A DNA stretch of 64,000 nucleotides, taken from positions 64,001 through 128,000 of IMG/VR virus record IMGVR_UViG_3300035703_000021. One strand, written 5' to 3'. Origin of the DNA: a virus. Both the position numbers and the translations under genes were made by a program. The notes under the pieces were generated by a model. It had not been told where the DNA came from. It saw only the letters and a program-made list of their open reading frames with translations, and searched no databases. Of the stretch, positions 1 through 64,000 are shown in pieces (position 1 is the stretch's first letter; the number at the start of each line of letters is the position of its first letter).

Positions 1-74
1 AGTGATATGGGCCTGGTGGGGGCTAATCGCGGCTACACAGGAAGTACTACAAAGTACCTATAGACGTTACAATA

Positions 75-83
75 TGGTATAAT
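75..83 (+). promoter_or_regulatory. Extended -10 (TGnTATAAT) sigma70-type promoter for thioredoxin-sigma-DUF3223 operon
   Basis: TGGTATAAT ending 37 nt before the ATG at 120. Confidence 0.65.
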
Positions 84-119
84 ACGTAGCGTATTACCCC
101 TTGCAAGGATACAAAAATT

Positions 120-440
120 ATGACAGATCAACAATTCAGATACAGAGTTGTTTTCTTCCAGCAGCCAGGTTGCGTGGCCTGTAACACGATGAAGCCTGTG
201 TGGGTCGATGCCGCCAACGAGCTCTCCGAGGAGTACCCGCACTACTCCATCGGGTTCGGCGAGTGGGATGTCACGTCCGATAACTGGGCGTTCTGCGACC
301 AGATCGAGTGCGATGGCACACCGAATTTCGCTGTGTTCGACGATGAGGCTGAGCTCCTAGGCCTAAATACCGATGGGATTCTGGCGAAGACACAACTCAA
401 GGACTTCATCATCAGCGCCATAGAAGAAGTTAGAGAATGA
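120..440 (+). CDS. Thioredoxin-fold protein
   Basis: VVFFQQPGCVACNTMKP CxxC motif, later GTPNF cis-Pro motif, 106 aa. Confidence 0.85.
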   Translation: MTDQQFRYRVVFFQQPGCVACNTMKPVWVDAANELSEEYPHYSIGFGEWDVTSDNWAFCDQIECDGTPNFAVFDDEAELLGLNTDGILAKTQLKDFIISAIEEVRE

Positions 441-1189
441 CAGCGAACTACACAGCCAAGCCTAGAAGAAGCTCCTGCCGCGAGACGGAACGAGACAAGC
501 AGATCATCTCGCAGATGTGGAAGGCTAATCAGGTGGCCAGAAAGATCTCCAGTTTTACCGGGTTGCCATACGAGGAGCTTAGGGACGCCGCGCTCGAGTA
601 CATCGTACGTATCTACGATTCCTGGGACCAGAGTAAGGGCGCCAACTTCTCCACATGGGTGAATAGGTGCTTGCAGTTCCACATGCTGAACTATCTTCGC
701 GACAACTCCCGCCTCGTGAAGATTCCTCGCTCGTACTCCGATCTCTACCTCAAGATCCGTAAGTACATCATCGAAGACCCGGACATCACGGACGACCAGA
801 TCGCGGAGAAAGTGCAGGTGTCGGTGAAGAAGATCCGGGCTGTGCGCCAGGCCTTCTCGATGAGCTTCTCGCAGATCACCGAGTACTCCAATGTGATCGA
901 GCCGGATTACGAGACCGAGCTTACAATGGGCGATCTGATGACCTCCCATAAGGACCTGCTGCATAAGATCACAGACCTCGAGCCGGATGACGAGACTTTT
1001 CTCACGGACTACCTCGTGAAGAAGAGAAGCGTCTCCACCCTGCTTCGTAAGAACCCTCACCTTCGTAACGCGGAAGACATCAGACGCTACTCGGAGCAGC
1101 TTATAGAATTTATCCTATGCGACACTCCGTATCCATCCAAGATCATACCTACACCAAAAGTGGCTTCGAGAAAAAGTGGAGCGAAGTAA
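437..1189 (+). CDS. RNA polymerase sigma factor, SigB/F/G-like group 3 (candidate late sigma)
   Basis: Region 2 YDSWDQSKGANFSTWV...NYLRDNSRLVKIPR; region 3 HTH TDDQIAEKVQVSVKKI; region 4 degenerate; ATGA overlap with thioredoxin. Confidence 0.88.
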   Translation: MTANYTAKPRRSSCRETERDKQIISQMWKANQVARKISSFTGLPYEELRDAALEYIVRIYDSWDQSKGANFSTWVNRCLQFHMLNYLRDNSRLVKIPRSYSDLYLKIRKYIIEDPDITDDQIAEKVQVSVKKIRAVRQAFSMSFSQITEYSNVIEPDYETELTMGDLMTSHKDLLHKITDLEPDDETFLTDYLVKKRSVSTLLRKNPHLRNAEDIRRYSEQLIEFILCDTPYPSKIIPTPKVASRKSGAK

Positions 1190-1815
1190 CCTCGGCGACG
1201 GAGTGTAACTACTTCGTCAGGGGCGATGACGAGGCATTTCTCAACGCTGTGATCGATCTCGTGCCCAAGTGGAAGACGATCAAGGATCGTGGTCCGGTAC
1301 GTTACAAGATCCGCAATAAGAAGTTCCAGGGCAGGCCTGTGAAAGGGATCGTTATGATCACTTCCAGGTCGAAGAGAGAGGTGTGGCTAGGAAAGGGCCA
1401 GGTGGTGGGAGCGTTATTCCCGCGCACCGTGGAAGTACCCGAGTACAAGCAGAACAAGAAAGACGCTCTTGTGGCCATGAGGCAGATCATAGATCCTCAG
1501 ATCAAGACATTCAGAATGAGTGTACTTCGCCAGCTCAAAAAGAAACCGATGCGGTGCCCCGTGAAAGGTGACTTTATCGAAGCTGCGGAGTTCCACATCG
1601 ACCATAAGTACCCGTTCAAGAACCTTGTAGAGGAGTGGTGCAGGGACGAGAAGGTGGATCTGGAGAGGGTTGATGTGTACTGCAGGGGGACAAAGTGTTA
1701 CTTCAAGGACACCGATCTCGCCGAGAGATGGTTCGACTACCACATGATGAACGCACAGCTTCAGGTACTCAGCGCCAAGGCCAATCTGGAAAAAGGCTCT
1801 AAGTACTTCGGTTAG
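1117..1815 (+). CDS. DCL/DUF3223-like protein with C-terminal HNH-like domain
   Basis: GDDEAFLNAVIDLVPKW resembles the DCL helix; AMRQIIDPQI..CPVKG..FHIDHKYPF..WFDYH...LQVLSAKANL resembles an HNH-type core. Confidence 0.55.
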   Translation: MRHSVSIQDHTYTKSGFEKKWSEVTSATECNYFVRGDDEAFLNAVIDLVPKWKTIKDRGPVRYKIRNKKFQGRPVKGIVMITSRSKREVWLGKGQVVGALFPRTVEVPEYKQNKKDALVAMRQIIDPQIKTFRMSVLRQLKKKPMRCPVKGDFIEAAEFHIDHKYPFKNLVEEWCRDEKVDLERVDVYCRGTKCYFKDTDLAERWFDYHMMNAQLQVLSAKANLEKGSKYFG

Positions 1816-2507
1816 CGCTTACGCTTCTTCTTCTTGCTGCTCTTAGGAGCAGATCTGGCGGGAGCAAAACCACCACCCCCGGATCTCTCGGCTATCTCAT
1901 CACCCACACCGGTGAACTTCAGGTTGGCGACTTCGGAGCTCAGATCGACATCATCGAACATCACATTGAATATCTCCAACGCCGCGTCAGCCAGCATATT
2001 CTCCAAGCCCTGAGTTGTCTTTGCCCCAGTCAACCAGGGCTTTCTCCTATCCACGCCCGCCGCGTAGCCCATGGTATTAAGCACCTCGTAGACTCCCTGG
2101 CTCCTACGGTTTACAAGGTGGGCGCCGTAGAGCCTTCCGGTGATGATCCGTACGCCCTCCTCCCTGTACCTTCTCTTGAGGAATTGAATAACCGCGCCGT
2201 CGGGGTTCTGGGCCTCCAGATACCCCTCGAGTTCCTTGATGGCATTCTCAGCGCGCATGACGAGCGCCTCGCCAGGGCGACCTTTGTACTCCACTTCGAC
2301 GTTGGCCTCGCCCAGAGCCCTGATGTACTGCGAGAAGTTATACTCTACCTCCTCGGTGTATTTTTCCGCAACGTGGGCGAGCATGGCTTTCCTCACGCCT
2401 TCCATTTGAGCCTGGAGGATCTGGGATTTGGCGGTCTCCATGATCTGCTTCTTCGAGCTGGAGAGCACCGAGCCCATGATGGCTGAGGCTAGGGCTCGGT
2501 AGATCAT
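1812..2507 (-). CDS. Putative virion morphogenesis / tail completion protein (Mu gpG / HK97 gp10-like)
   Basis: ITGRLYGAH...VLNTMGYAAGV.RRKPWL resembles the TGRL..S...N..YAA...RPFL signature; basic C-terminus. Confidence 0.5.
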   Translation of the reverse strand: MIYRALASAIMGSVLSSSKKQIMETAKSQILQAQMEGVRKAMLAHVAEKYTEEVEYNFSQYIRALGEANVEVEYKGRPGEALVMRAENAIKELEGYLEAQNPDGAVIQFLKRRYREEGVRIITGRLYGAHLVNRRSQGVYEVLNTMGYAAGVDRRKPWLTGAKTTQGLENMLADAALEIFNVMFDDVDLSSEVANLKFTGVGDEIAERSGGGGFAPARSAPKSSKKKKRKR

Positions 2508-5500
2508 GATGGTTTATCGCATTTTATCTGCTTTACGATCTGCTCGGCAAATTGCTGACGTTTTGCTATACCTCCGCTGGCCACCTCGTACTGCCTCCTC
2601 CAGATCTCTGCGGCGGCGGACGCTGACGTAGCGCTGTTCATAGCCTGTACCGTACCTCCGCCTCTTTGCTTGATGTCCTGTACCATAAACTCGAGCTGGC
2701 ACTGCAGGGTGCTGGTCTGCCCACACTTCTGAATTGCCCGTATTTTTCTGGACCCTCCCCACTGCGCGAGTCCGTAGCATTTTTCAGGGACACCTGAGTC
2801 GGTTTTGCAGGTTACGCCTTGGATGGAGGTGTTGTGAACGTTGGGGTTGAAGTTACTCTCCTCTTGTAGATTGCCAAGTGCTCCGGCAAAAGCGTTAGGA
2901 GTGTTCAATCCGGCAGAGTATAGGGCGTTGATAATAGAGTCCTTTGTCCCGTCCCCTGTTTTGCAGTTTGCCTGGGGAAAGGACGTGGAGGTATCGCTTG
3001 GAGACGTGGAGTCACTGCCCTGGCTGAGGAAGGTGCTGAGCGCTTGGGCCTCGGGGCAACGTTCCTCGGTTGAGTCCTTGCCACTCTCGGTTATCCAGTT
3101 CAGTTCGCCTATCGACCGGATGTAGTCGTAGTAGTTGGACGAGATCTTGGCGTCTCCGCTTTTCCGCATGCTCTTCAGGTAATTTTGGAAGGTAGGTACT
3201 GTGGTTTTTATTGTTCCCCAGGCTGTGACTCCCTCGATCTGAACCCTCAGATCCCCCTCACGCCACCTGTACTCGCACTCACTCACGAACCAGTTCTTGA
3301 AGCGATTAGCGATCCAGACGCCCGGATCTCTGCTGGCCGGTCTGCCCTCTTCCACCCACGCGTCGTAGTCGGTGATGAAGGACAGGATAGTGCGGCCCGG
3401 GATGATACGCAGGGCTCTGGGCACTCCTTTGAAGCTCGTCTCGACCATAAGGCCGGAGGTTGTTGGTGAGCCCTGTATGGTCGGGTTATTCTTACCCCCT
3501 CCGGAGGAGGTAGAGAGACCTGCGATGTTTGGCGGAATAGACTTATCCTGTAGGTGCGCGAGGATCATCTCCTTGCCATCGGGACGTTTTATGATTACGG
3601 CGTTCCCGTATCCTCTCCAGTTTTCTTTGGTTTCCACGATCGTCGCCCCTCCAGTAACAGAGACTGGCTGACCGTTTATGTTCTCGCCGCCGGGTCCGGG
3701 TCCGGAGAAGTCTATACCGTAATGCATTCCCCCAGTTCTAGGACCGTAGGGTGAGTAAACGCCCCAAGCGCTGGCCGGTTTGCCCGCGATAAGAACATAC
3801 GGATCAACATCGGCTGCGGTAATAGGTTGCCCCCGGCCTCCGGGTTGAGTAAATGGGCCAAGCTCGGCGTGAAGGTGGGGACCACTGGACTCCCCGGTAG
3901 ATCCTACTCTACCAACATTGATCGAAGACGCCGCGGACGCAGACGCGGAAGAAGCAGCACCAGCAGCAGTAGTTCCAGTCCGAGCCTTTTCGGCGGCGAT
4001 GGCCCGCATTACCGGATCGCCTAATTGAGCATACAACTTCTCTCTCGTGGCTGGGTCAGAGGACCTAGACGCCGTTAACGTGGCGCTGTCCATCCTACCC
4101 AACTCTACGATCGTAACTCCCCTATCACCGGCACCAAGACACCCGGAGTGGTTCTTACCAAATGCTCCATATGAGGAGGCCAGAGTGTCATCTAGAACTC
4201 CGATGTTATTAGCGTACCTACCGCACGGAGGTATGACACCGGAGCTTCCACTCGCTTGGTCCATGTGCAGATCGATGGCTTTACCACCCGCATCAACAAC
4301 TTTTTTACCCTGAGTCCAAAGTGCGTTGGGATTATTAACGTCTGAGATATTTGTTGTTGAAGATGGTATGTTAAACTCTACGTACCCCTGAAGACCGTAC
4401 TTGGATACATTTCTCTGCATCCAAAGCGCTACCTCCCTCACCAGAGCCTTCTCCCCAGCGGCACCGGTCTGACCTGTGGTGATGTCTCCGTGGCCGGGGG
4501 TAATCAGTACCTTATTAGGTTTCTGGGTGTTATTAGCGCTCCAGTCCTTAAGATTCGCTTTCGGGGCTGCGGGTACCACCGCACCGACCGGAGATGTCGT
4601 AGGAGCGTTACTGGTAACAGAGGGAGAAGGAGCGGGTGGTATCTCGGTCTCGGGGAACGCCCAGTCCCATACGATCTTAGGGTTCAAGGTCGTTACCTGG
4701 CCGCTGTGCCCAACAATATAGAACCGGACAAACTCTTTCTTCTCGGAGGTGGATGTACCGATCTCCTGATTGATCTCGACTTTGTCCTTAGCCTTCACCT
4801 TCACCGTGGTGAGACCTGTGGACTCCTGGAGGATGGGTCTGTAGAAGCACTTCTTACTCCCCTCCTTCTCGCAGATATGCAGGGAGAAGTTGGTCTTGAT
4901 GAGAATGCGACCGTCGGCCTGGCTTGCCTCCTGTACATCACCGCTCAGAAACGAGATGGAAGTGGTGCCGTTGGGAGCAACACCGAACAGATTCAGGCCA
5001 TCCTTACTTATCTTTGTGGCCTCCTCGTTGATGACTTGGATGCCCTTGGTGTTGGCGGACGCGGACTGCTGGTCACGCCACACGTACCCGGTGGCCGTAG
5101 GCGCCCCTTTAACGTTCTTTGGTACCTTCTCGAAGAGCCCTGGAAAGTTGACCTTCTTGACCTTCTCCATCGCCTTCTTTCTCTTTTGGGGTGCTACGTC
5201 GCCGATGAAGTAGGTACTAGCCTTGAAGGCCTCGGAGACGTACGGGTCTTTATTATTTATCCTGGAGGCCATCCCGGCGTTGAGGGCCAGGGCCGTAAGC
5301 TCCGGCTGACCGGAGATCTCGTAGCCTTCGTAGAGTCCCTTGCCGAGGTAGAACACTGAGCACCCTTGGTCCACTTCGCCACGGGTGCACATCGAGATCT
5401 TGTTAGCGTACTCGCGGATGGGCAGGGAGAGCGAATTGCCGTTGACGGAGTCAAGGACTTTTTTGATAGCTTCGCCGGTAGTTATACCCGTGTAACGCAC

Positions 5501-6208
5501 AGTGCGCGGGAGTATTCTCTTTCTCTCCGGCTCCGAGTTGGAGTTAGCGCAGAACGATACGGAGTAACCCAGGCTCTCGGCGAGCTTCTTGAGCGCCTGC
5601 TCGATCTCAACGCCCTCGTCGAGGGTCATATTCACGAGGGACTGGTTGAATATCACCGACCGAGCTTCCACTCCGCGAATGGTGACGCTTGGGTACTTGG
5701 TCCCGTGGGAGACCGAGAATCCGCTCACGCGAAAGTAGAAGTCGGTGCCAAAAGACGTTCCCTTCACATCGTACCACAACGACACGAGGAGGAACGGGAA
5801 GTTCTTGATCCCAAGCCCGGAGGAGTCCTCGCCTTCGACCGCCGTGTCTACGTACTTGAAGCACTTATCAACGTACGGGTCCTGGCCTTCCTCGCATGGT
5901 GGCAGAAGAATGTTATTTGCCGCGGCTACGTTGGCCTGAGTGTACAGCTGTGCGGCGTCAAACAAAGCCGGCCAAGCCAGCCCGGTTAGGTACGGATCGG
6001 AGATGGTTACCGAGCATGTCGACTGCGAGAGGGCGTTAGTGGCCGCGGTGGCGGGTGTAGAAGCGTTCGCGTTGGCAAAGGCTAGATTGGGTTGCCACTT
6101 CAGTTTTACGCTCAGCTCCTGAACCTGTCTCTCATCGAAGACGATAAGCTGCTCCGACCCGTACGGTCTATAACCTACGCGTGCTCGGCAGCGATACAGA
6201 CTCGACAC
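2504..6208 (-). CDS. Baseplate hub / tail-associated lysin: hub fold + degenerate M23 + Amidase_3 + permuted M23 + phage tail lysozyme
   Basis: N-terminal CSVTISDP..FRVSGFSVSHG..VTIRG hub pattern; VLITPGHG..GEK..DLHMD..IVELG amidase; GPHLH, HYGID, GYGN, AHL M23 motifs; AGALGNLQEESNFNP..GLAQW..QLEF..YE lysozyme. Confidence 0.8.
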   Translation of the reverse strand: MSSLYRCRARVGYRPYGSEQLIVFDERQVQELSVKLKWQPNLAFANANASTPATAATNALSQSTCSVTISDPYLTGLAWPALFDAAQLYTQANVAAANNILLPPCEEGQDPYVDKCFKYVDTAVEGEDSSGLGIKNFPFLLVSLWYDVKGTSFGTDFYFRVSGFSVSHGTKYPSVTIRGVEARSVIFNQSLVNMTLDEGVEIEQALKKLAESLGYSVSFCANSNSEPERKRILPRTVRYTGITTGEAIKKVLDSVNGNSLSLPIREYANKISMCTRGEVDQGCSVFYLGKGLYEGYEISGQPELTALALNAGMASRINNKDPYVSEAFKASTYFIGDVAPQKRKKAMEKVKKVNFPGLFEKVPKNVKGAPTATGYVWRDQQSASANTKGIQVINEEATKISKDGLNLFGVAPNGTTSISFLSGDVQEASQADGRILIKTNFSLHICEKEGSKKCFYRPILQESTGLTTVKVKAKDKVEINQEIGTSTSEKKEFVRFYIVGHSGQVTTLNPKIVWDWAFPETEIPPAPSPSVTSNAPTTSPVGAVVPAAPKANLKDWSANNTQKPNKVLITPGHGDITTGQTGAAGEKALVREVALWMQRNVSKYGLQGYVEFNIPSSTTNISDVNNPNALWTQGKKVVDAGGKAIDLHMDQASGSSGVIPPCGRYANNIGVLDDTLASSYGAFGKNHSGCLGAGDRGVTIVELGRMDSATLTASRSSDPATREKLYAQLGDPVMRAIAAEKARTGTTAAGAASSASASAASSINVGRVGSTGESSGPHLHAELGPFTQPGGRGQPITAADVDPYVLIAGKPASAWGVYSPYGPRTGGMHYGIDFSGPGPGGENINGQPVSVTGGATIVETKENWRGYGNAVIIKRPDGKEMILAHLQDKSIPPNIAGLSTSSGGGKNNPTIQGSPTTSGLMVETSFKGVPRALRIIPGRTILSFITDYDAWVEEGRPASRDPGVWIANRFKNWFVSECEYRWREGDLRVQIEGVTAWGTIKTTVPTFQNYLKSMRKSGDAKISSNYYDYIRSIGELNWITESGKDSTEERCPEAQALSTFLSQGSDSTSPSDTSTSFPQANCKTGDGTKDSIINALYSAGLNTPNAFAGALGNLQEESNFNPNVHNTSIQGVTCKTDSGVPEKCYGLAQWGGSRKIRAIQKCGQTSTLQCQLEFMVQDIKQRGGGTVQAMNSATSASAAAEIWRRQYEVASGGIAKRQQFAEQIVKQIKCDKPS

Positions 6209-6220
6209 ATCTTGCTCTTA

Positions 6221-6952
6221 TCAGGCGACGGCAACGACCGTGGCCAGAGCCGCGGTCTTCTGAGTAGCGCCGGTGGAGACGGCGGTGTTGACATTGAGAG
6301 CAACAACCTGACCGACCTTGAACCCACCACCGGCTGTGGTAATGGCTCCGATCGCGGTGATCTTGCCGGCTGTGACGGTGGCGGTGGCCACACCGAAGGC
6401 GTAACCTGCGGGATTGGTAGTCTCTGTCGACTCGATCTTGACCGACACTGTGCCGGAAGTCGCGGTGCCGTCTGTCGTGTAGCCGCTTCCCTGCTTAGTG
6501 AGCGAGAGGGTCACCAGGCCACCAACCGGAGCCTGTGGAGCGGGAACGACCTCGGCGATGATCGCGGAGATGACCTCGGCTAGGTTGAATGTCGCGACCA
6601 TGAAGTGGAAATCCTCCTCTCCCTCCATGCCGACGTAGCGGGTGACGTTCACGAGCAGGGCATTGATGGCTGCCTTGTCAGCGGCGGGGACATCGGCGTT
6701 AGCGTTGAGCGCTTCGCAGATATACTCGAGCAGGCCGTAGGCAAATTTCTTAGCCTCGAAGCCCATCGTGGGGCCGGCTTTAACAAACGAGTCGTAGAGA
6801 GCAAGGCGGTTAGCCGCTGTGTTCGAGCCGTTGGAGTAGGACGAGACAAGAGCGTCTGTGCGAGCCTCGTTCAGAAATTCCTGGAGCTTAATCTTGTACT
6901 CGAATTGGATTCCGAGTGTGCGATGTAGACCCTGGTTAAGAATAGTAGCCAT
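6221..6952 (-). CDS. Probable virion structural protein (GSGYT-type beta domain at C-terminus)
   Basis: 243 aa; QGSGYT..ATATVTAGKITAI..TAGGGFKVG; preceded by the late motif and GGAG-free short leader with a hairpin. Confidence 0.55.
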   Translation of the reverse strand: MATILNQGLHRTLGIQFEYKIKLQEFLNEARTDALVSSYSNGSNTAANRLALYDSFVKAGPTMGFEAKKFAYGLLEYICEALNANADVPAADKAAINALLVNVTRYVGMEGEEDFHFMVATFNLAEVISAIIAEVVPAPQAPVGGLVTLSLTKQGSGYTTDGTATSGTVSVKIESTETTNPAGYAFGVATATVTAGKITAIGAITTAGGGFKVGQVVALNVNTAVSTGATQKTAALATVVAVA

Positions 6953-7003
6953 GGTGGAGTAATACTTCCAGATGCCCTCTGTCGTAGGGCGTAATCGATA
7001 TAT

Positions 7004-7011
7004 CTTTAAAC
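7004..7011 (-). promoter_or_regulatory. Late-type element GTTTAAAG
   Basis: 59 nt upstream of ATG 6952; overlaps the stop codon of the kinase gene. Confidence 0.55.
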
Positions 7012-7593
7012 AGGGATAAGGCGATCGAGCAGGTTAAAGTCCCGGTCGGTGTCGCGAAGGACGGTGTGAGGGAGAAGGGAGTAGTGGTTGAGGTAGTTGT
7101 GCATGTAGTCGTAGTAAGCGTAGTGCTCGGCTTCCCGCGCTTTCATCTTATTCTTGATCCACCAGGCCGTGGCGTCCGGGTACTCCTCGCGTACCTCGAT
7201 GAGGTGGTGAGGCTGGCTCCACTCCCACTCCCGCTCGAGAAGGAACACTTTTACGTCCGAACTACGCTCCAGGAAGTAAGACTCAGCGGCCTGGGCCCAC
7301 TCATGGGAGATGGTGATCCGCCTCCGAAACTCGTCGTAGAAGCAGACTTCAGAGAACCCCCGATCACACAGGATGAACTCCGGCATCGTCTCCAGAACGG
7401 AGTCGAAGGGCCCGATGTACTGCTCAATGGGGTTGGAGTGGTGGGGTTGGGGGCCGGAGAAGTGCAGAGCGGTGGCGTCAAGGTCCCTGCGCCGGAACCG
7501 CTCGAGGGTATTCTCGATGATGGTGGATTTGCCAACTCTGTCGGCTCCGAGCAGAACGACTGTGACGGGCTTGGGCATTGGAAGTGAGATCAT
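7006..7593 (-). CDS. Thymidylate kinase-like P-loop nucleotide kinase
   Basis: VVLLGADRVGKST P-loop and ILCDRGFSEVCFY (DR motif of dTMP/dNMP kinases). Confidence 0.75.
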   Translation of the reverse strand: MISLPMPKPVTVVLLGADRVGKSTIIENTLERFRRRDLDATALHFSGPQPHHSNPIEQYIGPFDSVLETMPEFILCDRGFSEVCFYDEFRRRITISHEWAQAAESYFLERSSDVKVFLLEREWEWSQPHHLIEVREEYPDATAWWIKNKMKAREAEHYAYYDYMHNYLNHYSLLPHTVLRDTDRDFNLLDRLIPV

Positions 7594-7602
7594 AGTAGTC
7601 GT

Positions 7603-7611
7603 ATTATATCA
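7603..7611 (-). promoter_or_regulatory. Extended -10 promoter TGATATAAT (near-leaderless kinase transcript)
   Basis: Minus strand reads TGATATAATACGACTACTATG. Confidence 0.65.
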
Positions 7612-7719
7612 TGGATAGTGGCTCGTGGTCAAGAGTGCGCGCTCGCGCGCTGGCGCCCGTAGCCCAGTGCATAGTAACTTTTTAACTATTACTTTTGACT
7701 AACGTACTAAAATACTAAA

Positions 7720-7727
7720 GTTTAAAG
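7720..7727 (+). promoter_or_regulatory. Late-type element GTTTAAAG
   Basis: 38 nt upstream of ATG 7758, in an AT-rich intergenic region. Confidence 0.65.
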
Positions 7728-7757
7728 TAGAGATATACGATCGCGCAGAGCCGGAAC

Positions 7758-8099
7758 ATGCCCGCCACCCCACAACCTCCTTTCCATCGCTGGGGAGTCA
7801 GATTCACAGCCGACTCCACTCATAACCTATCCTACCTCCAGACAGAGCACGACGAGAACGAGGATTTTGCCTACAGAGGGGAACTTTTCCTCAACGAGAC
7901 GCTGGACCAGGCGTACTACGTCGACAGCACCGGAGTGGCGAGGAAGTTGGGTGGCAGAGACCCGATCCCCTTCTCCCAGATCGACTTCACCGGGCTTCGT
8001 AACTTCGCCGACGACGCCGCAGCCGCCGCTGCTTCTCCCGCAGTGGCGCTGGGTGGGATGTATAGGACCGGAAGCACATTAAAGATCCGAGTGGTTTAA
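7758..8099 (+). CDS. Small fibre-like virion protein
   Basis: RGELFLNETLDQAYY resembles the GELA.N fibre N-domain; C-terminal FADDAAAAAA..LGGMYRTGSTLKIRV resembles a fibre-tip motif. Confidence 0.55.
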   Translation: MPATPQPPFHRWGVRFTADSTHNLSYLQTEHDENEDFAYRGELFLNETLDQAYYVDSTGVARKLGGRDPIPFSQIDFTGLRNFADDAAAAAASPAVALGGMYRTGSTLKIRVV

Positions 8100-8161
8100 A
8101 GATTGTCAGGATGTGAAAACACTTCTACATGTCCCATAAGCATGAGTCAGAGTGACCCGAA

Positions 8162-8195
8162 GGCCCGAGGAGTTAGTAACTCCCGGGTCTTTTTT
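8162..8195 (+). terminator. Intrinsic terminator between the 7758 gene and phoH
   Basis: GCCCG-A-GGAGTT agt AACTCC-CGGGT stem followed by CTTTTTT. Confidence 0.75.
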
Positions 8196-8220
8196 CGCAC
8201 CTACACTAGACGTAAATCTC

Positions 8221-8964
8221 ATGGCCAGAAAATCAACACGGAAACAGCGCCAGCTCGAAGATAACAATCTGCTCTCGTCAGAGAGCACAGCTCCGCAGCC
8301 TAAGTTCCAAGAAAATCGTGTTATTATGCCTCGCAATCCCAACCAGGTGGACGCGATGAGATACCTACGCACGAGAACTCTCACGCTTCTCTCCGGGCCT
8401 CCTGGCACCGCTAAGACCCTTCTTGCTACCTACGTAGCCTGCGAGAAGATGCAGAAGCGCGAGATCGACAAAATCTACTACGTGAAGCCCGTTGTCAACG
8501 TCCCCGGTGAGCAGGGCCTCGGCTTCCTACCTGGCAACCTAGATGAGAAGATCGCTCCGCACATCAGCCCGATCCGCGACTCGTTGGAGGTGTTCATGCC
8601 CAAAGGCAAGGCCGAGTACCTCCTCTCAAAGAAGCACATCGAGTTTCTCCCCATCGAGCACCTCAGGGGGCGTTCGCTCCACCGCTGCATGATCATCGCC
8701 GACGAGATGCAGAACGCCACCACTCATAGCGTCATGACCATTCTCACCCGTCTCGGAGACGGATCGAGCGTGGCGGTACTGGGCGACGTAGTCCAGCGTG
8801 ACCTGGCCAACCGATTTGGCGGAGATGGCCTATCCGACGCCCTCAATCGCCTTCGCTTCCTTCCTGACGTCGGGCATGTTGAGTTCGGGTTTGATGACAT
8901 TGTTCGTTCGGAGTTTGTTCAGTCGGTGATCAGAGCGTACTCCGATCTCTACCAGTCAAAATAG
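8221..8964 (+). CDS. phoH: PhoH family ATPase
   Basis: GPPGTAKT, LGFLPGNLDEK, HLRGRSL, IIADEMQN, ILTRLG, GDVVQRD, DIVRS motifs; ATG 8221 preferred over the GTG at 8152, which lies inside the structured leader. Confidence 0.95.
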   Translation: MARKSTRKQRQLEDNNLLSSESTAPQPKFQENRVIMPRNPNQVDAMRYLRTRTLTLLSGPPGTAKTLLATYVACEKMQKREIDKIYYVKPVVNVPGEQGLGFLPGNLDEKIAPHISPIRDSLEVFMPKGKAEYLLSKKHIEFLPIEHLRGRSLHRCMIIADEMQNATTHSVMTILTRLGDGSSVAVLGDVVQRDLANRFGGDGLSDALNRLRFLPDVGHVEFGFDDIVRSEFVQSVIRAYSDLYQSK

Positions 8965-8985
8965 TATCGAGACCTTACTCGACGA

Positions 8986-8993
8986 GTTGAAAG
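8986..8993 (+). promoter_or_regulatory. Late-type element GTTGAAAG
   Basis: 39 nt upstream of ATG 9025. Confidence 0.6.
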
Positions 8994-9024
8994 CTTAATA
9001 TAATAGAGATGTTGTGTTAAACCC

Positions 9025-12000
9025 ATGGCCACAAAAATAAGTGGAAGTTTTAATCTTTCAGGTCAGTCACTAATCAGTGCACTTAGAAAGAGGGCGGGTA
9101 GACGCGAAGGCAATTCTAATTTCATAGGACTGCAGCGTTCCCTGGCGTTATCGGATGTTAACGATCCGACAAAGTCGCTGAACAACGTTCTCGACAAGAT
9201 CAGCCTTCTGCTTTCCGCGGAGCGTAATCAATACGGTTCCGGATTCAACGCCGTGGACTGGGACGTAACACGCGATTTCATAAACGAGAGGATCGACAAG
9301 GCGTTCCTCAGCCGCTTGGCCAACGCCTCCATCGGGGGCGGAAGTCTCGGTAGCACGGTGTCCATAACACCGAGAATAAGGATCCAGGACAGACTGAACT
9401 TCCTTAACTCGTTCTATGGTGAGGGGAGCTTTGCTGGGCTGCACAGCGGCCCAGACGCTCAGTTCTACAAGGCTCCAACACCCCTCCATATAGGGTTTAT
9501 CAAGTTCTCATTTAATGAGATCACCGGCTCCATGACTGTTACCGAGCTCAAGGGACCCGATGGCACCTCCGATATTACCGCCTCGAGCGTGCTTGGATCG
9601 GAGTCAGTGGTAGTGCTCGATCTCTCGCAGTACAGCAGCACCGGTTTTGAGGTGGATCTTGAGGGGCTAGGGATATCCGCCAGGCTACAGTCCCCGTCAA
9701 CCTGGACCGTGGAGGGTGATTCTGCCCTTGAAAAACTAAATAAGATCAAACTAGCGGTAGGAGGAGCGGGAACTTTCGCCACTCTCAGATTCAGGCTGGT
9801 GAGACCCTACTCGTTCCTCAACGCGCCGAGATGGTTCTACGAGTCCCCCTCGGTTTCGTCGGAGAGCGTGGCCGAAAGCGCCGACGATCTGAACCCAACC
9901 ACATCCCCCCGGGTACTCAAAAACGACAACGGCACCATTGTTCCTTTCGTGCAGAAGGGCTACTGGTACAGTCGTGGGTACGTTGAGACCAGATGGTCGC
10001 CAACGGAACTGTCCCTCGTTACAAACAACGGTGCCAATCCCTCTACTGTGGTGGAGGACTCCAATATGAGATGGCAGGAGCCTCCGTCGAAGCTTCGCAC
10101 TCAGACATACAACTGGGGGGTTAGGTGGGACGGATTTTTGCGCGTCACTGAGGGTACATACGCCTTCGAGATTCAGACAAACGCGCAGGTGAAGATCGAC
10201 ATGGCCATCGCCTCTGGTGGTGGCTGGGGGAACGTGTTCAACACTTCCACCGCCCCTAAGCAGGGAGACCAACTGTACATCTCATCGAGTACTTTTAATA
10301 CGTCGGCGTTGGATGACAGGTATAAGTATTTTCAGGCTACGGGCTGGGTGGCGTACGTTCCCATTACGATAAGAATGTACCACGGCGGCCCGGACAAGGT
10401 CCAGCCTGAGGAGGTGATCTCGCCTGAGCCCAACCTATTCATCAAGACCACGTCGCTCCCGTCTACTAAGACTTTCTACAGCAGAGACTACTCGGTGACG
10501 CTCGCGGGAACCGACGGCGCTTGGACTCTTACCAGTTCCAACCTTGCCGCTCTCATCTCCATCCTGCAGGACGCGAATGCTTCCGTGTCCTACTCATTGA
10601 CCGCTCTGGGGACCCAGGTGCTCGCGACCCCATTGGCTATCTCGCTGACAACCAACGGCACCACTGTCAGCAGCGCGACGACAGGACTCGCCGCCGGAAC
10701 TTACACTCTCGCAATCAGACCTAACCGCCCTACGGAGTTCAACGCGAACCTGTACGCCCTGTGGAAGGGTCGTATAGCGTCCCCTCAGTCCACTCATAAG
10801 AGTTACGCGGATTTGATCGATGGCTCATTTACTCCCGATATTCAGAAGATCGCCTTTGACTCTAGGCCGGAGTGGTGGAAAGTGAGTGAAGGCCACTCCT
10901 ACAACAACCAGCAGTTGCCTTCGTCGAGCAACGACCCTCTGGACGGATTCGTACGTAATTCATTTAAGAGCGTTCTGAAGTCAGACGCGCCAGGCGTCGG
11001 GCTTTACGGAAACGGAGGCAGCCCAGTCACGTATACCTCGCGCCCGAATATGATCCTGGGCGAGGCTCGGTTTGGTGTTACAGATACGTTAGGGTCCAAT
11101 TACATCGGTGTTCGGATCGTTCCTAATCTTCTCGGGGAGGGCGGAAAGTTCACTATTAACGCTCTGCCTGTTAATAATGCTACCTTTACCGACTCAACGC
11201 TTCTGGGCCAGAATGACCTTGGAGGTGGCTCTAATCACCTTACTTTCGCGGGGGATAAGCTTAATCCTAGGGTGATGCAGGTCTACCTATGGACCAACCC
11301 GACCATACCTTCAACTTCTACGTACAATAAGTACTTTCTTCACATCAATCTTACTAACGTAACGCAGTCAGATAACCCAGTTACTTACGGACTACCACCA
11401 TTCAGCAGCAATGAGTGGTTGTCTCCTATCACGATCATGGGCACCAGAGTGGCTAGTGATTCGGCATTTACAACGCCGTCGAATTTTGTCTCGCCCCTAC
11501 CTCTCACGGCGGAGAAGATCACTCTTGGAGCGTACGATCTTCTAGCGTTCTCCGTGAATCTTTCGTCTATCCTCGTCGGTGGTGGAGAGGTGAATCAATT
11601 TTCAGGTAAGTACCTTCAGTTTTTCACTGAAGACGACCTTGCGTTCCAGTACTCCAGAGTGGATACAGGGGAGTCGCTTTCGTTCGCTGACGTTCTAAAG
11701 CTAACTTACACGGGCACTGCACCTAACTACGTATTTCAAGGAGCGAGCAGCGAGATCCCCAGACCACCATCCGACCGCGTTACTCCGTTTGGATTCGATA
11801 AATCTCAATTCAGCACCGGACTGTGCTATCCTCCATACAGTATCGGCAATCCGCTGCTCAGTAGCGTTGCGATAGAGGACACTCCTCTGTACACAACTCC
11901 CAGCGGCAATTACGACGTGTTCTGGGGAGATCCTACCAAGTCGGGTCTGGGAGGTAATACCCTAACACTTACGGAGAAGATCGAGTTTCAGAGCGCCGAC

Positions 12001-12174
12001 GCCACGGGCATCGAAACGCTCAGCTCTCCTCCGACCGTGCTGTACTCCCAGTACACTCACAGACTGAAGATAGACTCCCCGCTCCAGGGTTCCTTCGACG
12101 AGGACGTGCTGGAGCACATCGGCAACGGTGAGAAGGTTAAGGAGTCCTACTACGCCTACGTTCAGCTGGCCTAA
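9025..12174 (+). CDS. Large virion structural protein with PA14-like domain
   Basis: 1049 aa, Ser/Thr/Gly-rich; YNWGVRWDGFLRVTEGTYAFEIQTNAQVKI..YVPITIRMY resembles PA14; N-terminal GL...ALSDV....SLNNV fibre motif. Confidence 0.6.
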   Translation: MATKISGSFNLSGQSLISALRKRAGRREGNSNFIGLQRSLALSDVNDPTKSLNNVLDKISLLLSAERNQYGSGFNAVDWDVTRDFINERIDKAFLSRLANASIGGGSLGSTVSITPRIRIQDRLNFLNSFYGEGSFAGLHSGPDAQFYKAPTPLHIGFIKFSFNEITGSMTVTELKGPDGTSDITASSVLGSESVVVLDLSQYSSTGFEVDLEGLGISARLQSPSTWTVEGDSALEKLNKIKLAVGGAGTFATLRFRLVRPYSFLNAPRWFYESPSVSSESVAESADDLNPTTSPRVLKNDNGTIVPFVQKGYWYSRGYVETRWSPTELSLVTNNGANPSTVVEDSNMRWQEPPSKLRTQTYNWGVRWDGFLRVTEGTYAFEIQTNAQVKIDMAIASGGGWGNVFNTSTAPKQGDQLYISSSTFNTSALDDRYKYFQATGWVAYVPITIRMYHGGPDKVQPEEVISPEPNLFIKTTSLPSTKTFYSRDYSVTLAGTDGAWTLTSSNLAALISILQDANASVSYSLTALGTQVLATPLAISLTTNGTTVSSATTGLAAGTYTLAIRPNRPTEFNANLYALWKGRIASPQSTHKSYADLIDGSFTPDIQKIAFDSRPEWWKVSEGHSYNNQQLPSSSNDPLDGFVRNSFKSVLKSDAPGVGLYGNGGSPVTYTSRPNMILGEARFGVTDTLGSNYIGVRIVPNLLGEGGKFTINALPVNNATFTDSTLLGQNDLGGGSNHLTFAGDKLNPRVMQVYLWTNPTIPSTSTYNKYFLHINLTNVTQSDNPVTYGLPPFSSNEWLSPITIMGTRVASDSAFTTPSNFVSPLPLTAEKITLGAYDLLAFSVNLSSILVGGGEVNQFSGKYLQFFTEDDLAFQYSRVDTGESLSFADVLKLTYTGTAPNYVFQGASSEIPRPPSDRVTPFGFDKSQFSTGLCYPPYSIGNPLLSSVAIEDTPLYTTPSGNYDVFWGDPTKSGLGGNTLTLTEKIEFQSADATGIETLSSPPTVLYSQYTHRLKIDSPLQGSFDEDVLEHIGNGEKVKESYYAYVQLA

Positions 12175-13844
12175 ATGGCCAGCATTTTCGCATCCTTGAT
12201 TGTCGTACCTTCCATATAGGAGAAGAGAGGCCACAGTTTCAGTTGAGCCGTCAGGCTGTCCACTGTCAGGGTCCTGTGGAACACGAATCCACCGGCCCCG
12301 GCCGTTGAGGATATATTCTGGATCAGAGTGGAGATCTGCGTATTGAATCCTCTGATTGAGGCTGTGGTTAACGGCTCACCTGGCTTATAGTAGGATGCAC
12401 TTACGGAGTACTTGTAGGCTCCGGATTCCGCCAGCGCGGCTCCGGAGATGTTATAAATTGCCGGACTGAGATACAACCTGCCGTTCTGGCTCATGAACGC
12501 CTTGTCGTCGGAACTGAATGCTCTCTGATACTTCTCTCCGGTCCACAGCCAGATTCCTGGCACGGCCTGACCGCTAAGAGTGACCTGACCGGGTTGGCTA
12601 AGTGAGGCCAGAGCGAAGAAGTCTACGGACGACTGGTCCAGCACTCCGTCCGGGTCCCTGAACACCATTCTGTGTTCCGTGGAGATATTTCGTCCTTCGA
12701 TGATATTGTACTTAGAACCCAAGTTGTTTGTCTTGTCAAATTCCGTCTTCTGCACACGTTTGTTCTGAATGAAGTACTTGAATCCGTCCCTTAGCGTCTC
12801 AGTGGCGCCTGAGAGGTTTCTTAGGCTGCCGCTAATGTCCTCGGCGGACTCGTAACCGTCTTCGTACGACCAGAAGAAGGACCGACCGTTGAGATTGTAG
12901 AGCTGGATCAGGTTATCTGATGAGATCTGGTCCTGTCTCTTGAGTACAAGGGAGGGTGATGGAGCCGGGTTTATAACCTGCGCGGTGTCGTAGGCCAGGC
13001 CAAGATACACGTACTTGGAAGTTTTGTCGTCGAATAGGAAGAACCCATCCCTGTCCGCGAACTTCACTCGGTAGGTGTACCTCTCGTTCTTTAGCAAGGC
13101 TTTTGTGGACACCTCACCGTTGGCGTAGCTATCATGATACAGGGCGTTACCGGAGTAGTTAAAGCACTTATCCTCGGCCGGGTCTTCGTAGGATTCGCAC
13201 GACGGTAGAAGCTCTAGGGCCTCACCGGCTATGTACTTACTACCGCCCGAGACTATATCGAAGGTGGAGGTGCGGCTTATGGTCCCGTCGGAGTTAACCG
13301 TAACAGTCACCACCGCGTCCTTAGATCCAGACTCCCTACCCACTACGCGGGCATTGACTGTTGCCGGGAGGGTCACAGCCACGCCATTGGCGTCTTTCAC
13401 GGAGTACTGCTCGCCCGAACCGAGCACACTAACAGCGACGATGGAGCCATTGACTGAGGACTTAATTGGAGCACCAACGCTTAGCTCAGCACCACTACGT
13501 AGATCCAGAGCTACGGGGAATTTATCAAACCAGACTCTGTTCTCGTCGGAGAACGTGTACAGCGCTTGCACTAGGCTATCGGCCCCGCTTCCCAGCTTTC
13601 CCTGCGTGATGAATTTGGTTCTGAGCGACACGACTCCCGCGGAGTCTGCCAGAGGTTCGTTGATAAGCCCGTAGATCTGATTGTCGGACTGCGTGCTTGG
13701 GGAGTACACAGCGGACTCCAATCTGCTCGCGAACGCGAACAGCAGAAGATCCTGGTGTACCTGCGGAGCGTATAGCTTCTGGAGCGCGTCCGTGGCATTC
13801 AAGCCCGCCTCGGATAGGTTATTTCTGGTATAGAGTCCTGACAT
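12171..13844 (-). CDS. Virion structural protein (baseplate/fibre)
   Basis: 557 aa; GLYTRNNLSE...ALQKL N-terminus, SGGSKY repeat motif; in an operon of structural genes. Confidence 0.55.
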   Translation of the reverse strand: MSGLYTRNNLSEAGLNATDALQKLYAPQVHQDLLLFAFASRLESAVYSPSTQSDNQIYGLINEPLADSAGVVSLRTKFITQGKLGSGADSLVQALYTFSDENRVWFDKFPVALDLRSGAELSVGAPIKSSVNGSIVAVSVLGSGEQYSVKDANGVAVTLPATVNARVVGRESGSKDAVVTVTVNSDGTISRTSTFDIVSGGSKYIAGEALELLPSCESYEDPAEDKCFNYSGNALYHDSYANGEVSTKALLKNERYTYRVKFADRDGFFLFDDKTSKYVYLGLAYDTAQVINPAPSPSLVLKRQDQISSDNLIQLYNLNGRSFFWSYEDGYESAEDISGSLRNLSGATETLRDGFKYFIQNKRVQKTEFDKTNNLGSKYNIIEGRNISTEHRMVFRDPDGVLDQSSVDFFALASLSQPGQVTLSGQAVPGIWLWTGEKYQRAFSSDDKAFMSQNGRLYLSPAIYNISGAALAESGAYKYSVSASYYKPGEPLTTASIRGFNTQISTLIQNISSTAGAGGFVFHRTLTVDSLTAQLKLWPLFSYMEGTTIKDAKMLAI

Positions 13845-13853
13845 AGTGATCTT

Positions 13854-16800
13854 TTAGTTGAGTCTTAGGATCTGGTTGGAAGCGTTTCTCCAGCAGATTC
13901 CGCTGATGCCGGATGGGCAGGAGGCGAGGGAGGTTAGGCCCGAGTCCGTGATCGACTGGTTTCGAGTCGTAACAACCTCGTAAGTTGTTGATACTGTCGT
14001 CGGGGATGTAAGTGGGGCCACGTAGGTAAATCCCATATCAAACCTGATGCCGGACAGGTTTCTGAACTTAGTGCCCAGTGGGCTCTCAGTTACTATCTGT
14101 GTTTTGTTCCTCTGTATCTTGTGATAAGCTCCGTTCACGAAGGCTCCTGGAACCTGCCTTGTTGTCGTACCGGCAGCCACCAGCTTGGTTTCGGAAGCAC
14201 CGGCTTCATTTGTAACGGTGACCTGATTGAATACGTCAAGTGTCTCCGATCTGAAAAGCGAAGTAACCACGTCCGGGCCGGGGGCAACTGTGGTGGGAAA
14301 GATCTCCTGCTGCGTATAGTTAGAGTACTTGCCAGCCGAAGAGAGCTTGTTTCCCGAGAGTCTCACTAAGCAGTTAGTGAATCTCCGCAGTTTATCTATA
14401 TCAACAACCTGGGATATGAGTCTCTGCACCACGGAGACGGGAAGGTTGTTCTCTGACAGATCCACGGTTATCTTCCTGGAGCCACCAGAGAAGATTTTTG
14501 ATAGCGTCGAGGAAGAGCAGTCCGTGAGCATATTCCTACCAAAATCCACCGCGGAGTACGAGTCGTCAGCCACCTTGCCGAATCCGTTTCTGATATCCAG
14601 AGTCCCAGAGAGCCTGCAGTTTCTTGCTCTGAACCTCGATACTTCCGAGAACCCTGACTTGAACCACCCGGAGATGTCAACAGTATTTCTGGTGAATACG
14701 AGAGTGCTGGATAGCGGATCAGGAATATTGCTGCTGATGGTCACGGTTGTATCTGTCACCGAGAGCACTCTGGCCAGCTCCGGCCCCGTGGCACTGGCCC
14801 TCACGGAGTCATTTACCAGCACCTTCTGCCTCATCGCTGAGCCACCGGTCAGTGTGAATACGGCATCATCCGGATCGGCGCTCGAGGCCGGAATAGCTCT
14901 GGAGATGCTCAGGCCACTTACCGACGTGCCCGAATGCGAACCGGATACGCAAGCGTCTCTCAACTCCGGTACTCCCCAGTCGCTTCTGTAAACACTCTCA
15001 AGGCAGTTATTCACATCCACCACCTGAACTTCCGTAGTTGATGTGCCCTCGAAATCGGGAGGAAGGGCCCCTCCGTTCTCCGCGTTGCAACTCCAGGCGA
15101 CTACGGAAACGATATCGCGGGCAAAGTAGAAATTGGACGGGGCGATAGACAGCGTTCTGAGGTCGTAGAAATCCGACCGGTTAATGTCCACTCCGATCTG
15201 CTTTCTGTCCGTCTCGTAAAGTCTCGTGGTTGGGAAGATGGGGAATCTTCCGGTCAGTCTACTGGCCACAGATTCAAATGATGTCAGGCTGTACAGATTC
15301 TTCAAGTCGTTCTTCCTGAATCTATATGCCGGACCGAAGTACCCTATCGAGAATCCTGTGAGCTTGTGCTCGGCTCCTAAAGCCCGGTCGGGAGCAAAAT
15401 TACCGGGAAGAAGGAAGCTTACACCGTTATCCACAATCGCGGACAGACTATTGCATCTCCCAATGCTTATAGCGACGAGGTTTCCGGTCTCAGTGGCCGG
15501 ATTACTACCGAGCGAGGGCATGACCCCCGTGGTGTTAGATTCGTACAGGTAGAGACCCGTTAGCTTCGGTGCCCTGAGAGCCGAGGACACATTGTCGAAC
15601 TTAGCGCCGCCGGAGAACGACGCGTCAAGAGACGTAAGAGAACTCCACTGTCCGGACTGAAGATTGATTGAGACACCCGTTCTGTTGATATCGATGGAGA
15701 CGGTGTTCAGCAGCCAAGTGCTCCAGCTGGTGTCCGATGGGTTATTGATGTAACCAACGATATTGTGATGCTGCCCGTACCTTCCTCCAACATTAAATGA
15801 TCTCATCAAGTACCGTGATACGTGATTACTGTTGGTATGGTCGGCTGAAGTTCCGACGTTCGAGATATTCCCCTCCGCCCCTGAGCCGTAGATGTTGTAA
15901 TCGATCAGAAAGCCGTTATTTTTGATCCTAGGAAGACTACCGAACAGGTATCTGTAAAGCCGGTCTGGATCGAAGTTAGACCAGTCAAGAGACCTCAGAT
16001 TCGGGAACACATCGTCGAATCTAGGGCTTCTGCCATAGAATCGGTCCCCTAGCCTAAGTGACTCCATCGCTGAGAACTCCCTGAAGTCGGTTCCAGCGAC
16101 CCGGCTCTCGTTGCGAATGTACTTTCTGAATATCGGATCCGACCAGTCATTGCCGTCCTCGTTGAGGAATACGCCTTTCTTAGGAACGGTTAAGTAGCTG
16201 ATTCCGGTGTACAGCTGGCCAAACCCAGTTGCAACTGCCGAGGAATCTCGTATATCAAACCATCCCATCGGCCCGCTTCTCCAGACGTCTCCGGAGTTGC
16301 CTAGATCCAGGACTCTCAGCTTATTCTTTAGGGTCTTAAGCCACAGCGGAAGGATCGTTATCGATCCCTCGGACATTCTAAAGACCTCGAGGTTGTTAAA
16401 TCCAATGAGTCCTAAGTCCTTGCGATCGGGGAACTCCTTCACGTCTATGCCGGAAAACTCCAGCCCCTTAACCTTCTCGGGGTTTACGTAGATGTACAGG
16501 TACAGATCGTAGAGATTCTGGTATCCGGTTTTTGTGATGTCTAGGTTCAGAGTGTATGTCAGCGATCCCTCTTGCTGACTTGCCGACGAAACCGGCAGGA
16601 ACTCCACCGGCGCGGCGTTAGGACGGGCTTGGGCCGGCTGGATCTGGAATCCGTAGAAGTACGGAGCGTTAGCGTCGGTAAACGTAAACGTGATAGAGCC
16701 TGTGGCCATACGGCAGAATATTCTCAGTGGCGTATTCTTGGTGGCCAAAAGCCTAACGGGTGCGCTTGTTCCCGTGTTGCCGTTATCTATGTCAACTCTG

Positions 16801-17444
16801 AGCGCGTGGGTGGGGGACTCAGCAACATCGGACTTCTTGAGAAAGTTTGTCTTGGGGATGAAGATTCGATTAACATGCGAGCGTTTACGAACTCTAATGC
16901 TCCCCGAGTACTTCGCGCTCTTAAAATACCCAACGTTGGTCGTATCCATCTCGGCGTTGAACAGGCTAGCGCGGGATGTGGACATCGCTACGGTTTGCCT
17001 TACAGGACTACCGAATAGGCTTTCGCCGATCGTGTTCGCCTTGTAATTAACTCCCTCGCACTGCAGGGATCCGTTATAAATGATTACGTTGGAGGTTTTC
17101 ACCTGGGGCGAACCCACCCCACCGAGCGGATACTCGGGGGAGTAAAAGTCCTTATTAACGTACAAGCTCGTGGGTATTCTGTCTAAGAATACCTCCGTAA
17201 GCTGGTTCAGCGACGGAAGAAGCAACTTTTCCAGGCCAGAAGCCGATCTCAGGTCCTCTGCGGAATTGAGTTTTGTGTGAAGTCCGTACAGCGAATCGAG
17301 AATCTCAGGTTTGATCTGAATGTTTCTCAGAGCGCTTCGCTTATCTGACTCAAAAATCTCCGACAGGTTCTGAAAGCTATCGGAGATAAGGCCGATACTC
17401 GGTCTAGAAAACTGCCCAAAACCTAGAAAAGATGACTCACTCAT
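13854..17444 (-). CDS. Leucine-rich-repeat-containing virion protein
   Basis: 1196 aa; repeated LxxLxL units (LRVLDLGN, LRSLDWSN, LTSLDASF, LTGLYLYE, VDLSENNL). Confidence 0.6.
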   Translation of the reverse strand: MSESSFLGFGQFSRPSIGLISDSFQNLSEIFESDKRSALRNIQIKPEILDSLYGLHTKLNSAEDLRSASGLEKLLLPSLNQLTEVFLDRIPTSLYVNKDFYSPEYPLGGVGSPQVKTSNVIIYNGSLQCEGVNYKANTIGESLFGSPVRQTVAMSTSRASLFNAEMDTTNVGYFKSAKYSGSIRVRKRSHVNRIFIPKTNFLKKSDVAESPTHALRVDIDNGNTGTSAPVRLLATKNTPLRIFCRMATGSITFTFTDANAPYFYGFQIQPAQARPNAAPVEFLPVSSASQQEGSLTYTLNLDITKTGYQNLYDLYLYIYVNPEKVKGLEFSGIDVKEFPDRKDLGLIGFNNLEVFRMSEGSITILPLWLKTLKNKLRVLDLGNSGDVWRSGPMGWFDIRDSSAVATGFGQLYTGISYLTVPKKGVFLNEDGNDWSDPIFRKYIRNESRVAGTDFREFSAMESLRLGDRFYGRSPRFDDVFPNLRSLDWSNFDPDRLYRYLFGSLPRIKNNGFLIDYNIYGSGAEGNISNVGTSADHTNSNHVSRYLMRSFNVGGRYGQHHNIVGYINNPSDTSWSTWLLNTVSIDINRTGVSINLQSGQWSSLTSLDASFSGGAKFDNVSSALRAPKLTGLYLYESNTTGVMPSLGSNPATETGNLVAISIGRCNSLSAIVDNGVSFLLPGNFAPDRALGAEHKLTGFSIGYFGPAYRFRKNDLKNLYSLTSFESVASRLTGRFPIFPTTRLYETDRKQIGVDINRSDFYDLRTLSIAPSNFYFARDIVSVVAWSCNAENGGALPPDFEGTSTTEVQVVDVNNCLESVYRSDWGVPELRDACVSGSHSGTSVSGLSISRAIPASSADPDDAVFTLTGGSAMRQKVLVNDSVRASATGPELARVLSVTDTTVTISSNIPDPLSSTLVFTRNTVDISGWFKSGFSEVSRFRARNCRLSGTLDIRNGFGKVADDSYSAVDFGRNMLTDCSSSTLSKIFSGGSRKITVDLSENNLPVSVVQRLISQVVDIDKLRRFTNCLVRLSGNKLSSAGKYSNYTQQEIFPTTVAPGPDVVTSLFRSETLDVFNQVTVTNEAGASETKLVAAGTTTRQVPGAFVNGAYHKIQRNKTQIVTESPLGTKFRNLSGIRFDMGFTYVAPLTSPTTVSTTYEVVTTRNQSITDSGLTSLASCPSGISGICWRNASNQILRLN

Positions 17445-17469
17445 CTGCTTGTATTCCGTTACTAGTTAA

Positions 17470-17477
17470 CTTTCAAC
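17470..17477 (-). promoter_or_regulatory. Late-type element GTTGAAAG
   Basis: 33 nt upstream of ATG 17444, in a 38-nt intergenic gap. Confidence 0.65.
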
Positions 17478-17482
17478 AAGAC

Positions 17483-20400
17483 TTACTGCTCACTGTAATT
17501 CAGCGACATGTAAATCTCGTTATTTGTCTCGTCGTGATTGCCCAGGGCCCTCGCGATGAAGAAGGTCGCTAGGTTGCCATCATCCTCGTTGACAATGCTT
17601 TCGGCCGAAACATTGAACACGGTGTTCAGATCTATCTCAGTTGGGGTGTTGGCGGAGACGTAGTAAGTGGCAAGAGGAGTACCCTGGTTGCTTGTTAGCC
17701 ATCTGATGGGGTAGTCGGAAGCTGTGAAGATACCCGCCGAGTTTACGCCTCCAGGTGACAGGAAGCTTCCGCACTTCTTAGGAGATGTGTGGATGGACTT
17801 GTAGGTGTCCAGATTGGCCTCGCTCGCGTTCACCGTGGGCGCTGTGGATTTACCCAGGCTGTCGATGTGAGTGTAGGAGCTGATCACTTTCACCGGGCCG
17901 CCGGCCTGAGGGTTCGATGACCATTCACTGTGGAAATCGGTTTGGTCATCGGAGATGGAGACGGTGCTTCTGTGCGGGCTGAATGGCTCGACTTTGACAC
18001 CATTGGGGGTCTTCTGCCCGATCCATACCCCACCCAGAGATGCCCCCTGTCTGCCCTGGATAAATACGCGGATGAACGGTACGTTCCCCGGAGCGATCTT
18101 GGATACGAGAATCTGACGGACTTCAGACTTCTTGTTCATGGTGGCGATGTAGACGATGTTGTAAGATACGTCCACAGTGCCTGTAAAGATTCCGCCTGGC
18201 AACGAGGTGCCAATGGGCAGAAGGTACTGAGTCACTTCTCCAACGGTCCTGACGATACCGCCACTCGTTACGCTATTGACCGAAACCCCACTCTGGACTA
18301 TAGTAACAGTGAACGTATCAGTTCCCAGGTTAGGCCACGGGCCCGATGGGTCACTGACATAGTACTGGATGGTTCCCGGCGCTTCCGGGTCTTCCTCGGA
18401 GATAATCGTAACGTTCTCCCGGAGTTCTCTTCCAGCTTTACAGTACAGTCCTCTGCACAGTCCTCCCTCTGTCCCTGGGACGCTCAATCGACTATCGAAG
18501 TAGTCGATATCGGTAAAGTAATAGTTCTGGTACTCTCCTACTTCCAAGTTGTAGGTGTCCGTAGCGACAGTGGGACTCGTCTCCATGTACAGAGTATTGT
18601 TCGCGTAGGTGGCGGAGGTGAAATCGTACGGTAGGCCCTCGTAGAAAGTTTGGCCGTCGTAGGATGCGTTAGCTTGGATTCCCCAGTTAGGACCGGAGTT
18701 ATCCTCGTGCAGAGGATCCCCAGGAGTCGTGCTTGGCCACACGAACCCTACTCTAAAAGAGGAGGCGTGGGACCCATCACCTAGCCCGGAGAGCTCGCCT
18801 CCGACCCAGTACACGTAGAATTCGCTGCTTAGAACGTCGATAGTACTCAGAAGGATCTGATCACGTCTGAAGTAGTCGAACTCGATGTCGTAACCCGTCT
18901 CATACGGAGAGACGGGGGCGTACGTGAACGGTAGGTAGACCTTATCCGCTGTTGGGAGCGGTTTTCTGCTTGACAGGTACTCACTGCTCTGACCATCTCT
19001 CTGCAGTTTGAGAGCGACCGTATTGGGAACACTGAAATCCTTCTGGGAGGCGGGGAACAGGCCGTAGAGGTCATCCCCGATGATCCTGATCGCTTGGTTG
19101 CCTATAACCGACCAGTTGGATTGGATGGTAGGGTTTCTGAAGTCTCCTGATGAAGCTTGGCTGTAGGCCGCGACTGCGGTGTGAGTCGAAGCGTTATCCT
19201 CGGAGATACCCAGGGCCGGGAAGTTCAGCTCGTAGTACGGGCTGATCGCGAACTTACCTTTGAGCCTTCTTTGCTCTGGCAACGGATTCCAGACGTACCC
19301 TTCCTGGTGCGAGTAGGCCCACTCGGGACATCCTTTCTGCCTGACGATCTTAACCTCGCAATCACGCTGGCTGTGCACAAAAAGGTTCTGAGGAAATATC
19401 TCCTTCTTGTTGTAGAGTTCCGTTCCGAACCTATTCACTAGGAGCTGGCGAGGCTTAACGCCCATCACCGTCGTCCAGTCGATTGCATTGAGTCGAGTTT
19501 TGGACTGGGAGAACCCGGGGTTGGGAAGGTTTCTGACCTTGGACTGGGCGTTGAGGCTGTACAGAGTACCCTCGTCGTATCCATCAATATAGTATGATGC
19601 TCCGAACTTATTAACGTACTGATCAACTCTAATGGCGGAGGAGTCCTGGACTTTGAGTCTGTACTTGAAATAAAAGAACGGATCTGCTAAGCAGGGCTGA
19701 CCGAGTTGGTTCTCGATGACGAGAGTGTGCATCGTCACCCATCTACACTCGTTATTCTCCACCGGAACGTACGCGTAGAACCTGGCCCCAATGGCTCCGT
19801 ACCATCCGAACTCGATCTTGTACATGGTTACGGTGTCCGGATTGAGCAGGTAACCTGTCTCGCCCTCGCCGCTGAGGGAGTCCCCGTTCATTATCTTCTG
19901 CTCGATAACGGTCTCGTACTGAACTTTGCCGTTTCTAACTATCGTTTTTGTATTCTCTGCGTACTCAGCCTCGCTGAGAAACTGCGTATCCTCCAGGGGA
20001 ACGGTGGATCTTCTCACGATGGAGAAGAGGGCGCCATTGGCGAGCCTGAACATGTAGGAGTCGGTATCGTTTTCCACTCCGAACTCCAGGATGGTTCCGG
20101 GTCCAGCTCCGATCTCGCTTACTTTAACACCGTAGGTGAAACCGCTGATCCGACCCGGCTGGTAACGGAAAGCCCTGATGGACTTCAGAGTTATCTCGGA
20201 GTACACTCCTTGGACTCCGCCAATTCTATTACCGTTTGTGGGAAGGTCGATCTGCTCCCCAAACGCTTGGGACGGCCACGCGTTTGTAAAGGTGTTGTTA
20301 TTTCGATCAGCCACAGTGGGTGTGTCTAGCACAAAATAGGGAAGCTTCAGGTCTCTCTCGAGCTGGGTTACAGTGGACTGGTTCTTGTGAATCGTGAACT

Positions 20401-21517
20401 CCCAGTCCTTAAGGTCCTGACGGATCTCACTCCACCGGAGTCCGTGATACTTTTCCCAGAGTTCCGCGATGGGATTTGTTTTGATTCGGAAGTGCCCGCG
20501 ATCCTCCGCACGGCCCTCAGGGTAGTATACGCGAGTGGTGCCGAAGAAGAAGCTATCCCATGTTGCGCTGAGATTACCCGGAAGGTTGATATTAGCTTCT
20601 GTGATAAATACGTTTGAGGTCCCCCACAGAGAGGCTACGGATCTCCAGTTCTCTATTTCCGCGATGTTGAAGTTGTACGCGCGGCCGCTGGGAATGATGG
20701 GGTAGTTGGTTGCGGAGCCGAAACGCAACTGCTGGATATCCAGCCAAAGCTTATCCCAGTACAGCTCATTGAAGGAGAAAGTTCCGTCTCCGTTGTCGAT
20801 AGGAGGATACTTGCCGAGAGTCGGCAGAAGGTTGAACTCTCCCCACTGATTAGGCGTGAACTCATTAACCATGTACCTGAATAGGTACAGCGCGACCACG
20901 CTGTTGATATACTGCCCCCAGGTGGTGTATCTTTCCGCTCCGCCAGGATTCACAAGTTGGTCCTGGATCGAAGGTCTTGGGGGCTCTAGGAACGGTGTAG
21001 GATTCGCGGATAAAACAATGGCGGAATTTTTACTATCCTCGTTGTACGCTACGGGGTAGTAATTACCGGTGGAACTCGGCCTTCTCGTCCACCACCATCT
21101 GAATACGTCGTCAGGGTATCCCGCGGAATCGACTCTCCAGTCCTTTGGATCTAAGCCATAGGACGATACGTTTCCAAACAATCCCTGCTGAGACGTCTCC
21201 CGGTTAACCCCGAGAAGAGACCTGGAGACTTCGCTCTGCTCCGCAAACTGCTCCACCATTGGCAAAGCCGCCGGATCCCCTTTGCTGAAAGCATTGGCCA
21301 CGCTCCGGCCGTCATTCTTGTAGGAGTCGGAGTCGAGCACGACGCTAGGCGCCCTGCTCTGACCATACTCGCTCCGTCTGTAGGCGTCCTTCTCGGTGAC
21401 AAGAGGGGCCCCCTGCTCGGTTGTCAGAGGGAAGCCTCTGATGTCGACCATCTGCTTTACGCTTCGCGTTTTACGCGGTGGCGTTTTATCCGCTCTTAGA
21501 CTCTTTTTTCTTGCCAT
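17483..21517 (-). CDS. Large virion structural protein (RYQPG / IEFxWYGA family), paralog A
   Basis: 1344 aa; FRYQPGR, TMYKIEFGWYGA, FGASYYIDG, terminal SLNYSEQ. Confidence 0.6.
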   Translation of the reverse strand: MARKKSLRADKTPPRKTRSVKQMVDIRGFPLTTEQGAPLVTEKDAYRRSEYGQSRAPSVVLDSDSYKNDGRSVANAFSKGDPAALPMVEQFAEQSEVSRSLLGVNRETSQQGLFGNVSSYGLDPKDWRVDSAGYPDDVFRWWWTRRPSSTGNYYPVAYNEDSKNSAIVLSANPTPFLEPPRPSIQDQLVNPGGAERYTTWGQYINSVVALYLFRYMVNEFTPNQWGEFNLLPTLGKYPPIDNGDGTFSFNELYWDKLWLDIQQLRFGSATNYPIIPSGRAYNFNIAEIENWRSVASLWGTSNVFITEANINLPGNLSATWDSFFFGTTRVYYPEGRAEDRGHFRIKTNPIAELWEKYHGLRWSEIRQDLKDWEFTIHKNQSTVTQLERDLKLPYFVLDTPTVADRNNNTFTNAWPSQAFGEQIDLPTNGNRIGGVQGVYSEITLKSIRAFRYQPGRISGFTYGVKVSEIGAGPGTILEFGVENDTDSYMFRLANGALFSIVRRSTVPLEDTQFLSEAEYAENTKTIVRNGKVQYETVIEQKIMNGDSLSGEGETGYLLNPDTVTMYKIEFGWYGAIGARFYAYVPVENNECRWVTMHTLVIENQLGQPCLADPFFYFKYRLKVQDSSAIRVDQYVNKFGASYYIDGYDEGTLYSLNAQSKVRNLPNPGFSQSKTRLNAIDWTTVMGVKPRQLLVNRFGTELYNKKEIFPQNLFVHSQRDCEVKIVRQKGCPEWAYSHQEGYVWNPLPEQRRLKGKFAISPYYELNFPALGISEDNASTHTAVAAYSQASSGDFRNPTIQSNWSVIGNQAIRIIGDDLYGLFPASQKDFSVPNTVALKLQRDGQSSEYLSSRKPLPTADKVYLPFTYAPVSPYETGYDIEFDYFRRDQILLSTIDVLSSEFYVYWVGGELSGLGDGSHASSFRVGFVWPSTTPGDPLHEDNSGPNWGIQANASYDGQTFYEGLPYDFTSATYANNTLYMETSPTVATDTYNLEVGEYQNYYFTDIDYFDSRLSVPGTEGGLCRGLYCKAGRELRENVTIISEEDPEAPGTIQYYVSDPSGPWPNLGTDTFTVTIVQSGVSVNSVTSGGIVRTVGEVTQYLLPIGTSLPGGIFTGTVDVSYNIVYIATMNKKSEVRQILVSKIAPGNVPFIRVFIQGRQGASLGGVWIGQKTPNGVKVEPFSPHRSTVSISDDQTDFHSEWSSNPQAGGPVKVISSYTHIDSLGKSTAPTVNASEANLDTYKSIHTSPKKCGSFLSPGGVNSAGIFTASDYPIRWLTSNQGTPLATYYVSANTPTEIDLNTVFNVSAESIVNEDDGNLATFFIARALGNHDETNNEIYMSLNYSEQ

Positions 21518-21520
21518 AAA

Positions 21521-24500
21521 TCACTGCTCCTCCCAGGTAAGGGAGTTTACAACTGAGAGTTGGGTTGAAGGTTCCGTACTTGACGAAGTTGACTCCCACA
21601 TCGCGTAAGCGCAGAGGATATCCACCTCATTAGTAAGAGGATAGGAGATATATTCCTTATTATACGCGAAGTAGTCAGCCAGATCAAATTGAGCGCCTCC
21701 CTCATTACAGTACAAGGAGAAGATCGTGTTTCCTGTCCCCGCTACTGGCGCCAGTTGGAAGTCCTGCGAAACGGAAGCTCCGGAGAGCTGGGCGATGGAC
21801 TCAAAAGTTCCAATGATGTCCGACTCGTTCCACTTCTTCTGATCCTCGTATTTAGAGTGCGTAAAATCTCCTGAGAACTGCGTGATACTTCCCTGAGTGT
21901 TAAAATTGTACATTTTTACAGGAAGAAGTCCGCCAAAAACAGTGAAAGGTTCGTTTTTTGCCTCGTAATTCTGGATCCAGTAATCGGACCCCTTGCGGAA
22001 AAGTCTGACAAGCACGGCGCTCTCAGACACTCCCGGCGAGGCTGGGAATCCGCCAGGGGGAATGGATCCCGTCGCGATGCCTCTCATATAGCAGTGAATG
22101 TACGCGCCATCGAAGGACAGAAGACTCTGTAGACTTGTAAAGTCGGGAGCAGAGATATTAGCTCCCGTGCCAGAGGCAAAGATCTTCCTAGGTACAGTTC
22201 CTGATCCCAGGTTAAATCCATTTGAGGTATTAGTGCTAGAACTATAAAGTGAGATGGGGTAACTCTGGTTTAGCGAGGAGTTATTTAAGTTGTTGGTAAT
22301 GAGTAGCGGATTTTTGATGAAGTTAATGGTAAGGATATTGCTATCGGATGATGGGTCAGTCACCCCGATCCCGTACTTAATCGGATAGAGCTGTATTCTG
22401 TTTCTGATGCCAACTCCTGCTCCGTTACTAACCTCGTCCTTAGCTCTTAGAGCAATCATAGCTCGCTGGCGACGTGGGACGATTAACTCTATGTCAGTAC
22501 CCACCCCAAAAGCGGTTACGGCTTTATTGAAGTACAGCCTGATTTTATCAGGAGAGTCATTCTCAACCCAGATAACTCTCATCGTTGTATCCGACTTCAG
22601 ATACGCCCCTACAAGTTGATCTTTTTGCGCTTGAGGAACAGCCTCTGAGGTATCAACGCTAAAGTAATTCGAGGTTGAAACTCCGGAGACTTCGGCTCTG
22701 ATTCCACTATACGCAACGCTCTTGGAGTAATCGGAAGACTTGGAAAGTAGTTTCACGGTTCCCTTGTCCCCACCATCGATATAGTAGGAAGCGCCGTACT
22801 TGACAAGCTTGCTCTTTCCACTGTCTGGTAGGCCATTGCTCAGGCCCGCGTGAGTCATGTACGTGATGGGTAGAGTAGCGTTACCCAGTGAGGCCACATC
22901 AAGCTGGTTAGAAGCTCTCATATGGTGCACTCTCACCCACCTTGCTTCTCCGTTGCCTACAGGAACGTAGCAGAGGAACAGAGCACCGACCGCACCATAC
23001 CAGGAAAACTCGATCTTCCACATGGTTACCTTGGTGAAGTCGATATCGTACACGGAGGTATCCGTTAAGATGTTGCCAGCAACATCAATAACAACGGGAT
23101 CACCCGGGCGCTTGATGCCGGTATCCGCGGGGTCCACGTTAGCCGTAGAGACGTCGCTCCAGCGGACGGTGTTGGTGAGGCCATTGAGTTGGTCGTTGCT
23201 GAACATTGCACGGACAGGCCTCCACTCGTACACCACTCTGTACTGAGGAGGAACACAAATCTTAAACCACTCTTTGAGGGTTAGATTTTTGCGTCCAACG
23301 TCGGAGTTGGCAACGTCGTAGGACGAGACTCTATGCGCGGAAGGGAAGGCCGTGGAGTATTCTCCGTTCTGCACTTGGGTGCTTCCCTGAACCGATACGA
23401 GTAGATTCCACACTTTAACAGCACTATCGGTGGCGTTAGGAGCGGTATCGTATCCGAATCTCGCGTTGGAGGTGTCTACGTTCAGGATGTTCAAACCCTC
23501 TTCTGTAGTAGTTGTTCCGATCTGGTCTGTAAATCCAACCCCACCTCCTCTGCTCAGATTGGTGACAATGTCCTCCCAGCGGCAGTGGGCGTCTAGACGA
23601 ATATAATTCGTATTAGGCTTCATATAGTCCTGTTTGCTGTAGCCTCTATACTCATCGCTATCTTTACTAATATCTTTTTGATCAAAGGGAAACTGAAACT
23701 TCCTACCGGAGAAGTGCTCCACAAATGCACCAGCGGCGTCGCGATAAGCTAGCCTCACAGCGTAGCCTTCGTTGTAATTGTAATCTGACAGCGTGTTGGG
23801 AGCCGCTTCGATGGCCCTAACGTCCGCCGGAGCGTAGCAAAGACTAGGATCGTGAATCGCCGCGGCTACGTAGCACAAGCCGTTTCGGTAGATGACCGGA
23901 TCGACTCCAACGACTCCCCAGTTACCCTCTTTGATATTGGTGCTGCCTGTCGAACCCGTGATAGCGTTCCAGCGCTCTGGAGTCGTCTCCACTCCGGTGG
24001 GCTGGGTGTAAGTCAGAGCCTGCGTGCGGCGAACGCACCTAAAGTCGTTACTATCTCCACCGTTTACCATCTCGAAGTAGTAGCCATCGTACTTGTCGAA
24101 AATGCCCCACTTCTTGATGGTAGGGGCGCCTTTCATAGTGTTACGAGCCGGGGTGGCGGCCTCGTAGGTGGACTTGGTGCGGTTCATCTTTACACCCATG
24201 GTCGAGGATGACACACGACCAGGTTGGTATCTGAAGAACCTCTTCGAGGTCAGCACGGCGGTTCTTCCTGTGGAGGCCACTACCTCCGCCCCAGCTTCCT
24301 CCGCGAGGTGGTTCACTCCGGTGCCAGTGTCCGGGTCGTTCTCCAGAGGAACCTGAGACCACTCGGATGGGTTGACGTCGTACGTGTTAACGTCAGCAAA
24401 AATGCCCAAAGCCACTTCGGCTCTAGGGATTCCGAGCAAGCTAAGAGCGACCTCGGACTGAATCTTGTTCTGCTCCTCCACGGGGATAGGAGGCTGGTCC

Positions 24501-24592
24501 TCAGCGAATACTACTGGGAGGGAGTTAACCGCCTTCTGCTGACCTAGGGGTACCGGGGCGGTTTTGCCGATGATAGTCTGTTTGTTAGCCAT
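21521..24592 (-). CDS. Large virion structural protein (RYQPG / IEFxWYGA family), paralog B
   Basis: 1023 aa; FRYQPGR, TMWKIEFSWYGA, YGASYYIDG, terminal SLTWEEQ. Confidence 0.6.
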   Translation of the reverse strand: MANKQTIIGKTAPVPLGQQKAVNSLPVVFAEDQPPIPVEEQNKIQSEVALSLLGIPRAEVALGIFADVNTYDVNPSEWSQVPLENDPDTGTGVNHLAEEAGAEVVASTGRTAVLTSKRFFRYQPGRVSSSTMGVKMNRTKSTYEAATPARNTMKGAPTIKKWGIFDKYDGYYFEMVNGGDSNDFRCVRRTQALTYTQPTGVETTPERWNAITGSTGSTNIKEGNWGVVGVDPVIYRNGLCYVAAAIHDPSLCYAPADVRAIEAAPNTLSDYNYNEGYAVRLAYRDAAGAFVEHFSGRKFQFPFDQKDISKDSDEYRGYSKQDYMKPNTNYIRLDAHCRWEDIVTNLSRGGGVGFTDQIGTTTTEEGLNILNVDTSNARFGYDTAPNATDSAVKVWNLLVSVQGSTQVQNGEYSTAFPSAHRVSSYDVANSDVGRKNLTLKEWFKICVPPQYRVVYEWRPVRAMFSNDQLNGLTNTVRWSDVSTANVDPADTGIKRPGDPVVIDVAGNILTDTSVYDIDFTKVTMWKIEFSWYGAVGALFLCYVPVGNGEARWVRVHHMRASNQLDVASLGNATLPITYMTHAGLSNGLPDSGKSKLVKYGASYYIDGGDKGTVKLLSKSSDYSKSVAYSGIRAEVSGVSTSNYFSVDTSEAVPQAQKDQLVGAYLKSDTTMRVIWVENDSPDKIRLYFNKAVTAFGVGTDIELIVPRRQRAMIALRAKDEVSNGAGVGIRNRIQLYPIKYGIGVTDPSSDSNILTINFIKNPLLITNNLNNSSLNQSYPISLYSSSTNTSNGFNLGSGTVPRKIFASGTGANISAPDFTSLQSLLSFDGAYIHCYMRGIATGSIPPGGFPASPGVSESAVLVRLFRKGSDYWIQNYEAKNEPFTVFGGLLPVKMYNFNTQGSITQFSGDFTHSKYEDQKKWNESDIIGTFESIAQLSGASVSQDFQLAPVAGTGNTIFSLYCNEGGAQFDLADYFAYNKEYISYPLTNEVDILCAYAMWESTSSSTEPSTQLSVVNSLTWEEQ

Positions 24593-24601
24593 AGTGGGAG
24601 A

Positions 24602-26872
24602 TTAGAATGTGTGAACAAAGAGATTTCCGTCGGCGATGAAGTAGTTCGGACGGAGGATGGAGAGGCTGCCGCCAAGAAACTCGACGGTGTCTGTCAGTGT
24701 AAGGCCAGATATAGTATTTAGAAGGATCGAGTTGGTTCCGACGTCCAGTCCCACAATGGGATACGCGTTGTTCTGATTCCACCCCGCCAGGTTAGTGTTC
24801 GAGAACCCACTGATGATGAGTCTATCACTCTGGGAAACGTTGCTCTCACCGTAGATCTGAAAGCCAAGGATATCGCTGGAATTGCGAAGTCTGATGGCCA
24901 CATACTGGCTGGTGCCGATGGTGACCTGACGGATAGACAGCGGGCGAAAATCACCGATTAGCACGTTCCCTTTAACCTCGTACATGTAACCGTTTGGATT
25001 GTCCAGATTACCAGTGGCCAGCACGATCTTGCCACCCACGCTCAGATTGGCTGTTCCTCCGGGTAGAGTAAGGGAGAAGATACCAGCTTCCAGCTGATCA
25101 GCTGTCTGCAGCACTCTGAAAGAACCTGCCGCTGTTCCGGTTTTCACGCCCTCGGCGTTAAGCCCGTATATGAAGGCTTCTACGCTATCTTTAGAGATAC
25201 CAACTGACTCCCCGCCGTAGGTCACGGTCATGTAGATGGGGTCTAAGGAGTATCCCTTTCTGACCTCGATGGTCGCCCTACTGTACTCGTTGTTGTACGT
25301 ATCGATCGAGCGGATGATGGAGTCATTGTCGCTGTACGCCAGGTTGCCCTGTGCGTTCCACTGGCTCGAGGTCTCCAGCACAAGCCCGCGATCACCACAA
25401 CCTCGGATAATGTTGCTGTTGATAGTGCTGTACTCCGTGCTGATGATCTGAGGCCCTGTAGTAGCAAACTCCATCAGGTTGCCCTGGGCGATGACGCTCT
25501 CGCTGGTATCTACCAGAAGCGGAGACACCGCCTGCTCGTAGGATCTGCCCGTTCTAACAATCTTATTATTGAGAAGGCTTATGCCCTTGGAGTTGTAGAT
25601 CGCGACTCCACCTCCACCATTATCGACTACCGTGCAGTCTGACACAACCACGTCATCGGCATTGCGAACCAGAAGAGTTACCTCCGAAGTCACAGGGGAA
25701 GTCAGAGAGAACGACTCGTTGCGATTGCCATCGAGTGCAACCGATCTGATTCTCAGGCCAGAGATTCTGGGCGTCACCGATTGGCCCGTGAAGTTGATGA
25801 GTCCTGAGGCCGAAGGGTTCGCCAGAGTGGACGGAAGTCTGCGAAGTACGGACCCTCCACCGACTCCTCTAATGGAGATGTTGGAGTAGTCGATCTCTGC
25901 AGTGTTACTAAAGGAACTGTCCCTCATATTATACACGCCAGCGGGCAAGAACACCTCCTTGATCTGGCTTGCTGAAGCTAGGTTGATGGCCTGACGGATA
26001 TACTTGGTGTCGTCGATGGTAAATCTCACGGTGTTCCCGATCGCCATCGAGCTGCTGGGTGAGAGGTTTTTGCACTGAATATACGCTTGCTGTGTCCCCT
26101 CGGCGATCGGAAGGATCTCCAAAGTCTCCTTCGACGTCATCTTCTTCACCAGAGCTACCTCTCCGGCTCCTGTAGCGAACAGGTCGGACATGTACGAGGG
26201 AACTTGCGCTTCCAGCTCCCACGCCGGAATCTCAGTGGGGCCCAAGTCCCTGAATATGAGCGCTCCTGCTCCGGGGTAACCGATCTTGTTGTTTCCGATC
26301 ACGCCGAGAAACTCCACCCTGTTGCCCCAGACCCTGTAGATGATCGGAAGCACGTACTGAGAAGTCCTGGAAAAGCTCAGTTGGACGTACTGCTCCGTGT
26401 TCCAGAGATCCGGATTGAGAATCTTCGACCCTACGTTGGCGTTTGGTCTGACAATGTAGGAGTTGCGGTAGCTTGGAATCACACCTTTGCTCGCGTTGTA
26501 CCCGAACACGTAGTACGTCAGAGGAGCGAGATTGGCATTGGTAACGGTGGAGGTGGAGAAGTCAACATTTCCAGCTACCACGTGGCCTGTCACGGTAAGA
26601 TTTGCCGTTTCAGGCAGAACGTTAGTGCTGTAGCTAAATGCCTGGATCTCTACTCCCCCTTTGAGGATATCTAGGTACTGAAACAAGGTACCTCCAGAGC
26701 CGTCCGTTATGTTGCTGATAGTGACCGTATCCCCACTTATGTTGGATACGGTACCAGTAAACTCGAGTTCTCCACGCCCAGACGCTCCGATATTTCTCGC
26801 GTTGATATACGCGTTTCTATCCTCCGGGACTTGTACAATGACCTCTGAGGTCAGTTGTGGAATGTAGCGCAT
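24602..26872 (-). CDS. Tailspike-like protein with right-handed beta-helix (pectin lyase-like)
   Basis: DDTKYIRQAIN..VFLPAGVY..ISIRGVGGGSVL..LDGNR followed by parallel beta-helix repeats (VVVSDCTVVDNGGGGVAI, ISLLNNKI, TINSNIIRGCG). Confidence 0.75.
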   Translation of the reverse strand: MRYIPQLTSEVIVQVPEDRNAYINARNIGASGRGELEFTGTVSNISGDTVTISNITDGSGGTLFQYLDILKGGVEIQAFSYSTNVLPETANLTVTGHVVAGNVDFSTSTVTNANLAPLTYYVFGYNASKGVIPSYRNSYIVRPNANVGSKILNPDLWNTEQYVQLSFSRTSQYVLPIIYRVWGNRVEFLGVIGNNKIGYPGAGALIFRDLGPTEIPAWELEAQVPSYMSDLFATGAGEVALVKKMTSKETLEILPIAEGTQQAYIQCKNLSPSSSMAIGNTVRFTIDDTKYIRQAINLASASQIKEVFLPAGVYNMRDSSFSNTAEIDYSNISIRGVGGGSVLRRLPSTLANPSASGLINFTGQSVTPRISGLRIRSVALDGNRNESFSLTSPVTSEVTLLVRNADDVVVSDCTVVDNGGGGVAIYNSKGISLLNNKIVRTGRSYEQAVSPLLVDTSESVIAQGNLMEFATTGPQIISTEYSTINSNIIRGCGDRGLVLETSSQWNAQGNLAYSDNDSIIRSIDTYNNEYSRATIEVRKGYSLDPIYMTVTYGGESVGISKDSVEAFIYGLNAEGVKTGTAAGSFRVLQTADQLEAGIFSLTLPGGTANLSVGGKIVLATGNLDNPNGYMYEVKGNVLIGDFRPLSIRQVTIGTSQYVAIRLRNSSDILGFQIYGESNVSQSDRLIISGFSNTNLAGWNQNNAYPIVGLDVGTNSILLNTISGLTLTDTVEFLGGSLSILRPNYFIADGNLFVHTF

Positions 26873-26889
26873 TTGTTTTAACCTCTTTT

Positions 26890-27072
26890 CTAGCTTTCAA
26901 CAAAAAATCTTCCGAGGAGCGGGTGGGAGTCAAGTCCCGACTCGCGGATCTCTTCCAGAGATTTTTTGTACTCAGCCTCTAGACCCTCGGAGTTTTTAAG
27001 AGCGTTGAGTTTATCCTCGATCTGGTGGGGATCCGGGTACTTGCCGTCGATCCTGTATATATCAGATATCAT
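26890..27072 (-). CDS. Small hypothetical protein
   Basis: 60 aa ORF that fills the gap in a tightly packed operon. Confidence 0.5.
   Translation of the reverse strand: MISDIYRIDGKYPDPHQIEDKLNALKNSEGLEAEYKKSLEEIRESGLDSHPLLGRFFVES
26894..26901 (-). promoter_or_regulatory. Late-type element GTTGAAAG
   Basis: 29 nt upstream of ATG 26872. Confidence 0.6.
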
Positions 27073-27457
27073 AAGTGGTCAACGGGGTGTGCAGAGTGTA
27101 CGAGAGTAGAGCGTCAAGGGAGTTGACGGCGGAGCTATCGTGCCAGACGTAGAGTTTATCACCCTCCTTAAGAGTGATCTTGTTCCCGCTGATAATATCA
27201 TAGGAGATATTAGGAGGAAGATTAAGACCGTTGAGGATGTAAGCGGTGGTGGAACCGTTGGTTACTTTTGCGAAAACACCGATATTAGAGGCCGTTTTAT
27301 TGCAGACCAGAAGTGAAGTCACCAGAGCGAATCGCTTCTGGTAGTCGTATTGCACACCGGCTGTAACAGGCACATCGATCATAAGCCCGGCGGTAGCTCC
27401 CTCAACGTTTGTAGGGGAGGCTAGTTTGTTTGTGGAAACGTTAGAGGGGAGAAACAT
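27062..27457 (-). CDS. Small beta-sandwich fibre adaptor protein (family member 1)
   Basis: Likely start ATG 27457 (MFLPSN), 7 nt after the upstream stop; ALVTSLLVCN..LNLPPNISYDII.GNKITLKEGDKLYV. Confidence 0.65.
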   Translation of the reverse strand: MFLPSNVSTNKLASPTNVEGATAGLMIDVPVTAGVQYDYQKRFALVTSLLVCNKTASNIGVFAKVTNGSTTAYILNGLNLPPNISYDIISGNKITLKEGDKLYVWHDSSAVNSLDALLSYTLHTPLTTYDI

Positions 27458-27464
27458 AGCTCGA

Positions 27465-27773
27465 TTAGCTCCAAAGGATAGAGTTAATAAATTGTGAGGC
27501 GTGAAGGCCAATAATGTCAGCCCGGCGAATTACCGAGTAGGCTGTGATGGGTTCGGATTCGACCTCCACAGCGTTACGCCCGAGAACGAGAGGTACCTCG
27601 GTGCCAAATCCGTCCTGGATACGCCCCTGGTTTCTAAGAGTTAGATTACCCGTGCGCCGAGCAGGAATGAAGGAGATAGCTACACCATCAGTATCCGGCG
27701 AACCGGTTACGTTAGTGAGAATAACGTTGTTAAACGTTTTTGATATTTCAAAATCTTTGATGTTGAGCGCCAT
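27465..27773 (-). CDS. Small virion protein ending in a hydrophobic tail (INSILWS)
   Basis: 102 aa; DFEISKTFNNVILTN; preceded by the late motif. Confidence 0.55.
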   Translation of the reverse strand: MALNIKDFEISKTFNNVILTNVTGSPDTDGVAISFIPARRTGNLTLRNQGRIQDGFGTEVPLVLGRNAVEVESEPITAYSVIRRADIIGLHASQFINSILWS

Positions 27774-27815
27774 CAGGTAATAAACCTCAGATTTCTAGTT
27801 TATAGGTCTTAGTAA

Positions 27816-27823
27816 CTTTAAAC
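27816..27823 (-). promoter_or_regulatory. Late-type element GTTTAAAG
   Basis: 50 nt upstream of ATG 27773. Confidence 0.6.
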
Positions 27824-27845
27824 AAATCCTCAGGAGATGTAAACA

Positions 27846-28007
27846 ATGGGTAAGAAAGAACTAGCGACTTTAGTCGATGCCTACGCTGACGCTAAAGCGT
27901 CCGGAAATAAGCACCTTATCCAGAGCATGATCGCCCAGCTCGAGGCCGCTCTGGACGAGATCTTCGGTAAGGAGCCTGATGTCGAAGCCGAGACCGACGA
28001 GGATTGA
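27846..28007 (+). CDS. Small acidic hypothetical protein (53 aa, absent from the ORF track)
   Basis: AGGAG RBS then ATG; MGKKELATLVDAYADAKASGNKHLIQSMIAQLEAALDEIFGKEPDVEAETDED. Confidence 0.7.
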   Translation: MGKKELATLVDAYADAKASGNKHLIQSMIAQLEAALDEIFGKEPDVEAETDED

Positions 28008-28028
28008 AGCTAACGGAATCCTCCACAG

Positions 28029-28388
28029 ATGAAGATCACAAGGCTTAGAGGCGGTAACTCCCAGTTCCCCGACGAGAAGGAGATCGGAGACGTAGTGCTG
28101 TTCGCGCTGGGAGATGTATTCTGCTGGGATGGCGGGATGTGGCAGCTCGTGGGAGGAAGATTTGTCCCAGTGGCGATGAGAGAGAGTTTTATCTCCTACG
28201 TTTCCAATGGGTGGCCGAGTGCTAATGACGCACGTTTCGACCTACCGACTCTGCTTGATCTGTCCGTGTTCACGGACTACGGTCCCTACGACGTTGTCCC
28301 TGCGGACAAAAAGATGATCGAGAAGTTCGTCAAGAGAGTCGTAGAGGTCGCTGAGAGGTGCGAGAGAAATCTCCAAGCTCAGAACTAA
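28029..28388 (+). CDS. Hypothetical protein
   Basis: 119 aa ORF with phage-like codon use, followed by a terminator. Confidence 0.6.
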   Translation: MKITRLRGGNSQFPDEKEIGDVVLFALGDVFCWDGGMWQLVGGRFVPVAMRESFISYVSNGWPSANDARFDLPTLLDLSVFTDYGPYDVVPADKKMIEKFVKRVVEVAERCERNLQAQN

Positions 28389-28395
28389 ACGTACT

Positions 28396-28448
28396 AAAAG
28401 AGCGACGCTCCATCCGAACAGAGGATGGAAACATCGCCTTTTTTTTTT
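28396..28448. terminator. Bidirectional intrinsic terminator
   Basis: GCGACGCTCCATCC..GGATGGAAACATCGC imperfect stem with a T-run on the + side and an A-run on the left, between convergent genes. Confidence 0.65.
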
Positions 28449-28468
28449 GCCGACTTTAGGAACAGAGC

Positions 28469-28810
28469 CTACCAGGGAGTACCGGACGCTCTGGACGGAA
28501 AGGCTTGCTCGTCGAGTTGGAGCGTGAGCGCCGCCTCAATCTCAGCCACCTTCTCGATGCCTCCTAGGGCTTCCTGGGTCCACTGCAGGACGAGTTCTGG
28601 GGTGAGTTCGTTGTAGGGTACGAAATCCTCAGACTCCGGATCACCCGCGGGTAAGCCAATAGAGCCGTAGGTGGAGGAGGTTAGAACCGCGCCGCCATCT
28701 CCTTCACGCGTAGCGGTAACGATCCAGTGGACGGAGTAGACCTCGCCCGAGGGAAGATTACGATCTAGCGAGGCAATACCCCAAGTAAAAGTGTCTTGAG
28801 CCGCTGTCAT
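28469..28810 (-). CDS. Conserved phage tail-fibre-associated small protein
   Basis: TWGIASLDR..VYSVHW..YGSIGL..FVPYNELTPELVLQW..EIEAAL..GTPW pattern recalled from fibre-adjacent genes of aquatic phages. Confidence 0.65.
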   Translation of the reverse strand: MTAAQDTFTWGIASLDRNLPSGEVYSVHWIVTATREGDGGAVLTSSTYGSIGLPAGDPESEDFVPYNELTPELVLQWTQEALGGIEKVAEIEAALTLQLDEQAFPSRASGTPW

Positions 28811-28816
28811 GGTGGA

Positions 28817-29026
28817 TTAAGCGGTAGCTTCGGCGGTCTCAGCGGCCTCGGCACTGAAATCCCCAGCATCATCTTCGGGGAGTTGAAGGGCCATAGCCTC
28901 CACCGCGCCCTGAAGCTTGAGCACGAGGGTCTCGCGTTGAGCCAGAGCCTGGCGAAGTTGAGCGAGTTCACCCTGGGCTTTTTCCAGCTGGGCGGTGAAA
29001 TTTTCTTTGAGTTCTTTGGGGTCCAT
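28817..29026 (-). CDS. Small coiled-coil protein
   Basis: 69 aa heptad pattern with KLQGAVEAM. Confidence 0.65.
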   Translation of the reverse strand: MDPKELKENFTAQLEKAQGELAQLRQALAQRETLVLKLQGAVEAMALQLPEDDAGDFSAEAAETAEATA

Positions 29027-29046
29027 AGTTTTCTGCGGAGGATACT

Positions 29047-29055
29047 ATTATATCA
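29047..29055 (-). promoter_or_regulatory. Extended -10 promoter TGATATAAT (a GTTTAAGT late-type variant lies at 29063-29070)
   Basis: About 20 nt upstream of ATG 29026. Confidence 0.6.
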
Positions 29056-29084
29056 CATAGATACTTAAACCGAGCGAGCAGTTT

Positions 29085-29789
29085 TTAGCGAGAAGCGTCG
29101 AAAGCGCAGTGGGACCTGATCCCGTCCGCTAGCACGTAGTGAAAGAACACCTGGTGATAGTACGTGGTGGTTGCTTTGTCTCCGAAGTCTCTGGGGTAGG
29201 GCATTGGATCCCTCCAGTGGGGTCTCTCGCACCCCTTATACACCATACCATCTCCAGGGGAGAGAATAACGGACCGATTCTCGCCACGCTTGGCGATAGC
29301 GGTCTTCTCCTCGTCCGTGTAGGTGTCGGGTGTTTTGATGTGAATCGGCCACGGATCCTCGACATTGGAGCCGATGTGCACCGTCACCGATATCTCGCAG
29401 GCGTCACGGTCAGCGTGGCGAGCCAGCGCCTGGCCGGGGAAGTAGAAACGATCGTAGTAGTAGGTGTTGTAGAGCTTGCGCCCTATCTCCTTCTCGAGTT
29501 TTAATCTGATCTCTGAGTGAATGGAGCGGTACTGCGGATGCCAGTAGCAGGCGTGAGATCCCTCCACTTGCGCCTCGACTTCCGTGTAAGTGTACTGATC
29601 GAGTTTCTTCCCCCAGTAGTTGACCTGGCCCCTTCTGTCGGGGACCGGGCGGTGAAGCTCCTGCGGATCGTATAGATCTTTCAGTACCAGGTAACCGTCG
29701 GCATCAAACTGAGGGTTTCGTGTCCAAGACGTCCCCGAGTTCTTTCTCTCCTGCTCGAAGAGTGCCTCCTCTGTCATGTGCTCTGCCAT
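29085..29789 (-). CDS. 2OG-Fe(II) oxygenase superfamily protein
   Basis: LYNTYYYDRFY..LARHADRDACEISVTVHI..GDGMVYKGCERPHWRDP..QVFFHYV; start ATG 29789 overlaps the upstream TGA. Confidence 0.8.
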   Translation of the reverse strand: MAEHMTEEALFEQERKNSGTSWTRNPQFDADGYLVLKDLYDPQELHRPVPDRRGQVNYWGKKLDQYTYTEVEAQVEGSHACYWHPQYRSIHSEIRLKLEKEIGRKLYNTYYYDRFYFPGQALARHADRDACEISVTVHIGSNVEDPWPIHIKTPDTYTDEEKTAIAKRGENRSVILSPGDGMVYKGCERPHWRDPMPYPRDFGDKATTTYYHQVFFHYVLADGIRSHCAFDASR

Positions 29790-30409
29790 CACTTCCACCT
29801 CGGTCCGACTACCCAACCGACAAGGCTCTTACGTGTCCCTTTTGTGACTTTGACAACGCGATGCTGAGTTCGGGAATCGAAGACTACAACTGTTCCGCGC
29901 TTTCTGGGAGCGAAGTAGGACTTTCCGTCCTCGGCGAGGAGCTGGAGATTCCCGCCCTCGTAGTCATCGGGGTCAGAGAGCTGGATGACGAAGGAGAGCT
30001 TCCTCACCAACTCCAGTTTCTCGTTGAGGTAGTCCTGCGTTCTGCCCTCGTGGTGGTTACCGACGCTTACGGGCTTGTAGTGCCCCGAGATACCGGCGTC
30101 ATTATGCCAGCCGTAGAACTCACCGACATCGTACTGGGTAAATTGCATGGCCTCCCCATCGATGTTCCGTATGTCGTAGAGGAAGTTCTCGCGATTAGCC
30201 CTCTCGATGTAGTGCCACGCGAACCCGGCGGTCCAGTGAGTTGTCGGGACCCAGGCGTTCTTCGAGTTTCTCTTGTCGCGATTCAGAGCGTCTCCCATAA
30301 GCTTGGAGTCGCCCATCTGGTCTTGGAAATTCTCCGTGAGGCTTTTTTCGATGCTTTCTACAACTTCTTTTGGTATGTCACTAAAATACCAAGTTGACTG
30401 ATATGCCAT
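29789..30409 (-). CDS. 2OG-Fe(II) oxygenase, prolyl-4-hydroxylase/PKHD-like
   Basis: QFTQY..FYGWHND..RKLSFVIQLSDPDDYEGG..FDSRTQHRVVKVTKGTRKSLVGW (HxD..H..RxS). Confidence 0.9.
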   Translation of the reverse strand: MAYQSTWYFSDIPKEVVESIEKSLTENFQDQMGDSKLMGDALNRDKRNSKNAWVPTTHWTAGFAWHYIERANRENFLYDIRNIDGEAMQFTQYDVGEFYGWHNDAGISGHYKPVSVGNHHEGRTQDYLNEKLELVRKLSFVIQLSDPDDYEGGNLQLLAEDGKSYFAPRKRGTVVVFDSRTQHRVVKVTKGTRKSLVGWVVGPRWK

Positions 30410-30436
30410 AGATTCCGCGGTTAGTAGCGTAAACCT

Positions 30437-30445
30437 ATTATACCA
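30437..30445 (-). promoter_or_regulatory. Extended -10 promoter TGGTATAAT for the oxygenase pair
   Basis: About 28 nt upstream of ATG 30409. Confidence 0.65.
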
Positions 30446-30451
30446 TAAGTG

Positions 30452-30850
30452 TTACTGCGCTGGGGTGGTCATAATCACCCACTCCTGGGAGTCCTCGTTC
30501 CACTCGTAGTAGTTTCCGGCGATCCTCTGCTCCTCAGTGAGCTCGGGCTGTGGGGTAGGTGGATCCCACTCGAAAGTCTCGGTATTTAGTACCCACGAAG
30601 AATAGGGTCGGGGGAATAGAAACACGTCGTGCTCCACGTTATAGACCATTCCTATCCCGGCGTAGCGATACCTGAAATTGTTGTTATACGACGTCTGGAT
30701 CCACATCGTCGCGGGGCCATGTACAGATCTAAGGTACTGCACTCCGAGCTCCTCGTTTTCGTCCCCGTTCTCGTCGAGGATATCCTCGTTTCTCACAACC
30801 GAGACACGCATAACAGTGTTGTCGTAGTCGATCTGCGCAAAGTGTGCCAT
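30452..30850 (-). CDS. Conserved 'MAHFA' protein, usual partner of glycine-rich fibre-tip proteins
   Basis: MAHFAQID..VSVV..WIQTSYNNNFRYRYAGIG..DVFLFPRPYSSW..YEWNEDSQEW; GGAGG RBS. Confidence 0.7.
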   Translation of the reverse strand: MAHFAQIDYDNTVMRVSVVRNEDILDENGDENEELGVQYLRSVHGPATMWIQTSYNNNFRYRYAGIGMVYNVEHDVFLFPRPYSSWVLNTETFEWDPPTPQPELTEEQRIAGNYYEWNEDSQEWVIMTTPAQ

Positions 30851-30865
30851 ATAAATTTTACCTCC

Positions 30866-32719
30866 TTATTCTGGGTATTGGATAATGACAATTCCTGGCC
30901 CACCGGTCCCTCCAAATAGCCCCGGAGCACCGCATCCACCTCCTCCTCCGGTGTTTGCCTGTGCCTGAGTGGGACTCAACGGTCTACCAGCACCACCACC
31001 TCCAGCCAATGGTGCAGGGCCTGCGGGCCAACCACCTCCACCACCAGCAAAATATCTTTGCCCAGCTACAGGCCCGGGCGTTCCGTACGCGGGCGGAGAT
31101 ATAACCGAGTACCATCCAGTACCTCCTACTAATGGACCACCGGGGCTTCCGCCAGCACCTCCGCCTGCGCCTCCGCTAACAGCTGCCGGGAATCCCACTG
31201 GTCCACCATTATTGCCTTGAGTGCCCAAGCTATCCGGCGAAGTCGGTGTTGCAGAACCGTTGCCACTACCGCCGGGAATGGCAGGCTTAGCGCCTCCGCC
31301 GCCTGAACCACCAGATCCGCCGGTGACTACAGTAGCAGTAGGACCTGCATTGGCCCCTCCACCACCACCGTAAGCGATAATTTGCGTAGGGCCTGGGGCA
31401 CCGATAGTTGTTGGAGTGCCCGCAGCAGCCGTTCCTCCGGCAGTTCCACCAGGATTTCCTCCGGAGCCTATAGAAATTGGATAAGGCCCGGCGCCCACGG
31501 GCATCTGCTCTCCAACTCGGACGGAGTACCCGGGGTTCCAAGGATGTGAATTGGTCGGTACGGCAGTGGTGGTATCAGAAGCTTGAATAGAAGTCACAAA
31601 TCCACCGCCGCCACCACCACCACCAATTCCAGGTCCTACTCCTCCTCCTCCTGCTCCACCTCCTCCCACGGCGAGGTAATCAATCCACTGAAGGGTCGGG
31701 TCCGTAATCGTGAAAGTTCCTGGCGCGGTGAAGATGTGCCTCCAGACTCCGGGATGGTTGGGGTCTGTGCTTGGTTCAATGATTCCTCCCGTCGCTCTCT
31801 GGTAGGGCGCCACTTTTTTATATCTTATACAGACAATCCCTGAGCCGCCAGTAAACCCAGTGTTTGATCCACCGTATCCGCTGTTAGCCGGTGACGTTCT
31901 AGATGCAGGTGCTGGAGTCGGGAATCCCCATCCACCAGCAGAGTAACCACCGGAAGAGACCAACGGATTCCATCCGGGTAGAACGCCTGGGGAAATCGCT
32001 TTGCTGACGATGCTTGCCGGGAAGTTGGGATCGATTCTTCCGGGCCCTCCCGCACCTCCCAGGCCAATTACACCGACCGTGCCAGCTCCACCAGCACCAC
32101 CACCACCACCACCGGCATACGAGGAGGTTGGTACGAAGGCCGCTCCAGAAGCTCCATCGTATCCCTGCCTAGGTATTGTTGGGACCGGCCAGTTACCAAG
32201 GCCCCCTCCAAATGCTCCACCACCACCTCCTCCACTACCACCGCCGGTAGCTCCTATACCAGGTTGTGTTCCTCCTCTACCCCCGCCTGTTGCAGTTATA
32301 GAGAAAGCCGAGGAAGGGCTTCCAGAAACTCCCGAACCACCTCCTCCTCCGACAACTATCGGATAGGATCCTGGAGAGTTTGATACCACTATGTTCCCGA
32401 ATAAAAACCCCCCTCCACCTCCTCCACCTCCGGAGGAAGTGTTATATCTGCCTCCACCCCCGGCAGCGATCATGTAATCGACGCTATCAATCGCAGCCGG
32501 AGGCCTGTTGACTAGAAAAGTCCCGTCGCCGGTAAATATATGATAGATATACCCGTCGTTCCCATCGACAATAGTACCCCCGGTGGCGTAATTGCCCAGA
32601 CCGGGAGCGTTCTCCGAGGTGTAGAATTCCCGGCTCTTTCCGCTGGCATTGTACCTGGTGGCGGGGGATCCTGGCGCCCAGTTCTTTGAGCCCGGAGAGT
32701 TTACGCTCTTTCCTGCCAT
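30866..32719 (-). CDS. Glycine/proline-rich receptor-binding-like protein with two tandem glycine-rich domains
   Basis: Two copies of ATGG.I..HIFT..GTF..DY..V/AxGGGG...GGxGIV.IxY; very high Gly and Pro content. Confidence 0.75.
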   Translation of the reverse strand: MAGKSVNSPGSKNWAPGSPATRYNASGKSREFYTSENAPGLGNYATGGTIVDGNDGYIYHIFTGDGTFLVNRPPAAIDSVDYMIAAGGGGRYNTSSGGGGGGGGFLFGNIVVSNSPGSYPIVVGGGGGSGVSGSPSSAFSITATGGGRGGTQPGIGATGGGSGGGGGGAFGGGLGNWPVPTIPRQGYDGASGAAFVPTSSYAGGGGGGAGGAGTVGVIGLGGAGGPGRIDPNFPASIVSKAISPGVLPGWNPLVSSGGYSAGGWGFPTPAPASRTSPANSGYGGSNTGFTGGSGIVCIRYKKVAPYQRATGGIIEPSTDPNHPGVWRHIFTAPGTFTITDPTLQWIDYLAVGGGGAGGGGVGPGIGGGGGGGGFVTSIQASDTTTAVPTNSHPWNPGYSVRVGEQMPVGAGPYPISIGSGGNPGGTAGGTAAAGTPTTIGAPGPTQIIAYGGGGGANAGPTATVVTGGSGGSGGGGAKPAIPGGSGNGSATPTSPDSLGTQGNNGGPVGFPAAVSGGAGGGAGGSPGGPLVGGTGWYSVISPPAYGTPGPVAGQRYFAGGGGGWPAGPAPLAGGGGAGRPLSPTQAQANTGGGGGCGAPGLFGGTGGPGIVIIQYPE

Positions 32720-32724
32720 GTCTC

Positions 32725-33096
32725 TTACGCCTCCTTGTCCCCGAGTACCAGGACTGTTAGGTCGTCGGCGGTGTCACCGGACCCCGCGTTGTTCTTGACA
32801 AATATAGCGTCGTTCGTGGCGGATATCACTATGGGAAATGGCAGTTCGAAGAAGTAGGTGTCCAGTGGCTGGAGGGAGAGCTTCGCGACTCTATTGGATG
32901 CGGTGACCGTGCCGAGGGACCCAGCGCTATTCTGGACGACGTGTATATCCACCACGACCGAGTTCACCGTGGCCTGCGAGTGAACAAGGATGCCGCGAAT
33001 GTACGACTTTGTATTACTAGCGACTGAGTACACGGCAGTGGTGGTATTATTCTCCACCACTACTGGGAAACCCAGTCCAACTTTCTGTAGTGCCAT
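32725..33096 (-). CDS. Small beta-sandwich fibre adaptor protein (family member 2)
   Basis: TAVYSVASNTKSYIRGILVH..LSLQPLDTYFFE..IVISATNDAIFV. Confidence 0.65.
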   Translation of the reverse strand: MALQKVGLGFPVVVENNTTTAVYSVASNTKSYIRGILVHSQATVNSVVVDIHVVQNSAGSLGTVTASNRVAKLSLQPLDTYFFELPFPIVISATNDAIFVKNNAGSGDTADDLTVLVLGDKEA

Positions 33097-33132
33097 AGTT
33101 TAAGTCTGGTCGTGTGTCAATACTTTTTATAC

Positions 33133-33140
33133 CCTTAAAC
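33133..33140 (-). promoter_or_regulatory. Late-type element GTTTAAGG
   Basis: 44 nt upstream of ATG 33096. Confidence 0.6.
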
Positions 33141-33144
33141 CCAT

Positions 33145-36100
33145 TTAGCCGAATAGCATCACTTCGATAGCGTCGACTCCGCCGCCGCCGCCAGCCGCTG
33201 CCCAGGACAACACTCCGGATCCGTTTGTGACTAGCGCTTGGCCGTTAGTCCCGTCCGCGCTAGGCAGAGTCCACACCGTATTAGCCGTTAGAGACGTTGG
33301 AGCTTTGAACCCGACGTAATTCGTTCCGTTATTAACATCCTCAAGAATCCTGATCTCTCCGGAGTTTGTTATTCTGAGCCTCTCCCCCGCGCCTCCGTAG
33401 CCGGTGACTATGAAATCATTTGAGGAGATGGTGAAGTTGTTGTTTGGCGCGCCCGCAACCTGCATCAGCATACCTGATCCGCCAGGACCAAGGCTGAAGT
33501 TCCCGCTGTTTAAGTACAGTGAGTTGGTGCTCTTCACCCATATAGATTCAGTGTACGTCCATCCGCCTGTTACCTCGAGCCTCCCGGACGGACTTGTGGT
33601 ACCAATGCCAACATTTTGAGAAGTATCGATCCTTAATGCTTCTGTGGATAAAGTTCCAAGAACTAGAGGCGATCCGCCATTAGTATAAATAACTCCAATC
33701 GCGGTATTTTGAAATGCAAGAGTTCCTGCATCGGCATAGGGAATAGAACCGAAGAGAGTTCCAGCAGTACTAGTTCCGTACTTTAGAATTCCGGTACCCT
33801 TATACGATGGTGTTGAAAAATAATCCTGGTCTGCCGCCCAAACCGATGATGGGCTAGTATTTCCAACATTTCTTGCCTGAATTATCGCGCCGCCGTAGTT
33901 TACATCTAAACCAGAATTCGCAGTTCCACTGAATGGGTTAGTAGTGCCAACGCCAACATTGCCGCTAAAAAAGCCATTTCTTACGTCAATATCCCCTACC
34001 GTCCCGGAGTACACCTCACCGGACTGACTGGACTGCGGGATGAACGTAAATCTCCCAGTGGACTGATCAAGACCAAAGAAGCCACTCTTAGACTTTACGG
34101 TGGTCCCCAGCGTTGTCGTGTACGTTCCGGCCGTCACGGTCGAAGTGACCACAAAGGTGAACGTTGTTCCCGTAGGCACCGACGCAATAGCCCACGTACC
34201 GTTGAGCTTGGTCTGCTCCGTTCCTGTCGCTCCGGAGATAGTGATGATATCTCCGACGGCGTAACCCGACGTAGAGGCCACCGTGCCAGTCACAGTTGTC
34301 GTTCCGTTGCCGATGTAGTTTGTTATTGTGAGCGCGGTGCCATTCCACTTGAACTCCACGCCCCTGTCCTTGGTCACCTCGGCGACGGAGGTATCGCCTC
34401 CGAGGGTGATGATAGGATCATCGATTGTCAGAGTCGTGGAATTAACCGTGGTTGTAGTGCCGTTGACGGTCAGGTTTCCGGTAATGGATACGTTGTTTCT
34501 GATCGTCGTGGTCCCTGACGTGGCCCCTAGAGTTAGGGCGGTAGAGGCCCCAAAAGCATTAATTGTGGTAGCTGTGGTGTTAAATACGTTAAACGAGGCG
34601 CTGCCAGTAGTAACAGAGGTGGTAAAAGACGGGGATGTGCCGAATACTAGCACTCCGGATCCCGTCTCATCGGAGATAACGCCAGCGAGTTGCGCTGACG
34701 TTGTCGCCGCGAATTGCGCGAGGGTTCCACTTGTCAGTCCCAGGCCCGTTGTGGGGTGTACGTGGTCCTGGCGGGAGTAGCGTAGGCTCGTTCCAACAGC
34801 CGCGGTCCCTAGAGCCAGAGGGTTGGTAGCGCTGGCCTGCCCCACGACAAACTCCGTGGTGGCGATCTGAGTCGTGTTGGTGTCCACCGCCGCTGTGGTG
34901 GAGATAGGAGTCCCTGTCAGAGTGGGTGACGCCGACATCACGACATTGCCGCTTCCCGTGATGGCGTTACTGACTAGGTTGTCGTTAGCGTCAGTGAATA
35001 CGGCCTGGGAGGCGGTAAGCCCTGTAATACGAACCGATCCACCAAAGAGCGAGACACCCGTATTAACGTAAAGCGAGTAGGCATTCGTGAGAGTGACGTT
35101 GGTACCGGCGGTCGGAGCTCCGTCGATGTAAACAGTGGAGGCGTTAGTGTACGTAACCGAGGTATTAGTCGCCGCGATGGAGGGATTATCGAAGGCTACA
35201 ATAGCGCCGTGGGTGGCGGTGCCCGACGCCGCTGTTGTTGAGTCGGTGTAGGTACCCGTTCCGGTGTACAGTTTGGCGGGAGCGGTTACTGTGAGCGCTG
35301 AGCCACTCGCCGCTTGGCTACCAAACGTACTCAGCCCATTGGAGGCAACGCTAACACGCTGTACACCGTTAGTATTAACAGCTACCTCATTAGCCCCAGT
35401 CGCAGTTAGGTTAAGAGCCCCCGAGGTGGCGGTCAGTGTCACGGCTCCCGTGCCGGTAATGTTCCCCACGGACGTTAGCGATCCGGTGACGTTTGCCGAG
35501 CCGTTGAAGTTCTGGCCCCACAGAGTCCGGGTCGTGGAGAGAGTAGCAGCGCTGCCGTCAATGCTCGTGATGCCGGTCAGTGCTAAGGAACCGCTGGCTC
35601 TGTTGATCGCCACCGCTGTGGTGCCGATGTGCATCGTCTGGTTATTAACGGCCAGAGTACCCGATGTGGGTAGAGTTACGTCCGTCAGCCCTGTCGTTGT
35701 GAGAGTCAGGCCAAAATTACCGCTCGTTGTGAAGCTATTCGCCAGGCTTATATTCCCGCTCAACGTGATGCTTCTATTTGCGTCGTTTACATCTACGCTG
35801 AGAGTTCTAGAAGCGGTCAGATCGTCGGAGTTCGTTATCTCCAGGTAGTGAGAGGTGTTAGCGTCGTCTTTGAGATATATATTGCCAAAGTAACCGGATT
35901 GCTCCGAAGAGGTACTTGCCGACAGAAAGTCGCCACTAGTCCCAGATCCTGAGATCCTGCTCACCCAGGATAAGGTGCCATTGCCGTCAGTACCTAGAAC
36001 CTGATCGGGATCCCCGTCGTTTGGAGGCAGGATTAGAGTTACGTCAGCCGCCAGACTCGATGGGGCCTTTATAGCGATGTAGTTAGTACCGTTGGCGGAA

Positions 36101-36330
36101 GCTTCGTAGTATCTTGTTGCCGACTGATTCTGTAGCGAGATATCGCTGGTGAACGTTGTCGTGGAGGAAGACGCTCCGATCTCCACGATCGAGATCGTTC
36201 CACCGGCGTCCTTCTTCGTAAAAAGCCGGCCGTCGTAGGTATTAACAGCGAGCTCCCCAAGCTGCAGGTCCCCAACCGCTGGGACCTTTCCCTGCACAGC
36301 GGACCTCTTGATTTTGAACGTATTTGCCAT
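33145..36330 (-). CDS. Long tail fibre protein
   Basis: 1061 aa Thr/Gly/Ser-rich; MANTFKIKRS..GELAVNTYDG N-domain, GNLTVNGTTTTVNS, GNVGIGT repeats, two copies of NGTNY..KAP..L..LP..DG...L.T.G.G.LSW. Confidence 0.85.
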   Translation of the reverse strand: MANTFKIKRSAVQGKVPAVGDLQLGELAVNTYDGRLFTKKDAGGTISIVEIGASSSTTTFTSDISLQNQSATRYYEASANGTNYIAIKAPSSLAADVTLILPPNDGDPDQVLGTDGNGTLSWVSRISGSGTSGDFLSASTSSEQSGYFGNIYLKDDANTSHYLEITNSDDLTASRTLSVDVNDANRSITLSGNISLANSFTTSGNFGLTLTTTGLTDVTLPTSGTLAVNNQTMHIGTTAVAINRASGSLALTGITSIDGSAATLSTTRTLWGQNFNGSANVTGSLTSVGNITGTGAVTLTATSGALNLTATGANEVAVNTNGVQRVSVASNGLSTFGSQAASGSALTVTAPAKLYTGTGTYTDSTTAASGTATHGAIVAFDNPSIAATNTSVTYTNASTVYIDGAPTAGTNVTLTNAYSLYVNTGVSLFGGSVRITGLTASQAVFTDANDNLVSNAITGSGNVVMSASPTLTGTPISTTAAVDTNTTQIATTEFVVGQASATNPLALGTAAVGTSLRYSRQDHVHPTTGLGLTSGTLAQFAATTSAQLAGVISDETGSGVLVFGTSPSFTTSVTTGSASFNVFNTTATTINAFGASTALTLGATSGTTTIRNNVSITGNLTVNGTTTTVNSTTLTIDDPIITLGGDTSVAEVTKDRGVEFKWNGTALTITNYIGNGTTTVTGTVASTSGYAVGDIITISGATGTEQTKLNGTWAIASVPTGTTFTFVVTSTVTAGTYTTTLGTTVKSKSGFFGLDQSTGRFTFIPQSSQSGEVYSGTVGDIDVRNGFFSGNVGVGTTNPFSGTANSGLDVNYGGAIIQARNVGNTSPSSVWAADQDYFSTPSYKGTGILKYGTSTAGTLFGSIPYADAGTLAFQNTAIGVIYTNGGSPLVLGTLSTEALRIDTSQNVGIGTTSPSGRLEVTGGWTYTESIWVKSTNSLYLNSGNFSLGPGGSGMLMQVAGAPNNNFTISSNDFIVTGYGGAGERLRITNSGEIRILEDVNNGTNYVGFKAPTSLTANTVWTLPSADGTNGQALVTNGSGVLSWAAAGGGGGVDAIEVMLFG

Positions 36331-36365
36331 CTGGCGCCCTAGTAGATGCTATTTAGCAGGAGATT

Positions 36366-36383
36366 GACCCTTATATAAGGGTC
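36366..36383. repeat. Perfect 18-bp palindrome in the leader of the long fibre gene
   Basis: GACCCTTATATAAGGGTC equals its own reverse complement. Confidence 0.85.
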
Positions 36384-36394
36384 TCATGTACCTA

Positions 36395-36402
36395 CTTTAA
36401 AC
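36395..36402 (-). promoter_or_regulatory. Late-type element GTTTAAAG
   Basis: 72 nt upstream of ATG 36330. Confidence 0.55.
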
Positions 36403-36424
36403 TGAACGCCTCCGCTCAATAGGG

Positions 36425-37999
36425 TCAGAATGTTCCGCCGTCAAAGGTGATATTATCGATGGTGCCGCCAGTGATGTTAACGTTGCTGGCGTCCTGAGTT
36501 GAAATCGTTCCCAGTCCCAGTGTAGTTCTACCAGCAGCCGCGTCGGCGTCGTCGATCAGAGAGCGGCCGAATGCGGTGAGAGTCGTAAGTGAAGCGGCGC
36601 TAGCACCGGTGTAGTAAGCCAGTCTGTCAGCAGCCGGAGTTAGACCACCAACGGTCGATAGTGCGGCCGTCAGAGCGATCGTGGGATTACCAGCGACACC
36701 ATCGCCATTAGTTACAGAGCCGCCATTACCGCTGAAAGTAATCGTCCGGGCCGCTACTGTGCCCGCTCCAGTACGAGTGATAAGTCCATTAGTGGCCAGG
36801 TTGTGAAGCGCCAGCGCTTGGCCTGTTAGAGAGACGTCGTCGGCGTTCGAAGCGATACCTGTACCAGCTCCGACGTTTAGAGTGTTGCCGGATTTAGTAA
36901 GACCACTTCCTGCGGTGATCTGACCTGCTCCGGAGAATTGGGCAAAGGCCAGAGAACTGGGGCTTGTTGCTCCGCCGATCGTGATGGGATTATTGGTAGT
37001 CAGTACCCAGCCGGAGTCAGCGTTGGTAGTACCCTCTTCCACGAAGGTGAATGCACCCGCTGTTACTTCAGCGTCTGAGTCGAAATCCGTAGCTCTATCC
37101 CAGACACCGTTTGCGCCGGTGCCCAAAGTCGTTACCACCCAGATACCGTTCTGGACATCCGTGGCCCCGGACTGATCCTTGAGCAGGATTCTGTCGCCGG
37201 CTGCCAGGTTCACTCCGTCCAGGACGTTAGGAGCGGCAGTGATCTGGCCTCTGGCGGATGTTCCTCCAGTTGCGTTGTATGTAACGGTTATGTTCCCAGC
37301 AGACGCCACTCGAACCGACTGCTTAACGTCAAGCCCGGATCTAGCCGCGTCAACGTAAGCCTTATTTGCCGCGTCGGTATCTGCTGTTGGAGTAGCCAGG
37401 TTTGTGATCTTCTGGCTGTTCAGCGACACCGCGGCGGTGGGGGCCGCCATCTGATCCAGACGACTTGTTCTTACCTGCGTATCGAAGTCACTAATCTTAG
37501 CGGCTGTGAGGGTCGGGATATCGCTCGCGGCCAGGGTGGTGCCCGATGTAACCAGGCCTTTGCTATTGATCGTTACCTTGGTGAACGTACCGGCGGTCGC
37601 AACGTCACTCTTAAGAGTTACCGTGATCGCGGTCGTACCCGAACCGGTGGCGTCACCGCTCAGGGTGATCGTCTGGTTCCCAGTCAAGTAATTCTGGTTC
37701 TTTACGAAGGCGGTCGAAGCTGCCTTTGTGCTGTTATCCGAAGTCGCCTGGGTGGGAACGACAATGTCACCCGAAAAAGTCTTGTTACCGGATATGGTCT
37801 GGGCGGTGCTTAGAGTCGCGAACGCTCCGGGACCTCCGATAGTCAGTATGGATCCAGCAGTGCCTCCAGCACCTCCAGTACCTTTACCATAGTAAAGTAC
37901 GTCATCTACTTCGTTAAAGGCCAATTCCGCATTGGCCAGTGAGCTAGGCGCGCCAGTAGCCCCGGAGGTTCTGCGTTTAATTCTGATGGTATTGGCCAT
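36425..37999 (-). CDS. Tail fibre protein
   Basis: MANTIRIKRR..ELAFNE; KVTINSKGLVTSG; DAANKAYVD..GLDVKQSVRVAS..GDRILLKDQ..QNGIW..FVEEG; ends ITFDGGTF. Confidence 0.85.
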   Translation of the reverse strand: MANTIRIKRRTSGATGAPSSLANAELAFNEVDDVLYYGKGTGGAGGTAGSILTIGGPGAFATLSTAQTISGNKTFSGDIVVPTQATSDNSTKAASTAFVKNQNYLTGNQTITLSGDATGSGTTAITVTLKSDVATAGTFTKVTINSKGLVTSGTTLAASDIPTLTAAKISDFDTQVRTSRLDQMAAPTAAVSLNSQKITNLATPTADTDAANKAYVDAARSGLDVKQSVRVASAGNITVTYNATGGTSARGQITAAPNVLDGVNLAAGDRILLKDQSGATDVQNGIWVVTTLGTGANGVWDRATDFDSDAEVTAGAFTFVEEGTTNADSGWVLTTNNPITIGGATSPSSLAFAQFSGAGQITAGSGLTKSGNTLNVGAGTGIASNADDVSLTGQALALHNLATNGLITRTGAGTVAARTITFSGNGGSVTNGDGVAGNPTIALTAALSTVGGLTPAADRLAYYTGASAASLTTLTAFGRSLIDDADAAAGRTTLGLGTISTQDASNVNITGGTIDNITFDGGTF

Positions 38000-38043
38000 T
38001 TACTTAGTAATTGGGGGTGAAATGGATCTTCGAATCTTCAAAT

Positions 38044-38051
38044 CTTTCAAC
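38044..38051 (-). promoter_or_regulatory. Late-type element GTTGAAAG
   Basis: 52 nt upstream of ATG 37999. Confidence 0.55.
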
Positions 38052-38054
38052 TAC

Positions 38055-38360
38055 TCAGAAATTGCCACCATCCGTGATAGTGATCACAGTGTTTACATCA
38101 TTTATAACGTACTTGTTCTGCGTCTGATTAAATACCACAACGCTCTTATCCACTCTAGCGCTGTCGTCCACATTGGCCAGGCTTCCAAAATCCGGTTTGT
38201 TGCCCACATGCCAGACTTCGTTTGAATTGACCTTTAGAGACTCAGCGTTAATATCACCTTTGACCTCGACATCACCCACGACCTCGGCGACTTGGGTGTC
38301 ATTGGTATACCCGGGAATACCAACATTAAGGTTTTTAACTCTTCCAGATAAGTAGTCCAT
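38055..38360 (-). CDS. Small fibre connector protein
   Basis: MDYLSGRVKNLNVGIPGYT...LANVD..VVVFN..ITDGGNF. Confidence 0.65.
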   Translation of the reverse strand: MDYLSGRVKNLNVGIPGYTNDTQVAEVVGDVEVKGDINAESLKVNSNEVWHVGNKPDFGSLANVDDSARVDKSVVVFNQTQNKYVINDVNTVITITDGGNF

Positions 38361-38376
38361 CTACTGCGTCCTCACA

Positions 38377-38709
38377 TTAATCCAGGGTCTCCAGGATGGA
38401 GACGATGAACTTTAGATTCGACCCGTTACTGCCGGATAGGTACAGTTTGTCACCCGACTGCAGCACCAGCTTCCCGGCCAGTAGATTAACGGTATCTTTG
38501 AACGGTACCGGGAAGGTCTTGCAGATCTCCGTATTCACTGCACCTCTATTATGCACCAGAGTCACATCGTATGATACGCTGGAGCTGATATTTGTTACCT
38601 GGGCGAGTAGTATCACAGCTACGTACCCTACGGGAGCGGTGTAGACCAGAGTTGACGAGGTAGAAACTACCTGGGTGATCGTCTTAAACGAGTTAGTTTT
38701 TAATGCCAT
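38377..38709 (-). CDS. Small beta-sandwich fibre adaptor protein (family member 3)
   Basis: NSFKT..LVYTAPVGYVAVILLAQVTNI..GKLVLQSGDKLYL..SILET. Confidence 0.7.
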   Translation of the reverse strand: MALKTNSFKTITQVVSTSSTLVYTAPVGYVAVILLAQVTNISSSVSYDVTLVHNRGAVNTEICKTFPVPFKDTVNLLAGKLVLQSGDKLYLSGSNGSNLKFIVSILETLD

Positions 38710-38713
38710 CGGT

Positions 38714-40594
38714 TTACGCTCCTAACGCGAGGATGAATGGTGTTACTGCGGAGAACAGACTTCTGGAGTACGCGCTTCCGGAGATAAGTCCCAGGGCCTG
38801 GTCGATAACCACACCGTCTCCTATCCTGAAGTTACCGGAGTGGTCCGTGCTGGTGTATATCACGCTTCCACCGTTTCCCATAGTAATCTCGTTCTCCTGA
38901 ATCGGCTGCCCACCGTTTCTCGGTAGAGCGGTGTCTATATTCGTTCCCGATCCGACGTACTCGAAGGAATGACTGGAGGCCAGCAGCCTGGTCTGCTTGT
39001 GCAGGTATACGGTGTCGGATACGGAGAGGGCAAACGGAATCTCGTCTCTAAGGGTGATAACGTAATTACCCTCAGAAACCTCTCTGGATTCTCCGACTAG
39101 GAAGTAGGTCGGTGACACCTGCGCAGTGGCTTGCGCTCCGGTACCCGTCGCTGGAGGGTCTATAGTGACGGATGGCGGGGATGATGAGTAACCCCTGCCT
39201 GAGGAGATAATCTCCACCGCGGTGACCGTTCCGTCCGAGATTTCAGCGATGGCCGTCGCGGTAATCCCCCAAGACTGCGAGGGAGAGCCCACTGTGACGC
39301 TTGGGGCTGAGGTATACCCGCTGCCTCCATTGTCGATGATTATTCTCTCGACCTGATAGTAGACGTTGTTGATGTAGATCGCCTGGCCATCGAACGGCCT
39401 TGTGCTTTTGACTTTGACTTTACCTCCGGACTGGTAGGTATGGTCGATACTAGACGTACCCACCTGCACGATGAACTGCGTGGCGGAGACGGTAGAGCTC
39501 ACTCTGAACACGTGTCCGTACTGACCGGATGGGAAGATCTGCGAGGAAACCGAGCCTCCTGACGAGCAGCTGAAAGTGAGATTACGAAGCTCCGCATCCA
39601 TCCCAGCCTGTAATCCATGGGCGGTGGAAGTCGTAACAGTTAGCAGTCCTGTGTTCTTATTGTAAACCGCGGCGGTTACGTCCTTCTCCACGGGTGCAAT
39701 ATTAACAGTCACTGTATTACTGCCCTCGGGCTCAGCGCTCGTAACACTTCCGGTGTACTTTAAAGCACTAACACCGTCCGCCACGAGACCGTAGTTCCCC
39801 ATGGAGGAGTTGGAGTTTGTCAGATCGCAGCCTCCGCCACTCAGGCATTCCACAGCCTTATCGCAGCAGATCGTGAACATCGATACCAGCTGAGCGTATC
39901 CCTCATTGAGAATCTGAGCCCCGATTCCTCCCTGATTGTACTGAGTGTAGGAGTCGACAACCATGCTCTTTAGCTGGCCAAGGCAGTGAGCTCCGTCAAC
40001 TCTGAGTCCCGTGGAATTCTTGATAAAGTTGGTGCAGTTCTGGATGTACGGGGACTGATCTATGTATGGGGGGTCAAAAGGATTGAACGCGAATATCGCC
40101 CCGGGATTGGGGACCGAGGCCACGAACGACATATTCGATATGTAAGAGCCATTGCTTACGTAGAATAAGTCGGCCTCATTCTGAGGAGATACGCTAACCT
40201 CTCTCAGCGAGTCACCGATTATGCTCACCTGCTCGGGTACGCTTAGCGGGTTATTCTCCGAGTAACTACCGGCTGATACTTTTATCAGAGTACCAGGTGT
40301 GGCTATGGCCAAGGCTGATTTGATAGTGGCTTTAGCATTCTGCAGGCTAACGCCGGAATTGGAGTCATTTCCGTCCTTGGTGACAAAAAGAACGTTTGTT
40401 ACAGCGGCGTACTTCCACCTCGTTCCGACTCCGGTTGATGATAGGAACTGCCCTGGATTACCAAAGTTATTTAACCCGTCTCTCAGCCCCTCCGGGACTG
40501 AGATATTCCCCTCTTCGTCAAGTATATCTCTGAGATTATCACCAGCGCCGGTGGATAGTCCATGGGGCACATTAAATTTCTTTATATTTGCCAT
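38714..40594 (-). CDS. Cyanophage-type beta-helix virion/fibre protein
   Basis: LFVTKDGNDSNSG..TIKSAL..AGSYSENNP; QSPYIQNCTNF..SMVVDSYTQYNQGG..GYAQLVS; GSGYTSAP repeats; HSFEYVGSG..TSTDHSGNFRIG; ends FILALGA. Confidence 0.75.
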   Translation of the reverse strand: MANIKKFNVPHGLSTGAGDNLRDILDEEGNISVPEGLRDGLNNFGNPGQFLSSTGVGTRWKYAAVTNVLFVTKDGNDSNSGVSLQNAKATIKSALAIATPGTLIKVSAGSYSENNPLSVPEQVSIIGDSLREVSVSPQNEADLFYVSNGSYISNMSFVASVPNPGAIFAFNPFDPPYIDQSPYIQNCTNFIKNSTGLRVDGAHCLGQLKSMVVDSYTQYNQGGIGAQILNEGYAQLVSMFTICCDKAVECLSGGGCDLTNSNSSMGNYGLVADGVSALKYTGSVTSAEPEGSNTVTVNIAPVEKDVTAAVYNKNTGLLTVTTSTAHGLQAGMDAELRNLTFSCSSGGSVSSQIFPSGQYGHVFRVSSTVSATQFIVQVGTSSIDHTYQSGGKVKVKSTRPFDGQAIYINNVYYQVERIIIDNGGSGYTSAPSVTVGSPSQSWGITATAIAEISDGTVTAVEIISSGRGYSSSPPSVTIDPPATGTGAQATAQVSPTYFLVGESREVSEGNYVITLRDEIPFALSVSDTVYLHKQTRLLASSHSFEYVGSGTNIDTALPRNGGQPIQENEITMGNGGSVIYTSTDHSGNFRIGDGVVIDQALGLISGSAYSRSLFSAVTPFILALGA

Positions 40595-40630
40595 GGAGAT
40601 CGGTAGCTAACTTGGTTCCTCGATATGAAC

Positions 40631-40638
40631 CTTTAAAC
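40631..40638 (-). promoter_or_regulatory. Late-type element GTTTAAAG
   Basis: 44 nt upstream of ATG 40594; overlaps the upstream stop codon. Confidence 0.6.
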
Positions 40639-41550
40639 CAAGAGAGACGTCCTGAGAACCTTGATTTTCAAGGGAAATGAGATGGAAGAGTCTTTTTCAA
40701 AAGTCAGAACGACTTCCTGTGATACGTTATTTATAGTCAGATCAAGCTCTCCCAAGTACTGACTCGCGGTGTCTAGCACTCCGTACTCAGTCAGAAAAGC
40801 ACCGGTGCCGTCGTGAATAGCTAGAACCTCTCTTACTTGGTAAGTCTTAGGAGATGGTTTGTTCACCTCGATCTGAACGGTATACTTAGCGGAGCGGTAG
40901 CTCAACGGGAAGCTTTCGATAGCGACTGGGACGAAAGACGCTGCTGATATCTCGGTTGTTTTGATGGATATCTGGGATACCGACGCCGAATTACCATCAG
41001 TCTTAAATACGTAGGATCCGCTTAGCTCAACGCTTGTCGCAAAGTTGTTTCCGGCATTTATGAACAGTTTATTTCCACTCGCTGTGGATTGCCCGGCTAA
41101 CGCTACTTTATTATTTATCTTTAGATTAATGCCTTCCGTGTGGATAAAATTGTCCCCATCAGCCCAGTCCCTAAACTGATCTAGACTTTGATCTTTGGAA
41201 GCGGAAGTTTGGGAGGATATCTCCAGCCACTCAGATGAATCACCGTCCCAGACTTTGAATGAGTAATTACTTTCGCCCAGCGAGGTGTCTATCCAGCACT
41301 CGCCGTCCGACAGTACTGAGTAGTACCCGGACTCGGAGGCATCATTGTTTGGTGGAAGAGGCCCGTAGTGTATCGGTCCTATCTTCCTGATTCTTCGCGT
41401 ACCGTCGCTGGAGATGTCTTTGAAGTACAGTCCGGGATCGCCAGCGTTGTAGTTGAGGGCTAATTCACCGTTGTCTATGTCAAGTAGCTCGGGACGCTTT
41501 GAAAGCTCCTGTGACCTGCGGAGGTAGATTCTGTCTCTAAGTTCTGCCAT
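40633..41550 (-). CDS. Fibre/baseplate connector protein
   Basis: IYLRRS..KRP..GELALNY..DPGLYFKD N-domain; GECWIDT; C-terminal YRSAKYTVQI..HDGT..TEYG domain. Confidence 0.7.
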   Translation of the reverse strand: MAELRDRIYLRRSQELSKRPELLDIDNGELALNYNAGDPGLYFKDISSDGTRRIRKIGPIHYGPLPPNNDASESGYYSVLSDGECWIDTSLGESNYSFKVWDGDSSEWLEISSQTSASKDQSLDQFRDWADGDNFIHTEGINLKINNKVALAGQSTASGNKLFINAGNNFATSVELSGSYVFKTDGNSASVSQISIKTTEISAASFVPVAIESFPLSYRSAKYTVQIEVNKPSPKTYQVREVLAIHDGTGAFLTEYGVLDTASQYLGELDLTINNVSQEVVLTFEKDSSISFPLKIKVLRTSLLV

Positions 41551-41561
41551 GGTAGTGTTAG

Positions 41562-42401
41562 TTAGTAGACTAAAGCGTCGATTACGTAGTTCTCGTCATC
41601 TCCCTGGACGATATTGTCTATGACCTCAGTTATATAGTCCTCCATGTACTTCTTATTCACAGCGTCGAGTAGGTGAGTGGGATCAGCCACTCCACTGATA
41701 CGTCTGAGATTGACGTCAAGAGCGGGCCTCCAGCTCTCGATATTCTGCCCAATCACCATGTGGCCGTAGAATTCCACCCGGCCCGAGGTCCTCACTCTAC
41801 CAACCGAGTTGGACTGATTATCCACCCAGTGCTGGATAGTGGTGATGTCGGAGTCGGTGGAGGCGATGAGGGTGAGAGGCACGGCCTCGCTAGCGCCTGG
41901 TGAGATAGTATTATCAGCAGTGGTGATAGGTTGTTTGAGGATGAATCCGTCACCCACTTCCACAGCCGCGATAAGAGTATCTACCTCGCCCTTGGTGTAT
42001 GTCTGGGACCTATTATAGTAGTTTTGAGCAAGGTAGGAGAGGACACTGTCATATGAGTCCGAGACCTTCTCATTGACTTCAGATTCCGTGATAAACTGCA
42101 CGAGGGATGTACCAATCTCCGATTCCAGATCCGCGAGCCTAGCATCCACCTCGGCTTTAGTATACACCGAGGAGATATCAGCCTTGGTCCTGAGAAAGCG
42201 CTGGACCTCTGACTTGGTATAGAAATCCTGAAGGTTAGCTTCGCCTGTAGCCGAACGCGTCTTCGAGTAAACGTTGGGAGTTGATGAGAAGGACTGGGTC
42301 TGCGTGGGGTTAAGTGCCTCCTGGGATGTAGGAAGTACCCTACTAATACCATTATCACCGCAGGATGGGTTGCTTCCTCCTCCGCCGAATACTTTTGCCA
42401 T
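41562..42401 (-). CDS. Fibre shaft-like protein with YTKxEV repeats
   Basis: YTKSEV, YTKAEV, YTKGEV; ISGVADPT..DAVNKKYM; ends VIDALVY. Confidence 0.65.
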   Translation of the reverse strand: MAKVFGGGGSNPSCGDNGISRVLPTSQEALNPTQTQSFSSTPNVYSKTRSATGEANLQDFYTKSEVQRFLRTKADISSVYTKAEVDARLADLESEIGTSLVQFITESEVNEKVSDSYDSVLSYLAQNYYNRSQTYTKGEVDTLIAAVEVGDGFILKQPITTADNTISPGASEAVPLTLIASTDSDITTIQHWVDNQSNSVGRVRTSGRVEFYGHMVIGQNIESWRPALDVNLRRISGVADPTHLLDAVNKKYMEDYITEVIDNIVQGDDENYVIDALVY

Positions 42402-42405
42402 CTAC

Positions 42406-43476
42406 TTAATCCTCCTCCTGTGGTTGGTTAAGAGCGTTTATTTCCGCCTGTGTAAGAACTCTCGGAGGCGGTACTATTTCCACCTTCTCGTCAAGAGTAC
42501 GCGTTCTAGGTGCCAGGCGATAAGGCACTGGAACCTCAACAAAGTGGCCCTTAGATCCGATCTCCACCACGTCGTAGCCAAGCGCGGGCTCCTTCTTCCT
42601 TTGGTACTCGAGACACCTGTTTCGGCCCGTGGGCACGCAGTAGATCTTCTGCCAGAGCGGACTACGTGGGTTAAATACTGCCTGAGCAGTAAGAGCTTCC
42701 TCGGTGGCGGGGATATCCTGCCTAGCGATATAAACGCAGATCGTGTCCTCACATTCTCCACCTACCAGGACGATATCACCCGCTCTGTAAAAGAAGTCTC
42801 TACGAACTCTGGCGCCATCCCACTCGTCCGAAGATCTACCATCCAAGCAGTTCTGCAGATCGCTTAAGGTCAGGCCCTGCTGCACGCAGGACTGAAGGCT
42901 CTGAGTCTTGAGCGCCTCGTCCCAACTCCTGTTGTATTTACCCCACTCGGTGTCAAAAAGCTTCAGCTCGTAAAAATCGTAACGTTCCAGCAGTTCCTTG
43001 ACGGAAGGCAAACCGGCCGGCACCGTTGTCTCCACCTGGCAGATCCTATCCCACTTAGAGTAGTCAAATGCTCCCGTAATGGCGAGGATATTTTGCTTGG
43101 CTTTGTACAATCCCACTCTGTACCCGTCGTCCTCGATAAGTAGAACCAACGAGTTCTGCTGGTAGGCAACTATGGACCTGTACTGAGCTATGTCCCACTT
43201 ATTATTCGAGTTGGATAGCAGAAGATTAGGCGTTAAGTTGCTAATCTGCCAGGGAAATTCTATATCTCCCCACGATTTGTATAGTCCTTTTTGCGGATTG
43301 TAGATGCTATACATGTCAAAGAGCTGCTCGATGCTCATTCCGCAAGTGTTAACACTCGCCCTGGAGCAGCTCTTATCAACCACCTCAGCTATCCCACCAG
43401 CCTCCTCGATGGCGTCTTTCTGATCGTCAGAGGGTTGCTCAAAGCACCCTCTAAAGTAGAGGTTGGAGAGCGTCAT
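42406..43476 (-). CDS. Probable virion protein with two Y..GD.V...Y.A..W modules
   Basis: AYQQNSLV..GLYKAK..SKWDRI and FYRAGDIV..VYIAR..PLWQKI; Cys-rich. Confidence 0.5.
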   Translation of the reverse strand: MTLSNLYFRGCFEQPSDDQKDAIEEAGGIAEVVDKSCSRASVNTCGMSIEQLFDMYSIYNPQKGLYKSWGDIEFPWQISNLTPNLLLSNSNNKWDIAQYRSIVAYQQNSLVLLIEDDGYRVGLYKAKQNILAITGAFDYSKWDRICQVETTVPAGLPSVKELLERYDFYELKLFDTEWGKYNRSWDEALKTQSLQSCVQQGLTLSDLQNCLDGRSSDEWDGARVRRDFFYRAGDIVLVGGECEDTICVYIARQDIPATEEALTAQAVFNPRSPLWQKIYCVPTGRNRCLEYQRKKEPALGYDVVEIGSKGHFVEVPVPYRLAPRTRTLDEKVEIVPPPRVLTQAEINALNQPQEED

Positions 43477-43499
43477 ACTTCAACCTCACTGCGCTAGGA

Positions 43500-43928
43500 T
43501 CAGTTGTATGTGAAAGTATCCATCACGAACGTTAGTTCGAGAGTGGAGACGTTGGATGAGGTGCGATCGGCGGTTCCGAAGTTCAGACTTGTCATCTGCG
43601 CGTCGGGGATTGTGATGGTGCGCTGGCCGACAGGCTGAGGATCCTCTCCGCAGGAGACGGGAGTGATGGTCAGGGTGACAAACTCGCAGCCGTAGGATTT
43701 CCAGAAGTCGACGATGTCAGCGTGCTTTTCAGGGTCGAAGGGCACGGTCATTGTTACCTCGGAGAGGGTGCGAGGGCCGCGAAGGTTGAAGATACGTCCG
43801 CGTACACCATCGGCGTACTGGGATGTACCAGCGGTGTCGCGGATTCCGCTGAAGTTGGTGAAGTAGTGCTGGAAAGGGGACGCTTGGATCCAGAACTGTG
43901 ACTGCGTTACCGGCTTGTAAGAGAGCAT
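43500..43928 (-). CDS. Tail tube protein
   Basis: 142 aa; FTNFSGI..YADG..LRGPRTLSEVTMT..LNFGTADRTSSNVSTLELTF matches the gp19-like tube fold pattern. Confidence 0.75.
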   Translation of the reverse strand: MLSYKPVTQSQFWIQASPFQHYFTNFSGIRDTAGTSQYADGVRGRIFNLRGPRTLSEVTMTVPFDPEKHADIVDFWKSYGCEFVTLTITPVSCGEDPQPVGQRTITIPDAQMTSLNFGTADRTSSNVSTLELTFVMDTFTYN

Positions 43929-43959
43929 GGCAGGATAGCTATACTGATATCTAACCAGT

Positions 43960-43967
43960 ATTTAAAC
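43960..43967 (-). promoter_or_regulatory. Late-type element variant GTTTAAAT
   Basis: 39 nt upstream of the tube ATG. Confidence 0.55.
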
Positions 43968-43985
43968 TAAGCCCACCTGGCCAAA

Positions 43986-45932
43986 TTACATGAAGTACGG
44001 AGCGAACCACTTCCAGTACCCAACCTTCCTGCAGTCGATGACCACGCACTCCTTGTGCACCACGGAGCGATTGAGCCTGTAGATGCGCTCGTAGAGATCA
44101 AGAAGCCTGGATGTGTCGCACGCCTTGAGGTCATCGACGCGGATCATATTCTCGAAGGTGTGAAGCTCTCCGTCCAGGTCGCTGAGACTCATTGACTGCT
44201 CCGGATTGAGATGCACCACCTTCTTAACTTCCTCGATGAGACGGCGGGAGCCGTGGGAGATATCGCCTGGGGAGGTGTACTCGTTGACGTGGATGCGAGA
44301 CGCTGAGGCTTCGGAGTCGCCGTTGTCGGAGACGATACGCTGGAACCCGACGTCGTCGAGTGTGCCATCGAACTTGGACGCGATGATCTTCGCGATCTTA
44401 TCCTTCCGGGTCTTGTCGGACTCGTCACCGACCTCGTCGTAGTCGCTCTCGGCGAAGTCGAACAAGCTGAGAAGGTCGCTCTGGTCGGCTCCGAAGGCTC
44501 CCTGGGCACCGTCAGCGGCCTTGTCCGGGCCGCTCAGGTCCTTGGGTTCGGCCATAGGAGCCGCGCCTCCGGGCGCTCCAGGGGCTCCTGGGGCTCCTCC
44601 CATCATGGCGTTCATGTCCACCTTGCCAAGAGAAGGAATCTCGAGCTTGTCCCTCACCCAGTCAAGGTCCTTGACCTCGTAGCCGATGGCCTGGAGCTGG
44701 GTAAGCATCTGCACAATCTTCACGGGATCGTCGCGTTGCTCTAGATCATCAAAGTTTCTACGAAGTCGAGGAATAGCTGAGCCCGGATAGTTAAGCTCAA
44801 CAATCCAGCGTACAAGAGTAGCGTTAATCGTCTCGTCAAGTTCCTCCGAGAACGCTTTAGCTTTACGCATGCGAACCGAATCGGAGATCTGGTCGCGAGC
44901 GTAGGATCCGACGTTTCCCGTCTCCTGGCCGACGGTATTTTCTCCGTTGAGGACGAAGCTGATCTGCTGGTCAACATACTCGATGAGTTTCTCGTAGACT
45001 TCGGAGCGGCCTTGGCTCTCCAGCCAACTGATATCCATCTCGTCGGGGATAACGATGGCGGTCTCCTGACCCAGGCGCTGAAGCGCTGTGAAGAGCGACT
45101 GAACCTCCTCGTCGGGGGTACCGAGCGAGAACTTACCCACCGCGGTGGGGGTCGTGTGCTTGTCGGCGTACTGGAGCCAGAAGGACATCAGCGTCCGTCT
45201 GAACTCCACAAGACTGTAGAGCTGGCGCCCCAGACCCGTACCGTAGGGATCCATGAAATTGCTGTAGGCCCAGTGTCTGTGGATGACCATCGAGCGCAGG
45301 GGGAGTGGAATGCCCTCGATGGGGGAGTCCACTGTCATCAGTCTCGGAGAGATGGTCCCGTCCTCGTTCAGGACGAACTGGAATCTGCGCGGGTCACGGA
45401 TCTTGATCTCCGATGGCACGATGTAGTTCCCCTGGCGCATCCAGCAGATCTCGCCGATCGCTATGCCAAGGATAATAGCCTCGCACATTCCGCGGATGAA
45501 CGTATCGAACGCGGAGTTAGACGTGACGAGCATCTCCTTGCCGTAGGCCTGGCGAGTATTCGTGCCCATGCGCTTCAGCACCTGGCGGACAAACTCCGCC
45601 ACCTCCTCGTCTTTGTCGGAGGGGCTTGCCGGATCCACTTCCCACTTGCGCTGTACGATCTCCCCCGTAATCTTCTCCCACGCTGAAATGATGTGACTGT
45701 CATTGAACAGCCGCATGTACTTCTCGATGGCTCTGGGGCCTCCGCCACCCTCCTCGATGAGGATATCGTCGCGGCGAGGGAGAATCGTGCCGGAGTTGAG
45801 GTAGGGAGTTGCCGTGAAAGCGTATGGGTCAGCTTTGTAGCCGGCCAGGCTACCCTGGGACACTCCTAGGCTGAAGTACCTATCGAAGTAGCCTACTTTT
45901 ACTTGTTTTGCTACAGCGCGGTCCTCGGCCAT
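43986..45932 (-). CDS. Portal protein, DUF935 / Mu gp29-like, with C-terminal extension
   Basis: DSHI..WEVDP; AIILGIAIGEICW; DPYGTGL..LY; W..YADKH..P.AVGKF; AIVIPDEMDI; ISFVLNGE..GSYA; TLVRWIVELNY. Confidence 0.9.
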   Translation of the reverse strand: MAEDRAVAKQVKVGYFDRYFSLGVSQGSLAGYKADPYAFTATPYLNSGTILPRRDDILIEEGGGGPRAIEKYMRLFNDSHIISAWEKITGEIVQRKWEVDPASPSDKDEEVAEFVRQVLKRMGTNTRQAYGKEMLVTSNSAFDTFIRGMCEAIILGIAIGEICWMRQGNYIVPSEIKIRDPRRFQFVLNEDGTISPRLMTVDSPIEGIPLPLRSMVIHRHWAYSNFMDPYGTGLGRQLYSLVEFRRTLMSFWLQYADKHTTPTAVGKFSLGTPDEEVQSLFTALQRLGQETAIVIPDEMDISWLESQGRSEVYEKLIEYVDQQISFVLNGENTVGQETGNVGSYARDQISDSVRMRKAKAFSEELDETINATLVRWIVELNYPGSAIPRLRRNFDDLEQRDDPVKIVQMLTQLQAIGYEVKDLDWVRDKLEIPSLGKVDMNAMMGGAPGAPGAPGGAAPMAEPKDLSGPDKAADGAQGAFGADQSDLLSLFDFAESDYDEVGDESDKTRKDKIAKIIASKFDGTLDDVGFQRIVSDNGDSEASASRIHVNEYTSPGDISHGSRRLIEEVKKVVHLNPEQSMSLSDLDGELHTFENMIRVDDLKACDTSRLLDLYERIYRLNRSVVHKECVVIDCRKVGYWKWFAPYFM

Positions 45933-45937
45933 GCGTT

Positions 45938-46141
45938 TTACTCTTCGGAGCTGTTGATGTCTTTTGATTCTTTAAACTCGAAAGAGTTAGACCGATCGAC
46001 GTAAACGACATCCGCGTCCAGTATCAGATCGTACAGTTCCTGGGCGCTGATCTCACCCTTATTGTATCTTTCGATGGCCTCGTCAGCCCCATCGACGATC
46101 ACCGGCTGGGAGTTGGTGACTATATTCACTCCTCTTTCCAT
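45938..46141 (-). CDS. Small hypothetical protein
   Basis: Likely start ATG 46141 (MERGVNIV), overlapping the upstream stop; 67 aa. Confidence 0.55.
   Translation of the reverse strand: MERGVNIVTNSQPVIVDGADEAIERYNKGEISAQELYDLILDADVVYVDRSNSFEFKESKDINSSEE
45970..45977 (-). promoter_or_regulatory. Late-type element GTTTAAAG
   Basis: 45 nt upstream of the portal ATG, inside the preceding ORF. Confidence 0.55.
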
Positions 46142-47094
46142 TTCTTCTGATCCTCCTTCGAGGACTGCAAAATCACTTCCAGTTGTGCTTTCCATTTTGG
46201 TTCGTAAGATGAGAGGTAGATATGCCACTTCTTGGGCCACTCCTTCTCTGAGAACTTGTGCTCGAGTTCGGAGGGACATGTGGTCGTGAAGGCTTTGCGC
46301 AACGCCCCGATTCCCGCGGCGACAAAATTGTATCTGTTTTTAACGTAGTAGCGCTCCAGAGTGTCGAGAGGAACGTGGGGGAAGTTCTTCTCGAACTCGG
46401 AGAAGAGCGGAGAGTTCTTCACATCTACTTTGGACTCCTCCTCTGCTTTGTGAGACACGTAGAGGTAAGCCTCGTCGAGAATATCGGCGATGAGACTCGA
46501 GTTGAACGGGCACTGCTCGTAGTCATTGATCTCCTTCCAGAACACCTTCAGAGACTCGTACGCGGCGGTGATGCTGTGCTTCGAGAACTTGGAGAACCGA
46601 TCCTTCAGGTCCTTCTTGAGTGTCTCTACGAGGTGGATGTCACTAGCCTCAGGCCATTTAGCGACTCGGTGGCCGCATCCACTCGCCCACAGAAACGCGA
46701 GAAGCAAGGTCTTTATGCGCCCCTCCTTGAGGTCCTTGACAGGGACGACGTTGTTGTCCTGAATGTGAGCGTACCACTGCTCGAAGAGCTTAGTGGAGCG
46801 TTCGTTGGCTCCTTCCCAGACCTTTGTTTTGGATACCAAGCCGATGTGCTTATCACCGCAGGCCCCGTAGGAGCTTAGCTCGTTGAACTTGCGGTCGTCG
46901 TCGGTTACGCCATCCTGCGCAGCTTCGACGAGTTTCGCAGATCCCCCACCCCGTCTCGAAGCTATTCTCAGCTCCTCAAGCTTGAGCTCGTGGGAGAATG
47001 TGGCCTCCAGTTTCCACCGGTCGTGCTGGAGCAGCCGCTCCAGCAGCGACTCACTTAGTTGCGGGGCTAGAGCTATCAGCTGGTCCAGTTCCAA
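46126..47094 (-). CDS. Hypothetical helical protein
   Basis: 322 aa ORF (TTG start) with typical codon use; no family recognised. Confidence 0.6.
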   Translation of the reverse strand: MELDQLIALAPQLSESLLERLLQHDRWKLEATFSHELKLEELRIASRRGGGSAKLVEAAQDGVTDDDRKFNELSSYGACGDKHIGLVSKTKVWEGANERSTKLFEQWYAHIQDNNVVPVKDLKEGRIKTLLLAFLWASGCGHRVAKWPEASDIHLVETLKKDLKDRFSKFSKHSITAAYESLKVFWKEINDYEQCPFNSSLIADILDEAYLYVSHKAEEESKVDVKNSPLFSEFEKNFPHVPLDTLERYYVKNRYNFVAAGIGALRKAFTTTCPSELEHKFSEKEWPKKWHIYLSSYEPKWKAQLEVILQSSKEDQKKWKEE

Positions 47095-47521
47095 GGCGAC
47101 GAAGGCTTACATCTATAGTACTAATTATATCCTTATAAGTCCAGGTGTCAATGATTTTGTTAAAAATCTTGGGACTTACCCGGCCGATATCCATGCCGTC
47201 CCGGAGGATGTAGTTGAGTCTCTCCCACGGCGACTGGCCGGGCTCCTCATAGATAAATATCGTGGGCCCTTCGGCGCCTTCCATTCCCTCCACGACCGCG
47301 CAGGCCTTAAAGAACTCGGACAGGGACTGAGTATCGTACCCGCAGAAGATCACGAAGTCGGTGGATTTTACGGAGGCCTCCGTAACGCTCTGCCTCACTT
47401 TCAGATCCACTCCGTCCTTTTCCGTCAGCACCTGCTCCAGGTGCACTGCCATCTTATTGAGATCGGAGGAGTTATCCACGGCTTTACTCTTAAGCAGAAT
47501 CACCGAGATTTTAGATTGCAT
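47051..47521 (-). CDS. Degenerate LOG/SLOG-fold protein
   Basis: STDFVIFCGYDTQSLSEFF..PTIFIYEEPGQSPWERL..IL..G...GRVS aligns by eye with the LOG pattern SDAFIALPGGxGTLEELF..KPI.LLN..G.W..L. Confidence 0.5.
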   Translation of the reverse strand: MQSKISVILLKSKAVDNSSDLNKMAVHLEQVLTEKDGVDLKVRQSVTEASVKSTDFVIFCGYDTQSLSEFFKACAVVEGMEGAEGPTIFIYEEPGQSPWERLNYILRDGMDIGRVSPKIFNKIIDTWTYKDIISTIDVSLRRLGTGPADSSSPATK

Positions 47522-47543
47522 AACCTACCTTACGTTCCAATAG

Positions 47544-47564
47544 CTTTAAACTTAAAGTTTAAGG
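47544..47564. promoter_or_regulatory. Back-to-back late-type elements (GTTTAAAG on -, GTTTAAGG on +)
   Basis: Each lies 30 nt upstream of its divergent start (47521 and 47587). Confidence 0.7.
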
Positions 47565-47586
47565 TTTATCTAGATACGTCGCGTCC

Positions 47587-50500
47587 ATGACTCCGCAGTT
47601 TTTTGAAGAGATTCGTATCAATTTGCAGAGACTCGTTCTGAGAAGCGTGTCCCTCTACGAGGAGAAATTCGGCAAATTCAAGATCGATGCCTCCAAGCAA
47701 AGCTTCCTAAACAGTGGAATTGAGATCCTCAGCCTCGTTCTCGATAGGGTCGAGAGAGATGAGGAGGTCTCCGTGCTTCCCTTTAAGCAGATCCTGCTGG
47801 AGATTCTTTTTGAGCTGGAGTTCGATACGGACGTTATAAAGAACCTACTGCCCTATCTCAAGTCAGGTCTTGAGGAGTCTATAAGGTCAAAGCCAAATTA
47901 CGACGCCAACCTCACGCGTATCATAGACAGCTACTTCATCCTGTTCTCGGAGAACATCAGTAGCTACTCGTTCTACGCGTCCAGTTCAGCGCTCGATATC
48001 CTTCAGGAGCAGCCGGAGTACCAGTACTCCGAAAAGCTTTACGCTCTTGTGCCTCTGGAGATCGACGAGAGTGCCGGCAGAGTATACACTCTCTTCCCGA
48101 GAAGCAGGTACTGGGAGGAGTATCAGTTGCTTAGCGAGGAATCCTCCTACTCCCCTCTCAGCTACAATAGAACGGCTTCCAAGCTCGGACTGGCTAAATA
48201 CGCCATTCCTATCACCTACCAGAGTCTTGTCGTGTACGACGGGGACCTGTACAAACTGAGTCCTGACGTTGCTGCTCCCACCCGTGTATATTTTGATCAG
48301 ACCCAGTGGACAAAATACTCACCTAAAAAATTCGATTCCTCAAAATCATTCAGAACTGTCTACGAATCGAAGATCCGCTCCGCCTTCTCCAAAGTAACCG
48401 AGGAGGGATTCGATGTCAATTCGATCGTATCCGATTCGAACGTATCAAGATACTCCAGAGACGTAGCGGTGGATGAGTCACTGCTCCCATCAACCTTCGG
48501 CGGAATAGGAAAGCAGATCCTAGACTCTATCAAAAACCTTAGGAAGATCTCCGAGGCTTTCGGAGGGTACCAGGGTTCTCCCGTCGGCGGTGTGGAGTAC
48601 ATCACAAATTTCTCCGAGTCGCTTCTAGCTGCCACGTTAGGACGGTACCTTCCTGAGGCTTACGATACCTACGAGGGGAAATCGACTTTTGGCCGATTCG
48701 ACATACTCTTCAAGTCCTCGATCACAACGAATAGGATCCCAGGATTGAAGTTTCTTGACAAATTCGGAAGCCTTAAATCATTTGTCCAGGGCCAAAAACT
48801 ACCCACCGGGACCACGATCGCGCGCGAAAAGGTCGTTTACAACCCGGTCTACTCGCAGTTTTTCAACGGGATACAGGACAGGTACAACGTTCTACTCGCT
48901 ACGACAACCTACGCGGAGAAGGCAAGAGTCGATCTTCTTCTGTTCGCGATAGAGAGCCTTTACAGAAGGTCGCTAATTGTCGGTGATACAGTAGCTGCTA
49001 TATCCAATACACTTGACTCCACGGGCAAGGTGCCAGGCTACGAGGGGCTTGGATCAGTAAAAACGCAGATAGACGAGCTCCAGAGAGTCTTTCCGCCCAC
49101 GATGTACGTGCTTGATCAGGGTGGCATCGCGGGATTCACAGGCGCTATTAAGTACCTTCTCAACAGCTACTCTAGGTTCTCAAAGGCGGTGATAGATCCG
49201 TTGCTTCCGGGTCAGTCTCTGGAGTTTTTTGGTCCTTGGGTGGAGAGAATCGCCAACAAACTCGAGGAGGTTAATCTACTCCTGAAGAATCTTGGGATAA
49301 CAACCTCGGCGTTCATCCCGAACCTCTCATTCGAGTCATTCGAGGCAAACAATCAAAGAACGATCTCCTATCTGAGTTCGCTTGGCTTCAGGGACTACGA
49401 GATAAATAAGCTTCTAGAAGCTGAGGATTTCGCCCAGCTGGTCTCCAATTTCGCGCCGCTTTCAGACTCTAACGATCTGAAGTCCTTTTTCAAAGCCTAT
49501 GAGCTGAGCCAGCTAATATACGAGTTTGGCGGACAGAGCGGCGTTGACGCCTACCTATCCTTCCTGTACTCTCAGAACTCACTTAGCTCCCTGCTCAACA
49601 TCCTGAATCTGTCGCAAAAAGACAAGTCTAAAGCAACGTACGTTAACATAGACAAGTACCCAACGCTAATCGGCCTTCTCATCGGGCTCACGTACGCGGT
49701 AGACGCTTCGCAGCTCGTGAAGTTCACGGAGATTCTGGGGGAGAATAATCTGACCCTTTTGCAATCTATCTCCTACCTCTATCAGAACGGACAGAGCACA
49801 ATCATCAAGAACAGGGAGGACGTGGACTTCCTAGAGCCACTTGTTGAGCAAATGATCACTGGGGTATACAAAGATGATCCGTTCTCGTCTCCGACGCTAA
49901 ACTACGATCAAGTTAACTCTCTGGCACCTATCGCCCTTAAGCAGTGGACGGAGATCATAGGAGATAACCTGGGCCGTATGGATTCCAAGAGTCTCGTAAA
50001 AAATCTGTACGATAGGGCGCAGGGACTGACTCCGAAAGAGCTTGTCGCGATCCTGAACATGCCGGACTCGCCCAATAACTTCGGGGCTCTTGTGGATGGG
50101 TTTAGTGGCGGATCATTTACCAGCTTCTTGAGATACGCCAGTCTATCCGGAATCGCGCTTAAGCTCGGATTCTACAAGAACTCGTACCAGACGGACAACT
50201 TTAAGATCGCAGATGGTCAGGAGTTTTACGCTATACCGAAATTAGTCGAAGCGATAGATGGCCTTATCGACTCAATATCGATTATCAGAACCATATTCAG
50301 CTCAAAATTGAACTACACCGTAACCACGGACAAGGATTTTGCCGATAGCCTCCAGCCTCTGATCTACTCCCAGAACAAAGAGTTCGAAGCCATTCCCCAG
50401 CTCATCTCGCTGAGAGCCCAGGGTGGTAGTCTGCCAGGACAGACTTCTCTCGCCTCCTCGTCGGTCATCGCTGAGAGCCCAGGCATCGGAAACTCGAGAG

Positions 50501-51450
50501 TGCCAAACAGAGTCCCAGTGGCCAACTCGGTCACTCCTGAGCAGGCCAGAGTGATCTTTGAGGCGACTAGTGAGGCACGGGAGCTGGGAGCCGTAGTCGG
50601 AGCGCGTAGTAGCCTTATAAGTAAGTACGTGAAGTTCTCGGACGAAAACATCCTGGCAAATGAAATCGCTCTCACAGACGAAACCTCCGGACTGTCGGAG
50701 GCTAGATTACAAAAATCCTCCTTCGCGCCCGCGACAAGATTCGAACTCGATGACGGCCAGGCCGCTTCCAAAGCCAAACCCTACACCGTCCTGGGTATGT
50801 ACGAAGAGCTGGAAGGGGGCCCATCTCTTAAAAACTCCACTCTAGGAGCCAATTACATCTCCGCAGAGGAGGACAACGGTGTTGAGACTGCTTTTAATCC
50901 TGTCGAGTCGTGTAAAAGGTTCGGAGGGGCGAACTGCGAGTCGCTGTACTCCGACTCCCAGGCCCGGTGCGTCAAAGGCTTTAGCAAGGCTCTCTTCCCG
51001 GAGACCTACTCGGAAGTTCCTGGGCTCTCAACATCCTCGGTAGCTGTGGACAGGCCTCTAGGAACTTTCGCGGAGTACAAACCCTCTAAGCTCCTCGTGC
51101 CTACAACTTCCTACGCCGTCCCGCACGCCTACATGTCTCTCCTTCCCGACACCACGCTCATCGGCGAGAAGGGAGAGCCTATCCTGATGACCGTGTTCGC
51201 TGACCCTCTAGTCTACGAGTCTGGAGGATCGGAGCTGAGCGAGTACGGAAATACCGAGTTTGGCATCGTTGAGTTCATAAGGGCAAAGCTGGAGAGGAAC
51301 ACCGAGTTCAGCTGCGCTACTTTCGAATCCCCCTTCTACTACCAGATCTGCATGAATATCATGAAGTGCAAGAGGTTCTCCCCACCGCTAGATGGCCAGT
51401 ACTCTCTCGATTTCTGTCCTCGGACCCTCTCAGGAGGTAGACTCAAGTGA
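47587..51450 (+). CDS. Large hypothetical protein, probably virion-associated
   Basis: 1287 aa, mostly helical; YQSLVVYDGDLYK..QW module; Cys-rich C-terminus; late motif upstream. Confidence 0.55.
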   Translation: MTPQFFEEIRINLQRLVLRSVSLYEEKFGKFKIDASKQSFLNSGIEILSLVLDRVERDEEVSVLPFKQILLEILFELEFDTDVIKNLLPYLKSGLEESIRSKPNYDANLTRIIDSYFILFSENISSYSFYASSSALDILQEQPEYQYSEKLYALVPLEIDESAGRVYTLFPRSRYWEEYQLLSEESSYSPLSYNRTASKLGLAKYAIPITYQSLVVYDGDLYKLSPDVAAPTRVYFDQTQWTKYSPKKFDSSKSFRTVYESKIRSAFSKVTEEGFDVNSIVSDSNVSRYSRDVAVDESLLPSTFGGIGKQILDSIKNLRKISEAFGGYQGSPVGGVEYITNFSESLLAATLGRYLPEAYDTYEGKSTFGRFDILFKSSITTNRIPGLKFLDKFGSLKSFVQGQKLPTGTTIAREKVVYNPVYSQFFNGIQDRYNVLLATTTYAEKARVDLLLFAIESLYRRSLIVGDTVAAISNTLDSTGKVPGYEGLGSVKTQIDELQRVFPPTMYVLDQGGIAGFTGAIKYLLNSYSRFSKAVIDPLLPGQSLEFFGPWVERIANKLEEVNLLLKNLGITTSAFIPNLSFESFEANNQRTISYLSSLGFRDYEINKLLEAEDFAQLVSNFAPLSDSNDLKSFFKAYELSQLIYEFGGQSGVDAYLSFLYSQNSLSSLLNILNLSQKDKSKATYVNIDKYPTLIGLLIGLTYAVDASQLVKFTEILGENNLTLLQSISYLYQNGQSTIIKNREDVDFLEPLVEQMITGVYKDDPFSSPTLNYDQVNSLAPIALKQWTEIIGDNLGRMDSKSLVKNLYDRAQGLTPKELVAILNMPDSPNNFGALVDGFSGGSFTSFLRYASLSGIALKLGFYKNSYQTDNFKIADGQEFYAIPKLVEAIDGLIDSISIIRTIFSSKLNYTVTTDKDFADSLQPLIYSQNKEFEAIPQLISLRAQGGSLPGQTSLASSSVIAESPGIGNSRVPNRVPVANSVTPEQARVIFEATSEARELGAVVGARSSLISKYVKFSDENILANEIALTDETSGLSEARLQKSSFAPATRFELDDGQAASKAKPYTVLGMYEELEGGPSLKNSTLGANYISAEEDNGVETAFNPVESCKRFGGANCESLYSDSQARCVKGFSKALFPETYSEVPGLSTSSVAVDRPLGTFAEYKPSKLLVPTTSYAVPHAYMSLLPDTTLIGEKGEPILMTVFADPLVYESGGSELSEYGNTEFGIVEFIRAKLERNTEFSCATFESPFYYQICMNIMKCKRFSPPLDGQYSLDFCPRTLSGGRLK

Positions 51451-52265
51451 ATTCAAAGATTCAGACTTTCTTCAAAACAGTTAAGGGAGCTCGGCAGCTC
51501 TCTTTCGGCGAGAGAGCTCAGGAGAATTTTAACTACGTCGAGCTGAACACAAATGGTATCCCATTCTCGGACAACGTTGTAAGCCTGTTCAAGCAGATGA
51601 ATGATTCCTACGTTCTGGAGATATCGAGAGACCAAAGAGTTCCTATCATCATCCCAGAGATGAAACTCTCTAACCAGGAGATACTGACGTGGGAGGATCA
51701 CTGGGTCTCAGCGGAGAACAACGCGCTCGTGGACCCTTACATTCAGAAGATCAACCTCCAGAGAAATAGATTAGTCCACGCGAACTTCAACGTGCACAGA
51801 GCTGAGCTTAGTCACCTAAGCCTAGAGGCCAACACGAATATGAGGGCCGTAATGATCACCTCAGCTCCCAAACTCGAGGTTCTAAATGTCTCCAACTGCC
51901 CCGGTCTTAACGTTATCAACCTGGGAGACAATAGATCTCTTAAAGCCCTACTTGCAAGGAATTGCAACCTGTCCTCCTTGGCTCAGGAACGCCTCCTAAG
52001 AGACTTCAGACCTGTAACCACTTCGTCGTCGAATAGGGACTTCGCGATGTTCAGAAAAACGTACGAGACTCTGGTCGATCTAAGAGGCACGGATATAGAC
52101 TGGTCGAACAGGAAAGTAGCATCCAAGATCCGTGTTCTTCTGTGCAATAACTGGCTGGTTCTGTGGGATAATCCTCCGCCCGTTACAGTGGTTCCGCCTC
52201 ACATGTACTCGTTTTTCACCAGTAGTCTTGAGAATTCCCTGATTAAAGACTACTATAGTGCTTAA
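51447..52265 (+). CDS. Leucine-rich repeat protein
   Basis: IQKINLQRNRL, LSHLSLEANTNM, LEVLNVSNCPGL, LKALLARNCNL; GTGA overlap with the upstream gene. Confidence 0.65.
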   Translation: MNSKIQTFFKTVKGARQLSFGERAQENFNYVELNTNGIPFSDNVVSLFKQMNDSYVLEISRDQRVPIIIPEMKLSNQEILTWEDHWVSAENNALVDPYIQKINLQRNRLVHANFNVHRAELSHLSLEANTNMRAVMITSAPKLEVLNVSNCPGLNVINLGDNRSLKALLARNCNLSSLAQERLLRDFRPVTTSSSNRDFAMFRKTYETLVDLRGTDIDWSNRKVASKIRVLLCNNWLVLWDNPPPVTVVPPHMYSFFTSSLENSLIKDYYSA

Positions 52266-52274
52266 CAGAGAATA

Positions 52275-53174
52275 ATGGCTGATCTACGAAGTCGGTTTAT
52301 CGAGGACTACGCCGGAGGCCTCCTCAACGTTGCTAGGCAGGAGCTCTCCACGGCTGGCGAAGTTCTCGCGCAGGACGGCTTGACATCCGAAGGCACACTC
52401 TTCGTGGAGGATGGCACTGGCACGAAGAGCGGCCTAAAACTCGGAGTTAGTCTGGCCGAAGTTGTGGATCCTACGACCGAAACCGGCGTTGTTAATGTAC
52501 GCTACGCCGACCGTACGTACGCGAAGATCAGGGACCTCAAGATATTCTCAACGGCTATTGCCTCAGCCCAAGCGGCTCTAGCCGAAGCCACATCTACGTC
52601 CGTCTCTAACCTGGAGACTACTCTCCAGCTCCTAGAGGACGACATCTCCTCCATAGGAGAGAATTTTCAGCAGAATCTGGCCACAGGTCAGGAGCAACTT
52701 CAGACTCTTAGCCTGACGCAGAGAGACCTGCTCGAGTCAAAAGCCGTGACGGACGTCAAGATCCAGAGCTTAGAGGCCAGAGTGCTGGCCCTAGAGGTCC
52801 CTACGAGCTCGCCTCCCGAAGTTGTAACTCTCGCCACCTCTACAAATCAACTGTACTACTCAGGCACGATCCAGATCGTAGGAGCCAACGTAACCGGAAC
52901 AGGCACTGCCTTTGACACGCAACTGGATATTGGTGATGTGTTCGTAGCAACGGTTCCCGCGATCACAGCCGAAGGAACTACGATTCCAGAGGAGGAAGTG
53001 GAGTTCACGGTGACCAGTTTTGACACAACAACCCCGGCCACAAAGATCACCGTCACTCCAACAAGTAAGACTATATCCTCGAACGTAAGGTTCAGAAGAA
53101 GCCGGGACCTTGACCTGAGAAAGAAGATCAACGAGATCATCGGAGCCCTGAAAACTCTAGATCTCGTTGTATAG
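52275..53174 (+). CDS. Coiled-coil fibre protein (head/neck fibre-like)
   Basis: Long heptad region, VTGTGTAFDTQLDIGD domain, terminal LRKKINEIIGALK. Confidence 0.6.
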   Translation: MADLRSRFIEDYAGGLLNVARQELSTAGEVLAQDGLTSEGTLFVEDGTGTKSGLKLGVSLAEVVDPTTETGVVNVRYADRTYAKIRDLKIFSTAIASAQAALAEATSTSVSNLETTLQLLEDDISSIGENFQQNLATGQEQLQTLSLTQRDLLESKAVTDVKIQSLEARVLALEVPTSSPPEVVTLATSTNQLYYSGTIQIVGANVTGTGTAFDTQLDIGDVFVATVPAITAEGTTIPEEEVEFTVTSFDTTTPATKITVTPTSKTISSNVRFRRSRDLDLRKKINEIIGALKTLDLVV

Positions 53175-53519
53175 TTCGTTTATTATCTCGTCGATAGTCT
53201 CTATATCTACGCGGACCGAGTAAAGCGGGCCAACTTTACGAAGTATAAAAAACACGAGCCCAACTGACCTCTCCTCCTCTGTGCGAAAGAGCGAGTCGAA
53301 GATCTTGTCGTACTTGTCCTCTCCACCGATCATCTGATACACCGTATCCGGATCGAAGATCCACATGCAGTCTGTTTTATCCGCTGTTGCAACGTAAAGT
53401 GCGAAAGGGGTCCTGTGCATAAGGACCTGCTCCAAGCACTCCAGCGTGTCCTGAAGATTCTCAGTGTTTCTCAGCGACTCCCTCAAGGACTTCTTCTCGT
53501 GCTCGGAGTTCAGGCTCAT
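53157..53519 (-). CDS. Hypothetical protein
   Basis: Likely start ATG 53519 (MSLNSEH) in ATGA overlap with the dCMP deaminase stop. Confidence 0.6.
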   Translation of the reverse strand: MSLNSEHEKKSLRESLRNTENLQDTLECLEQVLMHRTPFALYVATADKTDCMWIFDPDTVYQMIGGEDKYDKIFDSLFRTEEERSVGLVFFILRKVGPLYSVRVDIETIDEIINELYNEI

Positions 53520-53926
53520 TGAACTTTCTCCACGTCGACCCCTAGCTCTTGAAGAACATCCAGGCCCTCGGTGATCCTGTACTCGTGTCTGTAGTATACC
53601 TTTCTGACCCCGCTCTGGGCCAGTAGCTTGGAACACTCTGGGCAGGGAGAGTGAGTGCAGAAGAGCTCGGCTCCCTCTATAGACTCTGTCGATTTGGCCA
53701 TCTTGACAAGAGCGTTCTGCTCCGCGTGAAGCACGAATGGCGATGTTGTTCCGTCTTCCTTCTCGCAAACGTTCGTCCTGAACCCGCTCGGAGTCCCGTT
53801 CCATCCGTGAGCTAAAATAGAACCATTTTTCACCACGATAGCTCCAACTTTTAATCTTCTACATTCGGAAACTTGAGCAAATCGCTCAGCGATATCCATG
53901 TACGCTTTAACTAGCTCAGGCTTCAT
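53516..53926 (-). CDS. dCMP deaminase
   Basis: KVGAIVV..GWNGTPSG..HAEQNAL..THSPCPECSK zinc deaminase motifs. Confidence 0.93.
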   Translation of the reverse strand: MKPELVKAYMDIAERFAQVSECRRLKVGAIVVKNGSILAHGWNGTPSGFRTNVCEKEDGTTSPFVLHAEQNALVKMAKSTESIEGAELFCTHSPCPECSKLLAQSGVRKVYYRHEYRITEGLDVLQELGVDVEKVQ

Positions 53927-53947
53927 ACAATCCTAGATCCTAGTGTA

Positions 53948-53956
53948 ATTATATCA
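53948..53956 (-). promoter_or_regulatory. Extended -10 promoter TGATATAAT for dCMP deaminase
   Basis: About 22 nt upstream of ATG 53926; uses the upstream TGA stop. Confidence 0.6.
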
Positions 53957-54208
53957 CACCTTGAAGGATCGGTTTCCGCCTAGGCCGAGCTTATTTACAA
54001 TGTGTCTATTGAACTTTCTGAGCAGCCTTTTATCCTCCTCTCCAAGGAAGACTTTGTCGCTCGGTGGAGCGTCAGGGACGTCCTCCGGTGGTGCAGGAGG
54101 CACGATCTCCTCTACGGTCTGCTCCTCTGGCTCTGCCCGAAGTACCTCCTCTTCCACCAGTTCCGGGGAGTCAGAGGATGATGATGCTCGGCGTCTCGAT
54201 GTTGTCAT
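53954..54208 (-). CDS. Small acidic/Pro-rich hypothetical protein
   Basis: Likely start ATG 54208 (MTTSRRR) in ATGA overlap. Confidence 0.55.
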   Translation of the reverse strand: MTTSRRRASSSSDSPELVEEEVLRAEPEEQTVEEIVPPAPPEDVPDAPPSDKVFLGEEDKRLLRKFNRHIVNKLGLGGNRSFKV

Positions 54209-54411
54209 GGTCTTCGTACTCTGCGGCAGGAGCTGCAGGATTGGTAAGGTGATCTTGTTAGTGGAGATGGAATCTGCTCCCACCCGCTCTGAGTAAGGCC
54301 GGTCGCGAGATCGCTAGAAGGATTCTGCTTAGGCTTGGACGGAGCTCTCTCCGCCCACTTCCTCCAGCTCGAGAGCTCCGAGGCCGATACGGAGTCGGGT
54401 AGATTGTTCAT
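54205..54411 (-). CDS. Small hypothetical protein
   Basis: Likely start ATG 54411 (MNNLPD) after AGGA; late motif at 54432-54439. Confidence 0.5.
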   Translation of the reverse strand: MNNLPDSVSASELSSWRKWAERAPSKPKQNPSSDLATGLTQSGWEQIPSPLTRSPYQSCSSCRRVRRP

Positions 54412-54431
54412 GATTCCTAACTCTACATGGT

Positions 54432-54456
54432 CTTTAAACCTCAATCCTGGTACAAT
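54432..54456. promoter_or_regulatory. Divergent pair: late-type GTTTAAAG (-) and extended -10 TGGTACAAT (+)
   Basis: Late motif 28 nt upstream of 54411; -10 element ends 6 nt before ATG 54463. Confidence 0.55.
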
Positions 54457-54462
54457 AGGACC

Positions 54463-54693
54463 ATGAAATTATTCCGCTTTCACTACGTGTGGGACTTTGG
54501 CCACGAATGGTACGCCTCGTTTCTCTGCCGAGACAGGTGGTCGGTTCTTCACGTGAATGTCAATCTCGACGACTACTTCATCTGGGACGCGTCGGTGTAT
54601 CTTGCCGTGAATAAAGGATGCCCACTGCAGTTCAAGCTCAGCGTCTGTAGCTTTACACTCTACCTAAAATTGTTCTCCGAGTTCTACTACTAA
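54463..54693 (+). CDS. Small aromatic-rich hypothetical protein, probably leaderless
   Basis: MKLFRFHYVWDFGHEWY..., 76 aa, directly after a -10 element. Confidence 0.5.
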   Translation: MKLFRFHYVWDFGHEWYASFLCRDRWSVLHVNVNLDDYFIWDASVYLAVNKGCPLQFKLSVCSFTLYLKLFSEFYY

Positions 54694-54697
54694 GCCT

Positions 54698-55069
54698 TTA
54701 GGTAGAGGCTCCGCCCACTTTATCGATAGGATCGTAGGTCTTTCCAGGCACTTCCGCATCCTTATTTGCTTCCAGTAGATTCTCCGCCACGGCAGGCTCC
54801 TGAAGCCCTGAAGGATCCATTTGAGTCCACTGCTGCCATCCCCACATATCCTCCGAGCCAAGCGGGTGCGGGATTTGGGGCTTGGAGCCAGCGGCCCGGG
54901 CTCTCGAGTTCCTGAGAGGGCCAGGGTTAACCCGGTTGGATGTTCTGAGATAGTCCGGCTGCGAGAGTTGCTGGCGTACGAGCGACGTTATCTGGGTATC
55001 TGTGGACCTGTAATCCGAAGAAGCCTTAAGCTCTTCCCACTTCTCGTAGGGGTTGTTATTTACAGCCAC
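54698..55069 (-). CDS. Hypothetical protein
   Basis: 123 aa, GTG start 30 nt downstream of a late-type motif. Confidence 0.55.
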   Translation of the reverse strand: MAVNNNPYEKWEELKASSDYRSTDTQITSLVRQQLSQPDYLRTSNRVNPGPLRNSRARAAGSKPQIPHPLGSEDMWGWQQWTQMDPSGLQEPAVAENLLEANKDAEVPGKTYDPIDKVGGAST

Positions 55070-55091
55070 GGCATCCGTCTCTCTAAGATAA

Positions 55092-55113
55092 ATTTAAACA
55101 AAGGGGTTTAAAG
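55092..55113. promoter_or_regulatory. Back-to-back late-type elements (GTTTAAAT on -, GTTTAAAG on +)
   Basis: Each lies 30 nt upstream of its divergent start (55069 and 55136). Confidence 0.7.
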
Positions 55114-55135
55114 AAAGGAACACATCATAAACACC

Positions 55136-55513
55136 ATGGCGGTAAGCAAAATGAGTCGGGAGGCGTCAGTGGTGGCGACTCACGCTGATGAAGAAGACGA
55201 TCTCTTCGACTTCGGAGAGCCGGAAGTTATTCCAGTTGAGATCTCTCCGGGTAAGTTCCTGACGCTGAAGGAACCTACTGCTAACGATCTTATCGAGATC
55301 AGCAAGATCTCCAATAATAAGAACATCGACGAGATCGAAGCAACTCTGCAGACCATCTGCATCCTCTACGTTCCCGATCCAGGGAAAAGACGACTGTCGT
55401 TAAAAGAAGCTAAAAGGCTCCGTCCCAAGCAGCTGAAAAAGCTGGGAGCGGCCATCAACGAGCTGCTTGGAATGGACGAGGAACCCGCAGCCGATGAAGA
55501 AGGAGAGCAGTGA
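55136..55513 (+). CDS. Tail assembly chaperone
   Basis: LTLKEPTANDL..LSLKEAKRL..QLKKLGAAINELL resembles Mu gp41 / P2 gpE-type chaperones; upstream of the sheath. Confidence 0.65.
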   Translation: MAVSKMSREASVVATHADEEDDLFDFGEPEVIPVEISPGKFLTLKEPTANDLIEISKISNNKNIDEIEATLQTICILYVPDPGKRRLSLKEAKRLRPKQLKKLGAAINELLGMDEEPAADEEGEQ

Positions 55514-55943
55514 TCTTGACGTTGTGAGAAATCACGACTACACGGTAACTATCACGGACGCGAAAGGTCGAAAATTAAACTTCAGGGACATCACAGGAAG
55601 CGACCTGGAATACCTTGACAGGATCATAGGAAGCTTCGAAGAGAAAAGCGAGAAACACCTCTCATTTGACGATGTTATCTCTGTGTTAACAACACTCAGC
55701 ACCAGGGATTTCGACTTTAAGAGGCTAACGCAGAGAACTCTCTCTCAGCTCTTCGAGGCTGTTCAGGAGCACATCCTCTGCAACTATATGGCAAAGTACG
55801 TGTGGTTGGGCCAGTGCTACAGCATCCAAAACGGATCGTTCTCTGGACTTAGCGCAATGGAAGAGGTACCGATGACAAAATTTATCGCGATGATCCAGAT
55901 TCACAAGGAGGCGATAGAGTCAATTAACAAACCCACTGAATGA
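55494..55943 (+). CDS. Second tail assembly chaperone-like protein
   Basis: LNFRDITGSDL motif plus C-terminal W...Y...SF...MEEVPMTKF segment; ATG 55494 after GAGG. Confidence 0.5.
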   Translation: MKKESSDLDVVRNHDYTVTITDAKGRKLNFRDITGSDLEYLDRIIGSFEEKSEKHLSFDDVISVLTTLSTRDFDFKRLTQRTLSQLFEAVQEHILCNYMAKYVWLGQCYSIQNGSFSGLSAMEEVPMTKFIAMIQIHKEAIESINKPTE

Positions 55944-56182
55944 CAGACTCCGAAAGACTGAAACTCATCCTGATACTGTGCTCGATCTGCCTTAAGCAGG
56001 ATATCTCGGAGCTCAAAGCGTTTATCAGCGTAAGCGCTAGGTACGTAGACACAAACGACTTCAATAAGATACTTAGAAAATCGATCAGAGTCCTAGAGAC
56101 TAGGAGGTGCGGAGCTATATCGTGCCCCGACTGGCTCATGGGGGAACTTTTCCAGCTTTACAAGATCGACGTGATCGACTAA
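55940..56182 (+). CDS. Small hypothetical protein
   Basis: 80 aa, ATGA overlap. Confidence 0.55.
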   Translation: MTDSERLKLILILCSICLKQDISELKAFISVSARYVDTNDFNKILRKSIRVLETRRCGAISCPDWLMGELFQLYKIDVID

Positions 56183-56203
56183 ACACGCATAAAATAGCCG
56201 TTT

Positions 56204-56211
56204 GTTTAAGG
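56204..56211 (+). promoter_or_regulatory. Late-type element GTTTAAGG
   Basis: 42 nt upstream of the sheath ATG. Confidence 0.6.
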
Positions 56212-56245
56212 GTAGTAATGAAAGATATAGTGTCTTCAATCCCCT

Positions 56246-58900
56246 ATGGCCAATCCAATCAGAATCAATGCTGCCACATTGAATCGGCCGGGAGTCTTCG
56301 TTACCCAAACTTCGACTGGCTCTCTTCCACAGCCCATCGCCACCCACGCGGTAGGATATATCTTCGGTACGACTCCTTCCGAGGATTATTACAAAGAAGA
56401 TGCTATTAACGCCTACACCGATCTGCAACCTTATGTTCCCACTCAGATCGGGTCCGTTGATGATTTTACCAGCAGGATCGGCGGCAAGCCTCCTGTGGGT
56501 AATAAGGGAGCTTTAGCTACCTATGATAGCGTCAAAGCTTTTTTCGACAACGTTGGTGTTAACGGCATTCTTTACTTCACCAGAGTCACTCCGACTCCTG
56601 AGACTGTTGTTGACATCGGTACTTCCACAGCTGGCACAGGATATAACGCCTTTGCTATCAAAGTAAACGGAAGGTATTTTGGTACCCCGATTGGTATCAG
56701 CGATCCTGACGGGACCGAGATCCGCGTGATCACCACAACTGCTCTTGACAAGATCGATAACGCGAGAGACGTTTTCACCTACCTTTCCGGTAACGGTGAC
56801 AACTTTGCCGACTACTATCGTATCGAGCAGGATGCGACTGAGGCTCTTGCAGGTAAGTTCAGAATTTTCTCCAAGAACAGCACGGATCTTCCCGAGGTTG
56901 GCAGATTCTACGCCTATCAGTTCTCCAATAGTGAGTACGCTCAGCAGATTGACCTACTCTCCCAGAGCGATGTTGTTTCACTGTACACCTCGATCAAGGA
57001 CATCAACTTCAGATGCGTTTCCAGAGACCAAACAACTCGCGAAACGATCCTGCACATCTCGGGCGGCCAACTTAGCTCCTACAACGCTCAGCTCGCCACT
57101 CCTCTTACTCTGTCCACAGCAACCACGGCACAGAAGTCAACTCTTCTCAAGGACTTCCTTGTTAACCAGGGGGTCTACTCCGCGGTAGCAGACATCCCGG
57201 ATGACAAGTACGTTGCTATCTCCACGGATACGAGCACGAACACCTCCAAGTGGCCTATCGCTGACTCCGCGTACTGGCAGTACGATCTGGTAACCACGGC
57301 TTTTGCAAAGCTTGTGGATGGATCTAGCGCTGCTATCGTACCAAGCGGTAACCCAGTAGCCAGAACTGGCTACCTGCCCGACTCCGTTCAGGTTTTCTAC
57401 GTGAATGTGGCGGGTGAGAACAGAGCGATCATCGTGGATGGCGCGAATCCCGAAGAGCTCGCCAATGGGCTCAAGACTTCGATCGAGGCTATCCTCGCGG
57501 AGAAAGATCTTGATTCCTACTACATTGTCGAGTCGGCTACTCTGGATTCCGATACCACAAGCGGTAAGATCAGCACCACCAAGTACGTTCCTAACAACGG
57601 TCTGGATTCTAACGGCGAACTAGTCTCCGCGGCTGGTGTTCCTTACATCCGTCCCGAGCTACTCGAGCTTCCTTCAGGAGCCACAGCTTCTGACAAAGCC
57701 GGTGCCAACGGATTCTACTCTCACGACTACGTGCTGAAGATCAGAATCACCTCCAAGAACGGTGTAAGCTCACCTGTCTATGCCGGTGTTAACAGATCCG
57801 GGGCCATCGACCAGAACGTGGTCAAACTACCTTCCACAGAGCAGAACGCAAACTACGAGTCCTATAAGCTCACCGCAGGCGCTAAAGCTAACGACTTCGT
57901 CTACGCGATTGAGCAGGGCATGGAATCCAAGAGCCTAGCTCCTGGTTTCCTGTTCGCTCCCGAAGCGTACACAGTGCTCTCCTACGAAGCCGGTGTTGGC
58001 GACCTTGCTAGCCAGAACGAAGCTCGTCAGGAGCGTCTCAAGATCACCCAAACGCTGGTTAAAGCCGCTGAAGGTAAGATCGGAACCACAGAAGGACTGA
58101 CAGGAACTCAGCATATCGCTCTTATCGATTGCGGAGCCGACGAGATCTCCCTCGTAAGAGTGCAGGACGAGCTCAATCTGATCAGAAGCACTGTAGGTGT
58201 GCCTTTCGGCCACGCCGCTTACTACGCTCCTTACATCAAGAATGTCGAGGATCGTTTCGTTGCTCCTTCCGGCTTCATCGCTGGAATCGCTTGCTCGAGA
58301 TACATCAACGAGGGCTTCCAGCAGCCCCCTGCCGGTGCTCGCTACCCGCTACGTGGTGCGATCGGACTCAAGTTCGATATCTCAGCTCAGCAGCAGGAAG
58401 TGACCTACGCACTTGGCCTCAACCCTATTCGTTCCCTGCCGAACAGAGGAATCGTGGCCTGGGGCGCCAGAACACTCTCCCCCAACCCGCTCTTCAAGTT
58501 CGTAAACACACGTGCCATTCTGAACGTCCTCATCGACGTTATGAGCCGCAGCTTCGACGACATGCTCTTCGAGCAGATCGACTCCGCCGGTACCGTGTAC
58601 GCCAGAGTGAAGTCTATCGCCTCTCAGATCCTCGGCCAGTTCTTCCGTCAGGGAGCGCTGTTCGGTGCGAGACCCGAGCAAGCCTACCTCGCGGTGTGCT
58701 CATCGGCGAACAATGACGCAGCGAGCCTAGAGAACGGAACAGTTCGTCTTGACGTGTATGTGGCCACAAGCCCGACTCTCGAGCGTCTCCTGGTCACCAT
58801 CGTGAGAACTCCTGCGGGTCAGGTTGCCCAGTTAAGCGACTCTTTCTCCAGAAATGAGGAGAGATTCAACTACCTTCTCAATACCACAAACGTCTTCTGA
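56246..58900 (+). CDS. Contractile tail sheath protein (large, with insertion domains)
   Basis: RPGVFV N-terminus; FFDN.G; AAYYAPY..APSG.IAG..QPPAG..LNPIR..GIVAWGARTL..FVNTR..FE..GALFG. Confidence 0.95.
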   Translation: MANPIRINAATLNRPGVFVTQTSTGSLPQPIATHAVGYIFGTTPSEDYYKEDAINAYTDLQPYVPTQIGSVDDFTSRIGGKPPVGNKGALATYDSVKAFFDNVGVNGILYFTRVTPTPETVVDIGTSTAGTGYNAFAIKVNGRYFGTPIGISDPDGTEIRVITTTALDKIDNARDVFTYLSGNGDNFADYYRIEQDATEALAGKFRIFSKNSTDLPEVGRFYAYQFSNSEYAQQIDLLSQSDVVSLYTSIKDINFRCVSRDQTTRETILHISGGQLSSYNAQLATPLTLSTATTAQKSTLLKDFLVNQGVYSAVADIPDDKYVAISTDTSTNTSKWPIADSAYWQYDLVTTAFAKLVDGSSAAIVPSGNPVARTGYLPDSVQVFYVNVAGENRAIIVDGANPEELANGLKTSIEAILAEKDLDSYYIVESATLDSDTTSGKISTTKYVPNNGLDSNGELVSAAGVPYIRPELLELPSGATASDKAGANGFYSHDYVLKIRITSKNGVSSPVYAGVNRSGAIDQNVVKLPSTEQNANYESYKLTAGAKANDFVYAIEQGMESKSLAPGFLFAPEAYTVLSYEAGVGDLASQNEARQERLKITQTLVKAAEGKIGTTEGLTGTQHIALIDCGADEISLVRVQDELNLIRSTVGVPFGHAAYYAPYIKNVEDRFVAPSGFIAGIACSRYINEGFQQPPAGARYPLRGAIGLKFDISAQQQEVTYALGLNPIRSLPNRGIVAWGARTLSPNPLFKFVNTRAILNVLIDVMSRSFDDMLFEQIDSAGTVYARVKSIASQILGQFFRQGALFGARPEQAYLAVCSSANNDAASLENGTVRLDVYVATSPTLERLLVTIVRTPAGQVAQLSDSFSRNEERFNYLLNTTNVF

Positions 58901-58903
58901 TAA

Positions 58904-60850
58904 ATGAAAGAGCAAGTACTCAATCACAAGCAACCTCTCTCGGATCAGCAATCTAAAAAGGTTGTCTACGTCGAGATGTTCAGAGCCGGCCCGCAGATCT
59001 CATCTACGGGTCAGAAGCTGGTATTTGATGAGAGCGACTTGGATCAGGTGGTGGGGTCTTACGATCCCATCCACCACGAGGCACCCCTGATCATCGGACA
59101 CGATCAACAGGACGATACGCCAGCGCTCGGTTGGGTACGTAAAGTGTGGAGAAAAGGCAAAGAACTTTGGGGTAAGGTCGAACTTACCCCTAAGGCCGAA
59201 CAGCTCATCAAAGATGGGGTGTTCAAAAAAGTAAGTAGTTCATTCTACCTGCCCGAGGCTGAAACGAATCCTACACCTGGGAAATTATCCCTACGTCATC
59301 TCGGTTTGGTTTCTATTCCGGCAGTTAAAGGACTCACTGCTTTTTCGGAGGAATCCGAACAGCAAACGATCACAATTACCCCCTCCGAAGGGGAGTCTTC
59401 TATTTCGTTTAAAGAACACTTAGGAAAAAATCAAACTATGGCTAGGAAGAAAACCAAACCAGAAACTCCCGCTTCGGTTTCCTCGGTTATCGAGCATACC
59501 GAGGGTGGTGGGATGACTGTCAATATCAACATTGGCGGGGGCGATAAGCCTAAGAGCAATGTGTATGACGACAGCGGAAACCAGATCTCCGAAACAGGAG
59601 CTCCTGCCGAGTACGACATGGACTACGGTATGGAGTCTGATATGGAAGCGGACCCGGCCATGAGCATGGCTGATGACTCCGATTCCTCGGATGACCTCGG
59701 TCTTGAGGATGATAGCGCTGACGGAGACGTTTCCGCTGAAGGTGACGACATGGGCACCGATGTTGCTGGCGACGAAGGAGACGACATGGCTCCTGACGCC
59801 GGTATGGATGGAGGAGCGGACGACTCCGCCACTGAGCCTTCCGAAGGGGGCGATGGGGCACCTGATGATGGCACCGAGGATATCTCTGGTGACATGGAGG
59901 GAGATGATCAAAAGATCGCCCAACTCGCCTCGGAATACGAAATCGACGAGCTAATCAAGGCTCTAGCTCTTAAAACAGATGCCGCTTCCATGATGGAAGG
60001 ACAGGGAATGTCTTACGGTGAGATGCCCGAGGGCCTTAAGAAGGCCATGGAGGCTAAGAAAAAGGGAGAAGGTGAGAGTAAAGACGAAGAGGAGAAGGAA
60101 GAGGATTCGGAAGACATGGGCGAGAAGTGCACCGACGCTGGCGAGCCCAGCGGAGCTGGTGAGCCTCCCTCGGAAGAGGTGAAGGGCGCTGACGAGCCCA
60201 AGGGAGAGCAGGTTTACGCCGAGGAGGAAGCTACCGAGGAAGACGAGGAAGTTTCCGAGCATGGTGAAGGCTGCAAGGACTACGAAGAGGATGAAGACGA
60301 GAAGAAAAAGAAAATGATGAAGAGCGACATGTCAGAAGAGACCACTCCTGAAGAGGCTACAGGAACTCTGGATCATAGCGAGTCCGCTATGGGAGTTCAG
60401 GGACAGAATGACCTTCAAGCCCGGGTAGCCGAACTGGAAGAGGAACTTGCCAGACAGAAAAAGCTCATGAGAGAGAAGGAAATCTCCGATTTCTGCGAGA
60501 CTCTCTACGGCGAGGGTAAACTGACTCAGCAGATCGTCTCTAAGACCGATCTCGTTAGATTCATGGAGACTCTCAATAACAAGAACTCGGTGAACTTCTC
60601 CGAGACAGGCAAAGCCTCCCAATTTGATTTCTTCAAAGGTGTTCTGGAGAAACTACCCTCCATGGTCAGCTTCGAAGAATTTGCCACCCCTGCTTCCGCT
60701 CCCAAGAGCAGAAAGCAACCCTCTCCTTCGGCCGACGGTTACGTCTACGACCCCGCCACTGCGGACCTCCACGCTCAAGCGCTGGACTACGCAGAGGAAA
60801 AGGGCGTTGAGTACACCATCGCTCTGAAGGCTGTTCTATCCAACTCATAA
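58904..60850 (+). CDS. Mu gpI-like prohead protease fused to an acidic scaffold
   Basis: VEMFRAG..APLIIGH..PALGWV..FKKVSSSFY..LRHLGLVSIPAVKGL; then a long D/E-rich region and coiled coil. Confidence 0.88.
   Translation: MKEQVLNHKQPLSDQQSKKVVYVEMFRAGPQISSTGQKLVFDESDLDQVVGSYDPIHHEAPLIIGHDQQDDTPALGWVRKVWRKGKELWGKVELTPKAEQLIKDGVFKKVSSSFYLPEAETNPTPGKLSLRHLGLVSIPAVKGLTAFSEESEQQTITITPSEGESSISFKEHLGKNQTMARKKTKPETPASVSSVIEHTEGGGMTVNINIGGGDKPKSNVYDDSGNQISETGAPAEYDMDYGMESDMEADPAMSMADDSDSSDDLGLEDDSADGDVSAEGDDMGTDVAGDEGDDMAPDAGMDGGADDSATEPSEGGDGAPDDGTEDISGDMEGDDQKIAQLASEYEIDELIKALALKTDAASMMEGQGMSYGEMPEGLKKAMEAKKKGEGESKDEEEKEEDSEDMGEKCTDAGEPSGAGEPPSEEVKGADEPKGEQVYAEEEATEEDEEVSEHGEGCKDYEEDEDEKKKKMMKSDMSEETTPEEATGTLDHSESAMGVQGQNDLQARVAELEEELARQKKLMREKEISDFCETLYGEGKLTQQIVSKTDLVRFMETLNNKNSVNFSETGKASQFDFFKGVLEKLPSMVSFEEFATPASAPKSRKQPSPSADGYVYDPATADLHAQALDYAEEKGVEYTIALKAVLSNS
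59407..59414 (+). promoter_or_regulatory. Late-type element GTTTAAAG inside the protease gene
   Basis: 31 nt upstream of the in-frame ATG 59438, with AGGA in between. Confidence 0.6.
59438..60850 (+). CDS. Scaffold protein from an internal in-frame start (Mu gpZ-like)
   Basis: In-frame ATG (MARKKTKP) with an A-rich leader and its own late motif; Mu gene I is known to encode gpZ internally. Confidence 0.6.
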   Translation: MARKKTKPETPASVSSVIEHTEGGGMTVNINIGGGDKPKSNVYDDSGNQISETGAPAEYDMDYGMESDMEADPAMSMADDSDSSDDLGLEDDSADGDVSAEGDDMGTDVAGDEGDDMAPDAGMDGGADDSATEPSEGGDGAPDDGTEDISGDMEGDDQKIAQLASEYEIDELIKALALKTDAASMMEGQGMSYGEMPEGLKKAMEAKKKGEGESKDEEEKEEDSEDMGEKCTDAGEPSGAGEPPSEEVKGADEPKGEQVYAEEEATEEDEEVSEHGEGCKDYEEDEDEKKKKMMKSDMSEETTPEEATGTLDHSESAMGVQGQNDLQARVAELEEELARQKKLMREKEISDFCETLYGEGKLTQQIVSKTDLVRFMETLNNKNSVNFSETGKASQFDFFKGVLEKLPSMVSFEEFATPASAPKSRKQPSPSADGYVYDPATADLHAQALDYAEEKGVEYTIALKAVLSNS

Positions 60851-60862
60851 GGAGATTAACAA

Positions 60863-61387
60863 ATGGCTAAGGACCCACGTTACATGTCCTTTGACCACCA
60901 GTATGTTGAGACTGTGACCGTCACCGACGCCACAGCTCTCACCAACGGTGTCGAGGCTCATCGCTTTGTTAAGCGCGACGGCGCTTACCCCTCCGCCAAC
61001 GGCTACGCCGCTGGTGTGAATGTCTACCGCATCTACGGCCAAGGCGAGCTGAACGCCAACGGCTACCAAGTCGATGACGGTTCGACCCTGGTGTACGAAG
61101 GTCAGCTGAATCCTTCTACCACACCTTACAAGCCCGGCGTATTCCCCTATCAGGGCCTGGCTTCCATCGTGACCACTGGTATCGTAATTGTTCAAGTGGC
61201 CGCTTCTCAGACCATCGTAGTCGATTCCCCGATCTTCGCTAACGCTTCTGGCCAAGCCGTAACCGGCGCTGCTGGAACTGGCAAGATTGTTCTAGGTCGT
61301 GCCCTCGATGCCGTGACCACTGGCCAGGGAGAAACCTCCTACGTTCGTGTGAAGCTCGGTAACGAAGCTGGCGCCGCTCTAGCTTGA
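60863..61387 (+). CDS. Capsid cement/decoration protein (DUF2190-like)
   Basis: HRFV..AAGV..SIVTTGIVIV..I.V.SPIFANASGQAV..VLGRALDA; AAGGAG RBS; between scaffold and capsid. Confidence 0.7.
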   Translation: MAKDPRYMSFDHQYVETVTVTDATALTNGVEAHRFVKRDGAYPSANGYAAGVNVYRIYGQGELNANGYQVDDGSTLVYEGQLNPSTTPYKPGVFPYQGLASIVTTGIVIVQVAASQTIVVDSPIFANASGQAVTGAAGTGKIVLGRALDAVTTGQGETSYVRVKLGNEAGAALA

Positions 61388-61416
61388 TAATAGATACCTA
61401 AAGGAGATTAACAATC

Positions 61417-62400
61417 ATGATGAATCTTGATCAGGTCCGCGTAATTGACCCTATTCTTACGCAACTCGCTCAAGGGTACAAGAACGCTGAAGGCGTAGCA
61501 ACCTTCTTCGCTCCTGCAGTATCTATGAATACTCGCGCTGGACGTACCCTGGTTTTCGGTAAGGAAGCTTTCGCAGCTCAGTCCTTCCTCCGCGCTCCTG
61601 GAACTAACATCCAGAAGATCCAGAACCAATTCGGAACCCGTTCGTTCGCTCTCCGTCAGGAAGCGATCAGCTGGGAAATCGCCGAAGAGGTGGCCGCTGA
61701 GGCTAAGAACGGAGCAGCTCAGATCGACCTTCGCCAGTTCGCCGCTAAGGACGCCGCAAATCGTCTGATGCAGTCCTGGGAAGTTCAGGTTGCCACTGCC
61801 GTGACCGACACCACTCAGTACGAGACCAACAACGTGCTGAACCTGGCCACCTACAATGGTGGCGCTGACCAGTTCAACAGCCCAACCGCCGACGTGGAAG
61901 TGCTGATGGACGATGCCAAGGAGCAGGTCCGCAGCCAGATCGGTGTGTATCCTAACAAGATGGTGATCTCACCAGACGCTTTCAACGCTCTTAAGCGTAA
62001 CAAGCGTATCCGCGACTTCATGCAGCGCGGTGTGCTGGTCGACGAGAAGACTCTTGCTCAGATCTTTGGTCTGGACGAGATCCGCGTGGCCCGCAGACTG
62101 AAGCTGAATGAGTCCACCGGTGCTCTGGAGAACATCTACAACAACACCGCGATCCTCTTCTACCATCCTTCCGCCTCCACCGACGGCTTCATGCCCGCCC
62201 TGGACGCCAACTATGGTAACCCCGCTTTCGCTTACACCTACACTCTGAGTGGTTATCCTATCTCCACTCCTGAGCGCTTCAACATCGAGCGCAGAGTGTT
62301 CACCGGTGACATCCTTGTCGAGCGCTCCTTCGAGCTCGTAGGCATGGGTGAGAACGGAAAGTGTGGCGCTGGTTTCATCTTCCAGAACCCTGTTGCTTGA
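61417..62400 (+). CDS. Major capsid protein
   Basis: IDPILTQLAQGYKN..FGKEAF..RAPG..GVYPNKMVI..LAQIFGLD..PAFAYTY..GAGFIFQN; AAGGAG RBS; strong terminator after. Confidence 0.92.
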   Translation: MMNLDQVRVIDPILTQLAQGYKNAEGVATFFAPAVSMNTRAGRTLVFGKEAFAAQSFLRAPGTNIQKIQNQFGTRSFALRQEAISWEIAEEVAAEAKNGAAQIDLRQFAAKDAANRLMQSWEVQVATAVTDTTQYETNNVLNLATYNGGADQFNSPTADVEVLMDDAKEQVRSQIGVYPNKMVISPDAFNALKRNKRIRDFMQRGVLVDEKTLAQIFGLDEIRVARRLKLNESTGALENIYNNTAILFYHPSASTDGFMPALDANYGNPAFAYTYTLSGYPISTPERFNIERRVFTGDILVERSFELVGMGENGKCGAGFIFQNPVA

Positions 62401-62424
62401 GCTTAACCTCAAGAAGCTAAAATC

Positions 62425-62448
62425 GAGGCCTTCGGGCCTCTTTTTTTT
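62425..62448 (+). terminator. Intrinsic terminator after the capsid gene
   Basis: GAGGCC-TTCG-GGCCTC followed by a T-run. Confidence 0.92.
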
Positions 62449-62765
62449 TATGCGGTTTTTAACAGTAAAGAGTCTATTTTTTCTTTGAGTTGCTGGAGTC
62501 TACTTAAGTTTTGCTGATAGATTCTATCGTTAAAGTCCTTGTTGCCAAAAAGCTGGTCCAGAGTCACCGTTATATGAATATCCAGCCCCAGGTAAGAGTC
62601 CAAAATCCCCTTCAGCCTTTCTATGACTACTGCGTCTCCTTCATGTATATCACTTACAACCTTCTCCAAATAACTAACCGTCCTCTTGATAACAAAAGTA
62701 TCTGTACGTATATCCCTCTTTAAAGCTAGGTCCAATGACTTTAGGTACGCTTCATATAAACTCAT
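62448..62765 (-). CDS. AT-rich hypothetical protein (moron-like insertion)
   Basis: Likely start ATG 62765 (MSLYEAY); visibly AT-rich; antisense to the head operon. Confidence 0.6.
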   Translation of the reverse strand: MSLYEAYLKSLDLALKRDIRTDTFVIKRTVSYLEKVVSDIHEGDAVVIERLKGILDSYLGLDIHITVTLDQLFGNKDFNDRIYQQNLSRLQQLKEKIDSLLLKTA

Positions 62766-62788
62766 AGCACGGTACCCCGTATCCACGA

Positions 62789-62807
62789 ATTATACCATAG
62801 TTTAAAG
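62789..62807. promoter_or_regulatory. Divergent pair: extended -10 TGGTATAAT (-) and late-type GTTTAAAG (+)
   Basis: -10 element 24 nt upstream of 62765; late motif 31 nt upstream of ATG 62831. Confidence 0.65.
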
Positions 62808-62830
62808 TCATAGATAGATGGTCGATTATT

Positions 62831-63625
62831 ATGCCCAATTCTCCACTTCCTGATGAGTTCGGAATCGCGGATAATTGCACACCGGCTACAGTCGATTACT
62901 TCGTCGAGGTGTTCGGCTACCAGGAGGCCGTAGAGCTCTCGAATATAGACAACCCGACAGGCAACCAGATAAATGTCGATAAGATCCAGATCGCTCTGAA
63001 TGACGCTGCGGCTCTGATCAATAACTACATTGTCACCGCTCCGCCTCAGGGTAAGATCCTCATCGCCGGCTCGTACAGGCGCACCCAGGCCATCCTCGCA
63101 AGGTGGTACCTGGACATCCTTCGCCCGAGGCAGCAGGTGGTTGAAGCCGCGGACAAAGCACTCGAGCAACTGGAGCTCTGGGCGGCCAAGGCCTCCCCCT
63201 CCACAGGCCTGAAGTGGCAGGAAGCGTACCGCTACTGGGGAAGCGGATGCACGATGACGAAAAGCTCCTACAGAAGGGGCAGAAGCTTCACCGAGCCTTC
63301 CACAAGTCGCTGGGTCCTCCGCGAAGGGGGCAACAACCGCTGGTGGCAGTTCCCACGCAAGGAGGCTCTGTCGGTATCCAGGGATAGCTCGGAGAGAATC
63401 TCCGACGCGGCCATGGGCGTCACTGGCTCGATGCCCGAGTCAGCCCTCGAAGTCAACGAGCTCTTCGACGCTCTGGAGACTACGAGGGGACTCTCCTCGT
63501 TCACAAACACCCAAGACGCCGTGGATCCACAAGATGGCGATACGATTGTCGCCACTAACACGACACCCAGCGCCGACGGAAACTTCGATAACTACAACGG
63601 CCTTCAAGAAGGCAACACGTTCTGA
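62831..63625 (+). CDS. Head-tail adaptor, Mu gp36 / DUF1320-like, with C-terminal extension
   Basis: ATVDYFVEVFG..E.VELS..KIQIALNDAAALINNYI..ILARWYL..A...LE. Confidence 0.8.
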   Translation: MPNSPLPDEFGIADNCTPATVDYFVEVFGYQEAVELSNIDNPTGNQINVDKIQIALNDAAALINNYIVTAPPQGKILIAGSYRRTQAILARWYLDILRPRQQVVEAADKALEQLELWAAKASPSTGLKWQEAYRYWGSGCTMTKSSYRRGRSFTEPSTSRWVLREGGNNRWWQFPRKEALSVSRDSSERISDAAMGVTGSMPESALEVNELFDALETTRGLSSFTNTQDAVDPQDGDTIVATNTTPSADGNFDNYNGLQEGNTF

Positions 63626-63627
63626 TC

Positions 63628-63969
63628 ATGAGTAACCAACCCTACGGATACGATCCATTTAACGCCGGGCCGGCCGATGGCCAAGCCTTCCTGCTCTCTG
63701 ACGGCGGAGCGCCAACCAACTGCTACTACGGCCCGAGTTACGGCCTGTCGCTAAGCGGCAGGGTCGGTGTGTTTCCGGATGGAGCACCGTACAAGCAATC
63801 GGCCGCGGAGCTGAGGCAGTACATTGTCGCCCTGGAGTCTACGAGAAAGCTCCAGGATCTCGCCGACGTGAACTTCACCAGGAACGTTAAGCCTGGCGAC
63901 GCGCTTCTCTACAATTACACAACGGGTTACTGGGAGCTACAGGATTTTATTAGTGGCGGAGGGTGGTGA
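63628..63969 (+). CDS. Small neck/fibre connector protein
   Basis: LQDLADVN..GDALLYN..GYW..ISGGGW resembles the C-terminal half of the 38055-38360 protein. Confidence 0.55.
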   Translation: MSNQPYGYDPFNAGPADGQAFLLSDGGAPTNCYYGPSYGLSLSGRVGVFPDGAPYKQSAAELRQYIVALESTRKLQDLADVNFTRNVKPGDALLYNYTTGYWELQDFISGGGW

Positions 63970-63972
63970 TCC

Positions 63973-64000
63973 GTGCTTCTAGAGATCGAAAACCAGCTCC
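63973..64000 (+). CDS. 5' end of a gene, possibly Mu gp37-like tail terminator (truncated by the window)
   Basis: GTG start, MLLEIENQL...; position after the gp36-like gene; only 9 codons visible. Confidence 0.3.

Follow-up and report, generated by a model that had tools for sequence, protein, structure and literature searches.

The locus and its ten genes

How could ten consecutive genes of one phage, each encoding a separate protein, give a single fibre of defined order? The question is raised by a locus in the window, which is the whole 64,000-nt stretch of DNA analysed here (positions 64,001 to 128,000 of IMG/VR record IMGVR_UViG_3300035703_000021). This DNA belongs to a 138.9-kb relative of cyanophage S-TIM5. 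A Mu-type portal is present, as in the S-TIM5-like cyanomyoviruses (genus Aurunvirus and relatives), and over 99% of its length it is 63.5-63.9% identical to the portals of S-TIM5/54/61/66. Behind the portal gene, the window and the S-TIM5-like loci have in common a series of genes for proteins of 142, 356 and 279 aa and a socket protein (see below). It was also observed that the ten fibre genes adjoin the portal gene, and that some homologues carry the annotation 'head decoration'.

An earlier note on this DNA had read the ten genes as a chain of fibre proteins with plug-and-socket ends. The ten minus-strand open reading frames were all verified, with the coordinates, lengths and termini quoted for them. 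In transcription order they are:

41562..42401, minus strand: 279-aa first link, ends ...NYVIDALVY (last 7 residues at 41565-41585); homologue of S-TIM5 gp133
40633..41550, minus strand: 305-aa protein, starts ...LRRS...GELALN; socket at residues 4-61 (about 41368-41541); C-terminal domain ends ...KVLRTSLLV
38714..40594, minus strand: 626-aa protein with head MANIKKFNVPHGL, beta-helix-like middle and tail ...FILALGA
38377..38709, minus strand: 110-aa jellyroll 'adaptor', placed after the ...ALGA tail and before the 101-aa protein; S-TIM5 counterpart gp130
38055..38360, minus strand: 101-aa plug protein; C-terminal plug domain at about residues 55-101, ends ...NTVITITDGGNF (...TDGGNF); residues 90-101 at 38058-38093
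36425..37999, minus strand: 524-aa middle link; type-A socket at residues 1-60 (37820-37999), IKRR...AELAFN; plug ...NITFDGGTF (36428-36463)
33145..36330, minus strand: 1061-aa link; type-B socket at residues 1-56 (36163-36330), IKRS...GELAVN; hydrophobic tail ...AIEVMLFG
32725..33096, minus strand: 123-aa small protein in 'adaptor' position; PHROG 20100 (E 7e-15)
30866..32719, minus strand: 617-aa Gly-rich protein, presumed distal tip; Pfam Gly_rich_2 and PHROG 2295
30452..30850, minus strand: 132-aa MAHFA protein; PHROG 7759 (function unknown; E 9e-43)

The 305-aa protein belongs to PHROG 356 (minor tail protein), the 626-aa protein matches Pfam DUF1565 (27.2 bits, cut-off 20.3) and the tail fibre family PHROG 17885 (E 7e-158), and the 524-aa protein matches PHROG fibre and decoration families. 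The presumed tip has strong matches to Gly_rich_2 (PF21722; 75.3 bits vs a cut-off of 24.3, E 9e-21) and PHROG 2295 (E 2e-50), and the MAHFA protein may, as a guess, be its partner or chaperone. In the S-TIM5 record gp133, gp132 and gp130 are annotated as virion structural proteins.

We consider it rather probable that the ten genes encode a virion fibre in which separate proteins, probably trimers, are linked one behind the other. At three of the joints the connector would consist of two parts, a C-terminal plug on the upstream protein and an N-terminal cap, the socket, on the downstream one. The plug would be a short beta-strand that terminates in [DN]-G-G-x-[FYW]-COOH, or at the first joint in [IV]D[AC]L[VE]Y, and the cap would take up about 55 residues counted from residue 1, with the pattern M-A-N-T-I-[RK]-I-K-R-[RS] ... 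P ... [GA]-E-L-A-x-N ... L-[YF]. The fibre would then be assembled in the order of its genes, with the 279-aa protein next to the virion and the Gly-rich protein at the tip, and the joints would allow segments to be swapped.

Plugs and sockets in the window

A socket profile, A1, was built from 12 socket N-termini. At E<1e-23 it finds exactly three genes in the whole 138.9-kb record, those of the 305-aa (E 6e-26), 524-aa (E 2e-24) and 1061-aa (E 2e-26) proteins. A D-x-x-x-[FYW] C-terminal end is present on 3 of the 56 window genes (crude gene calls), and these are exactly the genes upstream of the three sockets, with intergenic gaps of 11, 55 and 94 nt. Random placement of three plug ends before three sockets has a probability of about 3.6e-5. 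The D-x-x-x-(F/Y) end proposed in the earlier note thus describes the three joints of the window, but it does not hold as a general motif. The recurrent end is G[GAS]x[FYW], mostly [DN]GG[NT][FY], and the ...IDALVY of the first pair is a different ending, specific to the S-TIM5 lineage, where at all 8 unique junctions of the S-TIM5-like loci the socket behind [IV]D[AC]L[VET]Y-stop is of the RRS type.

A separate neck fibre had also been suggested, made from an unpaired plug (the gene at 63628, ending ISGGGW) and an unpaired socket (the gene at 7758). The socket and plug comparison gave it no support. The 7758 gene matches the socket profile with an E-value of 0.013 only, and a PhoH-like gene lies next downstream; plug-domain homology was absent from the 63628 gene (E 0.18).

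Adjacency in other phages

The IMG/VR survey covered 160 loci fetched by homology, 10 further loci and the window, and gave 286 socket matches, 281 of them assessable (5 lay at locus edges), which reduce to 184 unique junctions. At 166 of these an ORF ending in G[GAS]x[FYW] was found within -30 to 130 nt upstream of the socket, and the remaining junctions had [IV]D[AC]L[VET]Y (8), a proline-rich ...FPPxFK (8) or other ends (2). The motif end occurs on just 32 of 4,668 ORFs that have no socket downstream. In the reverse direction a socket follows 160 of 192 unique motif-ending ORFs; divergent socket-like heads lie downstream of at least 6 of the 27 misses that were inspected, and several DGGTF ends precede small non-socket proteins. 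An independent collection of 39 bacterial genome or MAG contigs has the plug end before the socket at 47 of 53 unique junctions. The co-occurrence expected from the earlier note is therefore enriched far above chance and beyond the S-TIM5-like lineage. The survey loci were fetched via socket homology and many of the junctions share ancestry, so neither the adjacency counts nor the covariation described below are independent events.

The socket family has 11,760 representative clusters. In the best 150 of the 11,760 profile hits the socket match begins with the first residue for 145 proteins and at residue 3 or 9 for the other 5, and the bodies behind the socket, analysed with Pfam for 40 of these 150, carry Collar, Peptidase_S74, Phage_fiber_2, Collagen and Gly_rich_2 domains. 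Plug-socket adjacency was present in 23 of 30 clusters of such bodies. The same three-gene cassette was found in Ralstonia phage PY059YO380 and the cultured cyanophage S-CBS2, and also in prophage-like loci of Novosphingobium, Sphingobium and Limnohabitans isolates.

Conservation, pairing and exchange of segments

In 24 junctions with identical DGGNF and MANTIRIKRR peptides all degenerate positions show synonymous variation, which supports that the plug-socket junction is maintained as protein and not as DNA. The two sides also covary. GGN ends pair with KRR sockets and GGT ends with KRS sockets: among 164 junctions N occurs with R10 77 times and T with S10 61 times, and 4 are discordant. The penultimate residue of the plug thus goes with the type of socket, and the two DGG joints of the window phage would not be interchangeable.

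Relatives swap whole segments at the joints, as expected if segments are exchanged as units. In the window the RRS-type socket is on the 305-aa protein and the ...TDGGNF plug on the 101-aa protein; two other loci (L010 and L011) have an RRS-type socket and a ...TITDGGNF plug domain on one protein of 254 or 208 aa. The 208-aa protein of L011, like proteins of L149 and L166, consists almost entirely of a socket and a plug. The counterpart of the 626-aa protein is just 73-81 aa in S-TIM5 and the loci L004 and L009, where only the head and the tail are retained.

Predicted complex of the 101-aa and 524-aa proteins

The trimer-trimer prediction proposed as a check was run for one joint, with three copies of the 101-aa protein, three copies of residues 1-110 of the 524-aa protein and custom alignments (A4 and A5). 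It passed against its controls. The score was 0.75 (runs 0.75, 0.76 and 0.75) and the three controls scored 0.53, 0.00 and 0.00; the best control was an unrelated 89-aa protein, which leaves a margin of +0.22, barely above the 0.20 mark. Of 157 solved complexes 116 attain that mark, and of 215 mismatched pairs 2 do so, figures calibrated on single-chain pairs with the tool's own alignments, unlike the present 3+3 job with custom alignments. The runs share at least 97% of their contacts, and the partner pLDDT is at least 90.

The model predicts that the C-terminus of the 101-aa protein binds the N-terminal socket of the 524-aa protein. The predicted interface is made by residues 90-101 of the former and residues 1-11, 18-19, 22, 24, 27 and 43-45 of the latter. 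In the model socket residues 4-10 pair as a parallel strand with plug residues 95-101, the terminal Phe packs on socket residues 8-10, 18 and 27, and socket residue 10, the covarying one, contacts plug residues 100-101. In the predicted 3:3 complex each plug chain contributes its last 9-12 residues, which lie as a parallel strand beside the opening strand of a socket chain.

Putative adaptor joints and other endings

Two further joints would be built differently, with a separate jellyroll of about 110 aa placed between a hydrophobic C-terminal tail and the next head. The AlphaFold model of the 110-aa adaptor (pLDDT 91.3) has nine strands, and Foldseek matched it best to Ena1B (7a02_A, E 7e-5) and also to TNF-like and nucleoplasmin-like jellyrolls. 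Its neighbours are conserved. The earlier note had called both the 110-aa and the 123-aa protein an adaptor, but no relation of the 123-aa protein to the 110-aa family was detectable (BLASTP E 0.2; hhalign probability 0.2%). Viral clusters of 119-121 aa are on record for the 123-aa protein. In other phages an adaptor comes after the type-B socket proteins, whose ends are ...MEVI or ...VFGG, and relatives of the 305-aa protein end ...RT[AS][IL][LVM][VS]-stop before a MA[TN]x[KR]xF head. Judged from this conserved neighbourhood, both the adaptor joints and the joint from the 305-aa to the 626-aa protein are putative.

Alternative explanations

It is well known that diverse receptor-binding proteins can be attached to the virion by a conserved anchor domain at their N-terminus. 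Each cap might similarly dock its own fibre on a common site of the baseplate, neck or capsid, in which case DGGx[FY] is an ordinary closure of fibre domains and the adjacency an inherited operon order. The descent that relates many survey junctions, and the DGGTF ends without a socket downstream, would fit such an arrangement. It is nevertheless unlikely, as plug type covaries with socket type, the predicted interface joins exactly the conserved termini while two of three controls scored 0.00, and the adjacency extends over 23 body architectures and an independent bacterial collection. The existence of small proteins with little besides a socket and a plug (L011, L149/L166) also speaks against it. 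Phage fibres also often require small chaperones encoded nearby, and an upstream plug, notably on the proteins of about 100 aa, could nucleate cap trimerisation transiently and be absent from the virion. The tight spacing, with a one-base gene overlap at 44 of the 184 junctions, suggests coupled synthesis. We give this explanation little credence, too: the 524-aa protein has a socket, a plug and fibre-type domains, the S-TIM5 counterparts of the first plug/socket pair (gp133 and gp132) are annotated virion structural proteins, and so is S-CBS2 gp050, which ends ...SGGSF.

The gene ends could also be kept as stretches of DNA homology for the shuffling of modules, with no contact between the proteins, and mosaic exchange does take place at exactly these boundaries. 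The free variation of codons behind identical peptides, and gaps that range from -1 to 119 nt, make this very improbable. An end-to-end fibre is the explanation we prefer. It is conceivable, and we propose it tentatively, that the joints form a portable, orthogonal connector code, in which [DN]GGN[FY] fits only KRR caps and [DN]GGT[FY] only KRS caps, complemented by ...IDALVY, ...RTSLLV and the joints of tail and jellyroll adaptor, so that up to ten separately encoded proteins give a defined fibre that is reshuffled by gene exchange. If true, the code would rank among the most widespread assembly devices of tailed phages that have escaped description, considering the size of the socket family alone.

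No published description of the plug-socket joint was found in the literature, and it is apparently undescribed so far. If the joints are real, the assembly order and specificity of fibres would be readable from gene termini alone, and thousands of 'hypothetical' phage structural genes could be annotated. The joints would account, too, for the mosaic way in which receptor-binding modules of aquatic phages have evolved, and they name the exact natural exchange boundaries. The cultured carriers of the cassette (S-CBS2, S-TIM5-like phages and bacterial isolates) make the joint directly testable.

Comparison with known systems

The socket had been likened to the N-terminal domain of Mtd and of phage hyaluronidases, a likeness that persists as a weak structural match (Z 2.6-2.9) and is absent in sequence. 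In a fold search Foldseek gave E-values of 0.17-5 and VIA-align Z scores of 2.9 (6x3m_F), 2.7 (2c3f) and 2.6 (1yu0), with the N-termini in register; the Mtd and HylP scores are tied with those of unrelated small trimerisation domains, e.g. collagen XVIII. Pfam Mtd_N (PF18454) was found neither in the three window proteins (E<=0.01), nor in their first 80 residues (E<=10), nor in 40 of the 150 best relatives, hhalign of A1 against residues 1-60 of BPP-1 Mtd gave a probability of 0.2%, and PDB profile searches gave no sequence-level match of the socket to HylP. On the HylP1/HylP2 cap (2c3f, 2dp5, 6x3m), residues 1-66 of the socket model superpose on residues 5-63 of 6x3m_F with an rmsd of 3.6 A over 54 residues. 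The plug proteins of L149, L166 and L020 have heads that look HylP-like to us, and we know of no partner peptide for HylP.

According to the published account (PMC2408619), Mtd of Bordetella phage BPP-1 is a receptor-binding trimer that bears a small cap at its N-terminus and sits at the end of a fibre protein encoded directly upstream. Like the Mtd cap, the socket is the first domain of a fibre-like protein. The mtd gene directly follows the fibre gene bbp9, and Bbp9 ends ...ADLGGIA, which resembles the joints described here in its Gly-Gly-hydrophobic end and in having the partner of an N-terminal cap encoded upstream. Unlike the window phage, BPP-1 has GGIA and not GGx[FYW], and one joint instead of a series.

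The long tail fibre of T4 is also made from consecutive genes, gp34-gp35-gp36-gp37, with the segments joined in gene order. No gp34-gp37 family of Pfam or NCBIfam was found among the ten proteins, and the connector here differs in being repeated and portable, recurring within one phage and across thousands. In Klebsiella phages KP32/K11, CBA120, G7C and the BppU-BppL system of TP901-1, T4gp10-like or BppU domains are branching hubs. These phages are like the window in that conserved docking modules permit exchange of receptor-binding proteins, and the residues that follow the socket (QTISGNKTFSG) match the neck of TP901-1 BppL (E 7e-4); the Pfam matches of the ten proteins include neither the T4gp10-like branching domain nor the BppU family. 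The predicted joint itself can also be compared with Bacillus Ena and chaperone-usher pili, where a terminal strand of one subunit pairs with the sheet of the next. Those are homopolymers of one subunit, whereas here different trimeric proteins would join once each.

Gene block and its termini

The record comprises 138,862 bases of an IMG/VR virus, estimated to be 86% complete, of which the window is bases 64001-128000; no near-identical DNA to the window was found in the phage collection. The product of a Mu-type portal gene at 43986-45932 (Pfam Portal_Mu, E 8e-77) shares 63.5-63.9% identity, across 99% of the protein, with its counterparts in cyanophages S-TIM5, S-TIM54, S-TIM61 and S-TIM66. 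The ten putative fibre genes are on the minus strand downstream of this portal, after genes of 142 and 356 aa, and their order is that of S-TIM5 gp136 to gp130. All ten reading frames are present with the lengths and termini read in the earlier note. Directly downstream of the block are ORFs of 243 and 206 aa (29085-29816 and 29789-30409, minus strand), which by eye we take to be like 2OG-Fe(II) oxygenases.

Three of the fibre proteins begin with a basic N-terminal cap, the socket: RRS-type on the 305-aa protein, type A (K-R-R) on the 524-aa protein and type B (K-R-S) on the 1061-aa protein. A profile (A1) was built from twelve such N-termini of the window and its relatives, and in the whole 138.9-kb record it matched exactly these three genes at E<1e-23. 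D-x-x-x-[FYW] endings occur in 3 of 56 crudely called window genes, and these are the three direct upstream neighbours of the sockets (P ~3.6e-5 under random placement). With the plug-domain profile A4, the DGGTF-type end of the 524-aa protein went undetected, and the DGGNF- and DGGTF-type plugs thus share their last residues only.

The next-best A1 match in the record was partial (profile positions 14-44, E 5e-5), in a 187-aa gene outside the window (G000:C1:54443-55006, minus strand). This gene is the first of its strand block, it is followed by genes of 1686 and 329 aa, and there is no plug upstream of it.

The earlier note also set apart a lone plug (gene 63628, ...ISGGGW) and a lone socket (gene 7758) as a possible separate neck fibre. 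This was not supported: gene 7758 scores only E 0.013 as a socket, gene 63628 has no plug-domain homology, and the pair was rejected, gene 63628 following the head-tail adaptor and gene 7758 preceding the gene listed here.

8152-8964, plus strand: PhoH-like gene (PHROG 170, E 2e-69), directly after the 113-aa gene 7758

Plugs and sockets as neighbours

Two IMG/VR scans were made with the type-B and type-A socket sub-alignments (A2 and A3), giving at least 80 loci each; of their pattern matches, 174 of 621 and 569 of 603, respectively, were confirmed. A1 was then searched over all stop-to-stop frames of the loci from both scans, ten earlier loci and the window. This gave 286 socket matches at E<1e-3, 5 of them at locus edges, which left 281 assessable and 184 unique junctions among the loci listed. 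Of the same-strand ORFs with their end at -30 to +130 nt before the start of the socket, the longest was taken as the upstream partner. It ended in G[GAS]x[FYW] in 166 of the 184 junctions, compared with 32 of the 4,668 unique ORFs that are 60 aa or longer and have no socket downstream, so that the co-occurrence of a DGGxF-stop with a following KR..GE gene, as raised in the earlier note, is enriched. The D-x-x-x-[F/Y] terminus proposed there, taken as D-x-x-x-[FYW], fits 153 of the 184 junctions, fewer than the glycine motif. In the reverse direction, a socket follows 160 of the 192 ORFs that end in the motif, again among the loci listed. Inspection of 27 of the 32 exceptions revealed, downstream of the motif, divergent socket-like heads missed by the profile (6), a proline-rich protein that itself precedes a socket (3) and small non-socket proteins (7).

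The other junctions of the 184 were eight with [IV]D[AC]L[VET]Y (the S-TIM5 lineage), eight with a proline-rich ...FPPxFK end, one with ...FDCGSF and one without a clear partner. The two genes are tightly spaced, the socket starting no more than 19 residues from the preceding stop in 183 junctions and 32 residues after it in one; 44 junctions overlap by one base, and no fused plug-socket form was seen among the 184. When 139 socket proteins with a length of 200 aa or more were clustered by the part after residue 110, a plug was upstream of every member in 23 of the 30 clusters and of none in 7. An independent set of 39 bacterial genome or MAG contigs, mostly of Sphingomonadales, Caulobacterales and Burkholderiales, had the plug in 47 of 53 unique junctions, and most of the misses were longer spurious ORFs picked by the upstream-ORF rule in GC-rich DNA.

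The proline-rich protein, which is small and ends in ...FPPYFPPxFK instead of a DGG plug, precedes a type-B socket in eight unique junctions (L059, L068, L073, L080, L083, L088, L089, L107). In three contigs (L059, L083, L086) it follows a protein ending in ...LDGGTF, and it may be an extra intermediate link.

Such an adjacency could also arise if the DNA at the gene ends were conserved for recombination. Against this, the 24 junctions with exactly DGGNF-stop and MANTIRIKRR use several synonymous codons at every degenerate position. The two sides also vary together: in 164 scorable junctions, the residue before the terminal aromatic and socket residue 10 were N and R in 77, T and S in 61, and N-S or T-R in 4, counted as sequences and not as independent events. 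We are nearly certain that the adjacency of the DGG strand and the N-terminal cap is a real, protein-level and very widespread feature.

Distribution

Among 1.84 billion representative proteins, A1 matched 11,760 at E<=1e-3, of which 1,918 also passed E<=1e-10. In the best 150 of the 11,760 the socket started at residue 1 in 145 and at residue 3 or 9 in 5. Only 2 of these 150, which are mostly type-B, had a plug end of their own, and this rarity fits with type B being a distal element. The cassette of a small plug protein, a type-A socket protein ending in DGGTF and a type-B socket protein is also found in Ralstonia phage PY059YO380 and in the cultured cyanosiphovirus S-CBS2, where the plug-bearing gp050 is annotated as an unknown structural protein. 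Searches of cultured phages by tblastn gave no match for the 60-aa socket and 3 records for a 110-aa query.

In the Ralstonia phage (L174, 2606-3373 and 5445-6125), a 226-aa type-B socket protein and a 255-aa baseplate-adjacent fibre have a common C-terminal ending, ...RYVDLIMCTKN and ...RYIDLILCAKN, respectively. This may be one tip domain mounted in two ways.

Relatives and exchanged segments

Gene architecture was read in ten IMG/VR loci whose relation to the window is by way of the 279-aa protein. The [IV]D[AC]L[VET]Y-stop followed by the RRS...GELA.N head was kept in all ten and in S-TIM5, and one locus (L003) had the architecture of the window. In L004-L006, L009 and S-TIM5 the 626-aa protein corresponds to one of only 73-81 aa, made up of a head (MA.N.KF.V.HGL) and a tail (...IALAIALG) and nothing more. 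The beta-helix-like part (Pfam DUF1565) in the middle of the 626-aa protein is therefore an insert that separates two connector pieces. A single protein of 254 or 208 aa in L010 and L011 has an RRS-type socket at its start and a ...TITDGGNF plug domain at its end, and is followed by a type-A socket protein (...FDGGTF) and a type-B socket protein. By phmmer, residues 114-209 of the L011 protein match residues 6-101 of the 101-aa protein in the window (E 1.5e-39). It follows from these two forms that the stretch from the C-terminal domain of the 305-aa protein, through the 626- and 110-aa proteins, to the N-terminal part of the 101-aa protein is either there as a whole or missing as a whole, and from the architectures of the relatives that what follows a protein tracks its type of C-terminus.

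Some plug proteins are small, at 110-123 aa (L149:1304-1453, L166:822-971, L020:2298-2453 and their ORFs), and their N-termini, of the form RIQNRRGTASEW...GE.GFETD, resemble the heads of streptococcal HylP to our eye. Such proteins may be minimal links made of a socket and a plug.

Putative jellyroll adaptor joints

The 110-aa adaptor was modelled as a nine-strand jellyroll (pLDDT 91.3). Its best structural matches were Ena1B, a subunit of the endospore appendages of Bacillus (E 7e-5), and also nucleoplasmin-like cores, TNF-like trimers and a cement protein from a phage. The 133 close homologues, of 109-113 aa, are unnamed or "hypothetical" save for two with an implausible kinase label. In the neighbourhoods of 19 distinct family members listed in the collected loci, a hydrophobic tail recurs upstream (...ILALGA, ...AIALG, ...SLILG, ...YMEVI, ...AIVFGG, ...AAMIF) and heads of the form M.Y[LI]G... 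or MAG.... recur downstream; the upstream partner in other phages is often a short type-B socket protein. The window contains a third homologue of the adaptor, between two other genes:

27465-27773, minus strand: 102-aa protein that has a head and a tail of the same kind (MALNIKDFEI......SILWS), directly before the 149-aa adaptor homologue
27062-27511, minus strand: 149-aa protein homologous to the 110-aa adaptor (probability 91.6% by hhalign)
24602-26872: 756-aa tail-spike-like protein (PHROG 2234), next after the 149-aa adaptor homologue

The 123-aa protein after the 1061-aa gene has the same position, and was considered as a homologue of the 110-aa adaptor; no relation to the adaptor family was detected.

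Predicted structure of the proposed joint

For the complex prediction, the N-terminal part of the 524-aa protein (residues 1-110; socket alignment A5, 50 rows) and the whole 101-aa protein (A4, 24 rows) were each entered in three copies. The complex score was 0.75 (runs 0.75, 0.76 and 0.75) as compared to 0.53, 0.00 and 0.00 for the controls, and 116 of 157 solved complexes reach the mark for this score, as do 2 of 215 mismatched pairs, a calibration unlike the 3+3 design and custom alignments of this prediction. At least 97% of the contacts agree between runs, and the partner pLDDT is at least 90. The docking of plug into socket proposed in the earlier note scores above its best control for this pair, and the model supports binding of the 101-aa protein to the 524-aa head without showing it.

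The predicted interface involves socket residues 1-11, 18-19, 22, 24, 27 and 43-45 and plug residues 90-101. The lowest-error pairs of the model are in parallel register (socket 4-5 with plug 95-96, 6 with 96-99, 8 with 98-101 and 9-10 with 99-101), with Phe101 near socket residues 8-10, 18 and 27, and with residue 24 of the neighbouring socket chain touching plug residues 98-99. The plug strand would then pair in parallel with a socket strand in a coaxial trimer-on-trimer joint, and the basic K-R-R may hold the C-terminal carboxylate or the conserved Asp. It is likely, from these predictions, that the adjacency reflects a physical joint. A more tentative proposal, though a plausible one, is that all ten genes encode a single linear fibre in which the order of the genes is the order of assembly. 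The putative first joint, from the 279-aa to the 305-aa protein, has an ending that differs from the DGG plug.

Comparison with known systems

The earlier note likened the socket to the N-terminal domains of Mtd and phage hyaluronidases. The socket monomer model (pLDDT 83.7) gave weak structural matches only: by Foldseek, phiTE baseplate fibre chains (E 0.047), HylP 6x3m (E 0.17-1) and Mtd (E 1.4-5), and by VIA-align, Z 2.9 (6x3m_F residues 5-63), 2.7 (2c3f) and 2.6 (Mtd 1yu0 residues 5-49), tied with collagen XVIII trimerisation domains. The VIA-align matches to HylP and Mtd run from N-terminus to N-terminus. The likeness is weak at this structural level (Z 2.6-2.9) and was not seen in sequence: Pfam Mtd_N did not match the sockets, and profile comparison with BPP-1 Mtd gave no similarity, so that membership of Mtd_N is not shown and the resemblance is a lead. 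When the PDB was searched by sequence, with the 524- and 1061-aa proteins as well as A1 and A5, neither HylP nor Mtd came up; the sole matches were to a fibre motif (23sh_r, TP901-1 BppL) and, spuriously, to designed repeats. After the socket, residues ~54-93 of the 524-aa protein (gene at 36425-37999; ..GAF.TLS..QTISGNKTFSG..) match the neck of BppL of lactococcal phage TP901-1 (PDB 3d8m, 4hem; E 7e-4) and, weakly, Pfam BppL_N.

Serial fibres, such as T4 gp34-37, are of a known kind, and so are conserved docking modules for receptor-binding proteins. Literature searches by text and motif strings, covering papers apart from their supplements, found no description of a connector made of DGG plug and N-terminal cap. 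As far as the available parts of the two papers describe them, the "chain-like fibre" of A1002 (PMC13730344) and the phiTE baseplate (PMC11972413) are arrangements that differ from the DGG joint. The nearest functional precedent is phage BPP-1, in which mtd comes directly after the fibre gene bbp9, the product of which ends in ...ADLGGIA. In the available part of the source, Mtd of this phage is located at the ends of the tail fibres (PMC2408619).
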